A stretch of DNA of 64,000 nucleotides from Vulcanimicrobiales bacterium (GTDB lineage: Bacteria > Vulcanimicrobiota > Vulcanimicrobiia > Vulcanimicrobiales > Vulcanimicrobiaceae): the NCBI GenBank assembly GCA_038231455.1, contig JBBRLI010000006.1, positions 111,404 to 175,403 of the forward strand, written 5' to 3'. Positions 1-64,000 of the stretch are shown piece by piece. Under the pieces are notes generated by a model, which worked only from the letters and a program-made list of their open reading frames with translations, had not been told where the DNA came from and searched no databases. The position numbers and the translations under genes were made by a program. Each line of letters starts with the position of its first letter. Within the stretch, counting starts at the first letter, position 1.

Positions 1-474
1 GACACGAGCGAGCGCGCAGAATGGCTCGTCGAGCGGTAACTCGCGCACGGAGACGGCAATCTGCAAAGCGATCTTGGCGAGTCGATCCGACGGTGCAACG
101 GTGATGCGCAGAAGTGCGCTCGATTCCGCCGCGCGCCGACGCGCGAGAACGGTTGCTCGGAGGAGGGAGAGGACGAGAACGGTCGCGATGATGGCGTAAA
201 GCACGCGTCCGGCCTCAGTTTGGAAACATGCCGCATGCACGCCACCGATCAAAGCAGCGACCGCGAGCGCGAGGACGAGCGTTCCGGGAAGAATCGCCGC
301 AATCGATGCGAGCGCCGCTTGCCAAGTCGCGTCGCCGGACATCTTACGTAGCGAACCAAGCGCGAGCCGCAATGCCGCCCACGCGGCAAGCGGAACCACG
401 AGGAGCGCGCAGGCGGACGAGAGCAGCACGCCGCTGCGAAAGCAGTCGGCAAAAAATAAGCCGAAGTCAGGCAC
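1..474 (-). CDS. M56/M48-type membrane metallopeptidase (BlaR1-like), N-terminal part, runs off window start
   Basis: Hand-translated open frame from GTG at 474 (MPDFGLFFADCFRSGVLL...AAILPGTLVLALAVAALIGG...ELPLDEPFCALARV) with several TM segments; overlaps the stop of the BlaI-like gene, the usual BlaI-M56 arrangement. HExxH would lie outside the window. Confidence 0.65.
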   Translation of the reverse strand, partial: MPDFGLFFADCFRSGVLLSSACALLVVPLAAWAALRLALGSLRKMSGDATWQAALASIAAILPGTLVLALAVAALIGGVHAACFQTEAGRVLYAIIATVLVLSLLRATVLARRRAAESSALLRITVAPSDRLAKIALQIAVSVRELPLDEPFCALARV

Positions 475-901
475 GGCGTGCCTCGGCGCGTTTGGCGGCT
501 AAGAGCTTGGCAAATTCTTCGTAGCTCTCATCATCGTTTGCGAGTTCGCCCGCAATATGCGCGAGGAGCGGATTGCGCTGGCTTCTATAGAGAGGGCGAA
601 GCACGTCGCCGATCACCGATGCTTGGAACGCTTCACGCGAAATCGCCGGGATAAACAGGTTCGCTCGCCCGGCCGACTTTTTGTTCAGGTGGAGCTTATT
701 TACGAGATTCTGCATGATCGTCTTGACCGTCGAATAGGCGAGCGTCTTACCCTCACCGGACTTCTCGATTTCGGTCATCACATCGCTGACGGCCATCCAA
801 TCGCCATATGCCCACATGATCTCGATCACGCGAGATTCGAGTGGGCCAAGGGCGCTGGCCGTATCGTCGGCGCCACCGATGCGGATCGTACGCAAACTCA
901 T
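467..901 (-). CDS. BlaI/MecI/CopY family transcriptional repressor
   Basis: LGPLESRVIEIMW...LAYSTVKTIMQNLVNK...GRANLFIPAISREAF matches the BlaI wHTH pattern. Confidence 0.88.
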   Translation of the reverse strand: MSLRTIRIGGADDTASALGPLESRVIEIMWAYGDWMAVSDVMTEIEKSGEGKTLAYSTVKTIMQNLVNKLHLNKKSAGRANLFIPAISREAFQASVIGDVLRPLYRSQRNPLLAHIAGELANDDESYEEFAKLLAAKRAEARRA

Positions 902-975
902 CTGCTAAGGACGCTAGCATATGCCTCGCAGCCGGTCAATCGGATATCATGCAGCGTACGTTCCGCAGTCCTGTA

Positions 976-1018
976 TTGACTTAATTGGATACAAGGCATA
1001 GAATCGAAATATGTCGAT
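976..1018 (+). promoter_or_regulatory. sigma70-type promoter of arsR with overlapping ArsR-type operator; probably leaderless
   Basis: TTGACT(976-981)-N17-TAGAAT(999-1004), ATG 6 nt later at 1011; inverted repeat ATCGA-N6-TCGAT (1003-1018) spans the start codon. Confidence 0.7.
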
Positions 1019-1343
1019 ACAACGTTGTTGCCCGCCGGCCGTCGTCGATGACTCGGATCGCTCGGAGCAGTCCAGCCTTTTTAAGGCGCTCGGAGATCCC
1101 CATCGCCTGGCCATGCTCGCGACGCTAGCGCGGACGGATGACGAGGTCTGCGTTTGCGACTTCACCAGCGCCTTGCCCTTAGAGCAACCGACGATATCAC
1201 ACCACCTCCGATTGCTTCGCGACGCACGCTTGGTTACGTCCGAGCGACGCGGTACATGGGTGTACTATCGCCTGGCAAGCGATGCGTCTGAACGCATTGA
1301 CGCCGCACTACGCTCGGTACTTCCGCAGAAAGTTCTTGCATGA
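1011..1343 (+). CDS. arsR: ArsR/SmtB family arsenic-responsive repressor
   Basis: FKALGDPHRL, EVCVCDF metal-binding box, QPTISHHLRLLRDARLV, ERRGTWVYYRL; heads an ars operon. Confidence 0.92.
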   Translation: MSIQRCCPPAVVDDSDRSEQSSLFKALGDPHRLAMLATLARTDDEVCVCDFTSALPLEQPTISHHLRLLRDARLVTSERRGTWVYYRLASDASERIDAALRSVLPQKVLA

Positions 1344-1741
1344 AGATGCATCTGAACCTCGCGACGCGCGACCTCGAAGGCAGCATCGCATTTTACTCAA
1401 CGCTCTTTGCCGCCAAGCCGTCCAAGCAACTCCCCGATTACGCGCTCTTTATCACCGAGCACCCGGGACTCGAATTGGCGCTCGATCTCGACCTCGGCGC
1501 TCGAATCGGTGTCAGTGAGCATTTCGGTATCGTTGTCGATTCGCCGCACGAAGTCGATGCTCAGATCGAGCGATTGCGGAATGCCGGCTACGCAGTCGAT
1601 ATCGAACGTGGCGAGACGTGCTGCTATGCAAATCAAACGAAAGTTTGGGCGAGTGACCCGGAAGGGCGACGTTGGGAGACCTACTTCGTTCACGAAGAAA
1701 CCGAGGCGCGCGACGACGATCAGACATCATGCTGCACCTAG
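1340..1741 (+). CDS. ArsI/CadI family VOC-fold protein (putative C-As lyase)
   Basis: MHLNL...SIAFYSTLF, EHFGIVV, TCCYANQTKVWASDPEGRRWE with vicinal CC pair; C-terminal SCCT. Confidence 0.85.
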   Translation: MKMHLNLATRDLEGSIAFYSTLFAAKPSKQLPDYALFITEHPGLELALDLDLGARIGVSEHFGIVVDSPHEVDAQIERLRNAGYAVDIERGETCCYANQTKVWASDPEGRRWETYFVHEETEARDDDQTSCCT

Positions 1742-1760
1742 GTCTCGATTTGGAGAAGGT

Positions 1761-2477
1761 GTGAATTATCGCGCAGTCGCCGCCGAATTTTTTGGCTCGG
1801 TCTTCTTGCTCTTGGCCGTCGTCGGGTCGGGAATTATGGCGGAACGGCTTAGCGGCGGAAACGTCGGCGTCGCGCTCCTTGCGAACACCATCGCGACCGG
1901 TGGAGCCCTCATCGCGCTTATTTTAGCTTTCGGACCCGTATCCGGCGCGCACTTCAATCCAGCCGTGACCCTGGCCGATGCGTGGCAACGCGGACTCGCT
2001 TGGTCGATGGTCATGCCGTATTTTATCGCTCAGATCGCTGGCGCAATACTTGGGACGGCGCTTGCGAACACGCTGTTCGGCCTGCCGGTTTTTTTTGCTT
2101 CGCACCACTCGCGCTCGGGCGCGGTCCTGCTCGTTAGTGAGTTCGTCGCGACCTTTGGGCTGCTCGCCGTCATCTGGGGCTGCGTACGCTCGCGCCCATC
2201 GGTAACTCCGTTTGCCGTCGCCGCATATATCGTTGGGGCATACTGGTTCACGCCGTCCACCTCGTTCGCAAATCCCGCTGTGACGATCGCTCGTTCACTC
2301 ACCGATACGTTCGCGGGGATTCGGCCGCAAGATGCCCCGGGTTTTATCATCGTTCAGTTCGCCGGTGCAATCGCGGCGACCGCGCTCTTCGCCTGGCTAG
2401 CCCCGATCTCTTCGGCCACGGCAAAAGCCGTTGTCGTCCCACATTCGAAGGAGAGCCGTGAACTTGTCAGCCGCTAA
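1761..2477 (+). CDS. MIP family aquaglyceroporin (AqpS-like arsenite channel)
   Basis: Two NPA motifs (SGAHFNPAVT, STSFANPAVT), AEFFG, six TM segments; GTG start at 1761 after GGAGAAGG. Confidence 0.9.
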   Translation: MNYRAVAAEFFGSVFLLLAVVGSGIMAERLSGGNVGVALLANTIATGGALIALILAFGPVSGAHFNPAVTLADAWQRGLAWSMVMPYFIAQIAGAILGTALANTLFGLPVFFASHHSRSGAVLLVSEFVATFGLLAVIWGCVRSRPSVTPFAVAAYIVGAYWFTPSTSFANPAVTIARSLTDTFAGIRPQDAPGFIIVQFAGAIAATALFAWLAPISSATAKAVVVPHSKESRELVSR

Positions 2478-2877
2478 CCAGACGCCATTCGTGTTGTTCG
2501 TTTGTCGGCACAACACCGGCCGTTCGCAGATGGCGGAAGCGTATCTGCGGCACTTCGCGGGCGATAAAATCGAAGTCGCCTCAGCGGGAACGATCGCCGC
2601 CGCGGTCCCCGATCCGCGCGTTGTCGCGATCATGGCGGAGGATGGTATCGATATCAGTGCTGCGCGGCCAAAACTGCTCGACGCGGAGAAAGCCAAGATC
2701 GCCGATCGCATTATAACGATGGGTTGCGATGTTGAAGGCGTGCCTCGGATCGATGCAGATTGGGGTCTTGCCGATCCCAAAGGTCAGCCGCCTGAGGCCG
2801 TTCGCGAGATTCGGAACACGATCAAAGAAAAAGCCCGCGAGTTAGCGGCCGCCCTACTTGGAACGAACAAAGCTTAG
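2458..2877 (+). CDS. arsC: LMW-PTP-fold arsenate reductase
   Basis: VLFVCRHNTGRSQMAEA P-loop (CX5R), SAGT, DWGLADPKGQ; GTG start at 2458 after GAAGGAG. Confidence 0.85.
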   Translation: MNLSAANQTPFVLFVCRHNTGRSQMAEAYLRHFAGDKIEVASAGTIAAAVPDPRVVAIMAEDGIDISAARPKLLDAEKAKIADRIITMGCDVEGVPRIDADWGLADPKGQPPEAVREIRNTIKEKARELAAALLGTNKA

Positions 2878-2927
2878 ACTCGGTGGGGTCTGCCCCGACG
2901 CCGACTTGCAAGGACCGTGCATCACCT

Positions 2928-5900
2928 TTAAACGGTGATCGCCATTCCGCGATAAATACGCGAACGATAGCGACTGTCGTCGGCGGCGGGTAGTGGGCCG
3001 GATTCAAGGACGAGCGCGCGCGCGAAACGGTCGAGTTCTTCTTGTTGCTCGCTCGTATTACGCGGTTCTTCGCTTTGCACACGGCGCGTGACGTTGATCT
3101 GATTGACCGGCACTTCATGCACGAGACGTTCGTTCTCGACGGCAATCGTTGCGGTAAGGGCGTGCAGTGTGGTCTTGATGAAATTCGCCAGCGCAAATTC
3201 CACCGGGTTGCCGCCAAATGGAACGTCGGGGGAGACGAAGACCAGTCGCACGTCTTCGAGCAGTGACACCGTTCGTGCGACGCGAAAGTGATTGGTGATA
3301 TTCTCCTCGATCATCGCTTCGAATCCGGGTCCATCGAGAGCGTGATCGCCTTCGAAAAGCGCGTTCGGTAAGAGACCGAGCGGCATGGAGACGACAGCCG
3401 CCGGGTTCGGATATTCGCTCAGTGCGCGATCGAGCCCGGTCTCGAGGTCCGCGCCGATGACGATGTCGACGATGCGTTCCGCGATCGTCGATCCGACGCG
3501 TTGACGGACGTGTTTTACTGCTTGTTGCGTGCACGTGATTAGCACCACGCGATCGACGCCGCACTCTTCGACATACGCACGGGCCGCGCGCACCATGTGT
3601 TCGATCGGATGCTCGCCGACGATCCAGACGTTTCGCCCGCGCAGTTGCGCCACGCGCTCGTCCTTCGAGCGACCGAAGAGTTCTCGCTCGGTAATCGAGC
3701 GTTCTTGGCGCAGACCGCCCGAGGGTTGAAACGTTTCGCCCGAGACGGCGCGATCGGCAAGGAAGTACACCGTCGCAAGCGCGACTTCGAGTTCGCTCGG
3801 CATATGCTGCAAATGCAGCATTTTTAGCACCCCCGACCGCACTTTTTCCGCTTCGCGTTCGACCTCGCGCGGTGCAAAGAATGGTTCGGCGGGACGTTGT
3901 GCGATGCCGCATTTGACGTCATCTGAGAGACGATGGCTGCGCTGCAAACGCTCGCAAAGCTTTCGTGAGATATCTTCGTCCATCAGCGCCGTAGCGAATG
4001 ATGAACCTTCGCTTGCGGCCGCCCCCTTCACGATTGCATCGCAGAGATTGCGCAGCGTCGCGGGCGTTGAAGGATCAGCGATGATCTCCGCAATGTCGTT
4101 CCGCATTGCCGCCTGCAGGAACAGATGCGTTTCGCCGCCCGTGCGCACGTGCGCGATCGCCGCGGCGTAGATTGCATTCAGTCTCTTTGCGGCTAAAATC
4201 AGCTTGCCGCGGCGTTCGAAGAGACCCGGTCCGCCGCCCGTGCCGGCGAGACGGTCGCCCGCAACCGGTCCTGGGGCGATTGCGTTGATTTGAATTTCGG
4301 GACCGACGAATTGCGCGAGCGTCTCGACGATTGCGCGCTGCCCGGCTTTGGATACGGCATAGTCGCTTCGATTGGGATAGGCGACGGCAACGTATTTCTC
4401 TCCGCCGAAGTACGAGCTAACGTTAAGAATGTAGCCGCTGCCGCGCTTTTTCATCTCTGGAACGACGCGCGCCATCAGCGCAAAGTTCGAGATCAGGTTG
4501 GCTTTGAGCGTTCGGCGCCAGCTCTCGAGCGGCATATCGACGACCATTTGTTCGGCCCCCGCTATCCCGGCATTGTTAATGAGATAGTCGATCGAACCGA
4601 ACCGGGAAAGACCACGATCGATCGCAAGGGCGAGCGTCGCGTCGTCTGCGACATCGACGCCGTCGAGTGTTTCGATTCGCGCCGCGGCGTCGTCGTAGCC
4701 GATGGCCGTGAGTTCGCTAACGATATTCTTGCGCATCGTTGCGAGTTGATCCGCACGACGCGCAGCGATGATCACCCGCGCGCCCGCGATTGCCAGCAGT
4801 CGAGCGATCTGGCCGCCAATACCGGCGGAACCTCCCGTAATGAAGGCGACTTTGCCGCGATGGAGGCCGATGAGGCTCTCGCTTGCGCCAAACGTAGCGC
4901 GGGTCGCGCCCGTGCCTTCGCCAAGCGAATCGGGTAAGTACAGATTCACGGGCTTCGTGCGCCGGTTGGTGTAAAGAAGTTTCGCTGTCCACGCCGCTGC
5001 GAACCGCAGCCCTTCGTCTTCGGTATTCGTCCAGCGCACGATTTGATTTGACCAGTCGGCAAAGGGCCGTTTACCAGCCGACGCGTCGAGTTCCGATTCG
5101 TCACGCCAAACGCGCACGAGCTGTTCTACCGCGGCGCGCCAGATATCGCCATAGACGTTGCCGCGACCGTCGTCTCCGTTCCCGAGAAAAACGACGCGCG
5201 GGTTAGCGCCGATGCGGGCGGTACTCCAATACCGTCCGAGTTCGCGCGCAATCACGATCGCGCCCACGATCTCGCCGTCCAAGAACGCGTCGACGTCCTC
5301 ATCGCTGGCGTCGGCCAGCGGCTTGGTGAAATGCTTGGGACCGAACGCGGGCAAAATGACGGCGCCGTGCACGGCACCCGATGTGCGCCGCAACATCGTT
5401 GCGACCGCGTCGGGATCGCGCCGGTCGAGTGCGAGCGTGCGAATGTTGCGATCGAGTTCCAAGTCTCCGAGCTTCGAAGATGCGCTCGTGAGCGCCGCGT
5501 CGTTTGGGACGCTAAGCAAGACCGTAGCTCCGCATTCCGCGTGCGCTCGTGCAACGGCGATGCCGGCTTCGACATCTTCGCCTGAGACGACAAGCACGGT
5601 ACGTCCCGACGCATCGACGATGCGTAGACCGGGACGTGCGGTAAACGTGCTGCGACTTTCCTGTCGCACAAGCATGCCGTGCGTGATCTCGAAGTTGTGT
5701 CCGCTGATCGCGCCCGAATCGTCACTGCCGAGAAAAACCGTCGTGGATGCCACATCGCCAATCGTCGGAAACGGTGTGGCAGGAATGGCGTCCGTGCCGC
5801 CGTTCCGTGAGAGCGTCATCATATCGGTGATCTCGTTTGCCGTGGTGCCGGAAGGCGCGCTGCGGAGGGCGTCCATCGAAGCAAATACGCTATGGATGCG

Positions 5901-6563
5901 CTCGCTCTCGATCGGGCCGGGAAAGACGGTATTCACGCGAATGCCGCGCTCGCCAAGTTCGTATGCCAGGCGCCGCGACCACGCATTGAGTGCAGCCTTT
6001 GGTACGACGTACCCCGCGCGTCCGAAATAGGCCGTGCGCGAAAAAATTGTGGAAATATTAATGATCGAGGCACCCGGCGCCAAATGTGGAGCTGCGGCGC
6101 GTACGACATTCCATGCCACGCCGAAAAGGTTTCGAGCGGCATCGCCGACCGTCTCGGTGTCGCTTGCACCACCCGCTCGCAGACGCTCGAGATCCGCGTT
6201 CGATATCGGCACGTTTTCGAGTTGTTGGCGTGGTCCGGCGGACCCGGCATTATTCACCAGGACGTCAATTCGGCCGAAGTGCTCGAGGATGCGTGCAATA
6301 CCCGCACGCGCTTGCACGGGATCGCCTGCGTCAAATGGGCTCACGAAGATGCGATCGGCATCAACGTCGGTCTCGGCGATCAGCTTGATTCGGGCGTTGG
6401 CAAGTTTGTCGCCGTCACGCCCGACCATGGCAATCCGTGCTCCCTCAGCAAGGTAACGGCGCGATATTTCGCCGCCAATATTGCCCGCGGCTCCCGTGAT
6501 GACCGCGACCTTGCCCGCAAGTCGCAAAACGGGGAGAGACCGGACCGAGTCGACTGAAGCCAT
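2928..6563 (-). CDS. mcr: Bifunctional malonyl-CoA reductase (malonyl-CoA to 3-hydroxypropionate), Chloroflexus Mcr-type tandem SDR
   Basis: ~1210 aa. N-terminal SDR RLAGKVAVITGAAGNIG...STIFSRTAYFGRAGYVVPK; second SDR ESLIGLHRGKVAFITGGSAGIGGQI...NVSSYFGGEK...YPNRSDYAVSKAGQRA; C-terminus FALANFIKTTLHA...EEPR...RIYRGMAITV. Collinear with Chloroflexus Mcr as I recall it. Start ATG 6563 or GTG 6581. Confidence 0.93.
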   Translation of the reverse strand: MASVDSVRSLPVLRLAGKVAVITGAAGNIGGEISRRYLAEGARIAMVGRDGDKLANARIKLIAETDVDADRIFVSPFDAGDPVQARAGIARILEHFGRIDVLVNNAGSAGPRQQLENVPISNADLERLRAGGASDTETVGDAARNLFGVAWNVVRAAAPHLAPGASIINISTIFSRTAYFGRAGYVVPKAALNAWSRRLAYELGERGIRVNTVFPGPIESERIHSVFASMDALRSAPSGTTANEITDMMTLSRNGGTDAIPATPFPTIGDVASTTVFLGSDDSGAISGHNFEITHGMLVRQESRSTFTARPGLRIVDASGRTVLVVSGEDVEAGIAVARAHAECGATVLLSVPNDAALTSASSKLGDLELDRNIRTLALDRRDPDAVATMLRRTSGAVHGAVILPAFGPKHFTKPLADASDEDVDAFLDGEIVGAIVIARELGRYWSTARIGANPRVVFLGNGDDGRGNVYGDIWRAAVEQLVRVWRDESELDASAGKRPFADWSNQIVRWTNTEDEGLRFAAAWTAKLLYTNRRTKPVNLYLPDSLGEGTGATRATFGASESLIGLHRGKVAFITGGSAGIGGQIARLLAIAGARVIIAARRADQLATMRKNIVSELTAIGYDDAAARIETLDGVDVADDATLALAIDRGLSRFGSIDYLINNAGIAGAEQMVVDMPLESWRRTLKANLISNFALMARVVPEMKKRGSGYILNVSSYFGGEKYVAVAYPNRSDYAVSKAGQRAIVETLAQFVGPEIQINAIAPGPVAGDRLAGTGGGPGLFERRGKLILAAKRLNAIYAAAIAHVRTGGETHLFLQAAMRNDIAEIIADPSTPATLRNLCDAIVKGAAASEGSSFATALMDEDISRKLCERLQRSHRLSDDVKCGIAQRPAEPFFAPREVEREAEKVRSGVLKMLHLQHMPSELEVALATVYFLADRAVSGETFQPSGGLRQERSITERELFGRSKDERVAQLRGRNVWIVGEHPIEHMVRAARAYVEECGVDRVVLITCTQQAVKHVRQRVGSTIAERIVDIVIGADLETGLDRALSEYPNPAAVVSMPLGLLPNALFEGDHALDGPGFEAMIEENITNHFRVARTVSLLEDVRLVFVSPDVPFGGNPVEFALANFIKTTLHALTATIAVENERLVHEVPVNQINVTRRVQSEEPRNTSEQQEELDRFARALVLESGPLPAADDSRYRSRIYRGMAITV

Positions 6564-6616
6564 CCTGAACGTGATCCCCACAAGAGAAGAAGCCGTTGGT
6601 CGCCAGAAGCCCCCTT

Positions 6617-6657
6617 ATAATACCCAACCATTGATGAATAGCAACCCATCCAATGGT
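6617..6657 (-). promoter_or_regulatory. Putative mcr promoter overlapped by an inverted repeat
   Basis: Minus strand TTGCTA(6644-6639)-N16-TATTAT(6622-6617); IR ACCATTGATG(6627-6636)...CATCCAATGGT(6647-6657) in an AT-rich patch. Confidence 0.5.
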
Positions 6658-6776
6658 AGAATCTTTGGCGGGGTCTGCCTGAACCGGAAAAAATCTTCCG
6701 GGGGAGGACGCCTGTCGGTAGCCGGGCGAGTCGGGCTGCCGGATACCGAGAACCGAATAGACATCAACGGCGCCCG

Positions 6777-9299
6777 CTACGGGAGATGTAGACGGATCGC
6801 GTGCCAGACGAGGCCCGGCTCGTACCGGTGGGTCACGACGCCCGTCTCGTGATCCATGGCGTAGAGTCGTAGCCAGCGATTATCGACCAGGTTGCGGACC
6901 GAATCGTGCTTCGCGATAACGGCATCCATCGCGGCCGTTGGAGCAGCGATGATCACATTGAGACGTTGCGGCTCGTGCATGAACCGCTCCCCATCGTGCA
7001 CCGATTGCCAGGGAAGCCCAACCCGAAGATCGCCAGCGTTCCCTTCGAGCACCCCAAGACACCCGGTGACGTTGTGTAAGACCTTATTGCCGGCGCCGAA
7101 GAGTCGATTGTTCACGACCGAACCGTAATATTGAAGATTGATCCAGCTTGCAACGACCATCGGCGCCACCATGATCAGTTCGAGGACGCCGCGGGTCGTG
7201 TCGAGATCGAAGCGGTAATCGTGCAAAAAGGCGCGGCCTTCGAAATCGATGCCGCGCGTGAACTCACGCGGCGCGGCGATGAATGCCGCGTTGTTTGCCA
7301 GTGCCCATTCGGGCCGCACTTGCGCCCAATCGCGGCTACGCACCAGCACGCGACGGTCCGTGTTCTCATCGACCGGGATACCCATGAGCGGCGCGCGTTC
7401 GCGCCGCGTGATCGCGCTCGAGGTTCGAAGCCACCCGTGAACGTCGGTAATTAGCGGGCGATGCGAGCTTGGCAACCGATCCTCATCGTAGATCGTAATT
7501 TCATCGGTCGTTGTGTCGTGCAGGCAGCCTAGGAACCATGTATCATCTGGAATATCGATTCCGCGGCTACGCAGGCCGACGCGAACACCCGGATCGTTGC
7601 AGATGTCCGCTGCCACGCGCGCGTTGGCCTCGCCGGTATGCCCGCCACATGCTCCGCAATCGAGTCCCGATGCGTGCGGGTTGTTGACGGTCGTGCTACC
7701 GTGACCGACCATCATGACCAGCGGCGCGAAGTTTCCTTTCATTGACATCGCGCCGAGCACGGCTTCCGCCATGTCGATCTTTTTTTCATCGGTAAATCCG
7801 GTCGGGCTTCCGCCATCGTTACGCGCCTCGATTTCGGGACCGAGCTTTTGAATCGTCGTCGCGTCAAGACCGTCCGTATTGGGGTCGGTGGTCGGTCGCG
7901 TGAGTGCAAGGCTATCGGTCAGAATTTTACCCGCGAACAAGATGCCGCCGGTTTTGACGAAAATGAACGATGAAACAGCCGAGAGTTTAAACGACTTCCA
8001 GGCCTTATACGCGCGTCGTCGCAAGAGCCGCAGACCGAGGATCTCGGCGTTATCATCGCGCGAGACGCTTTGAACGACTTGTCGTACCGTAAATGCGGGC
8101 GTGAGCAGGACGGGACACTGCGCACCTCCGCGCAGGTGTCCGATCGGCACGTACTCGATCGGGTAGCCAAAGAAACCCGCAAATCCAATCGTTTGCACAC
8201 CCGGCGCTACGCTCTCTAAGGCCCGCCGGTACACTTCGGAACGAACGTCGATGCAGAAAGCCGCTTGCAACTGCGGGCGCGCAGCAACTGCAACGACGGC
8301 GGGGGATCCGAGCTTCGCGAGAAGCCGCCGCTCGTACGCCGCCTCGTATGCTTCTTGCGCAAGAATATCGATGCTCAGTTCGGGATCATCCCCGAGTCGC
8401 TCGTCCAGCGGAATTGAGGCAGCGTCGTGCATCGCGCGCTCCCAAGCAGAACGGAATTCCGTATCGGAGCGTTGCATGAAAAGCGCGTATCCCCAAACCA
8501 CGCGGATCGCGAGCAACTGAACCAGTGCATCGTTGGTGCCGCCGTAGAGTTCGCTCTCCCAGACGAGATACCGCGCGTACGATGCCCAACCCGCGATGTC
8601 GAGGAGCGTTTGATGCAAGTACTCGACGAGTGCACGCGGTGGGACGCCGAGCTTCTCGACGACTTCCGCGATAGCTGCGACGGGATCAGCCGGCATGCTT
8701 GCCACGATCCGGCGGAAGCCGGCGATGCCCATGACTTCGGGATTGCGATCGTACTGCATTGCTGCGCGCCACGCGGCAAACGGTCGTAGTTCGCGCTCGG
8801 GTAATTGCCAGACCGTCTGTCCTTCATCAAAATACGCCGCGCTGAATCGTGAAATCTCATCGATCATGAACGCGGTGCCCGAGACCTGGCGATTGCCCTC
8901 GGCGAGCGCGTCGATGATCTCCGCGACACTAGCGACGTGCGCGGGGTGCTTTCTGCGTGCACCTTCCTCCAGCGCGAGCGACTCTTTGAATTCCGCTACC
9001 GTCTTGGGTGCCTGCCATTCGTGCGGCGCAGCGAAGAGCGCCGTCGCGATATCGGCGTCTTCGATTCGTCCGCTCGCGAGCGCTTCGCGGTAGAACGAGC
9101 GCGGCATCAGCATATCGGCACGCGCCACCCGGTACATCGTGGCGCACGTCGCGTGAAAGCTTTGGTGCGTGAATCCAAGAAATGGATTGACGGCGACAAA
9201 GTGTTTGAGCGGCCAGAGCGGCGCAATGCGATTGCAGGCTTGTGCGATCACCGATTCGAGATCGATTGTCTTGAGCGTTTCGGGAACGTTGAGGGTCAT
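6777..9299 (-). CDS. dabA: DabA (DUF2309/UPF0753) beta-carbonic-anhydrase-like subunit of the DAB inorganic carbon pump
   Basis: IAPLWPLKHFVAVNPF; Zn-ligand motifs FCIDVRSE, GHGS, LDCGACGG; DWAQVRPEWALANN, GRAFLHDY, WINLQYY. Confidence 0.93.
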   Translation of the reverse strand: MTLNVPETLKTIDLESVIAQACNRIAPLWPLKHFVAVNPFLGFTHQSFHATCATMYRVARADMLMPRSFYREALASGRIEDADIATALFAAPHEWQAPKTVAEFKESLALEEGARRKHPAHVASVAEIIDALAEGNRQVSGTAFMIDEISRFSAAYFDEGQTVWQLPERELRPFAAWRAAMQYDRNPEVMGIAGFRRIVASMPADPVAAIAEVVEKLGVPPRALVEYLHQTLLDIAGWASYARYLVWESELYGGTNDALVQLLAIRVVWGYALFMQRSDTEFRSAWERAMHDAASIPLDERLGDDPELSIDILAQEAYEAAYERRLLAKLGSPAVVAVAARPQLQAAFCIDVRSEVYRRALESVAPGVQTIGFAGFFGYPIEYVPIGHLRGGAQCPVLLTPAFTVRQVVQSVSRDDNAEILGLRLLRRRAYKAWKSFKLSAVSSFIFVKTGGILFAGKILTDSLALTRPTTDPNTDGLDATTIQKLGPEIEARNDGGSPTGFTDEKKIDMAEAVLGAMSMKGNFAPLVMMVGHGSTTVNNPHASGLDCGACGGHTGEANARVAADICNDPGVRVGLRSRGIDIPDDTWFLGCLHDTTTDEITIYDEDRLPSSHRPLITDVHGWLRTSSAITRRERAPLMGIPVDENTDRRVLVRSRDWAQVRPEWALANNAAFIAAPREFTRGIDFEGRAFLHDYRFDLDTTRGVLELIMVAPMVVASWINLQYYGSVVNNRLFGAGNKVLHNVTGCLGVLEGNAGDLRVGLPWQSVHDGERFMHEPQRLNVIIAAPTAAMDAVIAKHDSVRNLVDNRWLRLYAMDHETGVVTHRYEPGLVWHAIRLHLP

Positions 9300-9302
9300 T
9301 TG

Positions 9303-10913
9303 CTACAACGGCCTCGCGGTGGATGAGAGCGGTTTTGGCGCGGGCGCCGGCCAGAGGCGCACGACGATACGGTTCGCTAGCGTGTTGACATACAGGCCGT
9401 TTGCAACGTGGGCATACATCGCGCGCCATCGGGGCGAAGTAAAGCGGCCCGGCACCCAGTTTTGCAAAAACACGATAACGGCAAAGGCCACGATGACCGC
9501 TCCGACCAGGGCGATGTCGAGCGGGCCGCGGGCAGGCGCCGCCGGCACCGCGCCGGCAAGCAGAAATTCCATCGTGTACTGGAGGCCAAAATACGCCGCT
9601 GCGATCGCGATGGCCGTCAGCACGGTCCGGCCGACAACGTAGAAGTTGGGCCGGTTTTCAATGCTGCGCGCGAGCAGGTGGACGATGCTGAGCAGCAGCG
9701 TTGCGCCGAGCGCGAACACGCCCGGCTTTTCGGCGATGTCCGCGCCGAAGAGGCGCCCGACGATCGCGACCGCAGCAATGACCATGATGATGACGAAAAT
9801 CAAACGCCCCGCGTTCGGTTTGCCTTCGGGCTTTGGCGTGTACGAAGCGCGGGAGATGTCGATCACGCTACCCGAGGATAAGAACGCGTGTGCTTTGTAG
9901 CATGAGTGCGCGACGATGTGCAGGAGCGCTGCGGGAAACGCTCCGATTCCGCACTCGAAGAGCATAAATCCCATCTGCGCCACCGTCGAGTACGCGAGTG
10001 TCACCTTGATGGAACTCTGGGTTAGCATCACCACCGAGCCAAAGAGCGCGGTGAAGCCGCCCACGATGACCAGCGTGTCGAGCGCAGGCAGCGAGAGCAC
10101 GATTAAACCGGCAAAGCGCAAGACAAGAAAACCACCGGCATTGATGATGCCGGCGTGCAGCAGCGAAGAAACGGGTGTCGGCGTTTCCATCACTTCGATC
10201 AGCCAACCGTGTGTCGGGAATTGGGCCGAGGTGAGCAGTGCCGCTAGCACCAGCAACATCGCGGCAACCGAGATGCCGCCGGGCACCGTTGCACCGTGCA
10301 ACGCGGCGACGCCGGCGAATACCACACCGTAATCGAGGCTCCCGAAATTGAAGTAGATGAGCACGGCGGCTGCGACGATGCACGTCTCAGCAAGCCGGCT
10401 GACAATAAACTTCTTGCGTCCGGCGAGCACGGCTGCGGGACGGCCGGGATAGAACAAGAGTAATTGCTGCAGGCAGAGCGCCGTCGCGATCCAGGCGAAG
10501 GCGAGCAGCGCTACGTTTCCGGCAATAATTGCGATCAGAATCGAGGCGAGCGTGAGGCAGAGGAATCGCGTGAAACGTACATGCGCCGGATCGCCGTCGA
10601 GGTAGTTCTTGCTGTACAGCGTGACGATGACGCCGACGAAAGCAACGAGGCAATACATCGTGGCGCTAAGCGAGTCGAGGTAGAGTGCCAAGCCGACCCC
10701 ATTCGCACCGAGTGTCTCGGTGTGGAGCGGCCCCTTCGCAACAACCGCGACCGCCGCCGAAACGGCGGTAAGTAGCGCGACGCCGGCGGCCGCAATCGCG
10801 AGCCGATTATACCGTACGGCGGCGCGCAATTTCCGTTCTCCGGGTAGCAGTCCGACCAAGAGCAAACCAATTGGCCCCGCAGCGGCCAGCCACAAGCTAT
10901 TCACCCAAGTCAA
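9303..10913 (-). CDS. dabB: DabB, NuoL/MrpA-like proton-conducting membrane subunit of the DAB pump
   Basis: SAQFPTHGWLIEVMETPTPVSSLLHAGIINAGG, LAYSTVAQMGFM, HIVAHSCYKAHAFL; 3 bp upstream of dabA. Confidence 0.92.
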   Translation of the reverse strand: MTWVNSLWLAAAGPIGLLLVGLLPGERKLRAAVRYNRLAIAAAGVALLTAVSAAVAVVAKGPLHTETLGANGVGLALYLDSLSATMYCLVAFVGVIVTLYSKNYLDGDPAHVRFTRFLCLTLASILIAIIAGNVALLAFAWIATALCLQQLLLFYPGRPAAVLAGRKKFIVSRLAETCIVAAAVLIYFNFGSLDYGVVFAGVAALHGATVPGGISVAAMLLVLAALLTSAQFPTHGWLIEVMETPTPVSSLLHAGIINAGGFLVLRFAGLIVLSLPALDTLVIVGGFTALFGSVVMLTQSSIKVTLAYSTVAQMGFMLFECGIGAFPAALLHIVAHSCYKAHAFLSSGSVIDISRASYTPKPEGKPNAGRLIFVIIMVIAAVAIVGRLFGADIAEKPGVFALGATLLLSIVHLLARSIENRPNFYVVGRTVLTAIAIAAAYFGLQYTMEFLLAGAVPAAPARGPLDIALVGAVIVAFAVIVFLQNWVPGRFTSPRWRAMYAHVANGLYVNTLANRIVVRLWPAPAPKPLSSTARPL

Positions 10914-11032
10914 CGTACGCCACGCCTTTCGTTTAAAACACTCGTGATGGAGTTAATCAAAGCGAGGCCGCCTAAAAGGGAGGCGACGATCACTCGAACG
11001 AGCCCTGCAGGGACTGGACACACGAATCGCAT

Positions 11033-11064
11033 AACATGAACTCTATTGCATGTTTTGATACCAT
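11033..11064. promoter_or_regulatory. Palindromic operator in the dabB/regulator divergent region, plus -10 box of the regulator
   Basis: AACATG(11033-38)-N10-CATGTT(11049-54); TACCAT(11059-64) lies 6 nt before GTG 11071. Confidence 0.55.
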
Positions 11065-11070
11065 AGTCGC

Positions 11071-11379
11071 GTGAGTGTCGTCAAGAAGCGCGCCGTCGGA
11101 TCCGAGGCGCGAACCGGCTGGACGTTTTTGACCAATCACGCGCATGTCTTGATCGCGCTTACGCGCGACCCGTTAGCGCGTGTTCGAGACCTCGCGCTCT
11201 CGGTTGGCATCACCGAGCGAGCGATTTTGCAAATCCTTTCCGACCTCGAAGCGGGCGGCGTGATCGAGCGCCTGCGCGAGGGCCGCCGGAACACCTACCG
11301 GATCAATAAAGAGGTCCGTTTGCGACACCCGCTCGAGTCCAACCACCGAATCGATGAGCTTCTGACGCTCGCGCGATAA
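11071..11379 (+). CDS. Small winged-HTH (MarR/ArsR-like) regulator, WTFLTNHAHVL type
   Basis: WTFLTNHAHVL...RVRDLALSVGITERAILQILSDLEAGGVI...REGRRNTY...LRHPLE; divergent from dabB. Confidence 0.85.
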   Translation: MSVVKKRAVGSEARTGWTFLTNHAHVLIALTRDPLARVRDLALSVGITERAILQILSDLEAGGVIERLREGRRNTYRINKEVRLRHPLESNHRIDELLTLAR

Positions 11380-11566
11380 GCCGCATCGCGAATGGCGAGG
11401 CAAATCCAGAACCGGTTCGCTCACTGATGTAAATCGCGGCTTCGCCATATTCTGATTCAGGCGCAGCACGTCGGTGTCGGCAGCTTCCTGAGTTCATTTG
11501 TCGCGTCGCTCGATGGCGGCTCCGCGGTGGACACAACACTTGCCCTGGGGAGGCCCGAGGGCGTAT

Positions 11567-11601
11567 AGTGGGTGAAAGTGGTGTCTAGTGGGAGCTAGTG
11601 G
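11567..11601 (+). promoter_or_regulatory. MraZ binding site: four AGTGG direct repeats with 10-bp period
   Basis: AGTGG at 11567, 11577, 11587 and 11597, directly upstream of mraZ. Confidence 0.85.
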
Positions 11602-11610
11602 GGATATTTT

Positions 11611-12057
11611 TTGGCCGCCGATCGACCGCTCTTTACCGGGTCAGTCGAACACAGCCTTGACGACAAGGGTCGCCTCGTCGTGCCCGCCCGCTTCCGCGAA
11701 CGCCTCGGCGCCGGCTTCTTCTTAACGATCGCCGAGCCCGACCCGTGCCTCGCCCTCTACCCGGCCCCGACGTGGGCCGAGTTCTGCGCCAAGCTCGAAG
11801 CCGCGCCGACTAAGGACGCGCGCTACCGGAGCTTCGTCCGGCACGTCTTCGCGAATACGGAAGAACTCTCGTGCGATAACCAGGGACGCCTCGTCATCCC
11901 CGGTCATCTGCGTGCCCACGCGAAAATCGAAAAAGACGTTGTCTCCGTTGGTTCGCTCACGCGTATCGAAGTCTGGGGTCGCGAACGCTATAAAGAGCAA
12001 GCCAAGGCTGCGGCGACGGAGTTGTTCGACTTCGCCACCGAGCTTGGGCTGTATTAG
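11611..12057 (+). CDS. mraZ: Division/cell wall cluster repressor MraZ
   Basis: HSLDDKGRLVVPARFR and CDNQGRLVIP (two DxxGR repeats); first gene of dcw. Confidence 0.95.
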   Translation: MAADRPLFTGSVEHSLDDKGRLVVPARFRERLGAGFFLTIAEPDPCLALYPAPTWAEFCAKLEAAPTKDARYRSFVRHVFANTEELSCDNQGRLVIPGHLRAHAKIEKDVVSVGSLTRIEVWGRERYKEQAKAAATELFDFATELGLY

Positions 12058-12060
12058 TGC

Positions 12061-12942
12061 GTGGGGCACGTCTCCGTATTGCCCGCCGAGTCAATCGCGG
12101 CGCTTGCTCTCGTCCCGGACGGCACGTATGTCGATGCGACGTTCGGAGCGGGCGGTCATACGGCGTTGATGCTCGCGGCACTCTCGCCCGCGGGGCGGAT
12201 CGTTGCCTTCGATGCGGATCCCGACGCGCGCGAGCGCGATCTGCGGGACCCGCGCGTGACGCTCGTGCATGCAAACTTTCGCGCGTTGCGCTCGGAATTG
12301 GAAGCGCGTGGGATCTCACAGATCGATGGGATTCTCTACGACTTGGGGACGAGTTCGATGCAACTCGATAGCGCCGATCGCGGCTTCTCGTTTCGCGAAG
12401 ACGCGCCGCTCGATATGCGCATGGATCCGACGCAAGGCGAATCGGTCGCCGAACTTCTTGCCGAGCGCGAAGAAAAAGAAATCGCCGACATCATCTTTGA
12501 ATTCGGCGACGAACGCGCAGCGCGCCGCATCGCGCGCGCGATCGTCCAGAAGCGTACGATTGGCCGCGTGCCGACGACGACGGGAGAACTCGCTTCGCTC
12601 GTCTCGGGCGTCGTGCATCAAGCGGGCAAGCGCGAACGCACGCATCCCGCAACGCGCACCTTTCAGGCGCTCCGTATTGCGGTCAACGACGAACTCGGCG
12701 CGTTACGCGACTCGCTCGATGCAGCGATGGGCGTCGTGAAACCCGATGGTCGGATCGCCGTCATCAGCTTTCACTCCCTCGAAGACCGCATCGTGAAGAC
12801 GACCTTCCGTGACGATCCGCGCGTCGCGCGGGTGACGCGCAAACCGATCGTGCCCACAGGTGAAGAAACCGCCGCCAATCCCCGTTCGCGTAGCGCGAAG
12901 CTCCGCGTTGCCGCCGTTCTTGCTCAGGAGTCCGACGCATGA
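12061..12942 (+). CDS. rsmH: 16S rRNA m4C1402 methyltransferase
   Basis: HVSVL, YVDATFGAGGH, DLGTSSMQLD, HPATRTFQALRIAVNDEL, NPRSRSAKLR. Confidence 0.96.
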   Translation: MGHVSVLPAESIAALALVPDGTYVDATFGAGGHTALMLAALSPAGRIVAFDADPDARERDLRDPRVTLVHANFRALRSELEARGISQIDGILYDLGTSSMQLDSADRGFSFREDAPLDMRMDPTQGESVAELLAEREEKEIADIIFEFGDERAARRIARAIVQKRTIGRVPTTTGELASLVSGVVHQAGKRERTHPATRTFQALRIAVNDELGALRDSLDAAMGVVKPDGRIAVISFHSLEDRIVKTTFRDDPRVARVTRKPIVPTGEETAANPRSRSAKLRVAAVLAQESDA

Positions 12943-13373
12943 TTGCCCCGCAGCGAGTTCCCCAATACGAGATCCCGCGTTCGCGCGAACGCGCAAAACA
13001 GGCTACCCGCCGACGGTCGACGCGCGCCAAAGCGCGTGCGTACGTCGGTCTTGGGCGTATCGCGGTTGCCGTCGGCCTCATCGTCGTTCCGCTCATGGTG
13101 TATGTGATGCTCACGGCGAACCTCACGGGCATGCACTATGCGGTCGCGCGCGCGGAGACGCAGCGTACGACGCTCACGGATGAAACGCAGCGCCTCGACG
13201 ATAAAATTGCGCAGCTCGAATCGCGCGAACGCCTCTCGGCCGTCGCCGCAAAACTCCATATGCACGATCCGCGCGAGTACGCGGTCGTCGCCTTACCGAA
13301 TCCCGCCGCGAAGCCGAAACCCAAAGGCATTGCGTTTCTCGGGAGCATGGGCGACTGGTTCAGTCGGCAGTAG
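12939..13373 (+). CDS. ftsL: Cell division protein FtsL-like
   Basis: Basic N-terminus, single TM, coiled coil ending LESRERLSAVAAKLHM; position between rsmH and PBP. Confidence 0.75.
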   Translation: MIAPQRVPQYEIPRSRERAKQATRRRSTRAKARAYVGLGRIAVAVGLIVVPLMVYVMLTANLTGMHYAVARAETQRTTLTDETQRLDDKIAQLESRERLSAVAAKLHMHDPREYAVVALPNPAAKPKPKGIAFLGSMGDWFSRQ

Positions 13374-15125
13374 GTGGCCGCACGTTCGTTTTCGCGCGTC
13401 GCTCCCGGGCGCGCGAAGATCACGTTCTACGCGATCGTCGGGATCGCGCTTTTTCTTTCTTGGCGGCTCTATGACGTCCAGATCCGTCAAGGTCCGCATT
13501 TAGCGGCGATCGCCCAAAGCCAGCGTTCCGATACGGTCGAACTCTTTGCCAAGCGCGGCACCATCACCGATCGCGAGGGCAACGTGCTCGTGCGCTCGAT
13601 GCCCTCCGAGAGCGTCTCCGCCGTCCCGACGAATATCGTCGATCCGCTCAAGACCGCAACGGAACTCGCGCCGATCCTCGGCATGAAAGCGCACGATATC
13701 GAGCTTGCGCTGCGCGATCGTTCGCAGTTCCGCTGGCTAGCGCGAAAAATCTCGCACGACGTCGCGCTTCGCGTCGCCGCGCTCAATGTTACCGGTATCG
13801 CGATCGTTCGGGAAGAGACGGGCACGCGCTTTACGCCTGCCGGTCATCTCGCATCGACCGTGCTTGGCTTTGTCGGCGTCGATGAATCCGGGCTCGAGGG
13901 GCTCGAGTCGGCATTCGATACGTATCTGAGAGGCACGACCGGAAAGATGAAAATCGAGGCCGATCAGTTCGGCCGTGCGATTCCATTTGCCGAGACGCGG
14001 ATCATCGAAAAAGCGCACCCCGGTCGCCACATCCAACTCGCGCTCGATTCGTACTTGCAGTTCGCAACGGAACGCGCGCTGCGCGACCGCGTGCACGAAT
14101 CGCACGCGCGCAGCGGCACGGCGATCGTCATGGATCCGAACACGGGCGAGATTCTCGCGCTTGCAAACGCGCCCGATTACGAGCCCGCGCACTTCTACCG
14201 CTTTTCGGCCGACGCCAGGCGCGACCGCGCAGTGATGGATGCCTACGAGCCGGGTTCGACGTTTAAATTGATAACGGCGGCCGCCGCGCTCGAGTCGCAC
14301 CATATCGGACCCAATGCCATGTTTCCAGCGCTCGATTCGCTTGAAGTCGGCGGCCGGGTCATTCACAATGCCGAGGACGGCCTGATGGCGGGCGGCGGCG
14401 GAAGCGAATCGCTCGAGCAGATCATCGCGCTCTCGCACAATGTCGGCGCGGCCGAGATCGGCATCGCGACAGGTCCGCGCGATCTTTATAAAACGATCCG
14501 CGCGTTTGGCTTCGGCGACCCCACCAACATCGAACTTCCCGGTGAAAATCCGGGCATCGTGCCGCCGCCCGATCAGTGGAGCGGCAGCTCCACCGCGACG
14601 ATTTCGTTTGGCCATGGGATCTCGACGACGCCGATCGCGCTCGTGCGCGCGTATGCCGCAATCGCCAACGGCGGTTTGCTGCTGCGCCCGCGTATCGTAC
14701 ACGCACTCATCGGTGAAGACGGCGCCCCGTTCTTCACCTACCCAACGGAAATCGAACACCGCGCGATCTCTGTGCAGACCGCGGCGACCTTGCGCCGCTA
14801 TCTCCGGGCCGTCGTCATGCGCGGCACCGGGAAAGACAACGCGCAAATTCCCGGGTATACGACGGCTGGGAAAACCGGCACCGCGCAAGTGGTCGAAAAC
14901 GGACGCTACGAACCGGGCGAATACATCGCCTCGTTTATCGGGTATGTCCCGGCGGAACGTCCGAAGTTCGTGATTTTTGTGAAGATCGAGCGGCCGCGCG
15001 GCGTGTACTACGGCGGCACGGTCGCAGCACCGGTGTTCGCGCAACTCGCGCGCATTGCAATGCTGCATGCGGGCGTCTTGCCGACGGCGGCGGCAAAATC
15101 GCGGCTCGCGGCGAAAGCGCCGTAA
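13374..15125 (+). CDS. ftsI: Class B penicillin-binding protein (FtsI/PBP3)
   Basis: KRGTITDREG, YEPGSTFK (SxxK), SHN (SxN), GKTGTAQ (KTG); no PASTA domains. Confidence 0.92.
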   Translation: MAARSFSRVAPGRAKITFYAIVGIALFLSWRLYDVQIRQGPHLAAIAQSQRSDTVELFAKRGTITDREGNVLVRSMPSESVSAVPTNIVDPLKTATELAPILGMKAHDIELALRDRSQFRWLARKISHDVALRVAALNVTGIAIVREETGTRFTPAGHLASTVLGFVGVDESGLEGLESAFDTYLRGTTGKMKIEADQFGRAIPFAETRIIEKAHPGRHIQLALDSYLQFATERALRDRVHESHARSGTAIVMDPNTGEILALANAPDYEPAHFYRFSADARRDRAVMDAYEPGSTFKLITAAAALESHHIGPNAMFPALDSLEVGGRVIHNAEDGLMAGGGGSESLEQIIALSHNVGAAEIGIATGPRDLYKTIRAFGFGDPTNIELPGENPGIVPPPDQWSGSSTATISFGHGISTTPIALVRAYAAIANGGLLLRPRIVHALIGEDGAPFFTYPTEIEHRAISVQTAATLRRYLRAVVMRGTGKDNAQIPGYTTAGKTGTAQVVENGRYEPGEYIASFIGYVPAERPKFVIFVKIERPRGVYYGGTVAAPVFAQLARIAMLHAGVLPTAAAKSRLAAKAP

Positions 15126-16564
15126 TGCTCGACATGGGGACGCTTGCTGCGTTCGTTCCCGAGGGTCGTCTCGTCGGTTCTCCCGATATCGCCATCTCGG
15201 CGCTGGCGACGGACTCGCGCCGCGTTACGCCGGGAACGGTGTTCGTTGCGCTGCGCGGCGCGCATGTGGATTCGCATGCGTTCGTCGGTCAGGCAATCGA
15301 GCGCGGTGCCGTCGGTGTCGTTCTCGAACAAGAGCAAGCGCTCGCCGTCCCGCAACTGATCGTACCGGATGCAACGCTCGCGCTCTCAACCTTGAGTGCA
15401 AAATTCTTTGGCGATCCCTCGGCGCGCATGCACGTCGTGGGCATTACCGGAACCAACGGCAAGACAACGACGACGCACCTCGTTCGAGCAATTCTCGAGG
15501 CGGCCGGCCGTTCGTGCGGCGTGATCGGAACGCTTGGCGCTTCGCTCGGCGGTCGCGCGTGGTCGCTTGAAAACACGACGCCGCTCGCGCTCGAACTCCA
15601 GGGTCTCCTGGCGACGATGCGCGACGGCGGCGCGTCGGCGGTCGCAATGGAAGTCTCTTCGCACGCGCTCGCGCTGCACCGCGTCGATGACGTGCATTTC
15701 GCCGTCGCGGCATTCACGAATCTCACGCGCGATCATCTCGACTTCCACGCGACGCCCGAAGCCTACGAAGCTGCGAAGCGGCGTTTGTTCGACCTCGCAC
15801 CGATTGCCGTCGTCAACGTCGATGACGCCGCGGGCGTGCGGCTGGCCGAAGACCTGCGCGCGCGCGGCACGCAGACGATTGCGTACGCTATCCGTGCGAA
15901 GAATGCGGATCTCATCGCGCGCGACGTTGTCGTTCGGAGCGAAGGCTCGACCTTCACGCTCGATGACCGTTTCGTGAAACTCTCGCTTCCCGGCCGGTTC
16001 AACGTTGAGAATGCGCTCGCCGCAATCGGCATCGCCGATGCGCTCGGGATCGCGCGTTCGGTTGCGATCGAAGCACTTGCCGATGTCGCTGCGCCGCCTG
16101 GGCGCATGGAACGCATCGCAAGCGACGGCATCGATGTTATCGTCGACTATGCCCATACGCCCGATGCCCTGAGTAACGTGCTGCAAGCCGCACGCGAGGG
16201 CACGCGCGGGCGCCTGGTCGTCGTCTTCGGTTGCGGCGGCGACCGCGATCCGGGCAAGCGCCCGCAAATGGGCGCGATTGCCGCGCGGCTTGCCGATCGC
16301 GCCATCGTGACCTCGGATAATCCACGCAGCGAAAATCCGCAAGCGATCGCCGATGCGATCCTCGTCGGTGGCAAAGGCGAGGTCGAACTCGACCGCGGCG
16401 CGGCGATCCGTCGCGCGATCGCCGATGCGCGTGCGGGCGACGTCGTGGTGATCGCGGGCAAAGGTCATGAAACATACCAGATCATCGGCGATCAGACGCG
16501 TCACTTCGACGATCGAGAAGAAGTGCGCGCCGCGTTGGTCGCACGTTCGGCGGGTGCCGTATGA
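15125..16564 (+). CDS. murE: UDP-MurNAc-dipeptide:meso-DAP ligase
   Basis: GITGTNGKTTT, MEVSSHAL, FTNLTRDHLDFH, VDYAHTPD, DNPR (mDAP-type specificity motif), AGKGHE. Confidence 0.95.
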   Translation: MLDMGTLAAFVPEGRLVGSPDIAISALATDSRRVTPGTVFVALRGAHVDSHAFVGQAIERGAVGVVLEQEQALAVPQLIVPDATLALSTLSAKFFGDPSARMHVVGITGTNGKTTTTHLVRAILEAAGRSCGVIGTLGASLGGRAWSLENTTPLALELQGLLATMRDGGASAVAMEVSSHALALHRVDDVHFAVAAFTNLTRDHLDFHATPEAYEAAKRRLFDLAPIAVVNVDDAAGVRLAEDLRARGTQTIAYAIRAKNADLIARDVVVRSEGSTFTLDDRFVKLSLPGRFNVENALAAIGIADALGIARSVAIEALADVAAPPGRMERIASDGIDVIVDYAHTPDALSNVLQAAREGTRGRLVVVFGCGGDRDPGKRPQMGAIAARLADRAIVTSDNPRSENPQAIADAILVGGKGEVELDRGAAIRRAIADARAGDVVVIAGKGHETYQIIGDQTRHFDDREEVRAALVARSAGAV

Positions 16565-17940
16565 TCGTGCGTTTTGCCGAGGCGATCTCGGCGCTCGATG
16601 CGCGCATTCTTGGCGCCGGCGTGCCGCCGCGTTCACTCGAAATCACGACCGATACGCGCGCCGTCATACCGGGTCAAACATTTCTTGCCTTACGCGGCGA
16701 ACGCTTCAACGGACACGACTTTGTCGCGCAGGCACTGGCCGCGGGCGCTGCCTGCGCGATCGTTTCCGATGCAAGCGTCATCCCGCCCGAGGCGTGTGGT
16801 TTGCTCGTTGCCGACACGCTCGTGGCGTACATGACGCTTGCGGCGCTCGCCCGCGGTCAGCGGCACGGAACGGTGATCGCGATTACCGGCAGCACGGGTA
16901 AGACGACGACGAAGTCGTTCTTGCGCGATCTCATCGCCCGCTGCGGCCACGACGTTCAAGCGACGCCGGAAAATGAAAACAACGAGATCGGTGTGAGCAA
17001 GTTTCTCCTGAGTCTGTCACCGGGCGAAGACGAGTCGGTTGCCATCGTCGAGATGGGTGCGCGTCACGCGGGCGACATCGCGCCGCTGGCACAGATGGCT
17101 CGACCGCACGTCGGTATCCTTACCAATATCGGCGAGGCGCACTTGGAGATTATGGGCTCGCGCGAAGCAATTGCCGAAACGAAGTGGGGCCTCTTCGCAA
17201 GTGGTGCGCGCGCGGTCATCGGCCTTGCCGATGCGGCGTCGCGCGCGCGTGCGGCCAGTCTGCCCCAGGTGCCGCAGTGGTTCGGCATCGACGATGAAAG
17301 CGTCCCGGCAACCGAACATGCCGCAATCGTCAATGGCACGCATGAACTCGTCGTCCACGAACGCGGCAGCACGACGCGCTATCCGATCGACGTGCGCGTA
17401 CCGGGCGATCACAATCGTGCCAACATCGCTGCGGCGATCGCGGGCGCGATCGCGGTCGGCATCGATCCGGCGCAGCTCGCGCCGCATGTTGGCGCACTCG
17501 AACTCCCGCACGGCCGTTACGAGAAATTCATCGCCGGTGATGTGACGATCGTTTTCGATGCGTACAACGCCTCGATGAGCGGTACGCTTGCGACGCTTTC
17601 GGCATTCGCTGCGGAGTCTGCGGAGCGGCGGATCGCGGTCCTCGGCTCGATGGCCGAGCTCGGTCCGGATGCCGCCTCCATGCACGAACTCGTCGGTGAA
17701 GCGGCCGCGCACAGCAACCTCGACGCGCTGATCGTCGGCGGTGCTTTTGCGGATGCGATCGCTCGCGGCGCGCGTCGGAGCGGTTTTTCCTCAGATGCCA
17801 TTCACTCGTACGAAGACAACATCCATGCAGCAAAGCTTCTGCGCGAGCTCGCCCGGCCCGGTGATATCGTGCTGCTTAAAGGCTCCCGGATGTACAAGAT
17901 GGAGCAAATCGCGGAGGCGTTTGGGGTGAGCGTCCGATGA
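16561..17940 (+). CDS. murF: UDP-MurNAc-tripeptide:D-Ala-D-Ala ligase
   Basis: TDTR, LRGERFNGHDF, ITGSTGKTTTK, NNEIG, EMG, DAYNAS, LLKGSR. Confidence 0.94.
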   Translation: MIVRFAEAISALDARILGAGVPPRSLEITTDTRAVIPGQTFLALRGERFNGHDFVAQALAAGAACAIVSDASVIPPEACGLLVADTLVAYMTLAALARGQRHGTVIAITGSTGKTTTKSFLRDLIARCGHDVQATPENENNEIGVSKFLLSLSPGEDESVAIVEMGARHAGDIAPLAQMARPHVGILTNIGEAHLEIMGSREAIAETKWGLFASGARAVIGLADAASRARAASLPQVPQWFGIDDESVPATEHAAIVNGTHELVVHERGSTTRYPIDVRVPGDHNRANIAAAIAGAIAVGIDPAQLAPHVGALELPHGRYEKFIAGDVTIVFDAYNASMSGTLATLSAFAAESAERRIAVLGSMAELGPDAASMHELVGEAAAHSNLDALIVGGAFADAIARGARRSGFSSDAIHSYEDNIHAAKLLRELARPGDIVLLKGSRMYKMEQIAEAFGVSVR

Positions 17941-18629
17941 TGCCGCTGGCCGTTCACGAACCGCCGCTACCCGATGGCCTCGTCGCGATCCCCGTGCGCA
18001 CGCGCCTTGTCGGCGCCGGCGACGATTTGCTCGCACTCGTGCGCGAAGCGCTGCGCGGCATCGCCAAACCCGGCGACGTCGTGGCGATCGCGGAAACCGC
18101 TGTTGCGATCGCCCAGCGCCGCTTCGTGCCTGCCGAATTCGTGCGACCCTCGATGCTTGCATATCAGCTCTCGCGCCGAGCCGGGGCGCTTGCGACCGTG
18201 AGCCAACCGGAATCGCTGCAGATTGTGATCGATCAAGTCGGCACGTGGCGCGTGGTGTACGCCGCCGCCGCGCACGTCGTGGGTCGACTGCTCGGCAAGC
18301 ACGGGATGTTTTATGAAATTCTGGGCGAGGCGATTGCGGCAATCGACGGCTACACCGGCACGCTTCCGCCGTACGAACGCGCGATTGTCTTCGGTCCGCT
18401 CGAACCCGATCGCGTCTGCGCGGAGTTTGCCGCAGCGCTCGACATGGGCGTTGCGATCGTTGATGCCAACGATCTGCGTAAGGCCAAAGCCTTAGGCGTC
18501 TCGCCGAACCTCGTGCGCACGCACGTGGAACTGGCACTGCTCGGCAACCCGCACGGCAATTCCGACGAGCAAACGCCGCTCGTCGTCTTGACGTGGCGCG
18601 GCGCGGGAAAGAATCCGCTCTGCGCATGA
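17937..18629 (+). CDS. Coenzyme F420-0:gamma-glutamyl ligase (CofE)-like amide ligase of unknown substrate
   Basis: IPVRTRLV.AGDDL, GDVVAIAETAVAIAQRR, AIDGYTGTLPPYERAIVFGP, GVAIVDANDL, GNPHGNSDEQTP; ATGA overlaps with both murF and mraY. Confidence 0.75.
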   Translation: MMPLAVHEPPLPDGLVAIPVRTRLVGAGDDLLALVREALRGIAKPGDVVAIAETAVAIAQRRFVPAEFVRPSMLAYQLSRRAGALATVSQPESLQIVIDQVGTWRVVYAAAAHVVGRLLGKHGMFYEILGEAIAAIDGYTGTLPPYERAIVFGPLEPDRVCAEFAAALDMGVAIVDANDLRKAKALGVSPNLVRTHVELALLGNPHGNSDEQTPLVVLTWRGAGKNPLCA

Positions 18630-19624
18630 ATGTCGCCGCGCTCGCCGCCTTGCTCATCACCTTCGGCATCGCATACGCGCTCGCGCCACTGCTGATCGAA
18701 CGGCTGCATGCGCTCAAATACGGACAGCTTGCCTACGAAGATGCGCCGAAGACGCACCTAAAGAAATCCGGCACGCCGACGATGGGCGGGTTGCTCTTCC
18801 TCATCGCGCCGCTCGTGCTGCTCGTTTTCGATCGGAGCCGTAGCGCCATCGGCCTTGCGGTGCTGGTAATCGGAATGGCGACGATCGGCTTCCTCGATGA
18901 CTACGCGTCGATCAAAGCGGGACGCAACCGCGGTTTGCGCGCGCGCGAAAAGTTTCTTGCGACCGCTGTTATTGCTGCCGCGTTTCTCTGGATCGTCGGC
19001 GGTGAAGCCTTTACCGGCGCGTGCGGTCTGCGGCCGCTGCAAGCGAGCGGCCTGTATTGGTTCGGACACGCGTGCGGACTTGCGGTGCCCCTCTGGCTCT
19101 GGTGGGCGCTCGGCATCCTTGCGATCACGGGCTCGACACACGCCGTGAATTTGACCGACGGTCTGGACGGACTCGCGGCGGGAACGATCGTGCCGCCGCT
19201 GATCGTTCTGTTTCTCTTCGCGCAGTTCTTCGCGGGTACGACGAGCGCGGCGACGCTATGTGCGGCAAGTTTGGGCGCGATCGGCGCGTTCCTGATTTTT
19301 AATCGTCACCCTGCGCGCGTCTTCATGGGCGATACCGGATCGCTCGCGCTCGGCGGCTTGCTCGCCGGGACGGCAATCGTCAGCGGGGCGACGTTGATCG
19401 TTCCCATCATCGGCGCGGTGTTCGTTGCCGAAGCACTCTCCGTTATGATACAAGTGGCATCGTTCAAAATGACCAAACGTCGCGTTTTCCGTATGAGCCC
19501 GCTTCACCATCACTTCGAACTCGGCGGCTGGCCGGAGACGAAAGTCACGCGCCGCTTCTGGACGGCATCGGTCGCCGTCTCGGCGCTCGCACTCGTCCTT
19601 GCCTTTGCGGTGAGGAGCGCATGA
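18626..19624 (+). CDS. mraY: Phospho-N-acetylmuramoyl-pentapeptide transferase
   Basis: HLKKSGTPTMGG, IGFLDDY, AVNLTDGLDGL, VFMGDTGSLALG, MSPLHHHFEL; ATG 18626 chosen for ATGA coupling. Confidence 0.96.
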   Translation: MNVAALAALLITFGIAYALAPLLIERLHALKYGQLAYEDAPKTHLKKSGTPTMGGLLFLIAPLVLLVFDRSRSAIGLAVLVIGMATIGFLDDYASIKAGRNRGLRAREKFLATAVIAAAFLWIVGGEAFTGACGLRPLQASGLYWFGHACGLAVPLWLWWALGILAITGSTHAVNLTDGLDGLAAGTIVPPLIVLFLFAQFFAGTTSAATLCAASLGAIGAFLIFNRHPARVFMGDTGSLALGGLLAGTAIVSGATLIVPIIGAVFVAEALSVMIQVASFKMTKRRVFRMSPLHHHFELGGWPETKVTRRFWTASVAVSALALVLAFAVRSA

Positions 19625-21036
19625 ACGATCGTCCAACCGGAACGTTCGATCGCGACGAGCACGTCCTGGTCATCGGTCTTGGCCGCAGCGGACGCGCGAG
19701 CGCCGAAGTGCTGCGCGAACGCGTCGGCTCGCTGATCATTACGGATGAAAAACCCGAAAGCGAGCTGCGCGAGGCAATTGCCGACCTAGCAGCGCTCGGC
19801 GTGCGTTTCTTCGCACCCGACCAACTCGGCCCCGAGCTTGCGTCGATCACCGCCGCCGTGCTCTCGCCGGGTATCCCGCTCAACGGCGAACTCGTGCGCC
19901 GAATTCAGAGCGCGGGTATCCCGGTCTTCAGCGAAGTTGAAGTGGCCTATCGCATTTGCAAAGCGCCGATCGTCGCGGTTACCGGCACCAAAGGAAAGAC
20001 GACGACGACAACGCTGATCGGCGAAATTTTCAAACGCGCCGGCAAGACCACCTTTGTCGGCGGCAATATTGGCAATGCGCTCATTCACGAGACGGCGATT
20101 GCGACGGCAAACGACTGGATCATCGCCGAGGTGAGTTCGTTCCAACTCGAAACGATTCGTTCGTTCAAACCGAAAATTTCGGCGATCACCAACCTCTCAC
20201 CCGACCATCTCGATCGCTACCACTCGATGGACGAGTACGCGGAAGCAAAGTTTCGCATCTTTGCAAATCAAGGCCCGGGCGACACGTTCGTCGGCAATTT
20301 CGATGACGAGCGCATCGCTGCGCTCCTGGCCGGCGGCGAAGACGAACGCTCGCGTATCCATACGCAAGCACGCTGGTTCGCGCGCGAACCGCACCGTGAG
20401 ACGGCGCTCTATCTGCGCAACGAGCACACGATCGTCTACGCGCCGCCGACGGGCGATCCGCGTCCGGTTGAGATCATGGACGTCGCCGAGATCCCGCTGC
20501 TCGGCAACCACAATATCGAAAACGTGATGGCCGCGATTCTCGTCGGTCTCTCCGCGGGTCTCGAGCGCGAAGCGATCGCTTCGGCCGTGCGCGACTTTCA
20601 AGCGCTCTCGCACCGGCTCGAAACCGTCGCCGATGCGGGCGGCGTACTCTACGTCGACGATTCGAAGGCCACCAATCCCGGGAGCGTGATCGCGGCGCTG
20701 CGTTCGTTCGGGCGTCCGATCGTGCTCATCGCCGGCGGCAAAGCCAAAGGCACGGACTTTGCCGAACTCGGCCGCGTCGCAAGCTCGCGCACGAAAGCCG
20801 TCGTCCTCATCGGCGAGGCGGGCCCCGAGATCGCAAAGTCGGTCAAGCGTGCGGCGGTGTCGTTTGCCGACTCGATGGCAGACGCCGTCGAGCAGGCGAT
20901 GAAGATCGCAACATCGGGCGATGTCGTGCTGCTCTCACCGGGCTGCGCGTCATTCGATATGTTCCGTTCGGCGGAAGACCGCGGCGAACAGTTCGCCGCT
21001 GCCGTGCGCGATCGCGTCGGTGTTCGTGTACCCTAG
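19621..21036 (+). CDS. murD: UDP-MurNAc-L-Ala:D-Glu ligase
   Basis: IGLGRSG, LSPGIP, VTGTKGKTTTT, EVSSFQLE, NLSPDHLDRY, DDSKATN, LLSPGCASFDMF. Confidence 0.95.
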   Translation: MNDRPTGTFDRDEHVLVIGLGRSGRASAEVLRERVGSLIITDEKPESELREAIADLAALGVRFFAPDQLGPELASITAAVLSPGIPLNGELVRRIQSAGIPVFSEVEVAYRICKAPIVAVTGTKGKTTTTTLIGEIFKRAGKTTFVGGNIGNALIHETAIATANDWIIAEVSSFQLETIRSFKPKISAITNLSPDHLDRYHSMDEYAEAKFRIFANQGPGDTFVGNFDDERIAALLAGGEDERSRIHTQARWFAREPHRETALYLRNEHTIVYAPPTGDPRPVEIMDVAEIPLLGNHNIENVMAAILVGLSAGLEREAIASAVRDFQALSHRLETVADAGGVLYVDDSKATNPGSVIAALRSFGRPIVLIAGGKAKGTDFAELGRVASSRTKAVVLIGEAGPEIAKSVKRAAVSFADSMADAVEQAMKIATSGDVVLLSPGCASFDMFRSAEDRGEQFAAAVRDRVGVRVP

Positions 21037-22192
21037 CGCGCGAGCAGGCCGGGTCGCAGGCCGAGACCGCGAGCCTGCCGCGAAGCTGCATCAAAGCGCG
21101 CTTGGGCCGCCCGATGCGCTGTTGTTCGCCGTCGTCGCGGCGCTCATCGGTATTGGTCTTGTGATGATCTACAGCGCGTCGAGTGCGACGGCGTATGCCG
21201 ATTTCCACGACACCGCGCACTATCTCAAGCGCCAATCGATGTGGCTCGTCGTCGGCCTTGTGGTGTCGTTTGCCGCGTATCGCTGCGACTACCGCAAACT
21301 CAAGGCGCTCGCGCCATTTGCCGTCGGCGTAACCGTCGTCGCGCTACTGCTCACGCTGATCCCGCACATCGGCTTTTCGGTCGGCGGCGCACGGCGCTGG
21401 CTTGGGATCGGCCCGCTCAGCTTTCAGCCCTCGGAGTTTGCGAAGCTGGCTCTCGTTCTCTATCTTGCAACGGCGCTCGGAAACTGGGGCGAGCGCGTGC
21501 GGTCGCTCTCGCGCGGTGTCTTTCCGATCATGTGCGTCGCGCTCGCGCTCGCACTTCCGATTCTCGTCGAACCCGATATGGGAACGGCCTCGCTGCTCAT
21601 CTTCACGACGTTCGTGATGCTCTTCGTTGCGGGCGCACGCGTCGAGCACATCCTCATGGTGGTCCTTGCAATGCTGCCCGCCGTTGCGATCACGATTGGT
21701 GCGAGCGCGTACAAACGCGCGCGCATCCTTGCTTTTCTCGATCCTTGGAAAGACGCGCAGAACGCCGGCTTCCACATCGTTCAATCGCTTTTGGCGCTTG
21801 GCAGCGGCGGGGCACTTGGCGTTGGTCTCGGCGCCTCGCGTCAAAAGTTTTTCTATCTGCCCGAGCAGTTCAACGACTTCATCTTTGCGATCATCGGCGA
21901 GGAACTCGGACTGCTCGGAACGATCTCGGTGGTCATTCTTTTCCTGTTGCTTGCATATCGCGCCGTGCGGATCGCCCTGAATGCGCCGGATCGTTTCGGA
22001 TTTTTCCTCACGATCGGCTGCACGTGCATCATCATCATTCAGGCCTTCATCAATATCGGGGTGGTAACGTCATCGTGGCCGGTCACCGGCGTGCCGCTCC
22101 CGTTCATTTCTGAGGGCGGGACGTCGCTCATCGTTTCGATGATCGCCGTCGCCCTCATCATCAACGTCGGCCGACACCGCTCCACCCGATGA
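21026..22192 (+). CDS. ftsW: SEDS peptidoglycan polymerase FtsW
   Basis: GLVMIYSASS, GARRWL, FQPSEFAKL, EPDMGT, YLPEQFNDFIFAIIGEELG, PVTGVPLPFISEGGTS; start approximate (GTG 21020 or 21026). Confidence 0.93.
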   Translation: MYPSARAGRVAGRDREPAAKLHQSALGPPDALLFAVVAALIGIGLVMIYSASSATAYADFHDTAHYLKRQSMWLVVGLVVSFAAYRCDYRKLKALAPFAVGVTVVALLLTLIPHIGFSVGGARRWLGIGPLSFQPSEFAKLALVLYLATALGNWGERVRSLSRGVFPIMCVALALALPILVEPDMGTASLLIFTTFVMLFVAGARVEHILMVVLAMLPAVAITIGASAYKRARILAFLDPWKDAQNAGFHIVQSLLALGSGGALGVGLGASRQKFFYLPEQFNDFIFAIIGEELGLLGTISVVILFLLLAYRAVRIALNAPDRFGFFLTIGCTCIIIIQAFINIGVVTSSWPVTGVPLPFISEGGTSLIVSMIAVALIINVGRHRSTR

Positions 22193-23352
22193 AACTGCGT
22201 GTGGCCTTTGCGGGCGGCGGAACGGGCGGCCATATCTATCCGGCGCTTGGGATCGACGATGCCATACGCGCCCAGTTCGCACCGGAGGCGTACGAGGCGG
22301 AATTTTTCGGAAACGCGGGCGGCCTCGAACGCGATCTCGTGCCGAGCTTCATCCCGCTTGCGTTCGTTCCGAGCGCGCCGTTGCAGCGCAAGTTTTCGTT
22401 CGGCACGCTACGCACGATCGCGCTGAACGCCGCAGGCGTTGTTGCAGCGATGGCACAGCTTGCGCGTTTCAAACCACTCATGGTCATCGCAACGGGTGGA
22501 TATGTCTGTTTCCCTGTCGTCGTAGCCGCGCGGATATTACGGACGTTGCGCGTCGTACGCTGTGGTATTGCGCTGCTTGAAATCAACGCGACTCCCGGCT
22601 TGACGAATCGACTGCTCGCGCCGCTGGTCGATGAAGTGTGGATCACGTATGCAGCATCGGCCGCGCTTTTCGGCAAGAAAGCGGTCCTCACCGGAACGCC
22701 TACGCGCGCGTCGCTGCGCCGGCGTCACGTCGCCTCCGAAGCGCGCGCGCGGCTTGGTTTGAGTCCGACGAAGACCACGATCGTTGCGATGGGCGGAAGC
22801 CAAGGCGCGCGCTCGATCAACGAAGCGATCGCGGCCCTTGTGACGCGCCGTAGTCTTCAATCGAATTGGCAAGTGCTGCACGTCAGCGGTGCGCGCGATT
22901 ATGCTTACATGCAGGCGGAAGAACGCGAGCTTGCCGAGGGCAACACCGTGCGGCTCGTCGAGTATCTCGCCGACCCGACCGATGCGTATGCAGCCGCCGA
23001 TGTTGTGATCGCGCGCGCGGGTGCCTCGACGCTCGCCGAACTTGCCGTGACGGGTACGCCCGCCATCCTTATCCCCTATCCGTTCGCCGCTGAGGCGCAC
23101 CAGCAGAAAAACGCCGAACTTTTTGCGGCAGCCGGTGCCGCAACGATCGTTGATGATGGCAAGCTCGATGGCGACAAACTGTGGTGGGCGCTCCTTGAGG
23201 TGCTCGCGCCGGAAGAACAGCGCACGATGCGTGCGGCGATGCGCGCGCTTGCGCCGGCGGATGCGGGAGCCGCGATTGTGAGCCGGATTCAAACCTTAAT
23301 TCCCGCGCGGGTGATCGAGAAGACCCCTTCGAACGAGACATCCCGTGGTTAA
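22189..23352 (+). CDS. murG: Lipid I GlcNAc transferase MurG
   Basis: AGGGTGGHIYP, TGGYV, PGLTNR, GGSQGA, RAGASTLAE, HQQKNA. Confidence 0.95.
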   Translation: MKLRVAFAGGGTGGHIYPALGIDDAIRAQFAPEAYEAEFFGNAGGLERDLVPSFIPLAFVPSAPLQRKFSFGTLRTIALNAAGVVAAMAQLARFKPLMVIATGGYVCFPVVVAARILRTLRVVRCGIALLEINATPGLTNRLLAPLVDEVWITYAASAALFGKKAVLTGTPTRASLRRRHVASEARARLGLSPTKTTIVAMGGSQGARSINEAIAALVTRRSLQSNWQVLHVSGARDYAYMQAEERELAEGNTVRLVEYLADPTDAYAAADVVIARAGASTLAELAVTGTPAILIPYPFAAEAHQQKNAELFAAAGAATIVDDGKLDGDKLWWALLEVLAPEEQRTMRAAMRALAPADAGAAIVSRIQTLIPARVIEKTPSNETSRG

Positions 23353-24730
23353 CGGAGGGGTCCATCTCGTCGGAATCGGCGGGATCGGCATGAGCGCGAT
23401 CGCGCGCCTGCTACTCGCAACGGGCGAGCGCGTGTACGGTTCGGATGTGCGACGCACGCCGCTAATCGAGGCGCTCGAACGCGAAGGTGCCAAGATTGCG
23501 ATCGGTCACCGCGCGGAGAACGTCGGCGACGTACGTTTACTCGTCGTCAGTTCGGCGATTCGGCCGGACAACCCGGAGTATATGGCCGCACAGCAGCGCC
23601 AGATTCCGATCGTCGTACGGGGCGAAATGCTCGCGCGGATCATCGGCCCGCGACAGACGCTCGCCATCGCCGGAACGCACGGCAAGACGACGACGACCGC
23701 CATGGCCGCCTCGATTTTTGAAGACGCCGGATTCGATCCGACGATCGCCGTCGGGGGCGAACGCATCGATACACAGAACAACGCGCGCGCCGGTGCCGGT
23801 GTGTGGTTCATCACCGAAGCCGATGAGAGCGACGGAACGTTTCTCGCGCTTTCCCCGACGATCGCCGTCGTCACGAATATCGAGAACGACCATATCGCAA
23901 ACGATACCGAGATGGCCGGACTGATCGATCAGTTCATGACGTTTCTTGGCAAAGTTCCGGAAGCGGGCTCGGCGGTCGTCGGGATCGATAACCGCCATTC
24001 CGCCGCACTTGCCGCAAAGCTGAAAGCGCCCAACGTGCGGACGTTCGCAACGCGCGATTCGGCAGCGACCTATTTTGCGCGAAACATTCGATACGATGGA
24101 CTCGGTTCGCGCTTCGAGCTTATCGAGCGCGGCGAATTGCTCGGTGAGATCGACCTGCGCGTCCCCGGCGAGATCAACGTGATGAATGCGCTTGCAGCCG
24201 CGGCCGTGTCCCGCGCGGCCGGTGTGGATTTTGCGAGTATCGCGCGCGCCCTCGCGGGTTTTGGCGGTGTGCGGCGGCGCTTTGAGGTCGTCGGACGCTC
24301 GGAGCGCATGACCGTCATCGATGATTACGCGCACCATCCGACGGCCGTCGAACAGACGATTGCCGCCGCGCGCCGGGTGACGACGGCGAAAATCGTCGTC
24401 GCATTTCAGCCGCACCGCTATACGCGCACGAAGTATCTGGCCGCTGATTTCGCGCGCGCGCTTTCCGGCGCCGACTGCGTCTATCTCGCGCCGGTCTACG
24501 CCGCGGCGGAAGATCCGATTCCCGGCGTGAGCGAACGCTCGATCGGCGATCCGCTTGCAGCGGCTGGGACCGATGTTCGGTACGTCGAGGATGTCGAAGC
24601 CCTTATTCCGACGTTGAGGGCCGAAGCGCCGTCGGGCGCACTCGTACTCATGCTCGGCGCCGGTTCGATTTCGAACGTCGCACACCGACTCGGTGAGGCG
24701 ATCGATGCGCCGCGAGCCGTGGCTCCGTGA
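23345..24730 (+). CDS. murC: UDP-MurNAc:L-Ala ligase
   Basis: HLVGIGGIGMSAIA, AGTHGKTTTT, EADESDG, GVRRRFE, DDYAHHPT, FQPHRYTRT. Confidence 0.96.
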   Translation: MVNGGVHLVGIGGIGMSAIARLLLATGERVYGSDVRRTPLIEALEREGAKIAIGHRAENVGDVRLLVVSSAIRPDNPEYMAAQQRQIPIVVRGEMLARIIGPRQTLAIAGTHGKTTTTAMAASIFEDAGFDPTIAVGGERIDTQNNARAGAGVWFITEADESDGTFLALSPTIAVVTNIENDHIANDTEMAGLIDQFMTFLGKVPEAGSAVVGIDNRHSAALAAKLKAPNVRTFATRDSAATYFARNIRYDGLGSRFELIERGELLGEIDLRVPGEINVMNALAAAAVSRAAGVDFASIARALAGFGGVRRRFEVVGRSERMTVIDDYAHHPTAVEQTIAAARRVTTAKIVVAFQPHRYTRTKYLAADFARALSGADCVYLAPVYAAAEDPIPGVSERSIGDPLAAAGTDVRYVEDVEALIPTLRAEAPSGALVLMLGAGSISNVAHRLGEAIDAPRAVAP

Positions 24731-25683
24731 CCGCTGCAACGACGGCAAACCCGAGCGTGCTCGAGCCGCGCGACCGCGACGAACTCCGCGCGTACTTCGG
24801 CGATCGCGCGCGATTCGACGAACCGCTCGCAGCCTACACCTGGTGGAAAATCGGCGGCCCTGCCGATGCCTACATCAGCGTTGAAACCAGCGACGATCTC
24901 GCGTTCGTCATGCGCCTATGCCTGCGTCGTCGGCTGCCGTGGTTCGTGCTCGGAAACGGTTCGAACGTGCTCGTCGGCGACGGTGGGATGCGGGGTCTGG
25001 TCTTGCGACTAGGCGGCGACTTTGGCGCGATCGATTTTGCGGACGGCGATGACGCCAAGGTCGTCGTGACCGCCGGTGCATCCGCCTCGTTGCCGCAGCT
25101 CGTCGCGCAAGCGGCCTCGCGCGGCGCGATCGGCATCGATGGACTCGCGGGCGTGCCCGGCACGGTTGGCGGCTCGCTCTTCATGAACGCCGGGACGGAT
25201 CGCGAGATCGGCGAGTTCGTGCGCGAAGTGCACGTGCATACGCTCAATAAACCCGACGCACATCCGGTGAGCGTGCAGTATTACTACCGCCACACCACGC
25301 TCGAACGCGACGCGATCGTCTCGCGCGTGGTGCTCGCCTTCGATCGCGGCGAGGTCGCGGAGGTTCGCGAGCGTCTACAAGACCGGCTGATCCGCCGCAA
25401 GGCCACGCAGCCGCTGCAGTGGCCCAATGCCGGGTCGTGTTTTCGAAATCCGGCAGGCGATAAGGCCGGGCGGCTCATTGAGGCCGTCGGGGCAAAGGGC
25501 TGGCGCGTCGGTGGGTCGGAAGTCTCCGGTGTGCACGCCAACTTCATCGTCAACACCGGTGGCGCTTCGGCCTTGGATGTGACCACGCTCCTCGCGCGCG
25601 TGCGCCGCGCCGTCGGCGATAAGTTCGGCATCGACTTACAACTCGAAGTGCATCTTGTCGGAGAATTCGTTGCCGAAACGTAA
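24727..25683 (+). CDS. murB: UDP-N-acetylenolpyruvoylglucosamine reductase
   Basis: YTWWKIGGPAD, LGNGSNVL, PGTVGGSLFMNAG, TQP, NAGSCFRNP, HANFIVN. Confidence 0.94.
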   Translation: MTAATTANPSVLEPRDRDELRAYFGDRARFDEPLAAYTWWKIGGPADAYISVETSDDLAFVMRLCLRRRLPWFVLGNGSNVLVGDGGMRGLVLRLGGDFGAIDFADGDDAKVVVTAGASASLPQLVAQAASRGAIGIDGLAGVPGTVGGSLFMNAGTDREIGEFVREVHVHTLNKPDAHPVSVQYYYRHTTLERDAIVSRVVLAFDRGEVAEVRERLQDRLIRRKATQPLQWPNAGSCFRNPAGDKAGRLIEAVGAKGWRVGGSEVSGVHANFIVNTGGASALDVTTLLARVRRAVGDKFGIDLQLEVHLVGEFVAET

Positions 25684-26602
25684 GATCGCCGTCGTCATGG
25701 GCGGTCCGAGTGCCGAACGTGAAGTCTCGATCGCAACGGGGAACGGCGTTATGCGCGCGCTCGATAAACTCGGGTACGATGCGCGTTCGCTCGACTTCGA
25801 TGCGCGCTTCATCGAAGCGCTGCGCGAACTCGAACCCGATGTCGTCTTTAACGCGTTGCACGGCAAAGGCGGCGAAGACGGTCAACTGCAAGGCATCCTC
25901 GAGTGGATGGGACTTGCCTACACCGGCAGTGACCTTGCGGGCTGCGCCCTTGCAATGGACAAGCACAACACCAAGAAGTTACTCGCCGCCGAAGGTCTGC
26001 CGACGCCGGCTTGGGACACCTATGACTTGCGCGGCGGTACGCTGCCGTTGCTGCCGGGTTCGCTGAATTTGCCGCTCGTCGTAAAACCGCGCGCGGATGG
26101 ATCGAGCGTCGGCGTTACGATGGTGAAGACGCACGAACAGTGGACGGCCGCGATGATCGGCGCTGCCGCGCGCACGAACGACGTGCTCGCGGAAGAATAT
26201 ATTCCGGGCCGCGAATTCTCGTGCGGGATTTTGGGCGAAGAAGCGCTGCCGGTCGTCGAGATTGCCGCGAGCGACGAGTTTTATACGTACGACGCAAAAT
26301 ACAAGCCCGGCGGCAGCCGCCATTACGTTCCCGCGCCGATCGATCCGGATCTCGCATCGCGCTTGCAGATGCTCGCGCTCTCGGTGCATCGCCTCATCGG
26401 CCTGCGTGACTATTCACGCACCGATTTCATCGTGACCAAAGAAGGCCGCCCGTATATTTTGGAGATCAACGCACTGCCGGGCCTGACGCCCTCGAGCCTC
26501 TTGCCCGATGAGTGCAACGCGATCGGCATTTCATACGAAGCGCTCATCGATCGCCTCGTCGGATATGCCGACGGCCGGAGAAGCATCGCGCTAACGACCT
26601 AA
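25670..26602 (+). CDS. ddl: D-Ala-D-Ala ligase
   Basis: GGPSAEREVS, LHGKGGEDG, MDK, VVKPRADGSSVG, FYTYDAKY, EINALPGLT; TTG 25670 follows GGAG (alternative 25655). Confidence 0.95.
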   Translation: MPKRKIAVVMGGPSAEREVSIATGNGVMRALDKLGYDARSLDFDARFIEALRELEPDVVFNALHGKGGEDGQLQGILEWMGLAYTGSDLAGCALAMDKHNTKKLLAAEGLPTPAWDTYDLRGGTLPLLPGSLNLPLVVKPRADGSSVGVTMVKTHEQWTAAMIGAAARTNDVLAEEYIPGREFSCGILGEEALPVVEIAASDEFYTYDAKYKPGGSRHYVPAPIDPDLASRLQMLALSVHRLIGLRDYSRTDFIVTKEGRPYILEINALPGLTPSSLLPDECNAIGISYEALIDRLVGYADGRRSIALTT

Positions 26603-26603
26603 T

Positions 26604-27173
26604 GTGATTTTCAAGATCGCGGCTTTCGTCATCCCGCTTGGATTCGATACGCTGGCGGTTGCAATTGCGTTGGGTCTGCGGCGGGTGCCGCCGCTTCGCC
26701 CTGCGATTGCGTTCGCATTTTTCGAGGCATTCATGCCGCTCGTCGGATTGATCCTGGGGTATTTCGTTGGGGCACGATTCGAATCGATCGCAACAATCGC
26801 CGGCGGCGTCGTGCTGCTCGGGGTCGCCGCGTATGTGTTCAAAGAGTTTCTTGATGATGACGATGAGTCCGAAGCGATGTCGTTTGACTCGGTCCGGGGA
26901 GCGATGCTCGCCGGGGTTGGCATTTCGCTCGACGAGCTTGCGATCGGTTTCCCCATGGGCACGATCGGCGTTCCGATCGCACTCACGCTGGCGGCGATCG
27001 CCGCCCAAGCGTTCACGGTTACGTTCATCGGTATTGCGATCGGGAAGAAAATCGGTGAGGCCTTCGGTAAGCGTGCCGGCAAAATCGCAACGCTGGCCGC
27101 AGCGGTATGCTTCGGGGCGCTTGGTGCGTATCTCATCGCGCAGCGGATCGTCCCGGGTTTGCCGCAGATCTAA
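26604..27173 (+). CDS. mntP: MntP family manganese efflux protein
   Basis: LGFDTLAVAIALG, FEAFMPLVG, ISLDELAIG duplicated motifs; hydrophobic, with acidic DDDDES loop. Confidence 0.75.
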   Translation: MIFKIAAFVIPLGFDTLAVAIALGLRRVPPLRPAIAFAFFEAFMPLVGLILGYFVGARFESIATIAGGVVLLGVAAYVFKEFLDDDDESEAMSFDSVRGAMLAGVGISLDELAIGFPMGTIGVPIALTLAAIAAQAFTVTFIGIAIGKKIGEAFGKRAGKIATLAAAVCFGALGAYLIAQRIVPGLPQI

Positions 27174-27277
27174 CCGGCGAGCGGCGGATACACTGTCCGA
27201 GCCGCCTGCTTCAATTGGCAGGCAGGGTAGCTGAAATTGGATGGATTCCCTACCGGGCACCGAATTTTCCGCACGTT

Positions 27278-28504
27278 ATGCCAGGTACAATCGTCGATCG
27301 TGGTCTTGAAGGCGTCATCGTTGGAAATACGGAGCTCTCGAACGTCGAGGGTATCGAGGGTCGCCTCACCTATCGCGGGTTCGATATTCACGATCTCGCC
27401 CCGAGCGCCAGCTTCGAAGAAGTCGCCTATTTGCTGCTCTTCGGTCAGCTGCCGAACAAGTTCCAACTCGAAGATCTCAAAGTGCGCCTGGCGGCCAACC
27501 GCATGTTGCCGCAACCGCTGATCGATATGATGCACGCAATTCCGAAGTCGGCCTGGCCGATGGACGTTCTGCGCTCGATGATCTCCTCGATCGCGCACTT
27601 CGTTCCGCATCTCGAAGACGGTTCGCACGCCTCCAACCCGCGTCAGGCCATTCACCTAATCGCGAAGACGCCGACGATCGTCGCTGCTTGGGATCGTATC
27701 CGTCGCGGACTCGAGCCGATCGAACCGCGTCTCGAGCTCTCGACCGCCGCGAACTTCCTCTACATGCGCACGGGTGAAGTGCCGCTGAAGGCCGCCGAGC
27801 GCGCGCTCGACACGTATTTCGTGCTGCTTGCCGATCACTCGTACAACGCCTCGACCTTCGCAGCGCGCGTGTGTGCCTCGACCCGTGCTGACATTTTTGC
27901 CGCTGCAACCAGTGCCGTCGCAACGCTCGAAGGCGATCTGCACGGTGGTGCGCCGGGCAAAGTGATGAGCATGCTTCTCGAAATCGGCAAGCCCGAACGT
28001 GCTGAAATCTACGTGCGCGATTTGCTCGCGCGCGGCGAGAAAATCATGGGCATGGGCCACCGCGAGTACAAAATTCGTGACCCCCGTGCGCAGCATCTCG
28101 AAGTGATGGCCAAGGCCCTTGGAGAGGCGACCGATCCGCGCTGGTTCGAAATCGCGCGTGCACTCGAAGATGCCTCGAATAAAGTGCTGCAAGAAGTCAA
28201 ACCGGGCCGCCGCATTTACGCAAACGTCGAATTCTACACCGCGCCGACACTCTTTAGCCTGGGCATCCCGGCCGATGAATTCACGTGTATGTTTGCCTGC
28301 GGCCGCATGGCGGGCTGGACGGCCCACATCCTCGAACAACTTGGCGACAACCGCCTGATCCGTCCCCAAGCAACGTACGTCGGCCCGCCGCTCATGCCGT
28401 GGGTTCCGATCGAAAACCGCGGCCGCTCGACCTTTACCGGCACGCCGGCCTCGGTCGGTGCGGGCAACGGAAATGGCCATGCGAAAGCCGAGGTCGCGTC
28501 CTGA
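27278..28504 (+). CDS. Citrate synthase / methylcitrate synthase family (CitA-like, NVEFY type)
   Basis: GLEGV, GRLTYRG, DHSYNASTF, LHGGA, MGMGHREYKIRDPR, YANVEFY, RMAGWTAH, RLIRP. Confidence 0.92.
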   Translation: MPGTIVDRGLEGVIVGNTELSNVEGIEGRLTYRGFDIHDLAPSASFEEVAYLLLFGQLPNKFQLEDLKVRLAANRMLPQPLIDMMHAIPKSAWPMDVLRSMISSIAHFVPHLEDGSHASNPRQAIHLIAKTPTIVAAWDRIRRGLEPIEPRLELSTAANFLYMRTGEVPLKAAERALDTYFVLLADHSYNASTFAARVCASTRADIFAAATSAVATLEGDLHGGAPGKVMSMLLEIGKPERAEIYVRDLLARGEKIMGMGHREYKIRDPRAQHLEVMAKALGEATDPRWFEIARALEDASNKVLQEVKPGRRIYANVEFYTAPTLFSLGIPADEFTCMFACGRMAGWTAHILEQLGDNRLIRPQATYVGPPLMPWVPIENRGRSTFTGTPASVGAGNGNGHAKAEVAS

Positions 28505-29091
28505 TCGATTCACGCACCGCCACTATCGAACGCGCCACCAAAGAGACGCAGATTACGCTGCGCCTCGCGCTCGACGGCGGCCCCATCGCCATCGACACGG
28601 ACGTGTCATTTCTCAATCACATGCTCGATGCGTTTGCCAAACACAGTGGCTGCGGTCTGACGATCACGGCGCGCGGCGACGGCATGGACCATCACCACGT
28701 GATTGAGGACGTCGGCATCGCGCTTGGCAAAGCGATCTACGATGCGCTCGGCGAGAAGCGCGGCATCGCACGATTTGGCTCCTGCCTTGTGCCGCTCGAC
28801 GATGCGCTCGTCGCAGCGAGTATCGATCTTTCCGGCCGCGCCTACCTGAATTTCAACGTGAAGTTCACCGGCGTTGAGAATCTCGGCGATCTCAAAACCG
28901 AGATGATTCGCGAGTTTTTCCGCGCCCTCACCGATAACGGCCGGTTCAATCTGCACCTCGTGCAGATGAACGGCGACGTTGCGCACCATCTATGCGAGGC
29001 CAGCTTCAAAGCCTTTGCCCGCGCGTTCGCGCAGGCAAAGGCACTCACCGGTACCGGTGAGGTTCTCTCCACCAAAGGCCTGCTGGAGTAG
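28501..29091 (+). CDS. hisB: Imidazoleglycerol-phosphate dehydratase, probable CTG start
   Basis: RTATIERATKETQI, FLNHML, DHHHVIEDVGIALG, PLDDAL, DLSGR, HHLCEASFKAF, STKG; the only plausible start is CTG 28501 (CTGA overlap, GAGGT upstream). Confidence 0.92.
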   Translation: MIDSRTATIERATKETQITLRLALDGGPIAIDTDVSFLNHMLDAFAKHSGCGLTITARGDGMDHHHVIEDVGIALGKAIYDALGEKRGIARFGSCLVPLDDALVAASIDLSGRAYLNFNVKFTGVENLGDLKTEMIREFFRALTDNGRFNLHLVQMNGDVAHHLCEASFKAFARAFAQAKALTGTGEVLSTKGLLE

Positions 29092-29109
29092 ACGCTCGCG
29101 GCAACGTCG

Positions 29110-30267
29110 CTACTTCGCTGAGGTCGGTCGGATGCGGTAGATTTTGCCGCCTTTATCATCGGAGACGAAGAGGTCGCCTTTGGGTCCGACCGCAACGCCC
29201 GTCGGGCGCATCGCACGGGAGCCATCGCTCATCTGCAAACCGCCGACGAATTCCGTCCACTGCGTGTCGGGATTCGACCAGTCCACCGCTTTACTCGGTT
29301 CGTCGCCGTGCATCGCGATGAACGCTACGCGCGGCGGTACGGCGGGTTTGTGCCACGAGCCGTGCAGTGCAACGAAAAGTCCGCCGCGATAGGCTTTGGG
29401 AAATGCATGCGGACCATCCATCTTCGCGGGATAGAACGTCGCGCCGATCGGCGTGTCGTACGCCGGAAGCACGACGCGCGGCACGACGACATCGCCACAC
29501 GCGCGTTTTGCATTTGGTACGCTCTTGCGATCTTCGTAACAGTAGGGCCAGCCGTAGTCGGCCGTTCCCGGATGCGCGGTCACGGCATCGACGATTTCAT
29601 ACGGATGGCCGTGCGGCTGAATCTCGTCTTGTCCGGCAACGCCCGCCCAGAGCATCCCCGAATCCGGATTGACCGCAAGTGCGATCGCGTTGCGAATGTG
29701 TTCGGCGCGCGGATGAATCCCCGAACCATCCGGTTTCATCTCTTGAATGGTTGCGCGCGTTGCGTCGAGTTCGGGATCGCATACGTTGCACGACGAGCCA
29801 ACGCTCGCAAAGAGATTGCCGCCGGTAAATGCAAGCGTCGTGGTCACGTGATCGCTCGACACGCCATTCGTGCGAACCGACGCGATCTTTACCGCCGGAC
29901 CGCGCGGCGTGCGGTCGCCGACTTTATACGGAAGCCGATAGACGCCGAACTGACCGCCGATGTAGAGCCAATCGCCGTGCACGAGCACGCCCGCGGTCGG
30001 GCTATCCTCGATCGTCGTGAACTCTTTTGCCTCACCCGGCGTCTCGTCGGCGCTGGGCACGACGTAGACGCTGTTCTTGTACGTCCCGACGAACAGGTCG
30101 CCGTTGGGTGCAACGCTGAGTTCGCGTGCGTTTGGGACGTTCGCGATCGCGGTGATCGTGAATCCCGCCGGAACTTTCGGAAATTGCTCCTGCGCGAGTG
30201 CGGGGCGTTGCGGGCCGAGGGTCGCGGCAAGCGCGGTAAGGGCTACAAGTGTAAGAAGTCGACGCAT
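29110..30267 (-). CDS. Exported PQQ-dependent sugar/sorbosone dehydrogenase family beta-propeller
   Basis: Signal peptide; VPAGF, GSSCNVC, IRNA, DYGWPYCY, LHGSW, RPTGVAVGPKGDLFVSDD. Confidence 0.85.
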   Translation of the reverse strand: MRRLLTLVALTALAATLGPQRPALAQEQFPKVPAGFTITAIANVPNARELSVAPNGDLFVGTYKNSVYVVPSADETPGEAKEFTTIEDSPTAGVLVHGDWLYIGGQFGVYRLPYKVGDRTPRGPAVKIASVRTNGVSSDHVTTTLAFTGGNLFASVGSSCNVCDPELDATRATIQEMKPDGSGIHPRAEHIRNAIALAVNPDSGMLWAGVAGQDEIQPHGHPYEIVDAVTAHPGTADYGWPYCYEDRKSVPNAKRACGDVVVPRVVLPAYDTPIGATFYPAKMDGPHAFPKAYRGGLFVALHGSWHKPAVPPRVAFIAMHGDEPSKAVDWSNPDTQWTEFVGGLQMSDGSRAMRPTGVAVGPKGDLFVSDDKGGKIYRIRPTSAK

Positions 30268-30327
30268 GCACTGAATGTACCCGAAAGATGCCCCGGAACT
30301 CCTCGCTCGGTGGCGAAAAAGTCGAGC

Positions 30328-30939
30328 GTGAACGACGATCGGATTGCTGTCATCGACTATGGCGGCGGGAACATGGGCTCGCTGCGTTCTGCGCTAGCGC
30401 GCCGGCAGGCGCAATTTTTCATCACCGAGGATCCGGCGCAACTCGCGCACGCACGCGCGGCGATCCTCCCGGGCGATGGCGCCTTCGGTGCGACGATGGC
30501 GGCCTTGGCGGAGCGCGGTCTCGATCGCGCGATCGTCGCGCACATCGCGAGGGGGAAACCGTTCCTCGGTATCTGCGTTGGCATGCAAGTGCTCTTTGCC
30601 GAGAGTGACGAGTACGGTGGACATGCGGGACTGAACATTTTTCCGGGTGTCGTTCGCCGCTTCGTCGATGCGCCGCGCGTGCCGCACATGGGCTGGAACG
30701 ATCTGCGCGTCGACCGTTCGCATCCGTTCGTCACCGGCGTCGCAAGCGGCGACTATGCGTATTTCTTGCATTCGTATCGTGTGGTGGAAAGCGATGTGAC
30801 GCTTGCCTCGTGCGAATACGGGGAGCGTTTCGCGGCAATCGTCGCGCGCGACAACGTGATGGCAACGCAATTTCATCCCGAGAAAAGTCAGACAACGGGG
30901 GCGATCTTGCTCGATAACTTCATTCGGATCGCGGCTTGA
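30328..30939 (+). CDS. hisH: Imidazole glycerol phosphate synthase glutaminase subunit
   Basis: IAVIDYGGGNMGS, ILPGDGAF, LGICVGMQ, PHMGWN, YFLHSY, QFHPEKS. Confidence 0.94.
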   Translation: MNDDRIAVIDYGGGNMGSLRSALARRQAQFFITEDPAQLAHARAAILPGDGAFGATMAALAERGLDRAIVAHIARGKPFLGICVGMQVLFAESDEYGGHAGLNIFPGVVRRFVDAPRVPHMGWNDLRVDRSHPFVTGVASGDYAYFLHSYRVVESDVTLASCEYGERFAAIVARDNVMATQFHPEKSQTTGAILLDNFIRIAA

Positions 30940-31667
30940 GAGCGCTCACGATCGTGCCCGCGATCGACCTGCGCGGCGGCCGCTGCGTGCGTCTCGAACG
31001 CGGCGATCCCAACCGCGAGCGCAGCTACGGCGACGATCCGGTCGCCCGTGCTCGCACCTTCATCGACGCGGGAGCGCAGCGGCTGCACGTCGTCGATCTC
31101 GACGGCGCATTCGGTACGGGTGAAAATCTCGAAGCGTTGCGCGCGATCTGCGCTGCAGTCGACGTTCCGGTGCAAACCGGCGGCGGTATTCGTCGTGCCG
31201 AAGACGTGCAGACGAAGATCGACGCGGGCGCAACCGCGGTGATCGTGGGGACGCTGCTCGTCGAAGCGCCGGATGTCGTCCGCGAACTCATCGCGATGCA
31301 TCCCGGCCGCATCATCGCGGGCATCGACGCGCGCGGCGACCGCGTCGCGACGCGCGGCTGGCTTGCGGATGCCGAGCGTTCGCGCGATGAACTCGTTCGG
31401 GACGTGGCAGCGTGGGGAATCGATCGCGTGATTTACACGGAAATCGCGCGCGACGGTATGGGCAGCGGATACGATCTCGCCGCGCTCGCACACGTCGCCG
31501 GACTCTCGCCGATGCGCGTTACGGCTAGCGGCGGCGCAAAATCACTCGACGATCTGCGCGCGCTCGCAGAGCAAACCCCGGCAAGCGTCGATCACGCGAT
31601 TGTCGGCCGTGCGCTCTATGAAGGCACGCTCGACCTCCGCGAAGCGCTCGCGGCGCTCGCGAGTTAG
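30936..31667 (+). CDS. hisA: ProFAR isomerase
   Basis: IVPAIDLRGGRCVRL, LHVVDLDGA, QTGGGIR, YTEIARDG, ASGG, IVGRALYEG. Confidence 0.94.
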   Translation: MRALTIVPAIDLRGGRCVRLERGDPNRERSYGDDPVARARTFIDAGAQRLHVVDLDGAFGTGENLEALRAICAAVDVPVQTGGGIRRAEDVQTKIDAGATAVIVGTLLVEAPDVVRELIAMHPGRIIAGIDARGDRVATRGWLADAERSRDELVRDVAAWGIDRVIYTEIARDGMGSGYDLAALAHVAGLSPMRVTASGGAKSLDDLRALAEQTPASVDHAIVGRALYEGTLDLREALAALAS

Positions 31668-32773
31668 TTCACGTACGTTCGCGGTAACTGTGCGGGCAGA
31701 CGCGCGGCCATTTCGTAGTTGATCGTATTCGACCACGTACCCCAGTCATCGAGTGTGATCTGCGCATCGCCGTCGGTGCCGACCAGCGTTACCGTCATTC
31801 CCGGATGGGCGCCCGGCACATCGGTCACATCGACCATGGTCATATTCATACACACGCGTCCCGCAATCGGGCATTGGACGCCACCGACGAGCACGAAGCC
31901 GCGGTTCGATGCAGCCCGCGGGATGCCTTCGGCATAGCCGATGGGGAGCACGCCGATACGCGATGTGCTATTGGCACGATAGGTGCGGCCGTACCCGACG
32001 GACGTCTCGGGCTTGATGTCGTGCACGAGAACGAGTTCGCTTTCCCAGCGTAGAGCCGGCTGCAGCGTAAAGCCGCGCTCTTCCATCACCGTTTTTGTTT
32101 GCGCCGAGGGCCACAGTCCGTAGAGCGCGATCCCGGCGCGGACGCTCGTGAGTCGCGTACGCGTGAAGAGCATCGCAGCGGCAGACGCGGCGATATGTCG
32201 ATCGATCTCCGCACCGAGCGGTCTTGTGATCCGAAGAAACCGTTCGATTTGAATGTCGGTGAAAGAAGCGTCGAGTTCTTCTGCTGCCGCTAAATGCGAG
32301 AACACGCCCGCAAGCGTGATCGCATCGCTATCGTGGTAGCGCTTGAGCACCGTGGGCGCATTCGCAATCGACATGCCCAGGCGCGTGACGCCGGTATCGA
32401 CCTTCGCGTGGACGATCGCGGGATCGCCGTGTGCGCGCGCGGCGCGTTCCAAATCGGCAAGATAGGCACCATCATCCCACAGCGTCAGTTCGACGGCATG
32501 CGCGAGTGCTTCGCCAATGCGCGCCGCCGGCACCGGTCCAAGGACGTGGATGCGCGCACGGATCGACGCCGCGCGTAACGCGAGGGCTTCATCCAATTCA
32601 TACACGCACAGGCGATCGACATCTTCAGCGAGCGTTCGTCCGACTTCGATGAGTCCGTGTCCATACGCATTCGATTTGATGACCGCGGCCAGCCGCGCGG
32701 GAACGACCAACATGCGCATGGCGGCGGCGTTTGCGCGAATTGCCGCGCGGTCGACGATCGCGCGCGCAAGCAT
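31664..32773 (-). CDS. alr: Alanine racemase
   Basis: AVIKSNAYGHG (PLP Lys), KVDTGVTRLG, FSHLA, VRAGIALYG, VGYG, GRVCMN, TINYE. Confidence 0.94.
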   Translation of the reverse strand: MLARAIVDRAAIRANAAAMRMLVVPARLAAVIKSNAYGHGLIEVGRTLAEDVDRLCVYELDEALALRAASIRARIHVLGPVPAARIGEALAHAVELTLWDDGAYLADLERAARAHGDPAIVHAKVDTGVTRLGMSIANAPTVLKRYHDSDAITLAGVFSHLAAAEELDASFTDIQIERFLRITRPLGAEIDRHIAASAAAMLFTRTRLTSVRAGIALYGLWPSAQTKTVMEERGFTLQPALRWESELVLVHDIKPETSVGYGRTYRANSTSRIGVLPIGYAEGIPRAASNRGFVLVGGVQCPIAGRVCMNMTMVDVTDVPGAHPGMTVTLVGTDGDAQITLDDWGTWSNTINYEMAARLPAQLPRTYVN

Positions 32774-33244
32774 TTACGTGCGCTTCGCGAGACGCGCGAC
32801 GATGGTCGCGACGGGGACGCCGAAGAAAAACGAACAACCGATGAGCCCGAGTACCGCGTTATTTGGGCCCGGCTGTACGAATGCATTGACCGCAACGAAG
32901 ATCAACTGCATGAAGAAAAAGATGATGACACCGAACCCGATGCCCGAGGTGATGGGTCGCGCGATGAGTTGGCGCTGCGACTGCGCGACGAACGCAAAGC
33001 CAATTCCCCACCCGGCGGCAACGAGCAGCGTGACGAAGGCAACAAGCGAGATGCTCCCGGTCTCAAGCGGCGTGCCGGGGCCGACGATCGCGCGCGCGGC
33101 GTATGCGAGTGTCAATGCCGAAGAAGCGCCCGGTGCGAGGCCGTGGGCGATGCCGACGATGAGCCCGTAGAGCGAGATGACGATGAGGCCGGCGATCCCG
33201 GCAAGAATTCCGGCGCTCAGAACGGCGCGATTGAGTGCGGTCAC
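32774..33244 (-). CDS. Hypothetical 4-TM membrane protein
   Basis: Four hydrophobic segments; tightly packed between the MFS gene and alr on the same strand. Confidence 0.7.
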   Translation of the reverse strand: MTALNRAVLSAGILAGIAGLIVISLYGLIVGIAHGLAPGASSALTLAYAARAIVGPGTPLETGSISLVAFVTLLVAAGWGIGFAFVAQSQRQLIARPITSGIGFGVIIFFFMQLIFVAVNAFVQPGPNNAVLGLIGCSFFFGVPVATIVARLAKRT

Positions 33245-33276
33245 GATGTCGACTCGTTCTCACCGCGGCGAGGCGA

Positions 33277-34857
33277 TTACTCCACGTGCACCGCGGCCGC
33301 TCCGCCCCTCCCGGTGTCTTTTCCGTTCAGAAGAAACACCGTTGGAATCGCGAGGATGAAGAGAATCCCGCAAAACCGGAAGAGGTCGTTGTACGAAATC
33401 GCATCGGCATTGGCTTGAACGATGCTCATGATCTGTTGCACCGCATCCGGCTTGACGGTCGTGCCGACCATGGAATTCACCGCCGGATTTGCAAGCGTCA
33501 CCGCTGCGGCTAAATTCGCATACGCCGTGGCTTGATCGCGCTGCTGGATCACTTGCAAGAGCGCGATCCCAAAGCTCCCGCCGAGTTGACGCACGAGCGT
33601 ATAGAGGCCCGTCGCGTTTCCCATCGCCGCGCGCGAGATGCCGCTGAGCGTCGCCGTGGTGAGGGGCACGAAGAGAAAGCCGAGTGCGAATCCCTGAATC
33701 GTGCGCGGCCAGAAGATATCCCAGAAGCCGGCATTCATATTGAGATAACTCATCAGGTACGAGCCAACGCCGAACATCCCAAGACCGATCGCGATCGACA
33801 CGCGTGCATCCACGAAGGCGGTGAGGCGTCCGGCGATCGGCATGCTCAGCGCCGTCGCGATCGCACCCGGCAACAGCGCGACGCCGGTCTGCCACGCATC
33901 GAAGTGCAGGACGCCTTGGAAAAAGAGCGGCAGCACTAAATTGAGTCCAAAGAGTCCGAAGCCGCTCACGACGCCGATGATGTTGCCGGCTGTAAACGAG
34001 GGCGACTTGAAAACACGCAAGTCGACGAACGGCGCTTTATCGTGCAGCGAGCGCCAAATAAACGTGGCGATGCCGCCGATGCCCACGACGAGCATCAGAT
34101 CGATCGTGCCGGAGCTGAACCAATCGTCCCGTTGCCCGCGTTCGAACACATACTGCATCGCGGAGAGTCCGACCGTCATCATGCCGAGGCCGAACCAATC
34201 GATCGAGCCTTCGGGCTTTTTGATGTACGCGGGATCGCGAATGAACGCCATCGTCATGAAAAACGCGACGATCCCAATTGGGATATTGATGTAAAAGATG
34301 ATCGGCCACGAGAAGTTATCGACGATGTAGCCACCGAGCGTCGGTCCGATCGCCGGACCCACCATCGCGCCAAGACCGAAAATCGTCATCGCCTGGCCGC
34401 GCTTTTCCGGCGGATATGATTCGAAGAGAATCGACTGGGCCGTCGGCTGCAGCGCGCCGCCGCCGAGTCCTTGCAGCACGCGCCAGAGCACGAGCACCCA
34501 CACGTTCGTCGCGGTACCGCATAAGAACGATGTAATCGTAAAGACGGCGATGCACGTTGCGTAGTAGCGCTTGCGCCCGAAGTACGCGGTCAGCCAGCCG
34601 TTGAGCGGCATGATAACGACGTTCGCGAGAATGTAACCCGTCGCGACCCACGAGATCTCATCGATCGTGGAGCCGAGGTTGCCCGCCATATTGTTGAGGG
34701 CGACGTTGACGATCGACGTATCGATGATCGCCATGATGAGCCCGAGCATGACGGTCGCCGTGACCAGGGCAACCGGCGGGTCTTTTTTCGCAACCGGCGC
34801 GCGCGCGACGGGGGCGACTGAGCGCCCCGTAATGCGAGGCAGCGAGAGAGTTGCGAT
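33277..34857 (-). CDS. DHA2 (EmrB/QacA) family MFS efflux transporter
   Basis: IDTSIVNVAL, SWVATGY, RVLQGLGGG, GPAIGPTLGG, WPIIFYINIPIG; first ATG is 34749, but the frame is open upstream and an SD-preceded ATC at 34857 is the likelier start. Confidence 0.92.
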   Translation of the reverse strand: MATLSLPRITGRSVAPVARAPVAKKDPPVALVTATVMLGLIMAIIDTSIVNVALNNMAGNLGSTIDEISWVATGYILANVVIMPLNGWLTAYFGRKRYYATCIAVFTITSFLCGTATNVWVLVLWRVLQGLGGGALQPTAQSILFESYPPEKRGQAMTIFGLGAMVGPAIGPTLGGYIVDNFSWPIIFYINIPIGIVAFFMTMAFIRDPAYIKKPEGSIDWFGLGMMTVGLSAMQYVFERGQRDDWFSSGTIDLMLVVGIGGIATFIWRSLHDKAPFVDLRVFKSPSFTAGNIIGVVSGFGLFGLNLVLPLFFQGVLHFDAWQTGVALLPGAIATALSMPIAGRLTAFVDARVSIAIGLGMFGVGSYLMSYLNMNAGFWDIFWPRTIQGFALGFLFVPLTTATLSGISRAAMGNATGLYTLVRQLGGSFGIALLQVIQQRDQATAYANLAAAVTLANPAVNSMVGTTVKPDAVQQIMSIVQANADAISYNDLFRFCGILFILAIPTVFLLNGKDTGRGGAAAVHVE

Positions 34858-34900
34858 GACGAAGCTCCAGGAAAGTGTCGGTGTCGTAGGTAATTCTTAA

Positions 34901-34916
34901 ATGACGCTCACGTCAT
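34901..34916. promoter_or_regulatory. Palindromic operator between the divergent MFS and TetR genes
   Basis: ATGACG-CTCA-CGTCAT perfect 6-bp inverted repeat in an AT-rich intergenic gap. Confidence 0.7.
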
Positions 34917-34944
34917 CTTACCCCGTCTCCGTTGGAATCGCAAC

Positions 34945-35688
34945 ATGGCATATGAAGTAACGAAGCTCGTTCGTGGCCGGCCGTATCGCTATCGGGTGGA
35001 GAGTTTCCGCGATGCCGAGACCGGCAAGGCGCGCGGTAAGTGGACCTATCTCGGCCCGGCCGATCGGGTCGCGCCCAGCGCCGAGCCGAAGCCGGAGCCG
35101 CGCGCCGCACGCGGCGCGGCGACTCGCGAGCGTTTACTCACCGCGCTCGAAACGCTCGCGCTGCAAGCCGACTGGTCGAAGCTTACGGCCTCAGCGATTG
35201 CCGATGCGGCGGGCGTCGCGCACGGCACGTTTTACGTTCACTTTAAAAATAAAGACGAAGCCCTGCGCGCAGCGGCGGAACGCGTGCGCGAGGCGATCGG
35301 ATCGCCGGCTGCCGTCTTTGCGGAGACGCTGCCAACGGTCGCGGACGAACGCGCGCGTTTGCGCGGCTGGCTCGGCGGCATCCTCGACCAACCGCGCCAA
35401 ATGTCCGGCGTATTGCGCGCGCTCTACACGATCGCCGCGAACGATCCGAACGTTGCGGCGCTGCGAGCAAAAAAACAGTGTCTGGCGCGCGCGGAAATCG
35501 AGGCGTATCTTGTGCGTCTGCAGCAAGACGGTCGCACGACGGCGCATCCGGCCGGGACGGCAGCGCTCTTGTGGTGTTCGATCGATTCGTCGATGCGGCG
35601 GCTGGCGCTCGAGGATACGCCGCTCGATGCCGATGAACGCGATGGCTTAGTGAGCGCGGTCGAGCGCGCGATCTTTGGCGATGGTTGA
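34945..35688 (+). CDS. TetR/AcrR family regulator with an extra N-terminal beta-rich domain
   Basis: TRERLLTAL...LTASAIADAAGVAHGTFYVHFKNKDE HTH, preceded by ~38 aa MAYEVTKLVRGRPYRYRVESFRDAETGKARGKWTYLGP. Confidence 0.88.
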   Translation: MAYEVTKLVRGRPYRYRVESFRDAETGKARGKWTYLGPADRVAPSAEPKPEPRAARGAATRERLLTALETLALQADWSKLTASAIADAAGVAHGTFYVHFKNKDEALRAAAERVREAIGSPAAVFAETLPTVADERARLRGWLGGILDQPRQMSGVLRALYTIAANDPNVAALRAKKQCLARAEIEAYLVRLQQDGRTTAHPAGTAALLWCSIDSSMRRLALEDTPLDADERDGLVSAVERAIFGDG

Positions 35689-37202
35689 TACCGCGCGTGC
35701 CCGTGCTCATCGTCGGCGCCGGTCCGACGGGACTCGTGCTCGCGCTCTGGCTGACCAAAGCCGGCGTGCCCGTGCGCATCGTTGACAAAAATGCAACGCC
35801 CGCGTTGGAGTCGCGTGCACTTGCAATCGCGGCGCGAACACTCGAATACTACGATCAACTCGGAATCGCCGCGCGCGTCATTGCAGCGGGTGCGCCGTTT
35901 CACGGAGCCAACGTCTGGAACGAACGTGGACGTGCGGCGCACGTCTCCTTCGGCGATATCGGCGGTGGAATTAGCCCGTATCCCTTCGCACTCGTCTATC
36001 CGCAAAACGAGCACGAACGGCTGCTGGTCGACGAATTGGAGCGCGCGGGCACGCGCATCGAGCGTTCCGTCGAGTGCATCGGGCTCGCGCAAGGTGCCCG
36101 TGGCGTGGACGTAACCCTCCGCCATGCGGACGGCACGCTGGAAAGCGTCGAGCCCGACTATGTCGCGGCGTGCGACGGCGCGCATTCGCCAATTCGTACA
36201 GAGCTTGGTATCGGTTTTGAAGGCGGGACGTACGAGCGGCTTTTTTATGTCGCCGATATTGCCGGCAGCGGCGGTGCGATCAACGGTGAAGTCAACGTCG
36301 GCCTCGGCAGCAACGACTTCATCGCGGCATTCCCAATGAAAGAAGCGGGACACGCGCGTTTAGTTGGAACGGTCGAGCCGACATCGACACTCGGCCACGA
36401 GCCAACCTGGGATGACGTCGATCGGGCAACGCTCGCCTTGCTCGATCTCAAAGTCGATCGCGTTGCCTGGTTCGCGTCCTACCGGGTGCACCACCGCGTC
36501 GCCGCCGCGTTTCGCGACCGACGCGTTTTCTTGCTCGGCGATGCGGCACACGTGCACAGTCCGCTTGGCGGACAAGGCATGAATACGGGCATCGCCGATG
36601 CCGTCGACCTCGGCTGGCGTCTTGCCGACGTGATTCACGAACGCTCACACGAGCGCGTGTTGGCAAGTTACGAGACCGAGCGGATCGCCTTCGCGCGCCG
36701 ACTCGTTGAGACGACGGACCGCGCGTTCGCCGTCATCGCAAGCCCCGAGGATGGCGCCCGTACGGCGCGAGCGATCCTCCCACGCCTGGCGGCATTTGCA
36801 TCGCGGCTGCGGCCGATCCGGCGGCAGCTCTTTCGGGCGATCTCGCAGACTGCGGTCAATTATCGGATGAGTGCGATCAGCACGGGCGAGTTCCTCAGCG
36901 TCCACGGCGGCGATCGCCTCCCGTGGCTCGCCGCGGACGATTTGGATGGGCCGGGCGATAACTACGCTCCGCTTGCCGCGCGTCGCTGGCATCTCCAAGC
37001 CTACGCCCCGGTTACCCCGGACGTGCGCGCCTTTTGCGATGGCCACGGCGTGCCCGTGCACGAATTCCGCCTGCGGCGCGGCACTCGAACCCCACTCTCG
37101 CCCGCGGCGATCTACCTCGTGCGCCCCGATGGCTATCTTGGACTCGTTGCCGAGCGCAATGCAGTGGACCGGCTCGAAGAATACTGGCGCCCGCTGCTCT
37201 GA
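35685..37202 (+). CDS. FAD-dependent monooxygenase (PheA/TfdB-like)
   Basis: VLIVGAGPTGL, ACDGAHSPIR, RVFLLGDAAHVHSPLGGQGMNTGIADA, LVRPDGY. Confidence 0.92.
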   Translation: MIPRVPVLIVGAGPTGLVLALWLTKAGVPVRIVDKNATPALESRALAIAARTLEYYDQLGIAARVIAAGAPFHGANVWNERGRAAHVSFGDIGGGISPYPFALVYPQNEHERLLVDELERAGTRIERSVECIGLAQGARGVDVTLRHADGTLESVEPDYVAACDGAHSPIRTELGIGFEGGTYERLFYVADIAGSGGAINGEVNVGLGSNDFIAAFPMKEAGHARLVGTVEPTSTLGHEPTWDDVDRATLALLDLKVDRVAWFASYRVHHRVAAAFRDRRVFLLGDAAHVHSPLGGQGMNTGIADAVDLGWRLADVIHERSHERVLASYETERIAFARRLVETTDRAFAVIASPEDGARTARAILPRLAAFASRLRPIRRQLFRAISQTAVNYRMSAISTGEFLSVHGGDRLPWLAADDLDGPGDNYAPLAARRWHLQAYAPVTPDVRAFCDGHGVPVHEFRLRRGTRTPLSPAAIYLVRPDGYLGLVAERNAVDRLEEYWRPLL

Positions 37203-37229
37203 TGCGGTCCTCCGAGGGCGGGATTCCCC

Positions 37230-37294
37230 CTTGCACTCGTCGCCGGAGTCTGCTAATCTAGGCGTTGCTGGCAGTCATCTGCCACGAGTGCCAG
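37230..37294 (+). promoter_or_regulatory. Tandem CIRCE elements (HrcA operators) upstream of groES
   Basis: CTTGCACTC-N9-GTCTGCTAA (37230-37256) and CTGGCAGTC-N9-GAGTGCCAG (37268-37294) versus consensus TTAGCACTC-N9-GAGTGCTAA. Confidence 0.85.
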
Positions 37295-37322
37295 TCTTAT
37301 CTATTTTTGAGGAGCTAATCAA

Positions 37323-37631
37323 GTGAATTTGAAGCCACTGGGCGATCGTGTGGTCGTCGAGCACGTGGAACAGGCCGAGAAAACCGCCGGCGGCGTGTTT
37401 CTCCCCGACACGGCCAAAGAAAAGCCGCAAGAAGGTCGCGTTCTCGCCGTCGGCTCCGGCCGCACGCTCGACAATGGCACGAAGCTCGCCATGGACGTCA
37501 AGGTCGGCGACAAGATCATCTACTCGAAATACTCGGGTAGCGAAGTAAAAGTCGACGGCAAAGAAGTTCTGATCATTTCAGAAAAAGACGTGCTCGCGAT
37601 TATGAGCGAAGAACTCGCAGGAGTGAAGTAA
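37323..37631 (+). CDS. groES: Co-chaperonin GroES
   Basis: [43 protein letters not shown]. Confidence 0.98.
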
Positions 37632-39284
<1,653 letters not shown>

Positions 39285-39305
39285 TTCGCGCAAGCGAATG
39301 AATCA

Positions 39306-39343
39306 AGAAAGACCCCGGCAGAAATGCTGGGGTCTTTCTATTT
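39306..39343 (+). terminator. Rho-independent terminator after groEL
   Basis: AGAAAGACCCCGGCA-GAAA-TGCTGGGGTCTTTCT followed by ATTT. Confidence 0.88.
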
Positions 39344-39355
39344 CACTGCGGGTGA

Positions 39356-39787
39356 TTATGGCGGGAACGGATCTCCGCGTCGTACGCCAAAACAATCAAA
39401 GCCGGGCAAATCTCCTGACTGATTCGTGGCCGTGAACGCATACGAGCCGTCCGCATTCCGTTTGAGTTTTGGGTCGCGGACATTTTTCGTCGGGTGCGAC
39501 CAACAGATCCGCCAGCGCGGTTTGAGCGCATCGTAGCGTTGCCGATCGATCACAAAGCCGACTGACTCTTCGAATGTGCCGGCCGGTGGGAGAATCAGGC
39601 TCTTGTCCGTTCCGAATGATTGCCATTCGTTGACGAACGCCGAAAGCAAATGTTGCGGCTCGGCGACCATCGCATCTCCGGACTCGATGATCCCGCTGGC
39701 GGGATATTTCAGATACGGCGTCTCCCTCGAACCGTATCGTACACCGTACGAGATGAGAATGAAGATGAACGTCGCGACTCACGTCAT
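39356..39787 (-). pseudogene. Possible degraded membrane-anchored protein gene
   Basis: The 104-aa ORF 39356-39670 extends in frame to ATG-ACG-TGA-GTC... (MT*VATFIFILISYG), i.e. a stop at 39781-39779 just ahead of a TM-like stretch. Confidence 0.3.
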
Positions 39788-39856
39788 CCGTCTTGCAAGC
39801 GAGCGGCCCGCGCACCTGGTCCGGCTACGTCTGCGTCGGCGTCTTTTTCTCGTCGC

Positions 39857-40249
39857 CTACCGAAGCAACTGCATGCCGGGCGCCGTTTTTGCAGCCCTTC
39901 GATCGAATGTCAGCGTTGACCGACACGTTTGCGCGAGGTTACTCTCGGTAACGAGAGCGTCTGCAAAGTCTGCACCAGCACGATACAAGCGCGTTGCTCG
40001 TCGAACGACGGAAGCGTCTTCGACCGTGATGGTCTCAAGGTCGAGGAGAACGTCGATCGCATCCGCTATTATTGTCGCCTCATAGCTATACGCACTCTCA
40101 AGAACCCAGACGAGTTCGAGAACTGTCGCACGATTTACGAAAGCGACTTCCTTCGCGTTCGTACCGAGAGTACTTCGCGCGAGAGCGGCCTGCTGTTCGT
40201 CGTCGCGCGTAATAAGTCGGACCAAAACGTTGGTATCGAGGCCAATCAT
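39857..40249 (-). CDS. vapC: VapC PIN-domain toxin
   Basis: MIGLDTNVLVR, ELVWVL, ADFADAL, TLTFDRRA. Confidence 0.92.
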   Translation of the reverse strand: MIGLDTNVLVRLITRDDEQQAALARSTLGTNAKEVAFVNRATVLELVWVLESAYSYEATIIADAIDVLLDLETITVEDASVVRRATRLYRAGADFADALVTESNLAQTCRSTLTFDRRAAKTAPGMQLLR

Positions 40250-40485
40250 GAACGCTTGCGCGCACGCAAACGCACGGCCGTATCCATTTCCTCGATCGTC
40301 CGCTTACGGCTCGCTTGCGGACAAACATTCATCAGGTCCTCGAGCGTCGCTTTCGCTCGGGTTAGCACGGCACCGCCGTCTTTGATTTCAACGGTGAATC
40401 GATCGCCCTCGTGCCAGCCTAAGCGGTCCCGGATCTCTTTTGGCAGCGTTAACTGCCCTTTCGACGTAAGCGTTGTACGAGCCAT
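40246..40485 (-). CDS. vapB: AbrB/MazE-fold antitoxin (VapB)
   Basis: MARTTLTSKGQLTLPKEIRDRLG; ATGA overlap with vapC; ATG 40485 after AAGGA. Confidence 0.9.
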   Translation of the reverse strand: MARTTLTSKGQLTLPKEIRDRLGWHEGDRFTVEIKDGGAVLTRAKATLEDLMNVCPQASRKRTIEEMDTAVRLRARKRS

Positions 40486-40641
40486 TTCCTTACGAGCCTC
40501 CTTACCACTGTATTCTATCGCCTCTTCGGGACCAAATCCAACGATCGCCCTCGCGGCATAAGGCGGCGCTGACCCGTACCGCGTGCGAGCGAGCGATTCG
40601 TGGGTAGGAGGCACTATTCGCACTTCTTTGGAGTACCGATC

Positions 40642-40986
40642 ATGTCACTCTCACGCATCGTGACCGTCGCGGCGATTGCCGGCGGCGTCATTGTCTCAAG
40701 CCAGCCCGCGTTCGCGAAAACCTCGATTTTCGAGGGCATCACCCGGCACGTCTCGACCAACAACATTAAGGTCGAAAACCCCAAGACGAAACAAACGCTG
40801 TCCTTTGAGATCTTGCCGAAGTTCAATCAAGTCTTCTCCAGCGACGGCAAAACGACGGCGCAGATGGACAAGATCAAGGCTGGCCAGTACGTCAAAATCT
40901 ACTTCGACCAGAAGTTTCTCGGCATGCGCCATGCGGATAAAATCCTCATCATGACGAGCCGCGATGCGGTCATGCGCAAAGAGTAA
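40642..40986 (+). CDS. Small exported hypothetical protein (possible OB/beta-barrel fold)
   Basis: Signal peptide ending PAFA, GGAG RBS, Lys-rich beta-strand pattern (IKAGQYVKIYF). Confidence 0.7.
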   Translation: MSLSRIVTVAAIAGGVIVSSQPAFAKTSIFEGITRHVSTNNIKVENPKTKQTLSFEILPKFNQVFSSDGKTTAQMDKIKAGQYVKIYFDQKFLGMRHADKILIMTSRDAVMRKE

Positions 40987-40997
40987 CTGACCGAGCG

Positions 40998-41582
40998 GTG
41001 AAGAAGCGCGCGCTCATGCGTTTGCTTTCCGTTACCGCCCTCGCCGCGATGCTCGCCGTTTGTTCGACGAGCATCGCATCGGCCGCTGATGTCTTCAATA
41101 TTTCATCGCCCGCGTTTAAAGACGGCGATCTCGTGCAGACGAAATCGTATCTTGGTAATCGCGTGTTGAGTGATGGCTCGCAGTGCGGTGGTTCCGACGT
41201 TTCACCGCCGGTCGCGTGGGCGAATCCGCCTGCTGGGACGCTGAGTTTTGCGCTCACGATCATCGATGTCGATGGCGGTATGGGCCAGACGTCGATTCAT
41301 TGGGTGACCTACAACATTCCGCCAACCCAGATGTCGATCGCCGAGAATGCATGGCGTCAACCGACGTTGCCATTTGCGCAGGGGAAGCTCGCAAGCGGCT
41401 TCACCGGCTATCGTGGCTTCTGCCCGCTGAAGACCGATGCAGCGCATCATTACGTGTTGACGGTCTACGCGCTCGATCTACCGCCGACGTTTGGTGCCGA
41501 CATGACGCGCACCGATCTCCTCGCCGCGGTCAATAAGCATTCGCTCGGGGTTGCATCGATGGTCGCGCGCATCGCGCGCTGA
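40998..41582 (+). CDS. YbhB/YbcL (PEBP, Raf kinase inhibitor-like) exported protein
   Basis: SSPAFKDG, VSPPVAW, SFALTIID, HWVTYNIP, GYRGFCP, HHYVLTVYALD. Confidence 0.9.
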   Translation: MKKRALMRLLSVTALAAMLAVCSTSIASAADVFNISSPAFKDGDLVQTKSYLGNRVLSDGSQCGGSDVSPPVAWANPPAGTLSFALTIIDVDGGMGQTSIHWVTYNIPPTQMSIAENAWRQPTLPFAQGKLASGFTGYRGFCPLKTDAAHHYVLTVYALDLPPTFGADMTRTDLLAAVNKHSLGVASMVARIAR

Positions 41583-41659
41583 TCGCGTCAGCTTAACGTC
41601 ATGTTAAAGCAACATTACCATTCACAACGAATTGTGGATGATGTGGATGGATTCTTGTC

Positions 41660-42085
41660 TTAGGCGTCCGGCGCGAGATTCGAACCGAGCGTAAAAGCCA
41701 CCAGATCCTCGATCACGGCGACAACCGTGTCGGGGATTTTTTCCGCCGCCGAAACGCGGATGCGCTCGCCCACAAACGACCCGGCGATGGCCCCAAGAGC
41801 CCCAAGGCCAATCGCGATCCGGCGGTCGACATCCTCGACCCCCTGTGTGACAATCGCACCGCTGACGCCCCCGGAGATCGCGCGTACCACGAGCGGTGCG
41901 ATCATCGTGCGTGAGGGTGTAAACGGCAACTTATCGACAAGCATCTCACCGAGCATCGCCATTGTCAGCACGGCCGAAATATTGTCTTTGGTCTTTGCGC
42001 GCGCAATCGCCGGTGCAGCCATCGAGCGCAGCCCCGCAACAACACCAATGCCGAAAGCACGTAAATACGCCGACGTCACATCCAT
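41660..42085 (-). CDS. DUF4126-like small membrane protein
   Basis: GVVAGLRSMAAP, GEMLVDKLPFTPSR, VAVIED. Confidence 0.7.
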   Translation of the reverse strand: MDVTSAYLRAFGIGVVAGLRSMAAPAIARAKTKDNISAVLTMAMLGEMLVDKLPFTPSRTMIAPLVVRAISGGVSGAIVTQGVEDVDRRIAIGLGALGAIAGSFVGERIRVSAAEKIPDTVVAVIEDLVAFTLGSNLAPDA

Positions 42086-42131
42086 GACGTCGGCGTACCC
42101 GTGCCTGGCGCCAGCGAAACGCTACGCGCGC

Positions 42132-43286
42132 TTACTGAGCGTGGTTGAAGAACGCGTTCAGGAAGCCGAAATTGTTGTTCGCGTTGTGCAGCACGTTGAG
42201 CGTAATCTGCTGCTGGAGTTGCGTTGCGGCGAACTGCGTAGCGGCCTGACCGACGTTCAGATCGGTGATGTTCGAGGCGGACTGCTGCAAGTTCACCGAG
42301 GCGATGTTGCTGTTGTTGATGTCATTTTGGATCGAGACTTCTTGGGCGCCGACCTGGGCGCGTGCGCTCGAGAGATTCTGCAGTGCCGAGTTGATCTGGC
42401 CTTGGGCGTTGGTGGCCGTCTGGCTCGAAGAGAAGTCGATATTGACCAGGCCGAGTGCGCTCGAGCTGCCGTTGGGGAGCGTGAGCTGAGTCGTCGCGCC
42501 TTGGTTTGCGCCGGTCTGAACCGTCGCGCCGGTGCCGGTCGTGCCGGCCGTAGCGCCAGTGACCTGGATGGTCGAGCTGGTGCCGACGTCAAGTGAACTC
42601 AGGGTGCCGACGGTGAACGTCGTGCCGTTGACGGTGGTCGTCGCGCCCGAGGAAAGCAACGGGCCGGCCGTGACCGTGCCGGTCGCGGTGTCGGTGGTGG
42701 TGACCTGGGCCTGAATCACGCCGCCGCCGCTGTCCACGACGCTCAGACCAATCGTCTGGGCCGTCGCTGCCGGAGCGGCGCTGACGGCATTGGCAAGTTG
42801 TCCGCCGCCCGAGAGCGAGGCGTTTGCGGTAACCGCAGCCGCAGCCGGCGTCGCCGGAGTCGTGCCTTGGAAGCTTCCGTCGAGCAGGTTGTTGCCGTTG
42901 AACTGCGTGTTCTGGGCGTTCGTGTTGATCTGCTGGACGAGCTGGTTGGCTTCGGTCTGGAGGCTCCCGCGCTGGGTGGGGCTCAGGAAATCGTTCGAGG
43001 CTTGAATCGCGAGCTGCGAGAGGCGCTGCAGCGAATCGCTCGTTGAGGACAGCCCGCCTTCAGCGACGGCGGCGGCGTTGCCGGCGTCTTGCGCATTCGA
43101 TGCGGCCTGGTCAAAGCCGTTGACTTGCGCTTGAAGGGAAGCGGCGATCGCGATACCCGAGGGGTCCGAGGCGGCCGACGTGATCCGCTTACCGCTCGAG
43201 AGCTGATTGCTCTGATCGAGCAGGCGCTGCTGATACTGGGCGAGGGGTGTAAGGGCGGCGTTTGCCGCTCCGATTCCAAATGACAT
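42132..43286 (-). CDS. Flagellin (orphan, divergent)
   Basis: QLSSGKRITSAASDPSG, NAQD, AEGGL, LQRLSQLAIQASN, TQFNGNNLLDG, VQTGAN, RAQVGAQ, SASNITD; flagellin N- and C-terminal domains. Confidence 0.9.
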   Translation of the reverse strand: MSFGIGAANAALTPLAQYQQRLLDQSNQLSSGKRITSAASDPSGIAIAASLQAQVNGFDQAASNAQDAGNAAAVAEGGLSSTSDSLQRLSQLAIQASNDFLSPTQRGSLQTEANQLVQQINTNAQNTQFNGNNLLDGSFQGTTPATPAAAAVTANASLSGGGQLANAVSAAPAATAQTIGLSVVDSGGGVIQAQVTTTDTATGTVTAGPLLSSGATTTVNGTTFTVGTLSSLDVGTSSTIQVTGATAGTTGTGATVQTGANQGATTQLTLPNGSSSALGLVNIDFSSSQTATNAQGQINSALQNLSSARAQVGAQEVSIQNDINNSNIASVNLQQSASNITDLNVGQAATQFAATQLQQQITLNVLHNANNNFGFLNAFFNHAQ

Positions 43287-43345
43287 TGACGTCCTCCGTG
43301 CGGGGGCGACCGGGCCCCGGTTGCTCGCTTCTGCTAGCTTATCAG

Positions 43346-43373
43346 ATATCGGCGCTTGAGGGCCAGAGCGTTA
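43346..43373 (-). promoter_or_regulatory. sigma28 (FliA/SigD) promoter of the flagellin gene
   Basis: Minus strand TAAC-N16-GCCGATAT versus SigD-type consensus TAAA-N16-GCCGATAT; GGAGG RBS downstream. Confidence 0.8.
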
Positions 43374-43495
43374 GGGGGCTCGCTCCCTTGTCGCTTAAGG
43401 TGTGACGGTCGTCCGCAGGAGGCGGCGTCGCACAGCGTCCCTTGCACGAACGTCTAGCCAATGGGCCAAGTGAACCTCAGGCGAAGCGACGGAAC

Positions 43496-44947
43496 GTGAG
43501 CGACACGATGCAGTCTCTTCTGGAACACTACGCACGCGTCGACTATTACGACGAATTCACCGACGATCGGGGCGTCCCGCGGCCGCACTACCGGCAGCTC
43601 GCGCAAACGCTCGCCGGGATCGATTGGGCGGATTTTCAGCACCGCGTGCAAGTCGTCAATAATGTTTTGCTGCAACGCGGCGTGACGTTCACCGTGTATG
43701 CCGATTCGCGCGGTACCGAGCGCATTTTGCCGTTCGATCTCATCCCGCGGATCGTCTCCAAAGACGAGTGGTCGCCGATCAAAGCCGGGATCGCGCAACG
43801 CGTGCGCGCGCTTAACGAATTTTTGCGCGACGTCTACGGCGAGCAGCGCATCCTCCACGACGGCAAGATCCCGTGGCAGTTGATCTATTCATCGCGCTTC
43901 TTCAACCGCGAGATGATTGGCATCGTGCCGCCGCATGGCGTGTACATTCACGTCTCGGGCGTCGATCTGATTCGCGGTCGCGACGGCACGGCGTACGTGC
44001 TCGAAGATAACTTGCGCACGCCCTCGGGCATTTCGTACGTGCTCGAGAATCGCGAAGTGCTCAAACGTTCGTTCCCGCAGCTCTTCGAGCATTATTCGCC
44101 CCGGCCGGTTGACGACTATCCGCGCCGCCTACGCGATGCGCTGCGCTATTCGGCGCCTATCGGCGTGAGCGATCCGACGATCGTGCTCCTCACGCCCGGC
44201 ATCTACAACTCGGCGTATTTCGAACACACGATGCTCGCGCGGCGGATGGGCGTGGAACTCGTCGAGGGCCCCGATCTGCTCGTGCGCGACAACGTCGTGT
44301 ATATGAAGACGACCAAAGGGCTCACACGCGTCGATGTGATCTACCGCCGCATCGACGATGATTTTCTCGACCCACTTTACTTCCGCGCCGACTCCACGCT
44401 CGGCGTCGCGGGTCTGATGAACGCCTATCGCGCGGGTAACGTCACGGTCGCCAATGCCGTTGGCACCGGTGTCGCCGATGATAAAGCGGTGTATCCGTTC
44501 GTCCCGGCGATGATTCGCTACTATCTGCGCGAGGAGCCGATTCTGCCGAACGTCCCAACGTACGATTGCACCGATCCGCTCGACCGCTCGTACGTGCTCG
44601 AGCACCTCGATGAACTCGTCGTGAAGAATACGAACCAGTCCGGCGGATACGGCATGCTGATGGGTCCGCAGTCGACCGGCAGCGAGCGCGACAAATTTGC
44701 CAAGGCCATCACGGACAACCCGCGCGAGTTCATCGCGCAGCCGATCATCCCGCTCTCGTGCCACCCAACGGTGTGCGGCGAATCTATCGCGCCGCGGCAT
44801 TTAGACTTGCGTCCGTTCGTGCTCTTCGGTGAGGATGTCGACGTGCCGCCGGCAGCGCTCACGCGCGTCGCGCTGACGGAGGGGTCGCTCGTCGTGAACT
44901 CCTCGCAAGGCGGCGGCAGCAAAGATACCTGGATCTTGGAAGACTAG
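43496..44947 (+). CDS. Circularly permuted type 2 ATP-grasp protein
   Basis: YYDE, GVTFTVY, PFDLIPR, VLEDNLRTPSGISY, NSAYFEH, VDVIYRRIDDDFLDP, VNSSQGGGSKDTW; start uncertain (43442, 43496 or 43508). Confidence 0.93.
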   Translation: MSDTMQSLLEHYARVDYYDEFTDDRGVPRPHYRQLAQTLAGIDWADFQHRVQVVNNVLLQRGVTFTVYADSRGTERILPFDLIPRIVSKDEWSPIKAGIAQRVRALNEFLRDVYGEQRILHDGKIPWQLIYSSRFFNREMIGIVPPHGVYIHVSGVDLIRGRDGTAYVLEDNLRTPSGISYVLENREVLKRSFPQLFEHYSPRPVDDYPRRLRDALRYSAPIGVSDPTIVLLTPGIYNSAYFEHTMLARRMGVELVEGPDLLVRDNVVYMKTTKGLTRVDVIYRRIDDDFLDPLYFRADSTLGVAGLMNAYRAGNVTVANAVGTGVADDKAVYPFVPAMIRYYLREEPILPNVPTYDCTDPLDRSYVLEHLDELVVKNTNQSGGYGMLMGPQSTGSERDKFAKAITDNPREFIAQPIIPLSCHPTVCGESIAPRHLDLRPFVLFGEDVDVPPAALTRVALTEGSLVVNSSQGGGSKDTWILED

Positions 44948-44950
44948 CCG

Positions 44951-45889
44951 ATGCTCAGCCGTGTTGCCGAATCGATGTACTGGCTTAGCCGCAATATCGA
45001 GCGCGCCGAAACGCTCGCGCGTATTCTCGATGTCAATTACAACCGCACGATGGACCGGAGTGGCGCAAACCAAGCCGGCACGCGTCGCATTTGGGAGAGC
45101 GTCCTTGAAATCTGCGGCGCCACGGTCGAAGTCGATCTCTGGGATCCGGAGAAAATCGCGACCAATGCGTTTGAATTCTGCACGTTCTCAACGGAGAACC
45201 GCACCTCGATCCTCTCGTGCATCCGCATCGCACGCGCAAATGCGCTGAGCGTCCGCGCGGAACTCTCAACCGAAGTGTGGGAGACGATCAATAGCCTCTA
45301 CCTTTTCGTTGAGGCGCAATCGCCGCGCTCGATTGCGCGCGAGGGGCCATCGTCGTTTCTGCGTTCGCTGCGCGACACATCGCAAGCTTTCGGCGGCGTC
45401 GTCGATGCGACGATCATGCACGATGATGAGTGGAATTTCTTGCAGGTCGGCCGGTTTGCCGAACGTGCCGCGATGACGACGCGGATCATCCGCGCGCAAG
45501 ACGTCAGCGACCAATCCGCGCACGAGTGGCAACGTCTGCTCGAAATGTGCTGCGCAAGCGAACCGTTTGCGAAGTCGCAGCGCCTCACATCCGAGCCGAG
45601 CGAAGTCCTGGGCTTCCTGTTCTTACACCCAAGCTTTCCGCGCTCGACGCGCTTCTGCGTGCACGAAGTCGATAACGCTCTCCACCGCCTCTCGGAGACG
45701 CCGAAGGCGAACTTCAGCAACGAGGCCGAGCGGATGACGGGGCGCCTCGCGGCAATGCTCGACTTCGTGCAGCTCGACGAAATACTCGAGGAAGGCAGTA
45801 CGCGCTTTGCCACTCGCGTCGGCGAGCGCTTCGATGGCGTTGGTGCGGCGATCGAAACCGCTTATTTCCCCCGCGTCCCGGTGATGTAA
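44951..45889 (+). CDS. Alpha-E domain protein
   Basis: MLSRVAESMYWLSRNIERAE and GRFAERA (ER motifs), ARANA..VR, FPRS. Confidence 0.92.
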   Translation: MLSRVAESMYWLSRNIERAETLARILDVNYNRTMDRSGANQAGTRRIWESVLEICGATVEVDLWDPEKIATNAFEFCTFSTENRTSILSCIRIARANALSVRAELSTEVWETINSLYLFVEAQSPRSIAREGPSSFLRSLRDTSQAFGGVVDATIMHDDEWNFLQVGRFAERAAMTTRIIRAQDVSDQSAHEWQRLLEMCCASEPFAKSQRLTSEPSEVLGFLFLHPSFPRSTRFCVHEVDNALHRLSETPKANFSNEAERMTGRLAAMLDFVQLDEILEEGSTRFATRVGERFDGVGAAIETAYFPRVPVM

Positions 45890-46735
45890 ATGGACTACAC
45901 GATCCTCCACTCCACAATGTATCGCTATCCGAAGAAAATCCACGAATCGTATTCGATCGTGCATCTGCAGCCGCGGAGCGATCAGTTTCAGTATTGCACG
46001 AAGTTCGAATTGATCGTTGCACCGCGCACGCGGGTCTTCTCGTACTTGGATCGCTTCGCAAACGACGTGCAGCATTTCGCCGTGCTTCCGGATCACGACG
46101 TTCTCACGGTGACGGCGCGCTCCAACGTGATGACGGTGCGTCCGCACGAGACGCCGATTCCCACACCCGTCACGCGAGCGATGCTCGCGGGCGATTCCGT
46201 GGTCGATACCTTGTACGATTTTCTGCACGAGAGTCGGTACGTCGAATTCGGTACGGCGCTTCACGCGCTCAACGCGGAGATCGGCACGCCCGGTGAGGAT
46301 CTTGTCGCCTGGTATCTGCACGCTGGAAAATTCATTCGCGAACGATTCACCTACGATAAGGAAGCAACGACCGTTCATGCAACGGTCGAAGAATCAATCG
46401 ATCGCCGGGCCGGTGTCTGCCAAGACTTCGCGCACATCCTCGTCGCGCTGTGCCGCTACAATCGCATCCCCGCGCGCTATGTGAGCGGCTATATCTTTGG
46501 CGGAAGCTCGATTCTCGGTGCCGACGCCTCACACGCCTGGTGCGAGGCGTACTTCCCGCCGCACGGTTGGGTGGGTCTCGATCCCACCAACGACAAGCTT
46601 ATCAACGATGAGTTTGTGAAAATCGGCGTCGGCCGCGACTATCGCGACGTAAGCCCGGTGCGCGGCGTGTACAAAGGCCTCGCGCAAAGCGTGATGTCGG
46701 TCAACGTCGCGATGGAGGCGCTCTCGAACCAGTAG
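45890..46735 (+). CDS. Transglutaminase family protein
   Basis: YTILHSTMYRY N-terminal domain; triad GVCQDFAH, SHAW, DPTN; GRDYRDVSP. Confidence 0.92.
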   Translation: MDYTILHSTMYRYPKKIHESYSIVHLQPRSDQFQYCTKFELIVAPRTRVFSYLDRFANDVQHFAVLPDHDVLTVTARSNVMTVRPHETPIPTPVTRAMLAGDSVVDTLYDFLHESRYVEFGTALHALNAEIGTPGEDLVAWYLHAGKFIRERFTYDKEATTVHATVEESIDRRAGVCQDFAHILVALCRYNRIPARYVSGYIFGGSSILGADASHAWCEAYFPPHGWVGLDPTNDKLINDEFVKIGVGRDYRDVSPVRGVYKGLAQSVMSVNVAMEALSNQ

Positions 46736-46749
46736 GCGCAAAGCGCCGG

Positions 46750-47601
46750 ATGCGTACACTCGAAGAACGTCGCGTGATCGGCGGCGCACAAACGGCGCTT
46801 GCGACTGTCGCGACCGGCCCTCTCGATGCTCGGCCGATTGTTTTCATCCACGGCTGGTCGCAGTCGATGCACGCCTGGGACGGTTTGTTGCAGTCCTCGC
46901 TTGCGAACGACTATCGCCTTGTCGCTCTGGACATGCGCGGTCATGGGCGCAGCGATCGTCCAGAGCCGGTCGGATCGTACCGAGAGAGTTTGCTGTGGGC
47001 AGACGACGTCGCCGCCGTGATCGCCGCGCACGATCTCACAAAGCCGATTCTCGTCGGCTGGTCGTACGGCGGCTACGTGATCGCCGACTACCTCCGCCAC
47101 TATGGCGAGGGCAACGTCGGGGGCGTCCTCTTTGCAGGCGCGATCACCCAGCGGGCGACCGAGAAAACGAAGCGTTACCGCAACGGCGAGAGCGGTGCGC
47201 GGTTCAAAGCCGCAACGACCCCGGGCGGAAACGACCGGGAGGCGGCGCGCGATTTTCTGCGGCTCTGCACCTTTGATCCGCTGCCGTCCGCCCGGGCCGA
47301 ATTCTTGATCGACGAGATGGCGCTCGTGCCGGTCGACGTACGCGCCGCGCTTTTCGACCGCCCGACCGTCGACAACGACGACGTGCTCTCCAAGCTGACG
47401 ATCCCCGTGACCGTCGTGCACGGCGCCGAGGACCGGATCGTGTTGCCTGCATCCGCCGAGGACCATGCGGAGGTCATCCCGGGAACAACCCTGAGGATCT
47501 ACCCGGGCGTCGGGCATATGCCGTTCGAAGAGGCGCCCGAGGCGTTCGAAGCCGACCTGCGGGCGCTTGCCAAGCGGGCCGCCGGGGGTGCATCCCCCTA
47601 G
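46750..47601 (+). CDS. Alpha/beta hydrolase (non-heme haloperoxidase-like)
   Basis: FIHGW, DMRGHGRS, GWSYGG nucleophile elbow, HGAED, GHMPF. Confidence 0.9.
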   Translation: MRTLEERRVIGGAQTALATVATGPLDARPIVFIHGWSQSMHAWDGLLQSSLANDYRLVALDMRGHGRSDRPEPVGSYRESLLWADDVAAVIAAHDLTKPILVGWSYGGYVIADYLRHYGEGNVGGVLFAGAITQRATEKTKRYRNGESGARFKAATTPGGNDREAARDFLRLCTFDPLPSARAEFLIDEMALVPVDVRAALFDRPTVDNDDVLSKLTIPVTVVHGAEDRIVLPASAEDHAEVIPGTTLRIYPGVGHMPFEEAPEAFEADLRALAKRAAGGASP

Positions 47602-47602
47602 A

Positions 47603-47629
47603 CTAGCAGTGTGTTCATGAGAGTGCTAA
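47603..47629 (+). promoter_or_regulatory. CIRCE element upstream of hsp20-lon
   Basis: CTAGCAGTG-N9-GAGTGCTAA (right arm is perfect consensus). Confidence 0.8.
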
Positions 47630-47654
47630 TATCTCTTGAAAGGATCGAAGCAAC

Positions 47655-48079
47655 GTGAGACAAGGCGGCGACGAGTTCGACCTAGCCTTCGCCGAATTCG
47701 CGACACGGTCGTGGAGCGGGCGCTACGAACCCAACACCGACGTCTTCTTCGATGATGCCGGCGAGCGGATCGTGGTCCACGTGGAACTTGCGGGCATCGA
47801 TTCGGATAGCTTACGCGTGGGGGTGGACGAGCGCCACTTGGTGATCGTCGGGTCTCGCTCCCAAAGTTCGACCGCACGCAACGGCTCGATCCTCCAAAAA
47901 GAAATTCAATACGGCGAATTCGTGAAAAAAATTCGCCTGCCGGTGCCCATCTCATACGGAGATGCAAGCGCCCTCTACCGCGACGGCATCCTCACAATCG
48001 AATTGCCGGTCTCTGCCGCCAGTCATTTCCCGACGCACCGGACCGAAATCCGGATGATCGTCAGAAGGACCCCCGCCTA

Positions 48080-48080
<1 letters not shown>
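47655..48080 (+). CDS. Hsp20/alpha-crystallin small heat-shock protein
   Basis: PNTDV, VELAGI, EIQYGEFVKKIRLP, ALYRDGILTIELP. Confidence 0.88.
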
Positions 48081-50541
<2,461 letters not shown>

Positions 50542-50545
<4 letters not shown>

Positions 50546-50943
50546 CGCGCGGTCATTACCTGGCGTAAGAGTCGAACCAAGGCCGCTCCGTCGATTGCGA
50601 CAGAGCGGCCTTCAACTATTGCGCGGCGTCCGAAGCGGTCGATGATGATCGTGAGGCGGTCGCGTTCGGCGGAGTCGCGGAAGTTGACGATCCAGCGCGC
50701 GTCGATGTGGCCGGGTGATTCGACGATTGGCGTGCGCGCGAACGCGGTTGCGACTTCGTTGATGATCCAGATGTCGGTTGTGAGAAAGTGTTCGTCGGCG
50801 AAATTTTGTACATCTTCGGAGGTGAGGGCCGTTCGGGTGCGCAGATCGTCGTCGACGTGCACGATCGTAAGCTCGGAGAATTCGCGACGCCGTGCAATAG
50901 CGGTTGTCACAAATGGCGGACGTTGCATGGTAAACGGAATCAT
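50542..50943 (-). CDS. Hypothetical protein, coupled to the upstream peptidase
   Basis: 133-aa ORF whose start overlaps the upstream stop (ATGA); ends convergent with lon. Confidence 0.6.
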
Positions 50944-51443
50944 CGCGTGACCGGCGAGGCCACGGCGTACACCGAGCCGCGATGATCGTGACGGACGTCT
51001 TCGCCGAGCGTGTGCGCGGCATGCGTCTCCGATCCCGTGATCACGCGTTTCTCTTCGAGGTTGTCGTAGTTCGGATCGTAGGAGTTTGCGAGCTGCTCGG
51101 CTTTGCGCGGATCGAACGTCGCATGATCGATTTCATGCCCGAGACCCATCGCGGCCGATTGATGGCCGCCGCACGTCGTGCGTAACGCGCTATACGGATC
51201 CCAATTGATCTGGTGGCGCATCGGATCGTACGAGTCGTTGCCATCGTGAATGATCTTGAGCCGGTAGTTCGTCGTGCCATGTTCGAGCTTGTCGATGAGG
51301 CCGCGCTCGATCGCATCGCCTTGTAGGTAGTGCACCGCGGCATCGAAGACGCTCGTCGCGGATTTCGGAACGCTAAGCGAGCCGTACTGAATCGTCGAAT
51401 CGACGGCGATGGGACGTGGTAGGGTAGCATCGGTCGTACGCAT
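50940..51443 (-). CDS. HExxH zinc metallopeptidase (M91/NleD-like)
   Basis: INWDP, SAAMGLGHEIDHA, YDNLEEKRVITGSE, LGEDVRHDH; ATG 51443 after GGAG. Confidence 0.72.
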   Translation of the reverse strand: MRTTDATLPRPIAVDSTIQYGSLSVPKSATSVFDAAVHYLQGDAIERGLIDKLEHGTTNYRLKIIHDGNDSYDPMRHQINWDPYSALRTTCGGHQSAAMGLGHEIDHATFDPRKAEQLANSYDPNYDNLEEKRVITGSETHAAHTLGEDVRHDHRGSVYAVASPVTR

Positions 51444-51547
51444 GGTCATCTCCAAAGCAAAGGGAACGGTCGTGCGACCGATCACGCGCTGGCGCAGATG
51501 AACAAGGGGCGCAACCCACTGCGCTCCGCACGCTTTGAAGAAGTGGG

Positions 51548-52525
51548 ATGAATACAATCGAGGCAAACGCCCAAAATGTCGCCGTTGCCTCCGTCGCGCT
51601 GGCGCCCAAACGGGGCGATGCAATCAAACTTGCGATCGCGCTCTTTGCCGTGTGGGTGTTCTGGGGCTCGACATTTGCGGGCATGCACCTTGCGCTCGCA
51701 TCGATCCCCGTCTTTGCGATGGTGTCCTCGCGCTTCTTCGTCGCGGGGCTAATCCTCTTGGCATTCACCGCGGCCACGGGACGCGCAACGCGCGTTACGC
51801 GCGATGATCTCATCCGCGCGCTCATCACCGGCACGACGCTCTTGCTGCTCGGGAATAGCCTCTCGACCTGGTGCGTGCAGTTCATCCCAACGGGCGTCGC
51901 ATCGCTGCTCGTGAGTCTCTCGCCTGTCTACATGACGTTCTTCGATTACGCGCTCTATGGCAATCGGCCATCGCTGCTCGCGATCGTCGGCATGGCGCTC
52001 GGCTTTGCGGGCATGATTCTCTTTGCGATCCCAAAGGCGTCGGGACACTTGCCGCTGCTACCGACGATCGTGATTCTGCTCGGCAGCGTCTCGTGGGCGT
52101 TCGGTTCGATCTATCAGCGCCGCGCGGGTGCTGCGCGCAGTCTGCTAATGGCAACCGCGCTCCAGATGATCGTCGGCGGATTGCTTACCGGCATCGTCTC
52201 ACTTGCGCTCGGCGAATTGCACGGCTTCAATCTGCACGCCGTCACCGCGGGTGCGGCACTTGGGTGGGCGTACCTCGTGGTCTTTGGTAGCCTCGGCGGC
52301 TACGTAGCCTACCTCTACACGATGCAGCACGCGCCGACGGCGCTGGGCTCGTCGTACGCCTACATCAATCCGCTTATCGCCGTGGCGCTTGGAATCGCGC
52401 TCTTCCACGAAGCCTTCGCGCCGGTCGAAGCGCTGGCGGGCGTCATTATCATCGCGGGCGTCGTGCTGATGATGGTGCCGGTGCGCCGCGCAGGGCCGCT
52501 TCCGACACGCGTTCAACGCTCGTAG
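51548..52525 (+). CDS. EamA/DMT family transporter
   Basis: VWVFWGSTF, RFFVAG, SYAYINPLIAV; about 10 TM segments. Confidence 0.92.
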   Translation: MNTIEANAQNVAVASVALAPKRGDAIKLAIALFAVWVFWGSTFAGMHLALASIPVFAMVSSRFFVAGLILLAFTAATGRATRVTRDDLIRALITGTTLLLLGNSLSTWCVQFIPTGVASLLVSLSPVYMTFFDYALYGNRPSLLAIVGMALGFAGMILFAIPKASGHLPLLPTIVILLGSVSWAFGSIYQRRAGAARSLLMATALQMIVGGLLTGIVSLALGELHGFNLHAVTAGAALGWAYLVVFGSLGGYVAYLYTMQHAPTALGSSYAYINPLIAVALGIALFHEAFAPVEALAGVIIIAGVVLMMVPVRRAGPLPTRVQRS

Positions 52526-52540
52526 GCCGGGGAGTGCCCC

Positions 52541-52981
52541 ATGAAACGCATTCTGCTCATCGGCCTAATCGGCGGCGTGCTCATCGCCGTGCTGAGGCTG
52601 ACCGAATATCGATTTCTTGTGGTCGAGAATTCTCTCGAGATCTACGGCGGTCTTGTCGCGCTCATCTTCGCGGGGCTGGGCATTTGGTTTGGAATCAAGT
52701 TGAGTCGCCCCGGAAGCGTGATCGTCAAAGAGATCGAAGTGCCCGTCGCGCAGGCGTTCGTTCGCAATGCCGAGCGGCTCGAGGAACTCGGCCTCACGCC
52801 AAGGGAGCTTGAGACTTTGGAACTCCTGGCACAAGGTCTGAGCAACCGCGAAATTGCCGAACGACTCGTCGTTAGTGAAAACACGGTCAAGACGCACATC
52901 AGCCGCGTGCTCGGAAAGCTTGGCGTTAGCCGGCGCATCCAAGCGGTGCAGATGGGCAGAGAAGCGGGACTCTTACGCTAG
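52541..52981 (+). CDS. Membrane-anchored LuxR-type HTH regulator
   Basis: Two N-terminal TM segments, then LTPRELETLELLAQGLSNREIAERLVVSENTVKTH. Confidence 0.9.
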   Translation: MKRILLIGLIGGVLIAVLRLTEYRFLVVENSLEIYGGLVALIFAGLGIWFGIKLSRPGSVIVKEIEVPVAQAFVRNAERLEELGLTPRELETLELLAQGLSNREIAERLVVSENTVKTHISRVLGKLGVSRRIQAVQMGREAGLLR

Positions 52982-52983
52982 CA

Positions 52984-52999
52984 TCACCCGAACGGGTGA
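52984..52999. promoter_or_regulatory. Perfect palindrome, candidate LuxR-type operator
   Basis: TCACCCG-AA-CGGGTGA between the LuxR stop and the DUF4199 gene; no U-tract follows. Confidence 0.6.
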
Positions 53000-53063
53000 C
53001 GACAGAACATGCGCTGGTGAGGCACAGTCGTTCGGAGTTCACTCCTAACTCTGGAGGCCAATT

Positions 53064-53606
53064 TTGAAGAAGATCGTTCTCGTCTTCGGTTTGCTCAGCG
53101 GCGCGGTATCGTCGTGCATGTTACTGATCACGGTCCCCTTCGCCGATCGCATCGGCTTCGATAAAGGCTGGATCCTCGGATATACCGGAATCGTTCTTTC
53201 GTTCACGCTTGTGTACTTTGGCATCCGCGCGTACCGCGATACGGTCAAGGGCGGAACGATCGGTTTCGGAGCGGCCTTCGCGGTCGGCTCGGCGATCATG
53301 CTCATCTCATGCCTGTGCTATGTCGTCGTGTGGGAGTTTGTCTACTACAACTTCATGCCGGATTTCATGGACAAATACGCCGCCTACATGCTGGCGAAAG
53401 CGCACGCGGCGGGTGCGACTCCCGCGGCGATCGATGCGCAGGTGCGGCAGCTCGAGCAGTACCGGGCCATGTACGCGAACCCATGGACCAACGCCGCGCT
53501 CACATTTATCGAGCCATTTCCCGTTGGGGTTCTGGCCGTGCTGATATCGGCCGGCATTCTGAGAAAGAAAACGCGGACACCGGGGCTCGAAACGAGCCTC
53601 GGCTAA
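53064..53606 (+). CDS. DUF4199 family membrane protein
   Basis: MKKIVLVFGL, LGYTG, YFGIRAYRD, FMPDFMDKY, TFIEPFPVG; GGAGG RBS. Confidence 0.8.
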   Translation: MKKIVLVFGLLSGAVSSCMLLITVPFADRIGFDKGWILGYTGIVLSFTLVYFGIRAYRDTVKGGTIGFGAAFAVGSAIMLISCLCYVVVWEFVYYNFMPDFMDKYAAYMLAKAHAAGATPAAIDAQVRQLEQYRAMYANPWTNAALTFIEPFPVGVLAVLISAGILRKKTRTPGLETSLG

Positions 53607-53640
53607 CACGCTGTGCGCGCCTGTGTCGGAAGTGAGGAAC

Positions 53641-54357
53641 ATGCCTACGTTGACATCGGTTATGGCGGCCTTGAAAGCTAAGGGCGCCGAGAAGACTCGC
53701 GCGATCTACATCCGCCATGGCGCGCCGGCGGAGCGAACGCTTGGGGTGAGTAACGCGGACATGAAGCTCATCGCGAAGACAATCAAGAACGAACCGTCGC
53801 TTGGCCTCGCTCTCTACGACACCGGCACATTCGAGGCAATGTACGTGGCCGGGTTGATTTGCAATGGCGCGACGTTCTCCAAAAGCCAGGTTGTCGCGTG
53901 GGCAGAATCCGCTGCGGGGATGCCGATGATCTACGATTACACGGTCCCCTGGATCGCACTCGAACACCCCGAGCGTCTGGCCTTTGCCGCCGCCTGGACG
54001 AAGTCAAAAAAAGAACACATCGCAGCAGCCGGGTGGCACGTGTACTCGGGGATCCTCGCAACCGAACCCGACGAGCAAATCGACCTGGTCTTGTTCCGAT
54101 CGCTCTTGCAGGGCGTTCCTTTGAACATTAACAGCGCTCCGAACCGCGCGCGGGCGGCGATGACCAGCTTCGTCATTTCCGCCGGAACGTACGTGTCTGC
54201 CTTGCGCCCCGAAGCCACGGCAATCGCAAAGGCGCTCGGCACGGTCGCAGTCGATGTCGGCCAAACGGCCTGCGAAATCCCCGTCGCATCGGAGCGGATC
54301 GCGAAGGCGCTCGCAAGCGGCCGGGCCGGCAAAAAGCGGAAGACGATGCGGTGTTGA
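53641..54357 (+). CDS. DNA alkylation repair protein (AlkD-like HEAT repeat)
   Basis: LKAKG.EKTRAIY.RHG, GVSNADMK, LYDTG.FEAMY, VDVGQTACEIP, GKKRKTMRC. Confidence 0.8.
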   Translation: MPTLTSVMAALKAKGAEKTRAIYIRHGAPAERTLGVSNADMKLIAKTIKNEPSLGLALYDTGTFEAMYVAGLICNGATFSKSQVVAWAESAAGMPMIYDYTVPWIALEHPERLAFAAAWTKSKKEHIAAAGWHVYSGILATEPDEQIDLVLFRSLLQGVPLNINSAPNRARAAMTSFVISAGTYVSALRPEATAIAKALGTVAVDVGQTACEIPVASERIAKALASGRAGKKRKTMRC

Positions 54358-55124
54358 ACGCTCGGAGCGTGCCGCTCACCGACCCCGACCTTGCCGCAAT
54401 TCGCGCGAACCCCCACTACGAGGATGCCTACCGCGGCGAACCGCTTGTCTCGGTCTGTATCTATACATACAACCGCGCGCAGATGCTCTGCGAACGGTCG
54501 CTGCCAAGCGTCCTCGCTCAGACCTACACCAACTGGGAGGCGATCGTGGTCGGCGACGGCTGCGACGATGACACCGCCGAACGAATCGCGGGTCTCGGTG
54601 ACGATCGCATCCTTTTTTACAACCGCGCGACGAACGGCCCGTACCCGGCCGATCCGCACGCGCGCTCCCTCGTCGCGGGCACGTATGCGGCAAACGAAGC
54701 CTTCTCCCGGTCGCGCGGTCGGTGGATCGCGATCAACAACGACGACGACGACTGGTCGCCCGATCATCTCTCCGCTCTCATTAAAGAGGCGAAGCGCACG
54801 CATGCAGAGCTCGTCTACGGTCGCATGCGCGTGGCTATTCACGGGACGGGTGAGGAGAGCGCGTTTGGCAGTTGGCCGCCGCAGCTCGGCGAGTTCGCCT
54901 ATCAAGCCGCGATCTATCACGGCGACCTGCGCGAATTCCAGGTCGATATCGACGCGCATACGATCGGCGAGCCCGGAGATTGGAACCTGGCGCGCCGGAT
55001 GCTCGCGGCGGGAGTCCGATTTTCGTTCTTGCCGCAGGCCGTCGGAACGTACCACCTTGCTGCACAGCACATCCACCAGGATTGGTGGAGCGAGCACGCG
55101 CGTCGCCAAAAAACCCCAACATAA
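54351..55124 (+). CDS. Glycosyltransferase family 2
   Basis: PLVSVCIYTYNR, SVLAQTYTNWEAIVVGDG, NNDDDDW (DxD), DWNL. Confidence 0.9.
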   Translation: MLNARSVPLTDPDLAAIRANPHYEDAYRGEPLVSVCIYTYNRAQMLCERSLPSVLAQTYTNWEAIVVGDGCDDDTAERIAGLGDDRILFYNRATNGPYPADPHARSLVAGTYAANEAFSRSRGRWIAINNDDDDWSPDHLSALIKEAKRTHAELVYGRMRVAIHGTGEESAFGSWPPQLGEFAYQAAIYHGDLREFQVDIDAHTIGEPGDWNLARRMLAAGVRFSFLPQAVGTYHLAAQHIHQDWWSEHARRQKTPT

Positions 55125-55240
55125 TGTGGCAGACGGCCATTTATCTGCCTACCGGAAAAAGCAATCTCCGTAAAGCGAACTTTGCACGATTCTCATCCAA
55201 ACCAAGTGAGCCAGGGTATAAAGTACGTCCGAACGAATAA

Positions 55241-55321
55241 TTGAGGCTAATCACGGGCGGGGAGTATCCTGCATCCGTGGCGCACTTGCGCTTGACACTC
55301 GCAGGGTAAGTCACGTATCTT
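55241..55321 (+). promoter_or_regulatory. Tandem sigma70-like promoters upstream of the first surface lipoprotein
   Basis: TTGAGG-N18-TATCCT (55241-55270) and TTGACA-N18-TATCTT (55292-55321). Confidence 0.5.
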
Positions 55322-55463
55322 TTGGAAGTTCACCGTGGAAAGCCGTAAATTCGGCTTTTATAGTGACGACATCGCGAGGGTGGTGCCTTATGAAGCCCCT
55401 TTCCGAGACGTCGAAGTTCTCATCTTGTAGTTCTCCTGATCGTCCGTCTATTGAAAGGATCAA

Positions 55464-57047
55464 ATGACGTCACGTATTCTCTCGCTCGCCGCGGTTATCG
55501 GTCTGCTTGGAGCAGCCGGTTGCAGCGGTGGCGGCACAGGTACGGCAGCTAACGGCCTCGCGCCGAAAGCCCCCGTTACCACTGGCTCCACCAAAGGCAC
55601 CTCATCGCTTACCGCGAGCTTCCTGATCCCGATTTCGGGCGTGCAAGCATCCGCGATGTCCGCAGGACGTAAAGCGTCCTACCTCTCGCCCGGTACGAAC
55701 GGCATCACCGTTCTCATGGGCAACGGCACGCTTGTCGTCGGTTCAACCGGCCTAAGCGGTACAGCACAGCTCACCGGTTCGGTTAACGAAACCGGTGCCG
55801 CTGCTCAGAGTGCGAACGTTTCGTTCCTCTCGGCTTCGAACTCGACGACACCCGTTGTCGGACAGACGCTGAAGATTCAGCATTTGAACAACGCCGGTAA
55901 TACCCCATCGGGCACGTCCTCGGCTGTTCTCACGATTACCGCGATTCTCAGCCCCACCATCGTTCAAGGCACCTTTGCCGCGAGCCCCGGTGCAGCCGCT
56001 AACGCGGCTGGCGGCGGCCAGCCGGCCGGTTATAACTTCCTTGCTGGAGACTTGATCACGTTCACCGCTACCGGTGCTTCGTCCAACGGTCAGCAGTTCA
56101 TCATCGGCAACCAGAATACGGCCGCGCCGCTCACGCCGACCCCGGTTGTGAACGCTACGATTCCGGCTTCGGTTTATCCGGCGACCGCAACGTCAACCTA
56201 CTCGTATAACTTCGCCCCGTCGACCGTGGCCGGTTACTACGTGTTCAACTTGACGCTCACTGGTCTGTTGCCGTCGTCAGCCCTGACGCTTGGCGTCGTG
56301 ACGAACGACACGAACCACAACAACTTCGTCCTCTCGGAAGCACAGCAGACCTACACGACCGCTACTTCCGGCGACACCGCCGCGTATACCGCCTTCACGC
56401 TGAAGCCGGTTATCAATGGTGCATTCGTGCCCGCCCCGACCTTTGTCAAGCCGGTCCAGCTTGGCAATCCGGCAGCAAACCCCGTCGCCGTCCTTGGTAC
56501 GTATGAGACGACCGTCTTCGCGGTCGACGAACTCGGCTACATCATCCCGAACATCAACGCTGAAGCCGCGGGCATCGACAACGAAGCCGCAGCTAACCCG
56601 ATGGTGACGGTCGCCGCGACGACCGCAACCGACCTGCTCTTCAGAAACTACACGGTTCCTGGTACGGCTACCGGTCCGTCGCTCACGATCGCTCCGACAA
56701 CTGGCGCAACTGCTGCTGATGCAGTGGCAGGCCAAGTCACATTCGGCAAGACCGCGTCTGACTACGTGAACGTCACCGGCTTCTACTACACCAACCTCCT
56801 CAACTCGGCTCCGAACAGCCCGACACTCGGCGGCGCAGCAAACCCCGCTGGCACGCCGGTCAACATTGTTTGTAATGCAAACAAGGCCGCTGTCGCATGG
56901 GGCGTCACCATCCAATCGGCCGCTCCGGCAGCTTCGGTTGTTGGCTATGTGCTCACACCGGGTACGAACTACCCGTCGAACACCGCCTTCACCACGGCTC
57001 TTCCGGCACTCAACTGCTCACCGGGTATCGGCGCAGTCATCAACTAG
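55464..57047 (+). CDS. Ala/Thr/Gly-rich surface lipoprotein, paralog A
   Basis: Lipobox AAGC-SGGG, GAAAGG RBS, beta-strand-rich and charge-poor, two late Cys, ends NCSPGIGAVIN. Confidence 0.85.
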   Translation: MTSRILSLAAVIGLLGAAGCSGGGTGTAANGLAPKAPVTTGSTKGTSSLTASFLIPISGVQASAMSAGRKASYLSPGTNGITVLMGNGTLVVGSTGLSGTAQLTGSVNETGAAAQSANVSFLSASNSTTPVVGQTLKIQHLNNAGNTPSGTSSAVLTITAILSPTIVQGTFAASPGAAANAAGGGQPAGYNFLAGDLITFTATGASSNGQQFIIGNQNTAAPLTPTPVVNATIPASVYPATATSTYSYNFAPSTVAGYYVFNLTLTGLLPSSALTLGVVTNDTNHNNFVLSEAQQTYTTATSGDTAAYTAFTLKPVINGAFVPAPTFVKPVQLGNPAANPVAVLGTYETTVFAVDELGYIIPNINAEAAGIDNEAAANPMVTVAATTATDLLFRNYTVPGTATGPSLTIAPTTGATAADAVAGQVTFGKTASDYVNVTGFYYTNLLNSAPNSPTLGGAANPAGTPVNIVCNANKAAVAWGVTIQSAAPAASVVGYVLTPGTNYPSNTAFTTALPALNCSPGIGAVIN

Positions 57048-57065
57048 TCTCGGTCATCGGACCAC

Positions 57066-57101
57066 AGAAGAGGCCCCGTTTCGACGGGGTCTCTTTTTTT
57101 T
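57066..57101 (+). terminator. Rho-independent terminator after lipoprotein A
   Basis: AGAAGAGGCCCCGT-TTCG-ACGGGGTCTC followed by a T-run. Confidence 0.9.
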
Positions 57102-57120
57102 GTGTCCGAATCGCTCGAAC

Positions 57121-58287
57121 GTGGTATCCAACATCTTGCGCGATCTCGCACGCCCGTTCGCACGCGCGCACGCTCCGCAACCGACCGGTCCGATCGTCGT
57201 CCTCGATGATTTTTTTCCGAATCTCTACAGCGGCTTTCGCGTCGCCGAATACAACGCATATCTCGAGCGCTTTCCGCACCTCGTCGTGCGCTCATCGAGT
57301 CCGGATTTTTCGACTGCACACGCGATCTACGCGCGGCGGTATCCGCACTTTGCGTCGCGGGTTTTGCCGTTCGATCCCGCGGCTCTCGATCACGCGCGGC
57401 TCGCCTATTTCATGTTTCTCCACAATGCGCACGCGTTTTTGCCGTTCCTAACCCAAGCGCAACTGCCGTTTGTCTTCACCTTGAATCCCGGCGGCAGCTT
57501 TGGCTTGAACGACGCCAAGAGCGATTCCATGCTCGATCCCGTGATCGCATCGCCGCTTTTCCGTCATGTCATCGTGACGCAAAACATCACCCGCACGTAC
57601 CTGCGCGACCGCGGTGTACCGTCGGAAAAAATCACGCTGATCTACGGCGGCGTGATGAACGCACGGTATGTCGATGCGCCCGCTCCATCGCGCCCGTACT
57701 ATCCACAAAAGCCGCTGTTCGACATCGCTTTCATCGCCCACAAGTACATGCCGAACGGCGCCAACAAAGGCTTCCCGGAATTCTGTGCGCTCGCATCGCG
57801 CTTTGTGGACGATCGGACGATCGCATGGCACGTGGTCGGACACGATTTCGACGAGGGCGACTGGCCAACGGAACTCGCGCGACCGCAAGCGTTTACGTTT
57901 CACGGCTTACTCGAATCGACGACGACGCTGTACGACTTTCTCCTCGGCATCGATATCGTGGTCTCGCCGCAGCAACCGTTTTTGCTCTATCCGGGCAACT
58001 TTGATTCCCTGCCGACAATGGGGATCGCCGAGGCATCGCTGCAGGGCGCCGCGATGATTTGCAGCGACGTCCTCAAAATGAACGACCGGTATCGCGAAGG
58101 AGCGCAGATCGTCATTGCTCCGCCTGAAGTCGATGCACTCTTCCGTGCTGTCGCCGATCTCAAGGCAAATCCCAAACGCCTGCAGTCTCTTGCCAAGGCC
58201 GGCCAGCGGCGCAGCCGCGAGCTATTTTCATCCACGGCGCAACTCCGCGAACGCGTTGCACTACTCGCGCGATTCGCAGCGACGTAA
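57121..58287 (+). CDS. GT-B fold (GT4-like) glycosyltransferase
   Basis: DDFFP...GFRVAEYN, FIAHKY...NKG, DIVVSP, PTMGIAEASLQGAAMICSD; GTG 57121 is the first start after the terminator. Confidence 0.8.
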   Translation: MVSNILRDLARPFARAHAPQPTGPIVVLDDFFPNLYSGFRVAEYNAYLERFPHLVVRSSSPDFSTAHAIYARRYPHFASRVLPFDPAALDHARLAYFMFLHNAHAFLPFLTQAQLPFVFTLNPGGSFGLNDAKSDSMLDPVIASPLFRHVIVTQNITRTYLRDRGVPSEKITLIYGGVMNARYVDAPAPSRPYYPQKPLFDIAFIAHKYMPNGANKGFPEFCALASRFVDDRTIAWHVVGHDFDEGDWPTELARPQAFTFHGLLESTTTLYDFLLGIDIVVSPQQPFLLYPGNFDSLPTMGIAEASLQGAAMICSDVLKMNDRYREGAQIVIAPPEVDALFRAVADLKANPKRLQSLAKAGQRRSRELFSSTAQLRERVALLARFAAT

Positions 58288-58529
58288 TCGACTGATCGCT
58301 TCACAAGAGAACCGAGCCCTCGCACGCGATAGAACGTCAAGTTTTTGTCATCGCTTGTATCGATTTGCATGGACACGGTGGCACGTCGCACAAAAGAACA
58401 GCAAGTTCGATTCGCCGAGTGAAGCTCTTTGCTCGGCTGCGAGTTGAGATCGAGAACATCGAGCGTACGGTACGTCTAGTAATGTGCCGCTACGCTCATG
58501 TTCGTGCGTAGCTTTTCGTGAAAGGTTTT

Positions 58530-60149
58530 ATGAAGTCAATTCTATCGCTCACCGCAGTCGCGGCGTTGCTTGCGGCCACGGGCTGCAGCGGCGGCGGTGC
58601 CGGAACGGCATCGTCCGGCCTTGCCCCCGGCGTCCCCGTCGCGCACATCGCAGCGAACGGCACGGCATCCATTTCTGTCAGCTTCCAAATTCCGGTGTCG
58701 TCATCGCAAGCAGCGGCACTTTCCGCCGGCCGCAGCGCGAAGTATCTTTCGCCCGGAACGAACGGTATCAGCATCCTCTTGGGTGATGGCAGTACCGTCA
58801 CGGGGTCTGCCGGCCTCAGCGGCACAGCGCAGCTCACCGGGTCGGTCAACGAAACGGGCGCAGCGGCACAATCGGCTAACGTGTCATTCTTGTCGGCCTC
58901 GAACTCGACGACGCCAGTCGTCGGCCAGACGCTCCAACTGACACACTTGAATAGTGCGGGCAACACGCCCTCGGGAACGAACTCGGCGATTTTCACAATT
59001 ACGGCGATCCTGAGCCCGACCATCGTGCAAGGCACGTTCGCGGCAAGTGCCGGTGCCGCGGGCAATGCTGCCGGCGGCGGCCAGCCCGCGGGTTACAACT
59101 TCCTCGCTGGCGATCTCATCACGTTCACGGCAACAGGCCCGAGCACGACTGGTCAGCAGTTCATCGTCGGCAATCAAAACACGGCCGCACCGCTGACACC
59201 GACGCCGCTCGTCAATGCACCGATCCCGTCGACGATTTTCGGCGCGACGTCAAGCTCGACGATTTCGTATAGCTTCACGCCAACGGTAGCGGTCGGCGTT
59301 AGCGGCAATTTCGCTTATGGCTACTACACGTTCAACGTGACAATCGACAAGATCACGGCCGGCAAGGCGTACACGCTTGGCGTGGTCACGAACGATACGG
59401 CACACAACAACTTTGTGCTCTCGGAAGCGCAGCAAGTGATTTCAACTCCGGCCGCCGGTGGATCGTCGGTCGCCGCGTTCACTCTTCGACCCGTCGTCGC
59501 CGGCGTTTTCGTAGCGGCGCCGGGGTTTGTCGTTCCGCGCCAGCTCGGCAATGCGGCCAATCCGCCCGCCGCCGCACTCGGAACGTACGAAACGACGGTC
59601 TTTGCAACGGATGAACTCGGTTATGTCATCCCGTCGATCGGTGGATCGAATCCGGACAACGCCCCGGCCGCTGCGCCGATGATTACGATTGCGCCGACCA
59701 CATCGGCGACCGCGCTCTCGTTCAAGAAATACCCGACCCAGCCGTCGTTTATCACCGGTAGTCCCGGACTGCCATACACGTTTGCTCCGCCGAATACGGT
59801 TGCCATCGCACCGACCGCCGTTGCAAACGTCTTCACGCTCGGCCTCGGTGGCTCGGATTTTGCAAACATCGTGGGCGTACTCTTCGCCGACATCATCGGG
59901 TCCACACCGAACTCCATCACGCAGGCATCGAATCTCGCGGGTCAATTCGCCGGTACCGGCCTCAACGTCGTCTGCGGCGTGAACAATGCCGCCGTCACGT
60001 GGACCGCGACCATCCAGTCCGCAACACCCGTCGGGTCCGTCGTCGGTTATACGCTGACGCCGGGTACGAACTACCCTTCGAGCACCGCCTATGCGATTAA
60101 CCTGCCTGCAGTGAATTGCAGCCCGGGCATTGGCGGCGTCATCAACTAA
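58530..60149 (+). CDS. Ala/Thr/Gly-rich surface lipoprotein, paralog B
   Basis: Lipobox ATGC-SGGG, GAAAGG RBS, long blocks identical to paralog A, ends NCSPGIGGVIN. Confidence 0.85.
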   Translation: MKSILSLTAVAALLAATGCSGGGAGTASSGLAPGVPVAHIAANGTASISVSFQIPVSSSQAAALSAGRSAKYLSPGTNGISILLGDGSTVTGSAGLSGTAQLTGSVNETGAAAQSANVSFLSASNSTTPVVGQTLQLTHLNSAGNTPSGTNSAIFTITAILSPTIVQGTFAASAGAAGNAAGGGQPAGYNFLAGDLITFTATGPSTTGQQFIVGNQNTAAPLTPTPLVNAPIPSTIFGATSSSTISYSFTPTVAVGVSGNFAYGYYTFNVTIDKITAGKAYTLGVVTNDTAHNNFVLSEAQQVISTPAAGGSSVAAFTLRPVVAGVFVAAPGFVVPRQLGNAANPPAAALGTYETTVFATDELGYVIPSIGGSNPDNAPAAAPMITIAPTTSATALSFKKYPTQPSFITGSPGLPYTFAPPNTVAIAPTAVANVFTLGLGGSDFANIVGVLFADIIGSTPNSITQASNLAGQFAGTGLNVVCGVNNAAVTWTATIQSATPVGSVVGYTLTPGTNYPSSTAYAINLPAVNCSPGIGGVIN

Positions 60150-60163
60150 CCGCCACGTATCCC

Positions 60164-60198
60164 AAAAAAAGATCCCGTTTCGGCGGGGTCTTTTTTTT
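60164..60198. terminator. Bidirectional rho-independent terminator
   Basis: A7-GATCCCGT-TTCG-GCGGGGTC-T8 between convergent genes; resembles the terminator after paralog A. Confidence 0.88.
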
Positions 60199-60200
60199 CT

Positions 60201-61325
60201 CTAGCGTCGCAAGACGCTGAGTGTCCGCGCGGCAATTTTAACGACGCGTTCGACATCGATGTCGTCGAGATCGGGAGCCATCGGTAATCCGACAAGTGAT
60301 GGCGCGATCCGCGCGGTGATGTCAAGCGAATCCGCCTCCGCATTTCGCCAGTACGGTTCTGTTTTCACGCCGGTGCCGTACCACAGGCGCGACTCGATCC
60401 GCTCGGCACCGAGGGCCGCACTCAGCTCAACGGCAAGGGTCGCGTTCCCCGCATCGACGATGGCATAATTTGAAGCCACATCGGGGGCAACATAAAGCCG
60501 TTGGCTGATGCCGTGCGCGTTCGCTGCATTGCGGTATGTATCGGCAACGGCGCGGTTAGCCACGCACGTCGAATCCCATGCGTCGAGTGCCGCAAGACCC
60601 ACCGCCGCGTGATACTCGCTCATCTTCCCATTCGTCCCGGCGCTGGTGCTCTCGCGCTTGTAGAGAAATCCGAAGTTCAGCGCTTGCGCGATTCGTTTAA
60701 GCCCCGCGGCATCCGACCACACGACGGCACCGCCTTCGCCGCTGCTAAACGCTTTGGTCGATTGAAAACTCAGCGTGACCGGGACGCTGCCCGTGCAGAT
60801 TTCCGGATGCGCGATCAACGATTCAAATGCCGCTGCTGCGTCGATGACGACGGGGATCTTCGTGCGTTCTGAAAACGCGGACCATTCCGCTTGCGCGATT
60901 GCGCGGCCATAAGGCGATACGGGAATGACGATCCCGGCCCGCGCGAGTGAGGGATGGTTGTCCAGCGTGCCGCTCGCAAGCGACCATGTCGTCGCATCGA
61001 CATCGAGCAAATACGGCCGGTACCCGCAGGCTTCGACGGCCGACGCCGTCGCGACGAACGTGTATGCCGGAAGCAGCGCGAGTGGTCGTTCCGCCGTCGC
61101 GCGGCCTGCCGTCGCCAGGATTGCTGCTTCGATTGCGACCGTTCCGTTTGCCGCGCTCATCACGGGCGTGCCGATACGTTCGCCAAGTCGCGCTTCGAGT
61201 TCTTGCACGAGCTCGCCGCGATTCGTATACCAGCGGTTGGCATCCATGCGATCGAGATACGGCACGATCTCAGCGGTGCGCGGCAAGAGCGCCCGATAGA
61301 CTGGAATGGGAATGTGCTCGCTCAT
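60201..61325 (-). CDS. DegT/DnrJ/EryC1/StrS family PLP-dependent sugar aminotransferase
   Basis: WYTNRG, ANGTVA, PAYTFVAT, VIDAAAA, SFQSTKAFSSGEGG (PLP Lys), NGKMSEYHAAVGL. Confidence 0.92.
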   Translation of the reverse strand: MSEHIPIPVYRALLPRTAEIVPYLDRMDANRWYTNRGELVQELEARLGERIGTPVMSAANGTVAIEAAILATAGRATAERPLALLPAYTFVATASAVEACGYRPYLLDVDATTWSLASGTLDNHPSLARAGIVIPVSPYGRAIAQAEWSAFSERTKIPVVIDAAAAFESLIAHPEICTGSVPVTLSFQSTKAFSSGEGGAVVWSDAAGLKRIAQALNFGFLYKRESTSAGTNGKMSEYHAAVGLAALDAWDSTCVANRAVADTYRNAANAHGISQRLYVAPDVASNYAIVDAGNATLAVELSAALGAERIESRLWYGTGVKTEPYWRNAEADSLDITARIAPSLVGLPMAPDLDDIDVERVVKIAARTLSVLRR

Positions 61326-61993
61326 GTCGTACGGCGCTTTGCTAGCGTGCGATAATCCGTCGCGGGGTTTCCGGCGAGCGTCTCACCCGGCTGCACCGAT
61401 CGCAGCACGACGGCGCCGGCGGCAATCGTTGCACCGGCGCCGATCGTCATGATGTCGTCGGACTCGTTGGCAATGCGCGCGCCGACGCCGATGAACACAC
61501 CCTCACCGATATCAACGCGGCCGCCAATGGCCGCCATCGGGCACAGCGTCGTAAAGTCGCCGATCGTGCAACCGGCGTCGACCGAGCAGAGCGGCATGAC
61601 GTGCACGTGGTTGCCGATCACCGTGCCCGCGCCGACCGACGAATACGCAAGAATCATCGTGTCGGTGCCGACGACGACGTCGCGCGCTACCGGTCCCGCG
61701 GCGCGATAAAACGACGAAAATCGGCCGCCCGCCGCGTTGATACGTTCGACGAGTTTGCGACGGCCCACGGGATCTCCGATGGTTACAAAAATCGGCGTGT
61801 CGCGATACCGCGCCACCCACGTCTCGAACGAGATCACCGGTGCTGCGCCGATCGCTAATCCTGTATCCCCACGCCCGTCATCGATGTATGCAACGACCGT
61901 TGCGAGCGGTTCGGGTACCCACGATTCAAACACATCGGCGGCGGCGCTGGCATAGCCTGAAGCACCGTAGATCACAAGCGCTGGAGCGCTCAC
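61322..61993 (-). CDS. NeuD/PglD-like sugar acetyltransferase (left-handed beta-helix)
   Basis: LVIYGASG Rossmann-like N-domain, hexapeptide repeats, IGAGATIAAGAVV, AGNPA. Confidence 0.85.
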   Translation of the reverse strand: MSAPALVIYGASGYASAAADVFESWVPEPLATVVAYIDDGRGDTGLAIGAAPVISFETWVARYRDTPIFVTIGDPVGRRKLVERINAAGGRFSSFYRAAGPVARDVVVGTDTMILAYSSVGAGTVIGNHVHVMPLCSVDAGCTIGDFTTLCPMAAIGGRVDIGEGVFIGVGARIANESDDIMTIGAGATIAAGAVVLRSVQPGETLAGNPATDYRTLAKRRTT

Positions 61994-62043
61994 CGCGACG
62001 ACCGCGCAGTAGACGGTCGCGACGGGGCCGAATCGACCCGCTG

Positions 62044-62721
62044 ATGGCGAGCGTTCCGCGACCGATCGTGCTCCACTACGGACCGGGACGAAACGCCGCG
62101 TTCGACGATTTTATCGATCGCGGCGAGTGGACGGTCATCGCTTGTGTAGCGGACGCCGATCTCGATTGCGCAGGCGAAATGCCGCCCGTCTCGTTCGCCG
62201 AGTGGCACGAGCACTTGCGCGCGGTTCCAAGCGCCTTCGTTGCGCTCGATCCGCGCGAGCGGCACGCACAGGTCGAGCGCGTTCACAAAGCCGGCGGAAC
62301 GATCGCGCACGTGGATGTGATCGGCGATGCGATCTCCCGCAAAACGAGCTTCGGTGAGGCGACGCTCGTCGGTCGCGGCGCGCTCTACGTGGGCAGTCTG
62401 ACGACGGTGGGCCGGCACACGATCGTCATGACGCCGGCGAGTCTTGGCCATGATGTCGTGATTGGAAATTTCGTCACGATCTTCCCGTCGGCGGCGATCT
62501 CCGGGTACGTCATCATCGAAGATGACGTGACGATCGGCCTCGGCGCCGTCATTGCGAACGGACAGCCCGATCGACCGCTGCGTATTGGCGCCGGGGCGCG
62601 CATCGCAAGCGGGGCGGTGGTGATGCGTTCCGTTCGACCCGGCCTTTTGGTCGCGGGCAACCCGGCCCGTCCGGTGACCGTGCTAGAATTGGGTCATGAG
62701 CGCATCATCGCCCGCGAGTGA
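62044..62721 (+). CDS. Second NeuD/PglD-like acetyltransferase, divergently oriented
   Basis: SLGHDVVIG, hexapeptide repeats, IGAGARIASGAVV, VAGNPAR. Confidence 0.82.
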   Translation: MASVPRPIVLHYGPGRNAAFDDFIDRGEWTVIACVADADLDCAGEMPPVSFAEWHEHLRAVPSAFVALDPRERHAQVERVHKAGGTIAHVDVIGDAISRKTSFGEATLVGRGALYVGSLTTVGRHTIVMTPASLGHDVVIGNFVTIFPSAAISGYVIIEDDVTIGLGAVIANGQPDRPLRIGAGARIASGAVVMRSVRPGLLVAGNPARPVTVLELGHERIIARE

Positions 62722-63352
62722 AGAACTCACCGCATTCATCGCCGCGGCAAAGGCGAGCGGCATCGCCGACTCGTTCATCGTCGCGCTGTTGCGGAAGAAC
62801 GGCTGGTCCGAGCAACGCGTGTACAAGGCGTTCTCGACCTACTATACGGCACACATCGGGGTCGCGATTCCGGCAAAAAGCGGGCAGGGTGAAAACGCGC
62901 GCGATGCGTTTTTCTACCTGTTGAATTTTGTTACGCTGGGGTTCTGGACGACGGCCCTCGGCTCGATTTTTTATACGTATATCGCGCACGTGATTCCCGA
63001 TGCAACCGGGATCGGGAACGGCTATCCCTCGCTGCGCGATCAGATCGCGTGGCAGTTAGCCACGGTGCTCGTCACTTTTCCAATCTTCGCGTTCGTGCAT
63101 CGACTCATCGCACAGCAACTCGCACAGCGCACCGACGGGTACGATTCGGGTGTTCGTAAGTGGCTCACGTACATCGCACTCGTCATCGCCGCGCTCGTCG
63201 TTGTTCTCGATGCGATTTGGTTCCTCGATAGTCTGTTCCGCGGACAGTTGACGCTGCGCTTCATCTTGGATTCGCTGGTATTGCTCGTACTCGGCGGTGG
63301 CGTGTTCGCGTACTATCTCGCAACGATCGACGGACCGCGCCGCGAATCATGA
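62696..63352 (+). CDS. DUF5671-like membrane protein
   Basis: LRKNGWS, ARDAFFYLLNFVTL, LRDQIAW..A...V.FP, RKWLTYIAL, FRGQLTLRF; extended -10 TGCTAGAAT ends 6 nt before the ATG. Confidence 0.75.
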   Translation: MSASSPASEELTAFIAAAKASGIADSFIVALLRKNGWSEQRVYKAFSTYYTAHIGVAIPAKSGQGENARDAFFYLLNFVTLGFWTTALGSIFYTYIAHVIPDATGIGNGYPSLRDQIAWQLATVLVTFPIFAFVHRLIAQQLAQRTDGYDSGVRKWLTYIALVIAALVVVLDAIWFLDSLFRGQLTLRFILDSLVLLVLGGGVFAYYLATIDGPRRES

Positions 63353-63813
63353 GCACCGGTGTAACGCGGGCGTTTACGATCGCCGTACTCGTGCTCGTCG
63401 CACTGGGCGTGGCACTCGCCCTCTCGATCGTCGGTACGCCGACACAGGCGCATCAAGCGGCGCTGGATCAACGTCGTATAGACGACCTCAATCGGATCCG
63501 GATACGTTTGAGCGACATGTACACGAGCGATCGGAAGATACCCGACCGCCTTCATGCGCGCGCGAGCGAAGCGCTCGACTTGGTCGACCCGGAGTCTGGT
63601 GCACGCTATCCGTACCGCCGCGAAAGCGCGACGCGCTACCGCCTATGCGCGGTCTTTGCGCAAGAGTCCGAAGTCAAGGATCCGCAAGCGCTACCGTGGT
63701 CGGAATCGTGGTCGCACGGCCGGGGACTTACGTGCTTTGCACTCGATGCATCAAAGCAGGCGGAGCGGCCAAGACAAATCCTCAAAATCCACGCGTCGGT
63801 AAACGGGGTCTAA
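63349..63813 (+). CDS. Membrane-anchored hypothetical protein (pilin-like helix plus small domain)
   Basis: N-terminal TM, GTP...LDQRRIDDL, DPESGARYPY, YRLCAVF, HGRGLTCF; ATGA overlap with the upstream gene. Confidence 0.7.
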   Translation: MSTGVTRAFTIAVLVLVALGVALALSIVGTPTQAHQAALDQRRIDDLNRIRIRLSDMYTSDRKIPDRLHARASEALDLVDPESGARYPYRRESATRYRLCAVFAQESEVKDPQALPWSESWSHGRGLTCFALDASKQAERPRQILKIHASVNGV

Positions 63814-63818
63814 ACGGC

Positions 63819-64000
63819 ATGGCGGTCAATCATTTCTGTTCCAATTGCGGCCAGCCGATCGTCGGCGACGGCTGTCTGAAGTGCGGTGCGCCCCAACTCA
63901 CGGCAGTACCGCCGTACACGGGCTACGCTGGCGGCGCGCCGCCGTACGCGGGAGCCGCTAGCCGTCCGGGCGAGCGGTACATCGGCCAGTGGAATTGGGG
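63819..64000 (+). CDS. Zinc-ribbon membrane protein, partial (runs off window end)
   Basis: Hand translation MAVNHFCSNCGQPIVGDGCLKCGAP...GQWNWG: two CxxC pairs and the start of a WNWG motif. Confidence 0.65.
   Translation, partial: MAVNHFCSNCGQPIVGDGCLKCGAPQLTAVPPYTGYAGGAPPYAGAASRPGERYIGQWNW

Follow-up and report, generated by a model that had tools for sequence, protein, structure and literature searches.

DAB inorganic-carbon pumps build up a cytosolic pool of HCO3- by the vectorial hydration of CO2, and the classical members of the family are linked to carboxysomes. Malonyl-CoA reductase (Mcr) takes part in the 3-hydroxypropionate (3-HP) bi-cycle of the Chloroflexota and is also found, paired with pcs as a 'partial 3-HP' set of genes, in aerobic anoxygenic phototrophs (Gemmatimonadota, Gamma- and Betaproteobacteria, Caulobacterales). 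That DAB pumps feed 3-HP organisms that use HCO3- has been published as a general idea (PMC10880623, section 12), and a description of physical linkage between dab genes and mcr was not found in the literature searched. The initial annotation of the present locus likewise knew of no description of this linkage.

Organization of the locus

Within the window, by which we mean the whole 64,000-nt stretch analysed, dabB (9303..10913, 536 aa), dabA (6777..9299, 840 aa) and mcr follow one another on the minus strand, with 3 bp between the first two. The mcr reading frame can be started at a GTG (2928..6581, 1217 aa) or at an ATG (2928..6563), of which ATG 6563 agrees better with the N-terminal ends of the solved enzymes than does GTG 6581, and the gap to dabA is 195 bp or 213 bp, respectively. 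At the head of the row, a gene for a 102-aa winged-helix (wHTH) protein diverges on the plus strand (11071..11379), and the 157-bp spacer between it and dabB holds an inverted repeat, ACATGAA-N6-TGCATGT (11034..11053). The gene order, the gaps and the palindrome are as initially annotated, and so, from profile and structure matches, are the identities of dabB, dabA and mcr.

The dabA product, the cytoplasmic beta-carbonic anhydrase (CA)-like subunit of the pump, matches PF10070 over profile positions 1–747 of 747 (E = 2.7e-267) and DabA2 of PDB 9rd0 (E = 1e-185). Its residues Cys349 and Asp351 (of a CIDVR motif), His533 and Cys548 are invariant in 10/10 aligned sequences; these four match the Cys, Asp, His and Cys ligands that Desmarais et al. 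2019 are reported to have identified for the beta-CA-like zinc site. DabB, the NuoL/Mrp-type membrane subunit, has Proton_antipo_M and Proton_antipo_N matches, and scores 383.5 bits against NF006029 (cut-off 380). The 102-aa protein gives weak HTH_24 and ArsR-type matches. Its orthologues adjoin dabB in G001, a congener (75% amino-acid identity), G257, from another genus of the family (63%), and G319 (55%), and a 62%-identical paralogue lies upstream of dabB2 on C16, at the second dabBA locus of this genome, which links the regulator to DAB. The inverted repeat is kept in an alignment of this genome with G001 and G257, and has perfect 7-bp arms in G001.

The dabA-mcr spacer (6564..6776, minus strand) contains a sigma-70-like match, TTGCTA-16-TATTAT at 6644..6617. 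Because three promoter-like sites were seen around this spacer against 3.0 expected, the match is by itself not significant. The terminator scan 3' of dabA gave no convincing terminator and the three genes are co-directional, so that read-through into mcr could occur. No RNA run was found that contains the stretch.

The malonyl-CoA reductase

The mcr product is a protein of ~1220 aa with four tandem SDR domains and aligns along its full length to solved Mcr enzymes: residues 18–1217 align to 4–1229 of PDB 8hi4 (1184 bits, E = 0), and the match to PDB 8hjw scores 1134 bits (E = 0). With residue numbers of RfxMCR, taken from PMC10470521, all 13 of the 13 catalytic and substrate residues checked in an HMMER alignment are kept. 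In SDR1 these are Thr165-Tyr178-Lys182 together with Tyr172/Arg175 (5/5 identical), and in SDR3 they are Ser731-Tyr749-Lys753, Tyr743/Arg746, and the CoA/MSA contacts Arg785, Leu795 and Arg799 (8/8 identical). The homologues of the protein carry the source annotation malonyl-CoA reductase. The window has no open reading frame longer than 1217 aa, and thus no fused pcs (propionyl-CoA synthase, ~1830–1870 aa). As judged from these residues and from the gene's surroundings, Mcr is predicted to be a catalytically intact, bifunctional, stand-alone enzyme.

Distribution in the family

The conserved unit is wHTH-dabB-dabA. The congener G001 has this cassette and lacks mcr; its nucleotide similarity is limited to window positions 6804–10827 and 11020–11378, leaving the mcr part unmatched, and resumes with the dcw cluster at 11539, on another G001 contig. 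There the cassette sits between glmS/SpoIIE and bioB/bioF. In G257, the cassette and mcr are on different contigs, C3 and C4 respectively, and G074 has a solo mcr. The dab-mcr synteny that the module proposal led one to look for is accordingly not conserved among relatives. In two sibling genera (G061 and G318), orthologues of its dabBA genes are part of cbbL-csoS2-csoSCA...dabB-dabA loci, whose DabA is 68–69% identical to ours.

DabA occurs in 14/348 family genomes, more often in those with pufLM (9/30 versus 5/318 others) and in those with RuBisCO (9/50 versus 5/298 others, the 50 including the unpublished G260 and G009). The mcr gene is rarer: three of the 348 genomes have it, this one counted, all of them phototrophs (3/30 pufLM genomes versus 0/318 others), and none of the 40 nearest relatives does. 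The other two mcr genes stand in unrelated contexts, argS/dprA/panE-like/GST and kup, and fused pcs was found in none of the three genomes. In a quick tree the Mcr proteins of the family group together as a single clade (SH-aLRT 100), and the present Mcr is at most ~58% identical to any outside it; the single clade argues for a long-standing solo gene rather than a passenger of the cassette.

Gene content of the host genome

The genome encodes pufLM, and is hence that of a type-II reaction-centre phototroph. It also encodes Form I RuBisCO (cbbL and cbbS), cbbR, PRK and FBPase (glpX), and a second locus, wHTH-dabB-dabA-PII, beside gcl-hyi-glxR-like genes. With RuBisCO and PRK present, the pump has an evident client in the Calvin cycle. 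No match was found to CsoS2 or CsoSCA (tblastn with the proteins of a sibling genus) or to the BMC shell family PF00936, and beta-CA is represented by one weak match only, which makes a benefit of the pump to RuBisCO hard to explain.

Of the genes that the initial annotation had proposed to look for, pcs and smtAB/mct were not found in this assembly (93.7% complete), whereas rbcL was, along with cbbS and PRK. The pcs search returned only separate synthetase and hydratase homologues (27–39% identity), and no homologue of the Pcs reductase domain was found (best match, 27% over 183 aa, E = 3e-5). Class III CoA-transferases (Mct/SmtAB type, PF02515) gave 0 matches in this genome and in G001, and second-cycle 3-HP enzymes were likewise not found here. 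The single HpcH/HpaI (malyl-CoA lyase family) match, C28:33273-33842, recurs in the congener, which has no mcr. Six matches were obtained to acetyl-/propionyl-CoA carboxylase-type carboxyltransferases (best, 643 bits), along with biotin-carboxylase-like open reading frames. With neither pcs nor a class III CoA-transferase found, the genome is taken not to encode the 3-HP bi-cycle.

Adjacency in other lineages

Among 101 other Mcr loci fetched, three have dabA within the flank. In these three Caulobacterales phototroph genomes (G364, G365 and G525) dabBA directly adjoins pcs-mcr, so that the pairing does recur, though only in a few unrelated phototrophs. The Mcr proteins of G364 and G365 are 93% identical, and that of G525 is 55% identical to both. 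RuBisCO was not found in five Caulobacterales genomes tested, these three among them, and the pump cannot therefore serve RuBisCO there. The two gene pairs are convergent, which makes co-transcription impossible.

Discussion

We lean towards the view that two independent units, wHTH-dabB-dabA and a solo mcr, became neighbours, and that their pairing is probably a recent juxtaposition. The wHTH and dabB-dabA would form a self-contained, probably autoregulated cassette, the winged-helix protein probably binding, as its predicted operator, the palindrome that is conserved between the two divergent genes. The stand-alone mcr would probably have a promoter to itself within the 213 bp behind dabA, and its product would reduce malonyl-CoA to 3-hydroxypropionate with NADPH. 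In a RuBisCO/PRK host that has a second dabBA-PII locus, and in which carboxysome genes, pcs and second-cycle enzymes were not found, the pump most likely supplies the whole cell: its HCO3- could reach the Calvin cycle with the help of a CA, and could also go to acetyl-/propionyl-CoA and other biotin carboxylases, with Mcr gaining only indirectly, via acetyl-CoA carboxylase. The solo Mcr is most likely a light-driven sink for NADPH and acetyl-CoA or a short 3-HP branch. Several observations count against two independent units, namely the shared direction of the three genes with no convincing terminator after dabA, the Caulobacterales adjacency, the presence of DabA in 2/3 Mcr-bearing family genomes versus 14/348 overall, the combination of DabA and Mcr in G257, where RuBisCO was not found, and the missing carboxysome genes with a single weak beta-CA match.

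The main rival is a functional module, as initially proposed, in which dabB-dabA-mcr are co-expressed under the wHTH protein, HCO3- goes to acetyl-CoA (and propionyl-CoA) carboxylase, and Mcr pulls malonyl-CoA into 3-HP as a carboxysome-free, bicarbonate-driven assimilation route or redox sink. The three genes lie on one strand, only 213 bp separate mcr from dabA and no clear terminator lies between them, carboxyltransferases of the required type are present, DabA and Mcr co-occur in G257, and an independent adjacency, in genomes where RuBisCO was not found, is seen in 3/101 other Mcr loci, against a rough chance expectation of ~0.2 that assumes a 20-kb window, a genome of ~3.5 Mb and DabA in no more than one genome in three. 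In addition, the two finished genomes with a 3-HP bicycle encode DAC and SbtA but no CA, according to PMC10880623 (section 12). However, the linkage is absent from the congener and from the other Mcr-bearing family members, the convergent Caulobacterales genes cannot be co-transcribed, the cassette has orthologues in carboxysome loci of sibling genera, mcr is preceded by a promoter-like element, and neither pcs nor another 3-HP-consuming enzyme was identified in this genome. The initial proposal is thus supported in part: its gene identities are right, and the module itself we regard as doubtful in the present genome. Less probable still is an Mcr unconnected with CO2 assimilation, making or consuming malonate semialdehyde or 3-HP for beta-alanine/CoA precursors, for external 3-HP use or for storage or overflow, with the dab adjacency irrelevant. 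The solo state of mcr in all three family genomes, a PanE/ApbA-family gene ~2 kb from mcr in G257, and the failure to find class III CoA-transferase or a Pcs reductase-domain homologue would suit such a role, but the residues for the forward two-step reduction are all kept, the restriction of family Mcr to phototrophs fits a light/NADPH-linked function, and nothing specific was found to point to the other roles. An artefact of assembly or binning is very improbable: although the assembly is metagenome-derived and in 106 contigs, and window positions 1–11500 are a mosaic relative to the congener, one 19,190-nt Logan contig of a second assembly covers positions 1–14000 with 0 differences and an even depth of ~15. 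That assembly was built from the same reads, and is no independent confirmation, but it indicates that the junctions are no obvious chimera; GC content is even (0.59–0.64), and a 90%-identical Mcr and 87–91%-identical DabA proteins occur in other assemblies.

Even if two units merely became neighbours here, a looser link from DAB through a biotin carboxylase to Mcr is possible. More speculatively, anoxygenic phototrophs from unrelated phyla may have recruited DAB pumps repeatedly to sites beside Mcr, whether Pcs is there or not, giving a carboxysome-free, RuBisCO-independent line from CO2 to HCO3- (DAB), to acetyl-/propionyl-CoA carboxylase, and to Mcr and Pcs; through this partial 3-HP route photoheterotrophs would both fix bicarbonate and dispose of NADPH. 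The present locus, with its genes in one direction and a wHTH gene of its own, would then be one instance, and the pcs-mcr/dabBA loci of the three Caulobacterales genomes where RuBisCO was not found would be clearer ones. Were the link functional, DAB pumps would serve something besides RuBisCO and housekeeping carboxylases, and 'photoheterotrophic' Mcr/Pcs-bearing bacteria, whose role recent surveys leave open (bioRxiv 10.64898/2026.09.02.748891; PMC9802188), would gain a mechanism of light-driven bicarbonate assimilation. Were it not, the locus would still document a family of wHTH regulators specific to DAB, with a predicted operator that is conserved, a phototroph lineage in which a solo Mcr is found together with two DAB loci and the genes of the Calvin cycle, and one dabBA cassette that has moved, inside a single family, between free-standing positions and carboxysome loci.

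Comparison with known systems

Like pumps of the DAB/DAC/MpsAB type represented by Halothiobacillus DabA2 (PDB 9rd0), the one described here has a near-abutting DabB-DabA pair, a full-length PF10070 domain and the invariant Cys/Asp/His/Cys set. Classical DAB pumps are carboxysome-linked, as are the cassette's orthologues in the alpha-carboxysome loci of sibling genera, whereas here carboxysome genes were not found, the cassette adjoins mcr, and a small wHTH protein and palindrome take the place of LysR. Mcr resembles the enzymes of Chloroflexus/Roseiflexus (8hjw, 8hi4) and Porphyrobacter dokdonensis (6k8s) in length and four-SDR architecture, and shares with them the SDR1 T-Y-K with Y172/R175, the SDR3 S-Y-K with Y743/R746, and R785/L795/R799; unlike it, 65/101 other Mcr loci have pcs in the fetched flank. 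The genome has Mcr and acetyl-/propionyl-CoA carboxylase-type genes in common with the Chloroflexota bi-cycle, from which it differs in that neither Pcs nor any class III CoA-transferase was found and its sole HpcH/HpaI-family match is shared with the Mcr-less congener. With the pcs-mcr phototrophs it shares the type of Mcr and a type-II reaction-centre host, and with three of the Caulobacterales also the dabBA genes alongside; it differs from them in missing pcs and in having RuBisCO and PRK, RuBisCO not being found in the five Caulobacterales tested.

Gene arrangement and encoded proteins

Three genes lie consecutively on the minus strand: dabB (9303-10913), encoding a NuoL/Mrp-type membrane protein; dabA (6777-9299), which starts 3 bp past dabB; and the open frame of mcr, for malonyl-CoA reductase (2928-6581, 1217 codons). 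Divergent from dabB, across a 157-bp spacer containing the inverted repeat ACATGAA-N6-TGCATGT, is a wHTH gene of 102 codons (11071-11379). This arrangement, described in the initial annotation, is confirmed by the open reading frames, by structure and profile matches, and by a second contig, assembled separately from the same sample, that covers positions 1-14000 of the window without difference.

To the left of mcr, and tail to tail with it, the plus strand carries an ars-type operon (ArsR, a glyoxalase-fold protein, a MIP channel and a LMW phosphatase/ArsC; 1011-2877), beyond which a BlaI/Penicillinase_R-type repressor is encoded on the minus strand (467-901); the stretch 467-2877 ends 50 bp from the mcr stop. 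Right of the wHTH regulator starts the dcw cluster (mraZ, rsmH, ftsI, murE, murF, mraY). Inside that cluster, in the murF/mraY interval, a 230-aa ORF (17937-18629) contains an F420-0:gamma-glutamyl ligase-like domain.

The window DabA matches PF10070 over the entire profile (E 2.7e-267), as well as the solved DabA2, and keeps the invariant Cys/Asp/His/Cys constellation. Along its whole length the mcr frame matches two solved full-length bifunctional malonyl-CoA reductases, 8hi4 from Roseiflexus (1184 bits) and 8hjw from Chloroflexus. Residues needed for catalysis or substrate binding in the Roseiflexus enzyme RfxMCR are reported in the text of PMC10470521 as T165, Y172, R175, Y178, K182, S731, Y743, R746, Y749, K753, R785, L795 and R799, and all 13 are identical in the aligned window protein. 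The likely start of mcr is the ATG at 6563, leaving a 213-bp spacer to dabA. The database copy of this protein (P0121) is annotated as 1166 aa, 51 residues fewer than the open frame (window 6428-6581); the alignment to the solved enzymes favours the longer form, from the ATG at 6563. An Mcr that is 90% identical, P0122, lies on a 4.6-kb contig.

A probable regulator of the pump

The wHTH gene adjoins dabB in the congener G001, which has no mcr, in G257 (one of the two other family genomes with Mcr), in G319 and at a paralogous locus of the host on contig C16, and the palindrome of the spacer is conserved across the host, G001 and G257. On this evidence the "dedicated regulator" originally proposed is supported, with the pump rather than mcr as its probable target. 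Between G001 and the window, wHTH-dabB-dabA is 82% identical at the nucleotide level, and similarity does not go beyond these three genes (6804-10827 and 11020-11378); the G001 cassette is flanked by glmS/SpoIIE on one side and bioB/bioF on the other. In this one genome, the regulator abuts genes for a BioB-like radical-SAM/BATS protein and a BioF-like aminotransferase (locus L081, G001:C1, 16945-19989), a suggestive link to the pump, as biotin carboxylases use HCO3-.

The second dab locus of the host comprises the wHTH paralogue (62% identical to that of the window), dabB2, dabA2 and a PII-like gene (C16:59900-71300; about 7900-19300 of locus L082). Immediately upstream of this locus are glyoxylate carboligase-, hydroxypyruvate isomerase- and tartronate-semialdehyde reductase-like genes, which resemble a glycerate-pathway/photorespiratory-salvage set.

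Distribution of dab and mcr within the family

Mcr is found in none of the 40 nearest relatives and in 3 of the 348 genomes of the family Vulcanimicrobiaceae, host included; all three carry pufLM, and none of the 318 family genomes without pufLM has Mcr. The family sequences form one clade in a quick ML tree (SH-aLRT 100), indicating that Mcr is an old solo gene sporadically kept by the family's phototrophs. No fused pcs is found in the host, G001, G257 or G074, the remaining Mcr-bearing genome. Conservation of dab-mcr synteny, for which the initial annotation had asked, does not extend to these relatives: G001 has the cassette without mcr, G257 splits the two between contigs C3 (cassette) and C4 (mcr, 66% identical, amid argS, dprA, a GST gene and a panE-like gene), and in G074 mcr adjoins kup on a 7-kb contig. 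Two DabA entries, P0002 and P0003, are 90-91% identical to the window DabA, and the close relative behind P0003 probably has no adjacent mcr, in that no Mcr on a 185,886-nt contig, the size of P0003's longest, is among the best 120 matches.

DabA is present in 14 of the 348 genomes, namely in 9/30 with pufLM versus 5/318 without, and in 9/50 with RuBisCO (a count that includes the unpublished G260 and G009) versus 5/298 without. Among the family's phototrophs, co-occurrence of Mcr and DabA is not significant (2/3 versus 7/27, the relatives not being independent). Two or three pufL/pufM pairs per genome, some with identical scores, occur in G005, G062, G068 and G191, which suggests duplicated photosynthesis gene segments.

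In G061 and G318, of sibling genera, a DabA 68-69% identical to that of the window is encoded on the same strand a few kb downstream of cbbL-csoS2-csoSCA (loci with dabB-dabA: L130, G061:C11, 12466-17668; L129, G318:C60, 12029-17347), which is the classical alpha-carboxysome context. In G061, csoS2 follows cbbL by only 110 bp, leaving no room for an intervening cbbS.

Carbon-fixation genes of the host

The host assembly (3.71 Mb, 106 contigs) contains pufL and pufM, and Form I RuBisCO genes cbbL (C27:741-2252) and cbbS (C27:420-716), near which lie a divergent LysR regulator, PRK and a glpX FBPase. Six carboxyltransferase matches, one weak beta-CA match and one HpcH/HpaI-family match, the last also present in Mcr-less G001, were found as well. 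Three paralogous acyl-CoA synthetases are encoded at C3:187588-189651, C1:306620-308521 and C11:79955-81925. Neither a fused propionyl-CoA synthase (Pcs) nor a homologue of its reductase domain was found in this 93.7% complete genome, nor were class III CoA-transferases, CsoS2, CsoSCA or BMC shell proteins. The host thus has Calvin-cycle potential and does not encode a 3-hydroxypropionate (3-HP) bi-cycle.

Mcr loci outside the family and the meaning of adjacency

A further 101 Mcr loci were compared; they come from Gemmatimonadota, Gamma- and Betaproteobacteria, Caulobacterales, relatives of Chlorobiales, metagenome contigs and two family members. Some are duplicated between collections, peptide-pattern scans gave none from Chloroflexota, and flanking sequence of 5 kb or more is available on one side for 88 and on both sides for 52. 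The fetched flanks include a pcs-like gene at 65 loci and dabA at three, all three in Caulobacterales phototroph genomes (G364, G365, G525). There dabB-dabA is convergent to mcr, 27-106 bp past its stop, and therefore not co-transcribed with it. The Mcr proteins of G364 and G365, both with pufLM, are 93% identical, and that of G525 is 55% identical to these and 79-86% to seven relatives without dab at this position. Of 201 genomes sampled from this Caulobacterales family, 11 have Mcr, always with pcs upstream, and RuBisCO was not found in the three genomes or in two dab-less relatives. Adjacencies expected by chance are estimated at about 0.2, with DabA prevalence assumed, not measured.

In Rhodocyclaceae and Burkholderiales MAGs, a 1812-aa ORF directly follows mcr (L033, 13752-19187; L034, 7552-12987); it resembles biotin carboxylase/pyruvate-carboxylase-type proteins, not pcs, and could represent an mcr-linked fused carboxylase.

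We lean towards reading the locus as an autoregulated inorganic-carbon uptake cassette juxtaposed with a solo mcr that has its own promoter, where the DNA beside the dcw cluster has been rearranged. A true functional module of dab and mcr is less likely; in its favour, the genes are co-directional, no clear terminator follows dabA, and the adjacency recurs in Caulobacterales. Promoter-like sites in the spacer region are as numerous as expected from shuffled sequence. For a general link between DAB and 3-HP, dabBA beside pcs-mcr in the three Caulobacterales genomes is the best evidence, because the pump there cannot be serving RuBisCO.

In the cassette-plus-solo-mcr reading, the DAB complex would build up a cytosolic HCO3- pool feeding all HCO3- users, including the acetyl-CoA carboxylase upstream of Mcr, and RuBisCO would draw on the same pool via a CA. 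In the light, the solo Mcr would probably channel acetyl-CoA, HCO3- and NADPH towards 3-HP. In sum, the observation is real and its interpretation partly supported; the 3-HP module is weak for the host genome and may hold as a general phenomenon.

Comparison with known systems

Supply of HCO3- by DAB/DAC to organisms with the 3-HP bi-cycle is already in print (PMC10880623), where section 12 describes two finished HP genomes with DAC and SbtA and no CA. Mcr and Pcs outside Chloroflexota have likewise been published (PMC9802188; bioRxiv 10.64898/2026.09.02.748891). A physical dab-mcr linkage was not found described in the literature searched, supplements excepted; Fig. 2 and the supplementary tables of PMC10880623 could bear on this. 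The window DabAB and Mcr belong to known families and carry all their testable defining sequence features. With neither Pcs nor class III CoA-transferases found, the system does not qualify as a 3-HP bi-cycle, nor does it as a carboxysomal CCM. The family pattern combines patchy pufLM, RuBisCO in some non-phototrophs and a Form I RuBisCO that is related to, yet separate from, the second, carboxysomal copy carried by some members; it resembles that of the phototrophic WPS-2/Eremiobacterota in the text of PMC6664022.

Follow-up and report, generated by a model that had tools for sequence, protein, structure and literature searches.

The core cytoplasmic pathway of peptidoglycan-precursor synthesis, which runs from MurA to MraY, is to our knowledge considered complete. 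Beyond it, MurT/GatD and AsnB/LtsA-type enzymes carry out NTP-dependent modification of a stem-peptide carboxylate on the late cytoplasmic or lipid-linked precursor, and in some Gram-positives the amidation of meso-DAP is due to AsnB-type enzymes. For Selenomonas and Veillonella, an activity that attaches diamines to the alpha-carboxyl of D-Glu has been described biochemically, and it was reportedly named 'lipid intermediate:diamine transferase' by Kamio and co-workers. The peptidoglycan of Negativicutes carries cadaverine or putrescine on the alpha-carboxylate of D-Glu (PMC10628300, PMC12826042, bioRxiv 10.1101/2021.05.31.446380), and these peptidoglycan-bound polyamines are needed for OmpM-based attachment of the outer membrane in Negativicutes (PMC10628300). 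In the parts of the three papers drawn on here, none names the attaching enzyme, and the literature searched holds no gene assignment for it. In the cyanelle wall, N-acetylputrescine is bound to residue 2 (PMC9434261).

The closest described relatives of the protein studied here are CofE and FbiB's N-terminal domain (PF01996, TIGR01916; structures 2PHN, 2G9I and 7ULD), with which it shares its fold and common descent. Its gene stands in a cell-wall context and not among cof/fbi genes, unlike that of CofE.

The CofE-like gene and its fold

The window, which is the whole stretch of 64,000 nucleotides analysed here, carries a dcw cluster in the order mraZ, rsmH, a 144-aa ORF at the ftsL position, ftsI, murE, murF, the CofE-like gene, mraY, murD, ftsW, murG, murC, murB and ddl. 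Apart from the CofE-like gene, the cluster is canonical as judged by Pfam scans. The features concerned are:

11611..26602, + strand: dcw cluster (Pfam scans; DNPR motif in MurE)
16561..17940, + strand: murF, UDP-MurNAc-tripeptide:D-Ala-D-Ala ligase, 459 aa; Pfam Mur_ligase, Mur_ligase_M and Mur_ligase_C
17937..17940, + strand: ATGA in which the start (ATG) of the CofE-like gene overlaps the murF stop (TGA), read from the sequence
17937..18629, + strand: CofE-like gene (P0001), 230 aa, ATG start; short form, located within the dcw cluster, of a CofE-like orthologous group that is uncharacterised
18626..18629, + strand: ATGA in which the stop (TGA) of the CofE-like gene overlaps the mraY start (ATG), read from the sequence; this start shares the reading frame of the mraY ORF
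18626..19624, + strand: mraY, phospho-MurNAc-pentapeptide translocase, 332 aa from the ATG; Pfam Glycos_transf_4 and MraY_sig1

The initial annotation had described a gene overlapping both the murF stop and the mraY start, and a MurE with DNPR; both ATGA overlaps are present as listed, and the motif lies at MurE residue 398. An alternative GTG start of mraY at 18593 would give a 37-nt overlap with the CofE-like gene. The gene is considered real, since a homologue was found in 198/201 genomes of the phylum and its GC3 of 0.76 is similar to that of the neighbouring genes. A role in replacing Ddl was ruled out because a normal ddl sits within the cluster.

The CofE-like protein matched PF01996 at 42 bits (cut-off 25), with the match spanning profile positions 2-80 of 218 only; beyond the N-terminal 80 residues, likeness to CofE shows only by profile or fold. 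When the AF2 model (pLDDT 93.0, pTM 0.88) was searched against the PDB with Foldseek, all five matches with E<=0.001 were A. fulgidus CofE chains (TM 0.55-0.63; 2PHN, 7ULD and 2G9I), and the match to 2PHN had a probability of 1.00, an E value of 9e-10 and TM scores of 0.63/0.58. Moreover, hhalign aligned the family (A1, 49 sequences) with 30 true CofE proteins of the phylum over 194 columns at 98.5% probability. The CofE fold assigned from the first reading of the sequence is borne out by these results. A Protein Atlas search returned PF01996-labelled clusters only.

The two proteins have in common an N-terminal beta-alpha unit with a GD...R motif, a strand-end Asp (D176, corresponding to D150 of CofE) and a C-terminal G...P strand, whereas a helical insert at ~97-135 distinguishes the CofE-like protein from CofE. 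Invariant positions common to the family and CofE are D47/D32, R62/R47, D176/D150, G123, G130, P154, G207 and P214. On a quick ML tree (83 rows, LG+G4, with SH-aLRT as the sole support measure), the CofE-like family was separated from true CofE at a support of 100, and the dcw clade likewise received 100. Support was 94 for the union of this clade with one containing the long forms, the Negativicutes proteins and others, and 92 for the 54-row group. The orthogroup of long forms, Negativicutes proteins and the dcw form thus separates in the tree from the true CofE, AsnB-linked and AIRS-linked clades.

Gene order and domain architecture in relatives

The order murF-X-mraY-murD, where X is the CofE-like gene, was kept in 33/33 loci of the window's class (families f1-f3), and in most of these the CofE-like alignment starts ~4 nt before the murF stop ends. 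In other classes of the phylum, murF directly adjoined mraY in 4/4 genomes, and the earlier statement that this junction is normally uninterrupted is true within the phylum to that extent. A search with Mur queries found a mur gene within ~5 kb of the CofE-like homologue in 0/11 loci outside the class. Of the dcw synteny that had been proposed as a check, position and 4-nt coupling are therefore kept across the class but absent in other classes, and the dcw position of the CofE-like gene is a class-level and not a phylum-level trait. A strictly conserved, coupled extra gene between MurF and MraY across a whole class implies an undescribed precursor step or modification.

Proteins combining Mur-ligase and PF01996 domains formed 24 clusters at 90% identity, and 20/24 had a length of 700-771 aa. 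Open frames of 700-860 aa were considered as MurF fusions, and nearly all were rejected as alternative-frame artefacts of high GC. Among the long frames checked, only that of one locus (L039, a 781-aa frame) was in frame with murF, and here the fusion was confirmed in the DNA. A MurF fusion is thereby verified in at least one lineage (genome G071), and the MurF-fusion label needs at least three changes on the quick ML tree.

Two further ORFs were called as CofE-like plus MraY (P0301 and P0305). The N-terminus of MraY is periplasmic, so these ORFs are topologically doubtful, and a frameshift at the ATGA overlap may have produced them artefactually. A complex prediction for MraY and the CofE-like protein, run without controls, gave a score of 0.00 and carries no weight here on either side.

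In the other classes of the phylum, 21/21 loci had a longer ORF of 343-524 aa, with the homologue (36-46% identity) as its C-terminal part. One such long form was modelled with AF2 (pLDDT 90.3): residues 2-25 form a TM helix, 30-168 a beta-sandwich and 195-400 the CofE-like domain, and fold matches of the N-domain were generic Ig-like sandwiches only (ApaG, adaptin ear and MSP). With an N-domain profile (HMM, 97 sequences), the domain was detected in 67/69 genomes outside the window's class but in 0/131 inside it, and the source genome likewise gave none (best E 5.1). We interpret its absence from the window's class as a secondary loss. The loss of the membrane anchor coincides exactly with the lineage in which the gene entered the dcw cluster. 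Around the long form, no gene cluster common to more than 5/21 loci was found, opposite-strand overlapping ORFs aside.

The sister subfamilies show other arrangements. In one of them, an AIR-synthase-like gene overlaps the start of the CofE-like gene, beside pfk, pyk and accA, which is not obviously a cell-wall context. Others are fused to AsnB-type amidotransferases or to an M20 peptidase, and the AsnB-type fusion to the sister-clade CofE-like domain was seen in 16 clusters. Separately, the CofE-like gene of one genus is placed after ECF-transporter genes.

Negativicutes orthologues and the predicted precursor ligase

The CofE-like orthologous group was detected in 296/301 Negativicutes genomes and is a near-universal single-copy gene of this class; named carriers include Selenomonas sputigena, Mitsuokella multacida, Anaerovibrio lipolyticus, Megasphaera hominis, Sporomusa, Pelosinus and Propionispora. 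This is the outcome of the comparison with polyamine-modified taxa that the initial annotation had proposed, and its statement that Negativicutes carry polyamines amide-linked to the stem-peptide D-Glu matches the parts of PMC10628300 and bioRxiv 10.1101/2021.05.31.446380 drawn on here. Under the names given by their sources, Limnochordales, Thermodesulfobium and Sericytochromatia also have members of the orthogroup.

In a set of 80 Negativicutes loci, retrieved with a single Sporomusa protein as the query, a protein with an N-terminal hydrophobic helix (median 185 aa) lay directly upstream of the CofE-like gene in 79/80, and it is homologous to the N-domain of the long forms (BLASTP E 2e-12). 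The occurrence of the N-domain as a separate gene beside the Negativicutes CofE-like gene is new here. In 50/80 loci, murI precedes this pair. Part of the murI adjacency in Negativicutes may reflect an inherited order of genes, murI/racE being located near rph in Bacillus. Among the neighbours of the Sporomusa orthologue, HDAC-like, hydantoinase and HgdB-like genes were also considered as a polyamine link and were rejected, as they occurred in only ~30-36/80 loci.

Given that its relatives are near-universal in the only class of bacteria known to bind polyamines to its wall, the CofE-like gene may be the Negativicutes polyamine-attaching enzyme, and it offers a concrete candidate. Its taxon distribution fits the diamine-attaching activity of Selenomonas and Veillonella, and the candidate has a ligase-type fold, a membrane partner in 79/80 loci and murI nearby in 50/80. 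The source organism, unlike those two genera, is not a Negativicute, and the tie between the gene and this activity is a proposed one.

We predict, with about even confidence, that the CofE-like protein is a peptidoglycan-precursor amide ligase; that a polyamine is its substrate is a more tentative proposal. In such a scheme, a cytoplasmic, metal-dependent enzyme of CofE fold, from an orthologous group separate from F420 CofE/FbiB, would act at the MurF-to-MraY step on UDP-MurNAc-pentapeptide, lipid I or lipid II. On the model of CofE, whose carboxylate activation and amide formation it would share, a nucleoside triphosphate would activate a free stem-peptide carboxylate, and an amine would then capture the activated group to give an amide-modified stem peptide. 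The best candidate carboxylate would be the D-Glu alpha-carboxyl, and the best candidate nucleophile a di- or polyamine. In most lineages, the module of TM helix and Ig-like beta-sandwich would hold the enzyme at the membrane, fused to it in other Eremiobacterota classes, encoded by a separate adjacent gene in Negativicutes and lost in the window's class. In this last group, the enzyme would be made in step with MurF and MraY through the 4-nt overlaps on both sides and, in at least one lineage (G071), through a fusion to MurF.

The ligase reading had been put forward in the initial annotation, and the CofE fold, the non-F420 status, the class-wide dcw coupling, the Mur-ligase fusion and the Negativicutes distribution speak for it, as does the pattern of domain loss; the ligase activity itself, along with the choice of nucleotide, carboxylate and amine, is inferred. 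In its widest form, which we consider possible but put well below an even chance, the CofE-like protein with its membrane Ig-like module would be the missing enzyme that links di- or polyamines to the D-Glu alpha-carboxyl of the stem peptide and would underlie OmpM-mediated outer-membrane attachment in Negativicutes. Polyaminated peptidoglycan would then also occur in Eremiobacterota, Limnochordales, Thermodesulfobium and Sericytochromatia, and the enzyme would be wired into the MurF-MraY step in the window's class.

The proposed logic is that of MurT/GatD and AsnB/LtsA-type amidotransferases, namely an NTP-dependent change of a stem-peptide carboxylate on a late precursor. However, those enzymes are not homologous to the CofE-like protein, since MurT belongs to the Mur-ligase paralogues and AsnB is an N-type ATP pyrophosphatase; AsnB-type domains were seen only as fusion partners of the sister clade of the orthogroup. 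MurT_C was not found in the source genome, so the usual D-Glu alpha-amidation system is undetected there.

Most residues of the CofE motifs KxxSKAEGR and D-S/T-x-G-R, which we take to bind GTP and Mn, are replaced in the CofE-like family. K43 corresponds to I58 (98% of the orthogroup), S42 to A57 (all rows), E45 to Q60, S151 to D179 and F152 to L180, with D-A-N-D-L in place of the second motif; only R62 and D176 are kept. In addition, the GRxWR arginines following the DS/T motif are lost and H38 of CofE is replaced by E53. As the invariant Lys has become Ile and the Ser has become Ala, nucleotide binding may differ from that of CofE or be lost. The change of H38, K43 and S151 to E53, I58 and D179 would fit a shift from an anionic to a cationic co-substrate.

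The same replacements of Lys, Ser and Glu and the loss of the arginines would also suit a cell-wall accessory protein without ligase activity, which reuses the CofE fold as a MurF-MraY scaffold or hand-over factor, or as a precursor hydrolase or proof-reading enzyme. A generic Ig-like interaction domain as the partner module, and fusion to or coupling with MurF together with coupling to MraY, are consistent with it. We nevertheless consider such a role unlikely, because ~20 polar or glycine positions, including the acidic D47, D137, D176 and D179 as well as R62, show no or almost no variation in a family found in several phyla, a pattern typical of an active site and not of a scaffold.

A precursor amide ligase could instead use a non-polyamine nucleophile, modifying D-Glu or meso-DAP with ammonia or an amino acid and replacing MurT/GatD or AsnB/LtsA-type amidation. 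The fold and dcw evidence serve this version equally, and the missing MurT_C and the 16 clusters of AsnB-type fusions in the sister clade point towards it. It is rendered doubtful by the lack of a glutaminase partner within the dcw cluster, by the near-universal presence of the gene in Negativicutes, where the documented D-Glu modification is a polyamine, and by the acidic motif changes, which suit an amino acid less well than a cationic substrate.

The 11/11 loci of other classes with no mur gene within ~5 kb, the genus with ECF-transporter genes upstream and the sister subfamily that has an AIRS-like partner and lies near acc genes and those of glycolysis would agree with a function outside peptidoglycan, such as ligation on another metabolite or cofactor, the gene having merely been captured by the dcw operon of one class. 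This appears improbable in view of the strict position and coupling in all 33 class loci from three families, the MurF fusion verified in DNA and the many Mur-ligase proteins with PF01996, the loss of the protein's own membrane anchor exactly in the dcw-entering lineage, and murI adjacency in 50/80 Negativicutes loci.

With the precursor-ligase prediction, the initial annotation had linked a possible role in outer-membrane tethering, and the results speak against this part. An OmpM-type SLH protein, sought with one query, was found in 5/15 genomes of the window's family and in 0/5 of genus g4, even though the CofE-like gene is present in 44/44 genomes of this genus. A tethering role is not supported in the host lineage, because the SLH protein was missed in 10/15 genomes and a CsaB-like pyruvyl transferase gene is present in the source genome. 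Organisms in which the candidate can be tested are Veillonella parvula, which is amenable to genetics, and Vulcanimicrobium alpinus, which is in culture. The peptidoglycan of Vulcanimicrobium is described only as a thin layer in the part of PMC9758169 drawn on here.

Relation to F420 biosynthesis

Against the equivalog models TIGR01916 and NF009809, the CofE-like protein scored 24.2 bits (cut-off 180.65) and 26.7 bits (cut-off 274), while true CofE proteins of the same phylum score 198-272 bits. In the source genome, which is 93.7% complete, no protein passed the cut-off for CofD (best 20 bits against 257), CofC (59 against 105) or CofH (300 and 266 against 374), and the CofE-like protein was the single PF01996 match, so that there is no true CofE over cut-off either. 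The earlier observation that the window has no other F420 genes thus extends to this whole genome. True CofE over cut-off was found in 39/201 genomes of the phylum and CofD (E<=1e-20) in 38/201; within the window's class (families f1-f3), both counts were 0/131. The comparison with F420 genes, likewise suggested beforehand, accordingly places the CofE-like gene in genomes where CofD and CofE are absent, and elsewhere it coexists with them. PF01996 was found in 0/11 bacterial control genomes.

In the hhalign alignment, a ~22-column gap lies opposite the CofE segment DYRGQ...T, a position taken from the alignment and not from superposed coordinates. A domain-swapped beta-hairpin of CofE contacts F420, according to the part of PMC10861534 drawn on here, and as aligned, this F420-contacting segment appears deleted in the CofE-like protein.

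Although the source annotations read 'coenzyme F420-0:L-glutamate ligase', as do many database names, and PF01996 is matched over its cut-off, a genuine F420-0:L-glutamate ligase is highly improbable, given that the equivalog models are missed by ~150-250 bits, that CofD, CofC and CofH all fall below cut-off in the genome, that the class lacks CofD and true CofE (0/131), that the hairpin segment is deleted in the alignment, and that the gene coexists with real CofE in F420-capable relatives. If the precursor-ligase prediction is true, thousands of 'F420 ligase' annotations would be corrected in organisms without F420, and the CofE fold would have a second function. Where genomes possess real CofE and CofD, the CofE-like long form is present as well; one of these genomes (G040) has the true CofE gene adjoining cofD on contig C204 and the long form on contig C507.

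The CofE-like gene in the dcw cluster

The ORF list and Pfam matches placed a dcw cluster on the forward strand, in the order mraZ, rsmH, a 144-aa ORF, ftsI, murE, murF, mraY, murD, ftsW, murG, murC, murB and ddl, with the CofE-like gene inserted between murF and mraY.

Features of the dcw cluster
17937..18629, +, CofE-like gene, 230 aa, between murF and mraY
12939..13373, 144-aa ORF without a Pfam match, at the usual ftsL position between rsmH and ftsI

The initial annotation had described this junction correctly: the coordinates and both ATGA overlaps are exact, the gene's ATG overlapping the murF stop and its TGA the in-frame mraY ATG, and the DNPR motif claimed for MurE is present at residue 398. 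The CofE-like protein matched Pfam family PF01996 with 42 bits against a cut-off of 25, covering only the first 80 of the 218 profile positions, and was the sole match in the window's genome (93.7% complete). No PF01996 match was found in 11 bacterial control genomes, including Synechococcus, Thermus, Deinococcus, Thermotoga, B. subtilis and E. coli.

An AlphaFold2 model, generated with 49 family sequences as input, reached a pLDDT of 93.0 and a pTM of 0.88, and its only Foldseek matches in the PDB at E<=0.001 were five Archaeoglobus fulgidus CofE chains (TM 0.55-0.63, identity 19-21%). Moreover, profile-profile comparison of the family with 30 genuine CofE proteins of the same phylum gave a probability of 98.5%. 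The CofE fold proposed earlier is upheld by these results. The protein scored 24-27 bits with NCBI's two CofE equivalog models, far from their cut-offs of 180-274.

CofE and the CofE-like family share D47, R62, the strand-end D176 (aligned to CofE D150) and several Gly/Pro residues, but differ at the motifs. Where CofE carries KxxSKAEGR, the family carries E-x-x-V-A-I-x-Q-G-R, and D-S/T-x-G-R is replaced by D-A-N-D-L. The CofE Lys, invariant within the phylum, is Ile in 98% of the CofE-like orthogroup (dcw forms, long forms and Negativicutes proteins), and this loss limits the reading as an NTP ligase, an activity that is predicted. In the alignment, about 22 residues opposite the CofE hairpin region are missing; this region wraps over the F420 site, according to PMC10861534. 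A helical insert at about residues 97-135 further sets the protein apart from CofE, and T22, E53, Q60, Y126, D137, T142, N178, D179 and N204 form a near-invariant polar set peculiar to the family, which looks like a remodelled active site. It is near certain that the protein is a CofE-fold enzyme and not an F420 ligase.

The absence of other F420 genes, noted initially for the window, was found to hold for the whole genome, in which CofD (best 20 bits, cut-off 257), CofC (59, cut-off 105) and CofH (two best matches 300 and 266, cut-off 374) all remained under the cut-off. These two CofH matches, CofH/CofG-like radical-SAM genes, adjoin each other on contig C11 (36199-37161 and 38085-39098; loci L006 and L007), and we take them to be, probably, futalosine-pathway menaquinone genes of the MqnE/MqnC type. 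The cultured relative has MK-9, as stated in PMC9758169. The initial annotation had also proposed a profile against F420 genes. True CofE was above cut-off in 39 of 201 phylum genomes and CofD (E<=1e-20) in 38 of 201, all in families f6 and f18-f21, while each was found in 0/131 genomes of the window's class (f1-f3). In F420-capable genomes such as G040, the real CofE adjoins cofD and a homologue of the window's protein is present elsewhere; therefore, the two are functionally distinct paralogues. These phylum tallies, like those for the homologue and the N-domain below, take in two genomes flagged unpublished (G177 and G128), which underlie none of the remaining results.

Short, long and split forms

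A homologue was identified in 198 of 201 phylum genomes (170 of the 171 high-quality ones). In the window's class it has about 230 aa, and the order murF-X-mraY-murD (X, the CofE-like gene) was observed without exception at 33 loci (30 from f1/f2 and 3 from f3, own locus included), in most of which the CofE-like alignment starts about 4 nt before the end of the murF stop. In other classes the homologue, 36-46% identical, forms the C-terminal part of a 343-524-aa ORF (21/21 loci). At the 11 loci tested with Mur queries, the roughly 5 kb to either side of the homologue was free of mur genes, and murF and mraY were directly adjacent in 4/4 genomes, in agreement with the initial view of this junction as normally uninterrupted. 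Conservation of the dcw position among relatives thus held for the window's class (33/33) but not for the other classes (0/11).

The N-domain profile matched 67/69 genomes of other classes and 0/131 of the window's class; a 97-sequence HMM also gave no match in the window's genome. The long form was modelled with a pLDDT of 90.3 and a pTM of 0.88.

Domains of the long form (predicted model)
2-25, TM helix
30-168, Ig-like beta-sandwich, with structural likeness to generic interaction modules only
195-400, CofE-like domain

In genus g51 (L041:1304-4403), an ECF-transporter S/T fusion and a duplicated ABC ATPase lie immediately upstream of the long form on the same strand, a neighbourhood confined to closely related genomes.

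With the Sporomusa protein as query over species-representative genomes, 404 relatives were confirmed. The best 80 of these were almost all from Negativicutes (Sporomusa, Pelosinus, Propionispora, Dendrosporobacter, Anaerovibrio lipolyticus, Megasphaera, Selenomonas sputigena, Mitsuokella multacida and Veillonellaceae MAGs). The gene was present in 296 of 301 sampled Negativicutes genomes, nearly always as a single copy.

Recurrent Negativicutes gene order at the loci of the best 80 of 404 relatives
Thioesterase, 75/80
Glutamate racemase murI, 50/80
Protein with a hydrophobic N-terminal helix (median 185 aa), upstream of the CofE-like gene, 79/80
CofE-like gene, 80/80
RNase PH, 57/80

BLASTP showed homology between the upstream protein and the N-domain of the long form in Eremiobacterota (E 2e-12, 27% identity across 142 aa); thus, one two-part system is split in Negativicutes and fused in most Eremiobacterota. 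In the window's class it is cut down to the part predicted to be catalytic. The murI neighbourhood is also known as a gene order of Bacillus, and the murI adjacency in Negativicutes may be partly inherited. Limnochordales, Thermodesulfobium, one Actinomycetota MAG and Cyanobacteria/Sericytochromatia MAGs are further named members of the orthogroup.

A quick maximum-likelihood tree of 83 rows, with true CofE as the root and SH-aLRT as the sole support measure, recovered the CofE-like family as one clade (100), and likewise the dcw forms (100), which were sister (94) to a clade of long forms and Negativicutes proteins; outside this grouping lay the subfamilies fused to AsnB or linked to AIRS. 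The most parsimonious scenario is loss of the membrane anchor when the enzyme entered the murF-mraY junction.

Fusions and sister subfamilies

A search among longer proteins gave 73 relatives. Mur-ligase domains were combined with PF01996 in 24 clusters, 20 of them of 700-771 aa and some named Candidatus Eremiobacteraceae; one case, L039 of genome G071, was checked in the DNA and holds MurF and the CofE-like domain in one 781-aa frame. The MurF-fusion label required at least three changes on the tree. Stop-to-stop frames of 500-790 aa around the gene at L009-L037 were rejected as fusions, being mostly alternative frames kept open by high GC; open-frame lengths are misleading in such genomes. 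Two clusters called as CofE-like plus MraY (P0301 and P0305) were set aside, because the N-terminus of MraY is periplasmic and a single-base error at the ATGA would suffice.

A complete AsnB-type glutamine amidotransferase was joined to a C-terminal CofE-like domain in 16 clusters of 665-911 aa (including P0225, P0229-P0231, P0334 and P0343; precomputed PF01996 call in 12/16). This domain belongs to a sister clade, separate in the tree, and one such protein is named Candidatus Roizmanbacteria. Single fusions with an M20 peptidase and a polysaccharide deacetylase were also found. In the P0276-type sister subfamily (named Limnochordia/Firmicutes), the CofE-like gene comes after accA, pfk and pyk; this setting has no obvious connection to the cell wall and counts against the peptidoglycan reading. 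There, an AIR-synthase-related (PurM-superfamily) gene overlaps the CofE-like start on metagenome contigs (L184:4004-5038 and L190:4004-5011), which gives CofE-like enzymes a second conserved partner.

Proposed peptidoglycan modification and the outer-membrane tether

In Negativicutes, cadaverine or putrescine is attached to the alpha-carboxylate of the stem-peptide D-Glu, while CsaB-made pyruvylated polymers are used instead in other diderm Terrabacteria; the sources (PMC10628300, PMC12826042, bioRxiv 10.1101/2021.05.31.446380) do not name the polyamine-attaching enzyme. Nor did full-text literature searches, with most subscription journals outside their coverage, find a paper that links a CofE-like/PF01996 protein to peptidoglycan or polyamine attachment. 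Amide formation on D-Glu requires activation of the carboxylate, a task that would suit a membrane-held, NTP-dependent ligase fold beside the lipid-linked precursor and likewise a ligase expressed between MurF and MraY. The motif changes from His/Lys/Ser in CofE to Glu/Ile/Asp would suit an enzyme whose co-substrate has changed from anionic glutamate to a cationic compound. MurT_C was not detected in the window's genome by a search that matched in Corynebacterium and Lactococcus, so the usual D-Glu alpha-amidation system was not seen there. We consider it likely that the CofE-like protein acts in peptidoglycan precursor synthesis. The case for amide ligation at a carboxylate of the stem peptide appears evenly balanced, and the combined proposal that a polyamine serves as the amine and that the orthogroup supplies the missing attaching enzyme of Negativicutes is tentative and rather doubtful. 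For the one cultured member, PMC9758169 mentions only that the peptidoglycan is thin and that the outer membrane contains LPS, and reports no wall chemistry.

The suggested role in outer-membrane tethering found no support for the window's lineage.

Tether-related genes in the window's genome
C4:172526-172885 (L182:1-1710), -, sole SLH-domain protein, OmpM-like, with signal peptide, SLH, coiled coil and barrel (stop-to-stop frame 931 aa)
C7:72211-73044 (L183), single PS_pyruv_trans (CsaB-like) gene, 125.8 bits

The OmpM SLH/coiled-coil query gave 1-13 copies in nearly all genomes of other classes, but in the window's family it matched only 5 of 15 high-quality genomes and none of the other ten; genus g4 had 0/5, with the CofE-like gene in 44/44 of its genomes. 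The OmpM tether has possibly been lost or strongly diverged in part of the family. A CsaB-like gene is also present; PS_pyruv_trans matches were found in 9/14 control genomes, E. coli and B. subtilis among them, and are not specific to SLH-ligand pyruvylation.

The SLH domain itself points the other way. Two tyrosines at the WAY/TRYE positions are features of Negativicutes OmpM, according to PMC10628300, and the protein of the window's genome carries W38-A-Y40 and T67-R-Y-E70. Among the Eremiobacterota loci compared, TRAE itself occurred in 0/30 and its position was aromatic in 29/30 (TRYE 20, TRWE 6, TRYQ 2, SRYE 1), and WAY was present in 9/30; these residues would speak for tethering, contrary to the other evidence.

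Follow-up and report, generated by a model that had tools for sequence, protein, structure and literature searches.

Two lipoproteins of a rare family interleaved with sugar genes in an uncultured Vulcanimicrobiales bacterium: a possible locus for a glycosylated envelope protein

Results

Two paralogous lipoproteins among sugar enzymes

Within a 64,000-nucleotide stretch of a Vulcanimicrobiales contig (the window), we find a locus with, in order, a GT2-family glycosyltransferase, lipoprotein A, a GT4-type glycosyltransferase, lipoprotein B, a DegT aminotransferase and two PglD/NeuD-type acetyltransferases (AcT1 and AcT2). The first-pass annotation had this gene content and order right; the convergence on lipoprotein B that it described holds for DegT and AcT1, but not for AcT2, which is on the plus strand and diverges from AcT1. 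Lipoprotein A (55464..57047, + strand; 527 aa) carries a signal peptide with a lipobox cysteine, Cys20, and lipoprotein B (58530..60149, +) has 539 aa counted from its ATG. The long upstream regions that had been noted for both genes measure 339 nt (A) and 242 nt (B).

The two proteins are indeed paralogous, as had been proposed (63% identity over 525 aa, E = 6e-177), and they stem from an old duplication; B is 85% identical to the metagenome protein P0004 and forms its own clade with it in the tree (support 100/100). Their signal peptides finish in ...AAGC and ...ATGC, followed by SGGG, the lipobox cysteine is kept in all 29 aligned relatives whose N-terminus is present, and the genome encodes LspA twice, which bears out their identity as lipoproteins. 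The genome also encodes BamA/Omp85, and the sole cultured phylum member possesses an outer membrane (PMC9758169), both in keeping with an envelope location. A profile search of 1.84 billion representative proteins returned 44 family members, and none of the 36 compared with Pfam, NCBIfam and PDB sequences had a match, in keeping with the earlier remark that the family could not be named. Judged by these searches, the family is unnamed, very rare and lineage-restricted.

The described Thr/Ser/Ala/Asn-rich, charge-poor composition was also confirmed: A contains 16.3% Ala, 14.0% Thr, 10.8% Gly, 8.2% Ser and 7.8% Asn, and D+E+K+R make up 4.7% of A and 3.9% of B, ranking them fifth and second among the least charged of 2534 ORFs (our own ORF set). 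This composition is not special in the genome, which holds many further low-charge Ala/Thr/Gly/Ser-rich lipoproteins. Together with the periplasmic orientation of most diderm lipoproteins, this would suit an explanation that we consider improbable, namely that A and B are ordinary periplasm-facing lipoproteins (a binding protein or an enzyme) and lie close to sugar genes through the shared descent of close relatives, not through function. Against it, Pfam, NCBIfam and PDB sequence searches placed the lipoproteins in no catalytic or ligand-binding family.

Enzymes of the sugar cassette

The GT2 enzyme (54351..55124, +; 257 aa) matches PF00535 at 7.7e-18 and reaches the cut-off of no NCBIfam equivalog. 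The GT4-type (GT-B) enzyme (57121..58287, +; 388 aa) has weak, below-cut-off Pfam matches (Glyco_trans_1_2, 2.3e-5) and its homologues fall into 114 clusters, several of them named GT4. Its listed ORF begins at 56866; we reassigned the start to the GTG at 57121 because a homologue 80% identical to it, in metagenome locus L007, begins there. The DegT/DnrJ/EryC1-family sugar aminotransferase (60201..61325, − strand; 374 aa; PF01041 at 5.4e-51) has DesI as its nearest NCBIfam model (163 bits against a cut-off of 650), and its nearest PDB sequences are 3ju7 (6.8e-37), DesI 2po3 (1.1e-30) and WbpE (8e-22). Overlapping it by 4 nt is the gene for AcT1 (61322..61993, −; 223 aa), a PglD/NeuD/VioB-type hexapeptide N-acetyltransferase with PglD_N (1.6e-7) and Hexapep (4.4e-13) matches and a TIGR03570 score of 152.6 bits, just below the cut-off of 160.8. 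AcT2 (62044..62721, +; 225 aa from the ATG at 62044) is a second hexapeptide acetyltransferase (Hexapep 3.2e-8), with 99 bits to TIGR03570, below cut-off.

The GT4-type enzyme belongs to a broad, widespread polysaccharide-type subfamily, whose proteobacterial members are 40–47% identical to it; JGI often gives its relatives a label of LPS transport, and one of them is fused to a Wzt_C domain. This counts towards a rival explanation, in part raised by the first-pass annotation itself, that is less probable than the one we favour yet has to be taken seriously: the cassette would tailor a polysaccharide (LPS O-antigen, capsule or exopolysaccharide), and the unglycosylated lipoproteins would bind, anchor or organise that glycan, or would simply lie beside it in one variable 'surface island' under common diversifying pressure from phages and grazers. 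Neither the locus nor the 12-kb metagenome locus L006 contains an oligosaccharyltransferase, a flippase, an initiating transferase or a 4,6-dehydratase. The missing oligosaccharyltransferase fits the polysaccharide explanation, but two transferases with no polymerase, flippase or export genes make a small locus for a polysaccharide. Elsewhere the genome encodes RmlB (436 bits, above the curated cut-off of 365), two Bac_transf genes and three Wzy_C genes, candidates for substrate supply and glycan assembly; each of the two PglC-type initiating transferases lies on the same contig as, and about 1–5 kb from, a Wzy_C-domain ligase/O-oligosaccharyltransferase candidate.

Terminators and codon choice

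The strong terminators claimed for the two lipoprotein genes held up. That of A (57066..57101, +) has a 14-bp stem, a UUCG loop and T8 (−33.4 kcal/mol, z = −5.3), and that of B (60164..60198, not assigned to one strand) folds at −19.0 kcal/mol on the plus strand (z = −3.5) and −17.1 kcal/mol on the minus strand; since A7 and T8 flank its UUCG hairpin, the latter is bidirectional and common to B and DegT. The two are homologous to each other, and a GC hairpin with an invariant UUCG tetraloop ends every family gene whose 3' flank is visible (seven of seven), with compensatory changes at 5 of 13 pairs. Only two copies of its core exist in the 3.7-Mb genome, one behind A and one behind B. Upstream of A, a sigma-70-like promoter match (TTGACA-18-TATCTT, 55292..55321, +; 10/12 consensus positions) is weak evidence, because the three such matches in the region equal the shuffle expectation of 2.7.

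In synonymous codon choice, A ranks 11th of the 2534 ORFs, at ribosomal-protein level: corrected for amino-acid composition, its surplus of ribosomal-type codons amounts to 0.110 per codon (ribosomal mean, 0.121), which places it among GroEL, EF-Tu, EF-G and ATP synthase. Codon bias is a proxy for expression only, and it is high for A, not for B (76th–82nd percentile). Lipoprotein A is thus probably very abundant, which both its codon choice and its stable, conserved 3' hairpin fit; a minor periplasmic protein would not normally have ribosomal-level codons and a gene-specific conserved terminator. The GT4-type gene begins 19 nt past the T-run of the A terminator, which implies low-level read-through expression coupled to A. 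The same arrangement recurs in L007, and such spacing behind a lipoprotein terminator in two divergent loci speaks against a cassette dedicated to polysaccharide.

The lipoproteins stay linked to the cassette

Synteny in relatives, a check that the first-pass annotation had proposed, supported the linkage. In all five metagenome loci (L004–L008), which stem from three sample series only and so are not five independent lineages, cassette genes lie directly downstream of a lipoprotein relative with 35–52% identity; the possibility that linkage would not be conserved is thereby contradicted. These genes are a DegT 73% identical to that of the window (L004); AcT2-like (48% identical) and AcT1-like genes plus a carbamoyltransferase (L005); AcT2-like, AcT1-like, DegT and GT2 genes at 53, 62, 60 and 60% identity (L006); the GT4-type gene already mentioned, in the same position (L007); and an FkbM methyltransferase with a DegT (70% identical; L008). 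The window and L006 have their genes in different order and orientation, but the lipoprotein–cassette linkage is kept. Given this rearrangement and the divergence of the linked lipoproteins (only 35–41% identical), simple recent common descent is unlikely, which weakens the case for chance neighbours of periplasmic lipoproteins; the small number of sample series works in that case's favour. That linkage survives rearrangement also argues against a polysaccharide-only role. The lipoprotein has diverged far more than the enzymes have, a pattern expected of an exposed, fast-evolving protein.

The dependence is one-way. Within the narrow lipoprotein clade cassette genes stand alongside in 6/6 loci, whereas none of 80 DegT-homologue loci from named genomes has a member of the lipoprotein family. 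Alphaproteobacteria and Acidobacteriota commonly have DegT homologues (35–55% identity) but not the lipoprotein, and 14 of the 80 loci have one hexapeptide transferase, as O-antigen loci do, both of which favour the polysaccharide explanation. Genome G255 has an orthologous cassette (DegT 65%, AcT1 61%, AcT2 53% and GT4 64% identical) that adjoins an unrelated 696-aa lipoprotein outside the family (hhalign probability 4%). This change of partner, too, would suit a polysaccharide function, but the neighbour is again Ala/Thr/Ser-rich with a Gly-rich linker, so a cassette with an exchangeable lipoprotein acceptor fits at least as well. In the same-genus genome G001 we found neither of the genes that flank the locus, which points to a variable region and is likewise compatible with a surface island. 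More distant relatives of about 400 aa occur in 62 of 400 genomes of the phylum; ten of their loci contained no DegT or hexapeptide transferase and no consistent sugar-gene neighbours, and such unrelated surroundings would suit an ordinary periplasmic role.

Predicted fold and the question of polymerisation

The AlphaFold2 (AF2) model of A (pLDDT 78.6, pTM 0.67) is all-beta. Its residues 1–43 have pLDDT < 50, so the Gly/Thr/Ser/Ala/Pro linker, which runs to about residue 45, is predicted to be disordered; family-wide, the 25 residues past the cysteine are 30% Gly, 16% Thr, 15% Ser, 12% Ala and 11% Pro. An Ig-like sandwich (about 44–56 and 228–300) with an inserted small beta-barrel (about 98–204) is predicted to precede a C-terminal beta-sandwich (about 316–521) that holds the Cys470/Cys518 pair. 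Each of these cysteines is present in 34 of 36 aligned rows, and the same two rows, P0034 and P0038, lack both (read off the alignment).

The proposed structure prediction with Foldseek had a mixed outcome: multi-Ig surface proteins matched best, led by the S-layer protein SbsB (4aq1; E = 6.7e-4, probability 0.69) and including antigen I/II, Saf pilus (among the top five), Esp and Bap, but these matches are at background level (TM 0.15, best Z 7.4; the putative adhesin BT2657, 4qdg, reaches a Z of only 5.3). The model is best described as generic Ig-like beta-sandwiches plus a small beta-barrel, 'beta-sandwich surface-protein-like' and no more.

Several features would nonetheless suit polymer subunits, the least probable of the explanations weighed here, in which A and B would form a two-component, lipid-anchored S-layer lattice or a filament assembled like type V pili. 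In the filament variant, cleavage at Arg69 would set the lipidated N-terminal strand free, and the next subunit would insert its invariant C-terminal strand into the groove. Arg69, kept in 29 of 30 rows, falls in a low-confidence loop directly after the first beta-strand (residues 47–56), a strand of the Ig-like domain, and the conserved end of A (...CxPGIGxVIN) has I/V/L at −2 in 35/36 rows and Asn at −1 in 30/36. The proteins are made as lipoprotein precursors, and the SbsB and Saf matches point the same way. The two co-retained paralogues are also reminiscent of two-subunit layers such as TfsA/TfsB of Tannerella. Against polymerisation stand the background-level structural matches, the failure of Pfam and PDB sequence searches to detect a pilin, usher, SLH or other S-layer family in the lipoproteins, and the lack of linked tip, anchor or protease genes. 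Passages of the paper on the sole cultured phylum member describe an LPS-covered outer membrane and contain no S-layer or type V-like pili, and the terms 'S-layer' and 'surface layer' have no occurrences in a term search of it (PMC9758169).

Sequons do not point to N-glycosylation

The many N-x-S/T sequons that had been read as a sign of glycosylation did not withstand scrutiny. A has 10 and B has 7, against 8.6±2.5 and 7.2±2.3 in same-composition shuffles, of which 33% and 60% reach the observed counts; D/E-x-N-x-S/T sites are absent from both proteins. Of the ten sequons of A, just two recur in over one third of the other aligned rows (NCS517, 20/35; NST126, 11/26), and a search for STT3/PglB gave no matches in the 93.7%-complete genome. 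With sequons neither enriched nor conserved, and this enzyme search empty, we dropped N-linked glycosylation as drawn from sequon counts. Any glycosylation of the lipoproteins is probably O-linked, with the Thr/Ser-rich linker a plausible glycan acceptor region.

Discussion

We tentatively favour, at somewhat short of an even chance, an accessory envelope locus in which an abundant envelope lipoprotein is glycosylated, probably through O-linkage, by a co-inherited sugar cassette. Of the glycosylated-surface-protein reading first put forward, the nameless family, the conserved linkage and the ribosomal-like codon choice and hairpin of A stand, and the N-sequon argument falls.

In our favoured reading, this would be an accessory locus carried by a diderm, uncultured member of the phylum Eremiobacterota/Vulcanimicrobiota. 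The lipoproteins would be exported by Sec and lipidated on the conserved cysteine, and about 25 residues of disordered Gly/Thr/Ser/Ala/Pro linker would space from the membrane an all-beta body, consisting of the Ig-like sandwich with its inserted barrel and then the disulfide-stapled C-terminal sandwich. A would be made in very large amounts and B would be a variant that is expressed less and whose C-terminal face differs. The DesI/WbpE-like aminotransferase and the two PglD/NeuD-type N-acyltransferases would yield an N-acylated amino-deoxy sugar nucleotide, the presumed identity of the sugar, which the GT2 and GT4 enzymes would incorporate into a short glycan. Machinery with genes elsewhere in the genome, including the two PglC-type initiating transferases, would assemble the glycan on a lipid carrier, and attachment, O-linked and not N-linked, would most likely be on the Thr/Ser-rich linker.

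We infer the role of the lipoprotein as glycan acceptor, and its surface exposure. In the end, the outer envelope would carry a glycosylated coat protein and, because the pairing of lipoprotein and sugar genes recurs in related uncultured bacteria, A and B are probably sugar-decorated surface proteins.

Organization of the locus

The locus at 54351-62721 holds seven genes, whose positions we confirmed largely as the first-pass annotation had described them. A GT2 glycosyltransferase (54351-55124, + strand) is followed by lipoprotein A of 527 aa (55464-57047, +), a GT4-type transferase (57121-58287, +; its start placed by the 80%-identical homologue in the metagenome locus L007), lipoprotein B of 539 aa (58530-60149, +), a DegT-family aminotransferase (60201-61325, -), the PglD/NeuD-type hexapeptide acetyltransferase AcT1 (61322-61993, -), which overlaps DegT by 4 nt, and a second hexapeptide acetyltransferase, AcT2 (62044-62721, +). 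The aminotransferase and both acetyltransferases had been described as converging on lipoprotein B; since AcT2 lies on the + strand, divergent from AcT1, this holds for DegT and AcT1 only. The flanking genes, DNA-alkylation-repair-like upstream and DUF5671 downstream, are unrelated to the locus, and neither was found in the same-genus genome G001. A small membrane-anchored GerE protein is encoded 1.4 kb upstream (52541-52981). The regions upstream of A and B could not be aligned to each other, had no match in the rest of the genome by blastn or tblastx and contained no detectable gene relics, and an Rfam search of 54000-63500 gave no match at E≤1.

Two paralogous, charge-poor lipoproteins

A and B are paralogues, as had been noted, with 63% identity over 525 residues. 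Their signal ends (...LLGAAG-C-SGGG in A, ...LLAATG-C-SGGG in B) presumably fit the PROSITE lipobox rule, and the lipobox Cys is kept in all 29 rows of the 36-sequence family alignment that have an N-terminus. The genome also encodes BamA and signal peptidase II, the latter as two PF01252 matches above cut-off, a tandem pair of LspA genes at G000:C7:62341-63185. Judged by lipobox and LspA, A and B are lipoproteins (Lgt/LspA substrates), with acylation of the Cys predicted.

Residue counts bear out the described Thr/Ser/Ala/Asn-rich, charge-poor composition: A has 16.3% Ala, 14.0% Thr, 10.8% Gly, 8.2% Ser and 7.8% Asn, and D+E+K+R make up 4.7% of A and 3.9% of B, which rank fifth and second lowest in charge among 2534 ORFs (a crude ORF set). 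This low-charge Ala/Thr/Gly/Ser style is a genome-wide habit of the organism's lipoproteins and is not peculiar to A and B. Many of the least-charged ORFs encode lipoproteins in which the Cys is followed by a Gly/Ser-rich stretch, for example at C4:13715-15991, C8:139176-141645, C22:24549-25523 and C11:92946-93791.

The first-pass annotation had argued for glycosylation partly from N-x-S/T sequons, and this argument did not survive. A has 10 such sites and B 7, against 8.6±2.5 and 7.2±2.3 in same-composition shuffles, and only two sequons of A, NCS517 (20 of 35 rows) and NST126 (11 of 26), occur in more than a third of the relatives. Neither protein contains a D/E-x-N-x-S/T site, and a search of the 93.67%-complete genome for STT3/PglB (PF02516) returned no match, while the control search was positive in four archaea. 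Because the sequons are at chance level and poorly conserved, and STT3/PglB is unmatched, there is no support for N-glycosylation; in Asn/Ser/Thr-rich proteins, sequon counts are uninformative without a composition control. Across the family the linker past the Cys (30% Gly, 16% Thr, 15% Ser, 12% Ala, 11% Pro) is predicted to be disordered, and its low-complexity Ser/Thr/Ala/Pro character makes it a possible acceptor region for O-linked glycans.

Expression proxies and a family-specific terminator

Codon usage was referenced to 17 ribosomal-protein operon genes on contig C40, with the 2534 ORFs as background. Synonymous codon choice in A lies at the 99.7th percentile (99.6th after correction for amino-acid composition), with an excess of 0.110 per codon compared to a ribosomal mean of 0.121. 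This places A 11th of the 2534 ORFs, in the company of GroEL, EF-Tu, EF-G and ATP synthase beta. B falls at the 76th-82nd percentile and the cassette enzymes, meaning the five sugar genes, range from the 5th to the 78th. Among public sequencing runs no RNA run carrying the locus was listed, the sole match being one sediment-metagenome DNA run.

The strong terminators attributed to both lipoprotein genes proved to be homologous hairpins, at 57066-57101 behind A and 60164-60198 behind B. A GC-rich hairpin with an invariant UUCG tetraloop stands behind all seven family genes with a visible 3' flank, the other five being in metagenome loci (L004:1506-1548, L005:2262-2304, L006:2264-2306, L007:234-278 and L008:212-254). 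Its core occurs at only two places in the 3.7-Mb genome, behind A and behind B, and recurs 3' of the lipoprotein gene in L005-L008, the L004 version having a C-G closing pair. When the seven sequences are compared, 5 of the 13 pairs in the stem have undergone compensatory changes. The invariant loop, the compensatory changes and the recurrence together argue that the hairpin has travelled, and been selected, with the lipoprotein family, as would suit a part in terminating transcription efficiently or stabilizing the mRNA. Both here and in L007 the GT4-type gene starts 19 nt past the T-run, so that read-through from A may give it coupled expression at a low level.

A narrow branch of a wider lipoprotein superfamily

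The annotation could not name the protein family, and it remains nameless: neither A and B nor any of the 36 relatives gave a Pfam or NCBIfam match. A word-indexed search of 5.8 billion proteins found 20 members, two of them the window's own; all are metagenomic, lack a Pfam domain and are named nothing beyond 'hypothetical protein'. A profile search of 1.84 billion representatives gave 44 proteins at E≤1e-3, 22 of them at E≤1e-30. When the family alignment was run against prokaryotes, each species represented by one genome, it hit 21 pattern stretches, none of which proved to be a relative, and a single-protein search of 60 relatives, including the same-genus genome, gave no real match (the sole hit, 40 aa in G014 at 9.4e-5, is chance-level). 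When the profile was run against 400 other genomes of the phylum, with at most three candidates scored per genome and the unpublished genome G361 included, partial matches appeared in 62: 61 of 296 in the same family, 1 of 5 in a second family and none of the remaining 99. These are mostly lipoproteins of ~400 aa sharing the N-terminal module or the core, and the organism's own genome has a distant third copy (C15:991-2331). Given such partial relatives, the 527-aa clade is a small offshoot within a larger superfamily of lineage-specific lipoproteins.

In a tree built from the 27 rows that reach 480 aa (nine shorter rows were left out), A clusters with the homologues P0002 and P0007 (100/99) and B with P0004 (100/100), to which it is 85% identical. 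As each paralogue groups with metagenome proteins, the A/B split is older than at least one speciation. Divergence between the two is uneven: identity is 85-95% in residues 100-220, an inserted barrel in the predicted structure (encoded at 55761-56123 in A and 58824-59189 in B), and only 35-47% in residues 385-465. Identical residues are written with different codons about half the time everywhere, and at a fraction of 0.47-0.68 in residues 100-220. Gene conversion between A and B was ruled out, since synonymous codons there are as diverged as elsewhere, and the high protein identity of the barrel thus reflects purifying selection on one domain. The pattern indicates strong protein-level constraint on the inserted barrel, with residues 385-465 as the variable face.

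Linkage of the lipoprotein to sugar genes

A metagenome scan yielded five loci encoding relatives, and a cassette gene lies directly downstream of the family gene in all five, so the synteny that the first-pass annotation had looked to is present. L004 has DegT (73% identical); L005 has AcT2-like (48%) and AcT1-like (56%) genes, then a carbamoyltransferase; L006 has AcT2-like (53%), AcT1-like (62%), DegT (60%) and GT2 (60%) genes, followed by TauD-like, aldo-keto reductase and Asp/Arg-hydroxylase-like genes and a carbamoyltransferase-GDSL fusion; L007 has the GT4-type gene (80%); and L008 has an FkbM methyltransferase and DegT (70%). The lipoproteins of these loci share only 35-41% full-length identity with A and B, and their gene order is unlike that of the window. 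With three sample series behind them, the loci do not represent five independent lineages. The extra genes of L005 and L006 suggest further sugar tailoring not in the window; they lie at L005:3813-4331 and L006:5543-10990, and the fusion protein measures 1085 aa.

The converse linkage was not seen: none of 80 named-genome loci with DegT homologues (35-65% identity) has the lipoprotein alongside. One hexapeptide transferase is present in 14 of the 80, and both acetyltransferases plus the GT4-type gene occur only in the Vulcanimicrobiota MAG corresponding to the same-family genome G255. There the cassette adjoins an unrelated 696-aa lipoprotein, Ala/Thr/Ser-rich and with a Gly run behind its lipobox, and a peptidase of the sedolisin/kumamolisin type (893-2983 and 2674-4947 of L064, G255:C59); this lipoprotein may have been exchanged for the family member as acceptor. 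Of 60 relatives, two (G031 and the unpublished G020) have a DegT orthologue and lack the lipoprotein. Around the distant ~400-aa relatives, ten loci showed no DegT or hexapeptide neighbours, absences that are soft because neighbourhood genes were called with a crude GC3-filtered ORF picker that missed the DegT gene of L040. A LuxR/GerE regulator adjoins the ~400-aa relatives in three of these ten loci (L030:10630-11364, L031:10565-11116 and L033:1510-2178).

The reading we rank first, and hold tentatively, is that an abundant envelope lipoprotein is the O-linked acceptor of the cassette glycan. That A and B are periplasmic lipoproteins unrelated to the sugar genes appears unlikely.

Cassette enzymes and glycan machinery

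Domain assignments in the cassette stay at family level (PF01041, PF17836 and TIGR03570, just under cut-off), and no equivalog model was reached. The DegT translation retains an ...STK...GEGG stretch, which we take to be the family's PLP-lysine site. Its nearest NCBIfam model is DesI (TIGR04427; 163 bits against a cut-off of 650) and its nearest PDB sequences are 3ju7, DesI and WbpE, making a 4-amino-4,6-dideoxy or 3-amino sugar a possible product. At the locus we found no PglF-type dehydratase, flippase or initiating transferase. Elsewhere the genome encodes a dTDP-glucose 4,6-dehydratase (436 bits, cut-off 365), three Wzy_C proteins (C7:19121, C3:114295 and C4:177105, none at the locus) and two PglC-type initiating transferases, both of which share a contig with a Wzy_C protein at a distance of about 1-5 kb. 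The Wzy_C proteins are candidate O-antigen ligases or O-OTases, two functions that sequence cannot separate.

The GT4-type gene keeps alive another explanation, in which the sugar genes work on a polysaccharide and the lipoprotein, as their linked partner, carries no glycan. Its own Pfam matches are under cut-off (24.8, 21.9 and 18.0 bits) and a PDB sequence search gave nothing meaningful (best E 0.057), but its homologues form 114 clusters, most with PF00534/PF13692, and several NCBI records name them GT4. Homologues in Proteobacteria are 40-47% identical, one is fused to Wzt_C, and many carry the JGI label 'lipopolysaccharide transport system ATP-binding protein', a name that was probably transferred from Wzt genes fused to them or lying next to them. 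We consider this explanation a serious one, if on balance doubtful. A further GT4-type homologue, at 35% identity, lies in L066 (genome G089), a locus of 30% G+C.

Predicted fold and the question of polymerization

An AF2 run on 20 sequences (pLDDT 59.2) was replaced by one on 36 sequences (pLDDT 78.6, pTM 0.67). In this model residues 1-43 of A are disordered, a first strand (47-56) joins strands 228-300 in an Ig-V-like sandwich, a six-stranded barrel is inserted at ~98-204, and a C-terminal sandwich spans ~316-521. The best Foldseek matches are multi-Ig surface proteins (SbsB S-layer 4aq1, antigen I/II, Saf pilus, Esp and Bap), at background level: SbsB, the top match, has E 6.7e-4 and TM 0.15. 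An SbsC domain, also within background, reaches Z 5.8 (87 residues, rmsd 2.9). The maximum VIA-align Z of 7.4, reached by phage tail barrels, F1-ATPase crown domains and IgV domains, is likewise background for models without a true match. With Foldseek and VIA, neither AF2 model matched a type V pilin, chaperone-usher pilin or S-layer chain above background, the C-terminal half having barely been tested as a separate domain, and the best ESM Atlas feature score, 0.77, is below the useful level. The predicted fold of A can thus be called 'beta-sandwich surface-protein-like' and no more, and it yields no identifiable relative. A complex prediction for A (44-527) with B (42-539), from 36-row alignments, scored 0.00 against a mark of 0.32 and, run with no controls, is evidence neither way.

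Several residues are well conserved. Cys470 and Cys518 are each kept in 34 of 36 rows and are missing together in the other two (P0034 and P0038), a pairing that fits a disulfide in an exported protein. Arg69 is kept in 29 of 30 rows and the C-terminal ...[IVL]N in 30 of 36. These bear on whether A and B form a polymer, S-layer or filament, as the first-pass annotation had envisaged and as would partly overlap with the O-linked-acceptor reading; we regard this as improbable. Known anchoring or S-layer domains (SLH, CWB2, RsaA-type) had no match in A, B and 36 relatives, and there was no Pfam match to the type V pilins, the putative adhesin 4qdg aligning within background (Z 5.3, 112 residues, rmsd 3.8). 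In the specific form of a polymerizing, lipoprotein-born surface subunit outside Bacteroidota, a glycosylated filament or coat with A as abundant and B as variant subunit, it would be a long shot. After export, cleavage at Arg69 would free the body from the lipidated first strand, each subunit would donate its C-terminal strand (...GxVIN) to the Ig-like domain of its neighbour and so complete it, and the co-inherited amino-sugar cassette would supply the decoration. The cultured relative is described as having a typical LPS-covered outer membrane, and a term search of that paper gave no occurrence of 'S-layer' or 'surface layer' (PMC9758169). A literature search on surface proteins of Eremiobacterota/Vulcanimicrobiota found nothing relevant.

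Comparison with known systems

Glycosylated S-layers are known from the slg clusters of Geobacillus stearothermophilus (SgsE) and Paenibacillus alvei (SpaA), and from Tannerella forsythia (TfsA/TfsB). As in those systems, a protein that is abundant (here by codon proxy), low in charge, Ala/Thr/Ser-rich and all-beta is encoded beside nucleotide-sugar and glycosyltransferase genes, its gene has its own strong expression signals, and, as in Tannerella, there are two paralogous subunits. Unlike those proteins, which use SLH domains, LPS binding or a T9SS C-terminal domain, A and B would be anchored by an N-terminal lipid; a WsaB/PglL-type oligosaccharyltransferase is not at the locus, sequence or specific fold homology is lacking (TM 0.15), and any lattice is hypothetical.

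The pgl loci comprise PglF/E/D and PglB in Campylobacter jejuni and PglD/C/B, PglA and PglL/O in Neisseria, and in Neisseria-type systems lipoproteins are often O-glycosylated at Ala/Ser/Pro-rich low-complexity stretches. The cassette resembles them in joining a DegT-family aminotransferase and a PglD/NeuD-type acetyltransferase with GT4 and GT2 enzymes. It differs in having two acetyltransferases instead of one, an aminotransferase closer to DesI and WbpE than to PglE, and no dehydratase, flippase or initiating transferase; PglB/STT3 and D/E-x-N-x-S/T sites did not turn up in the genome and in A and B, respectively, and the putative acceptor genes are embedded within the sugar locus.

O-glycosylation of lipoproteins in Actinobacteria is reported to be Pmt-dependent (PMC5673659, PMC3460810). 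Those lipoproteins are glycosylated after export. The sites lie in a Thr/Ser-rich linker just past the lipidated Cys, and the linker of A and B is comparable, with a putative acceptor role. The Actinobacterial system uses mannose, a GT-C enzyme and polyprenol-phosphate-mannose in monoderm/mycolate envelopes, whereas gene content here implicates an amino-sugar cassette in a diderm. The type V pilins FimA and Mfa1, which occur in Bacteroidota, share with A and B a lipoprotein precursor, beta-sandwich domains, a conserved basic residue past the first strand and a conserved C-terminal strand; they differ in phylum, in the FimA/Mfa Pfam families, which have no match here, and in having linked anchor, tip and usher-like genes, none of which is present, and structural similarity is at background level.

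Overall, it is plausible that the locus encodes a surface glycoprotein together with a glycan pathway dedicated to it. The Eremiobacterota/Vulcanimicrobiota abound in bogs, soils and cold deserts and have one cultured representative. For them the locus supplies a specific candidate major envelope protein, which may be a glycoprotein, with a putative acceptor region and a five-enzyme cassette. Should the glycoprotein interpretation prove false, the locus would still illustrate clearly how a gene for a surface protein can be inherited together with genes that tailor a polysaccharide. If it is true, a lipid-anchored, amino-sugar-decorated coat protein would join the known surface dressings of diderms, and would provide a marker antigen and a likely phage-receptor candidate for the lineage.
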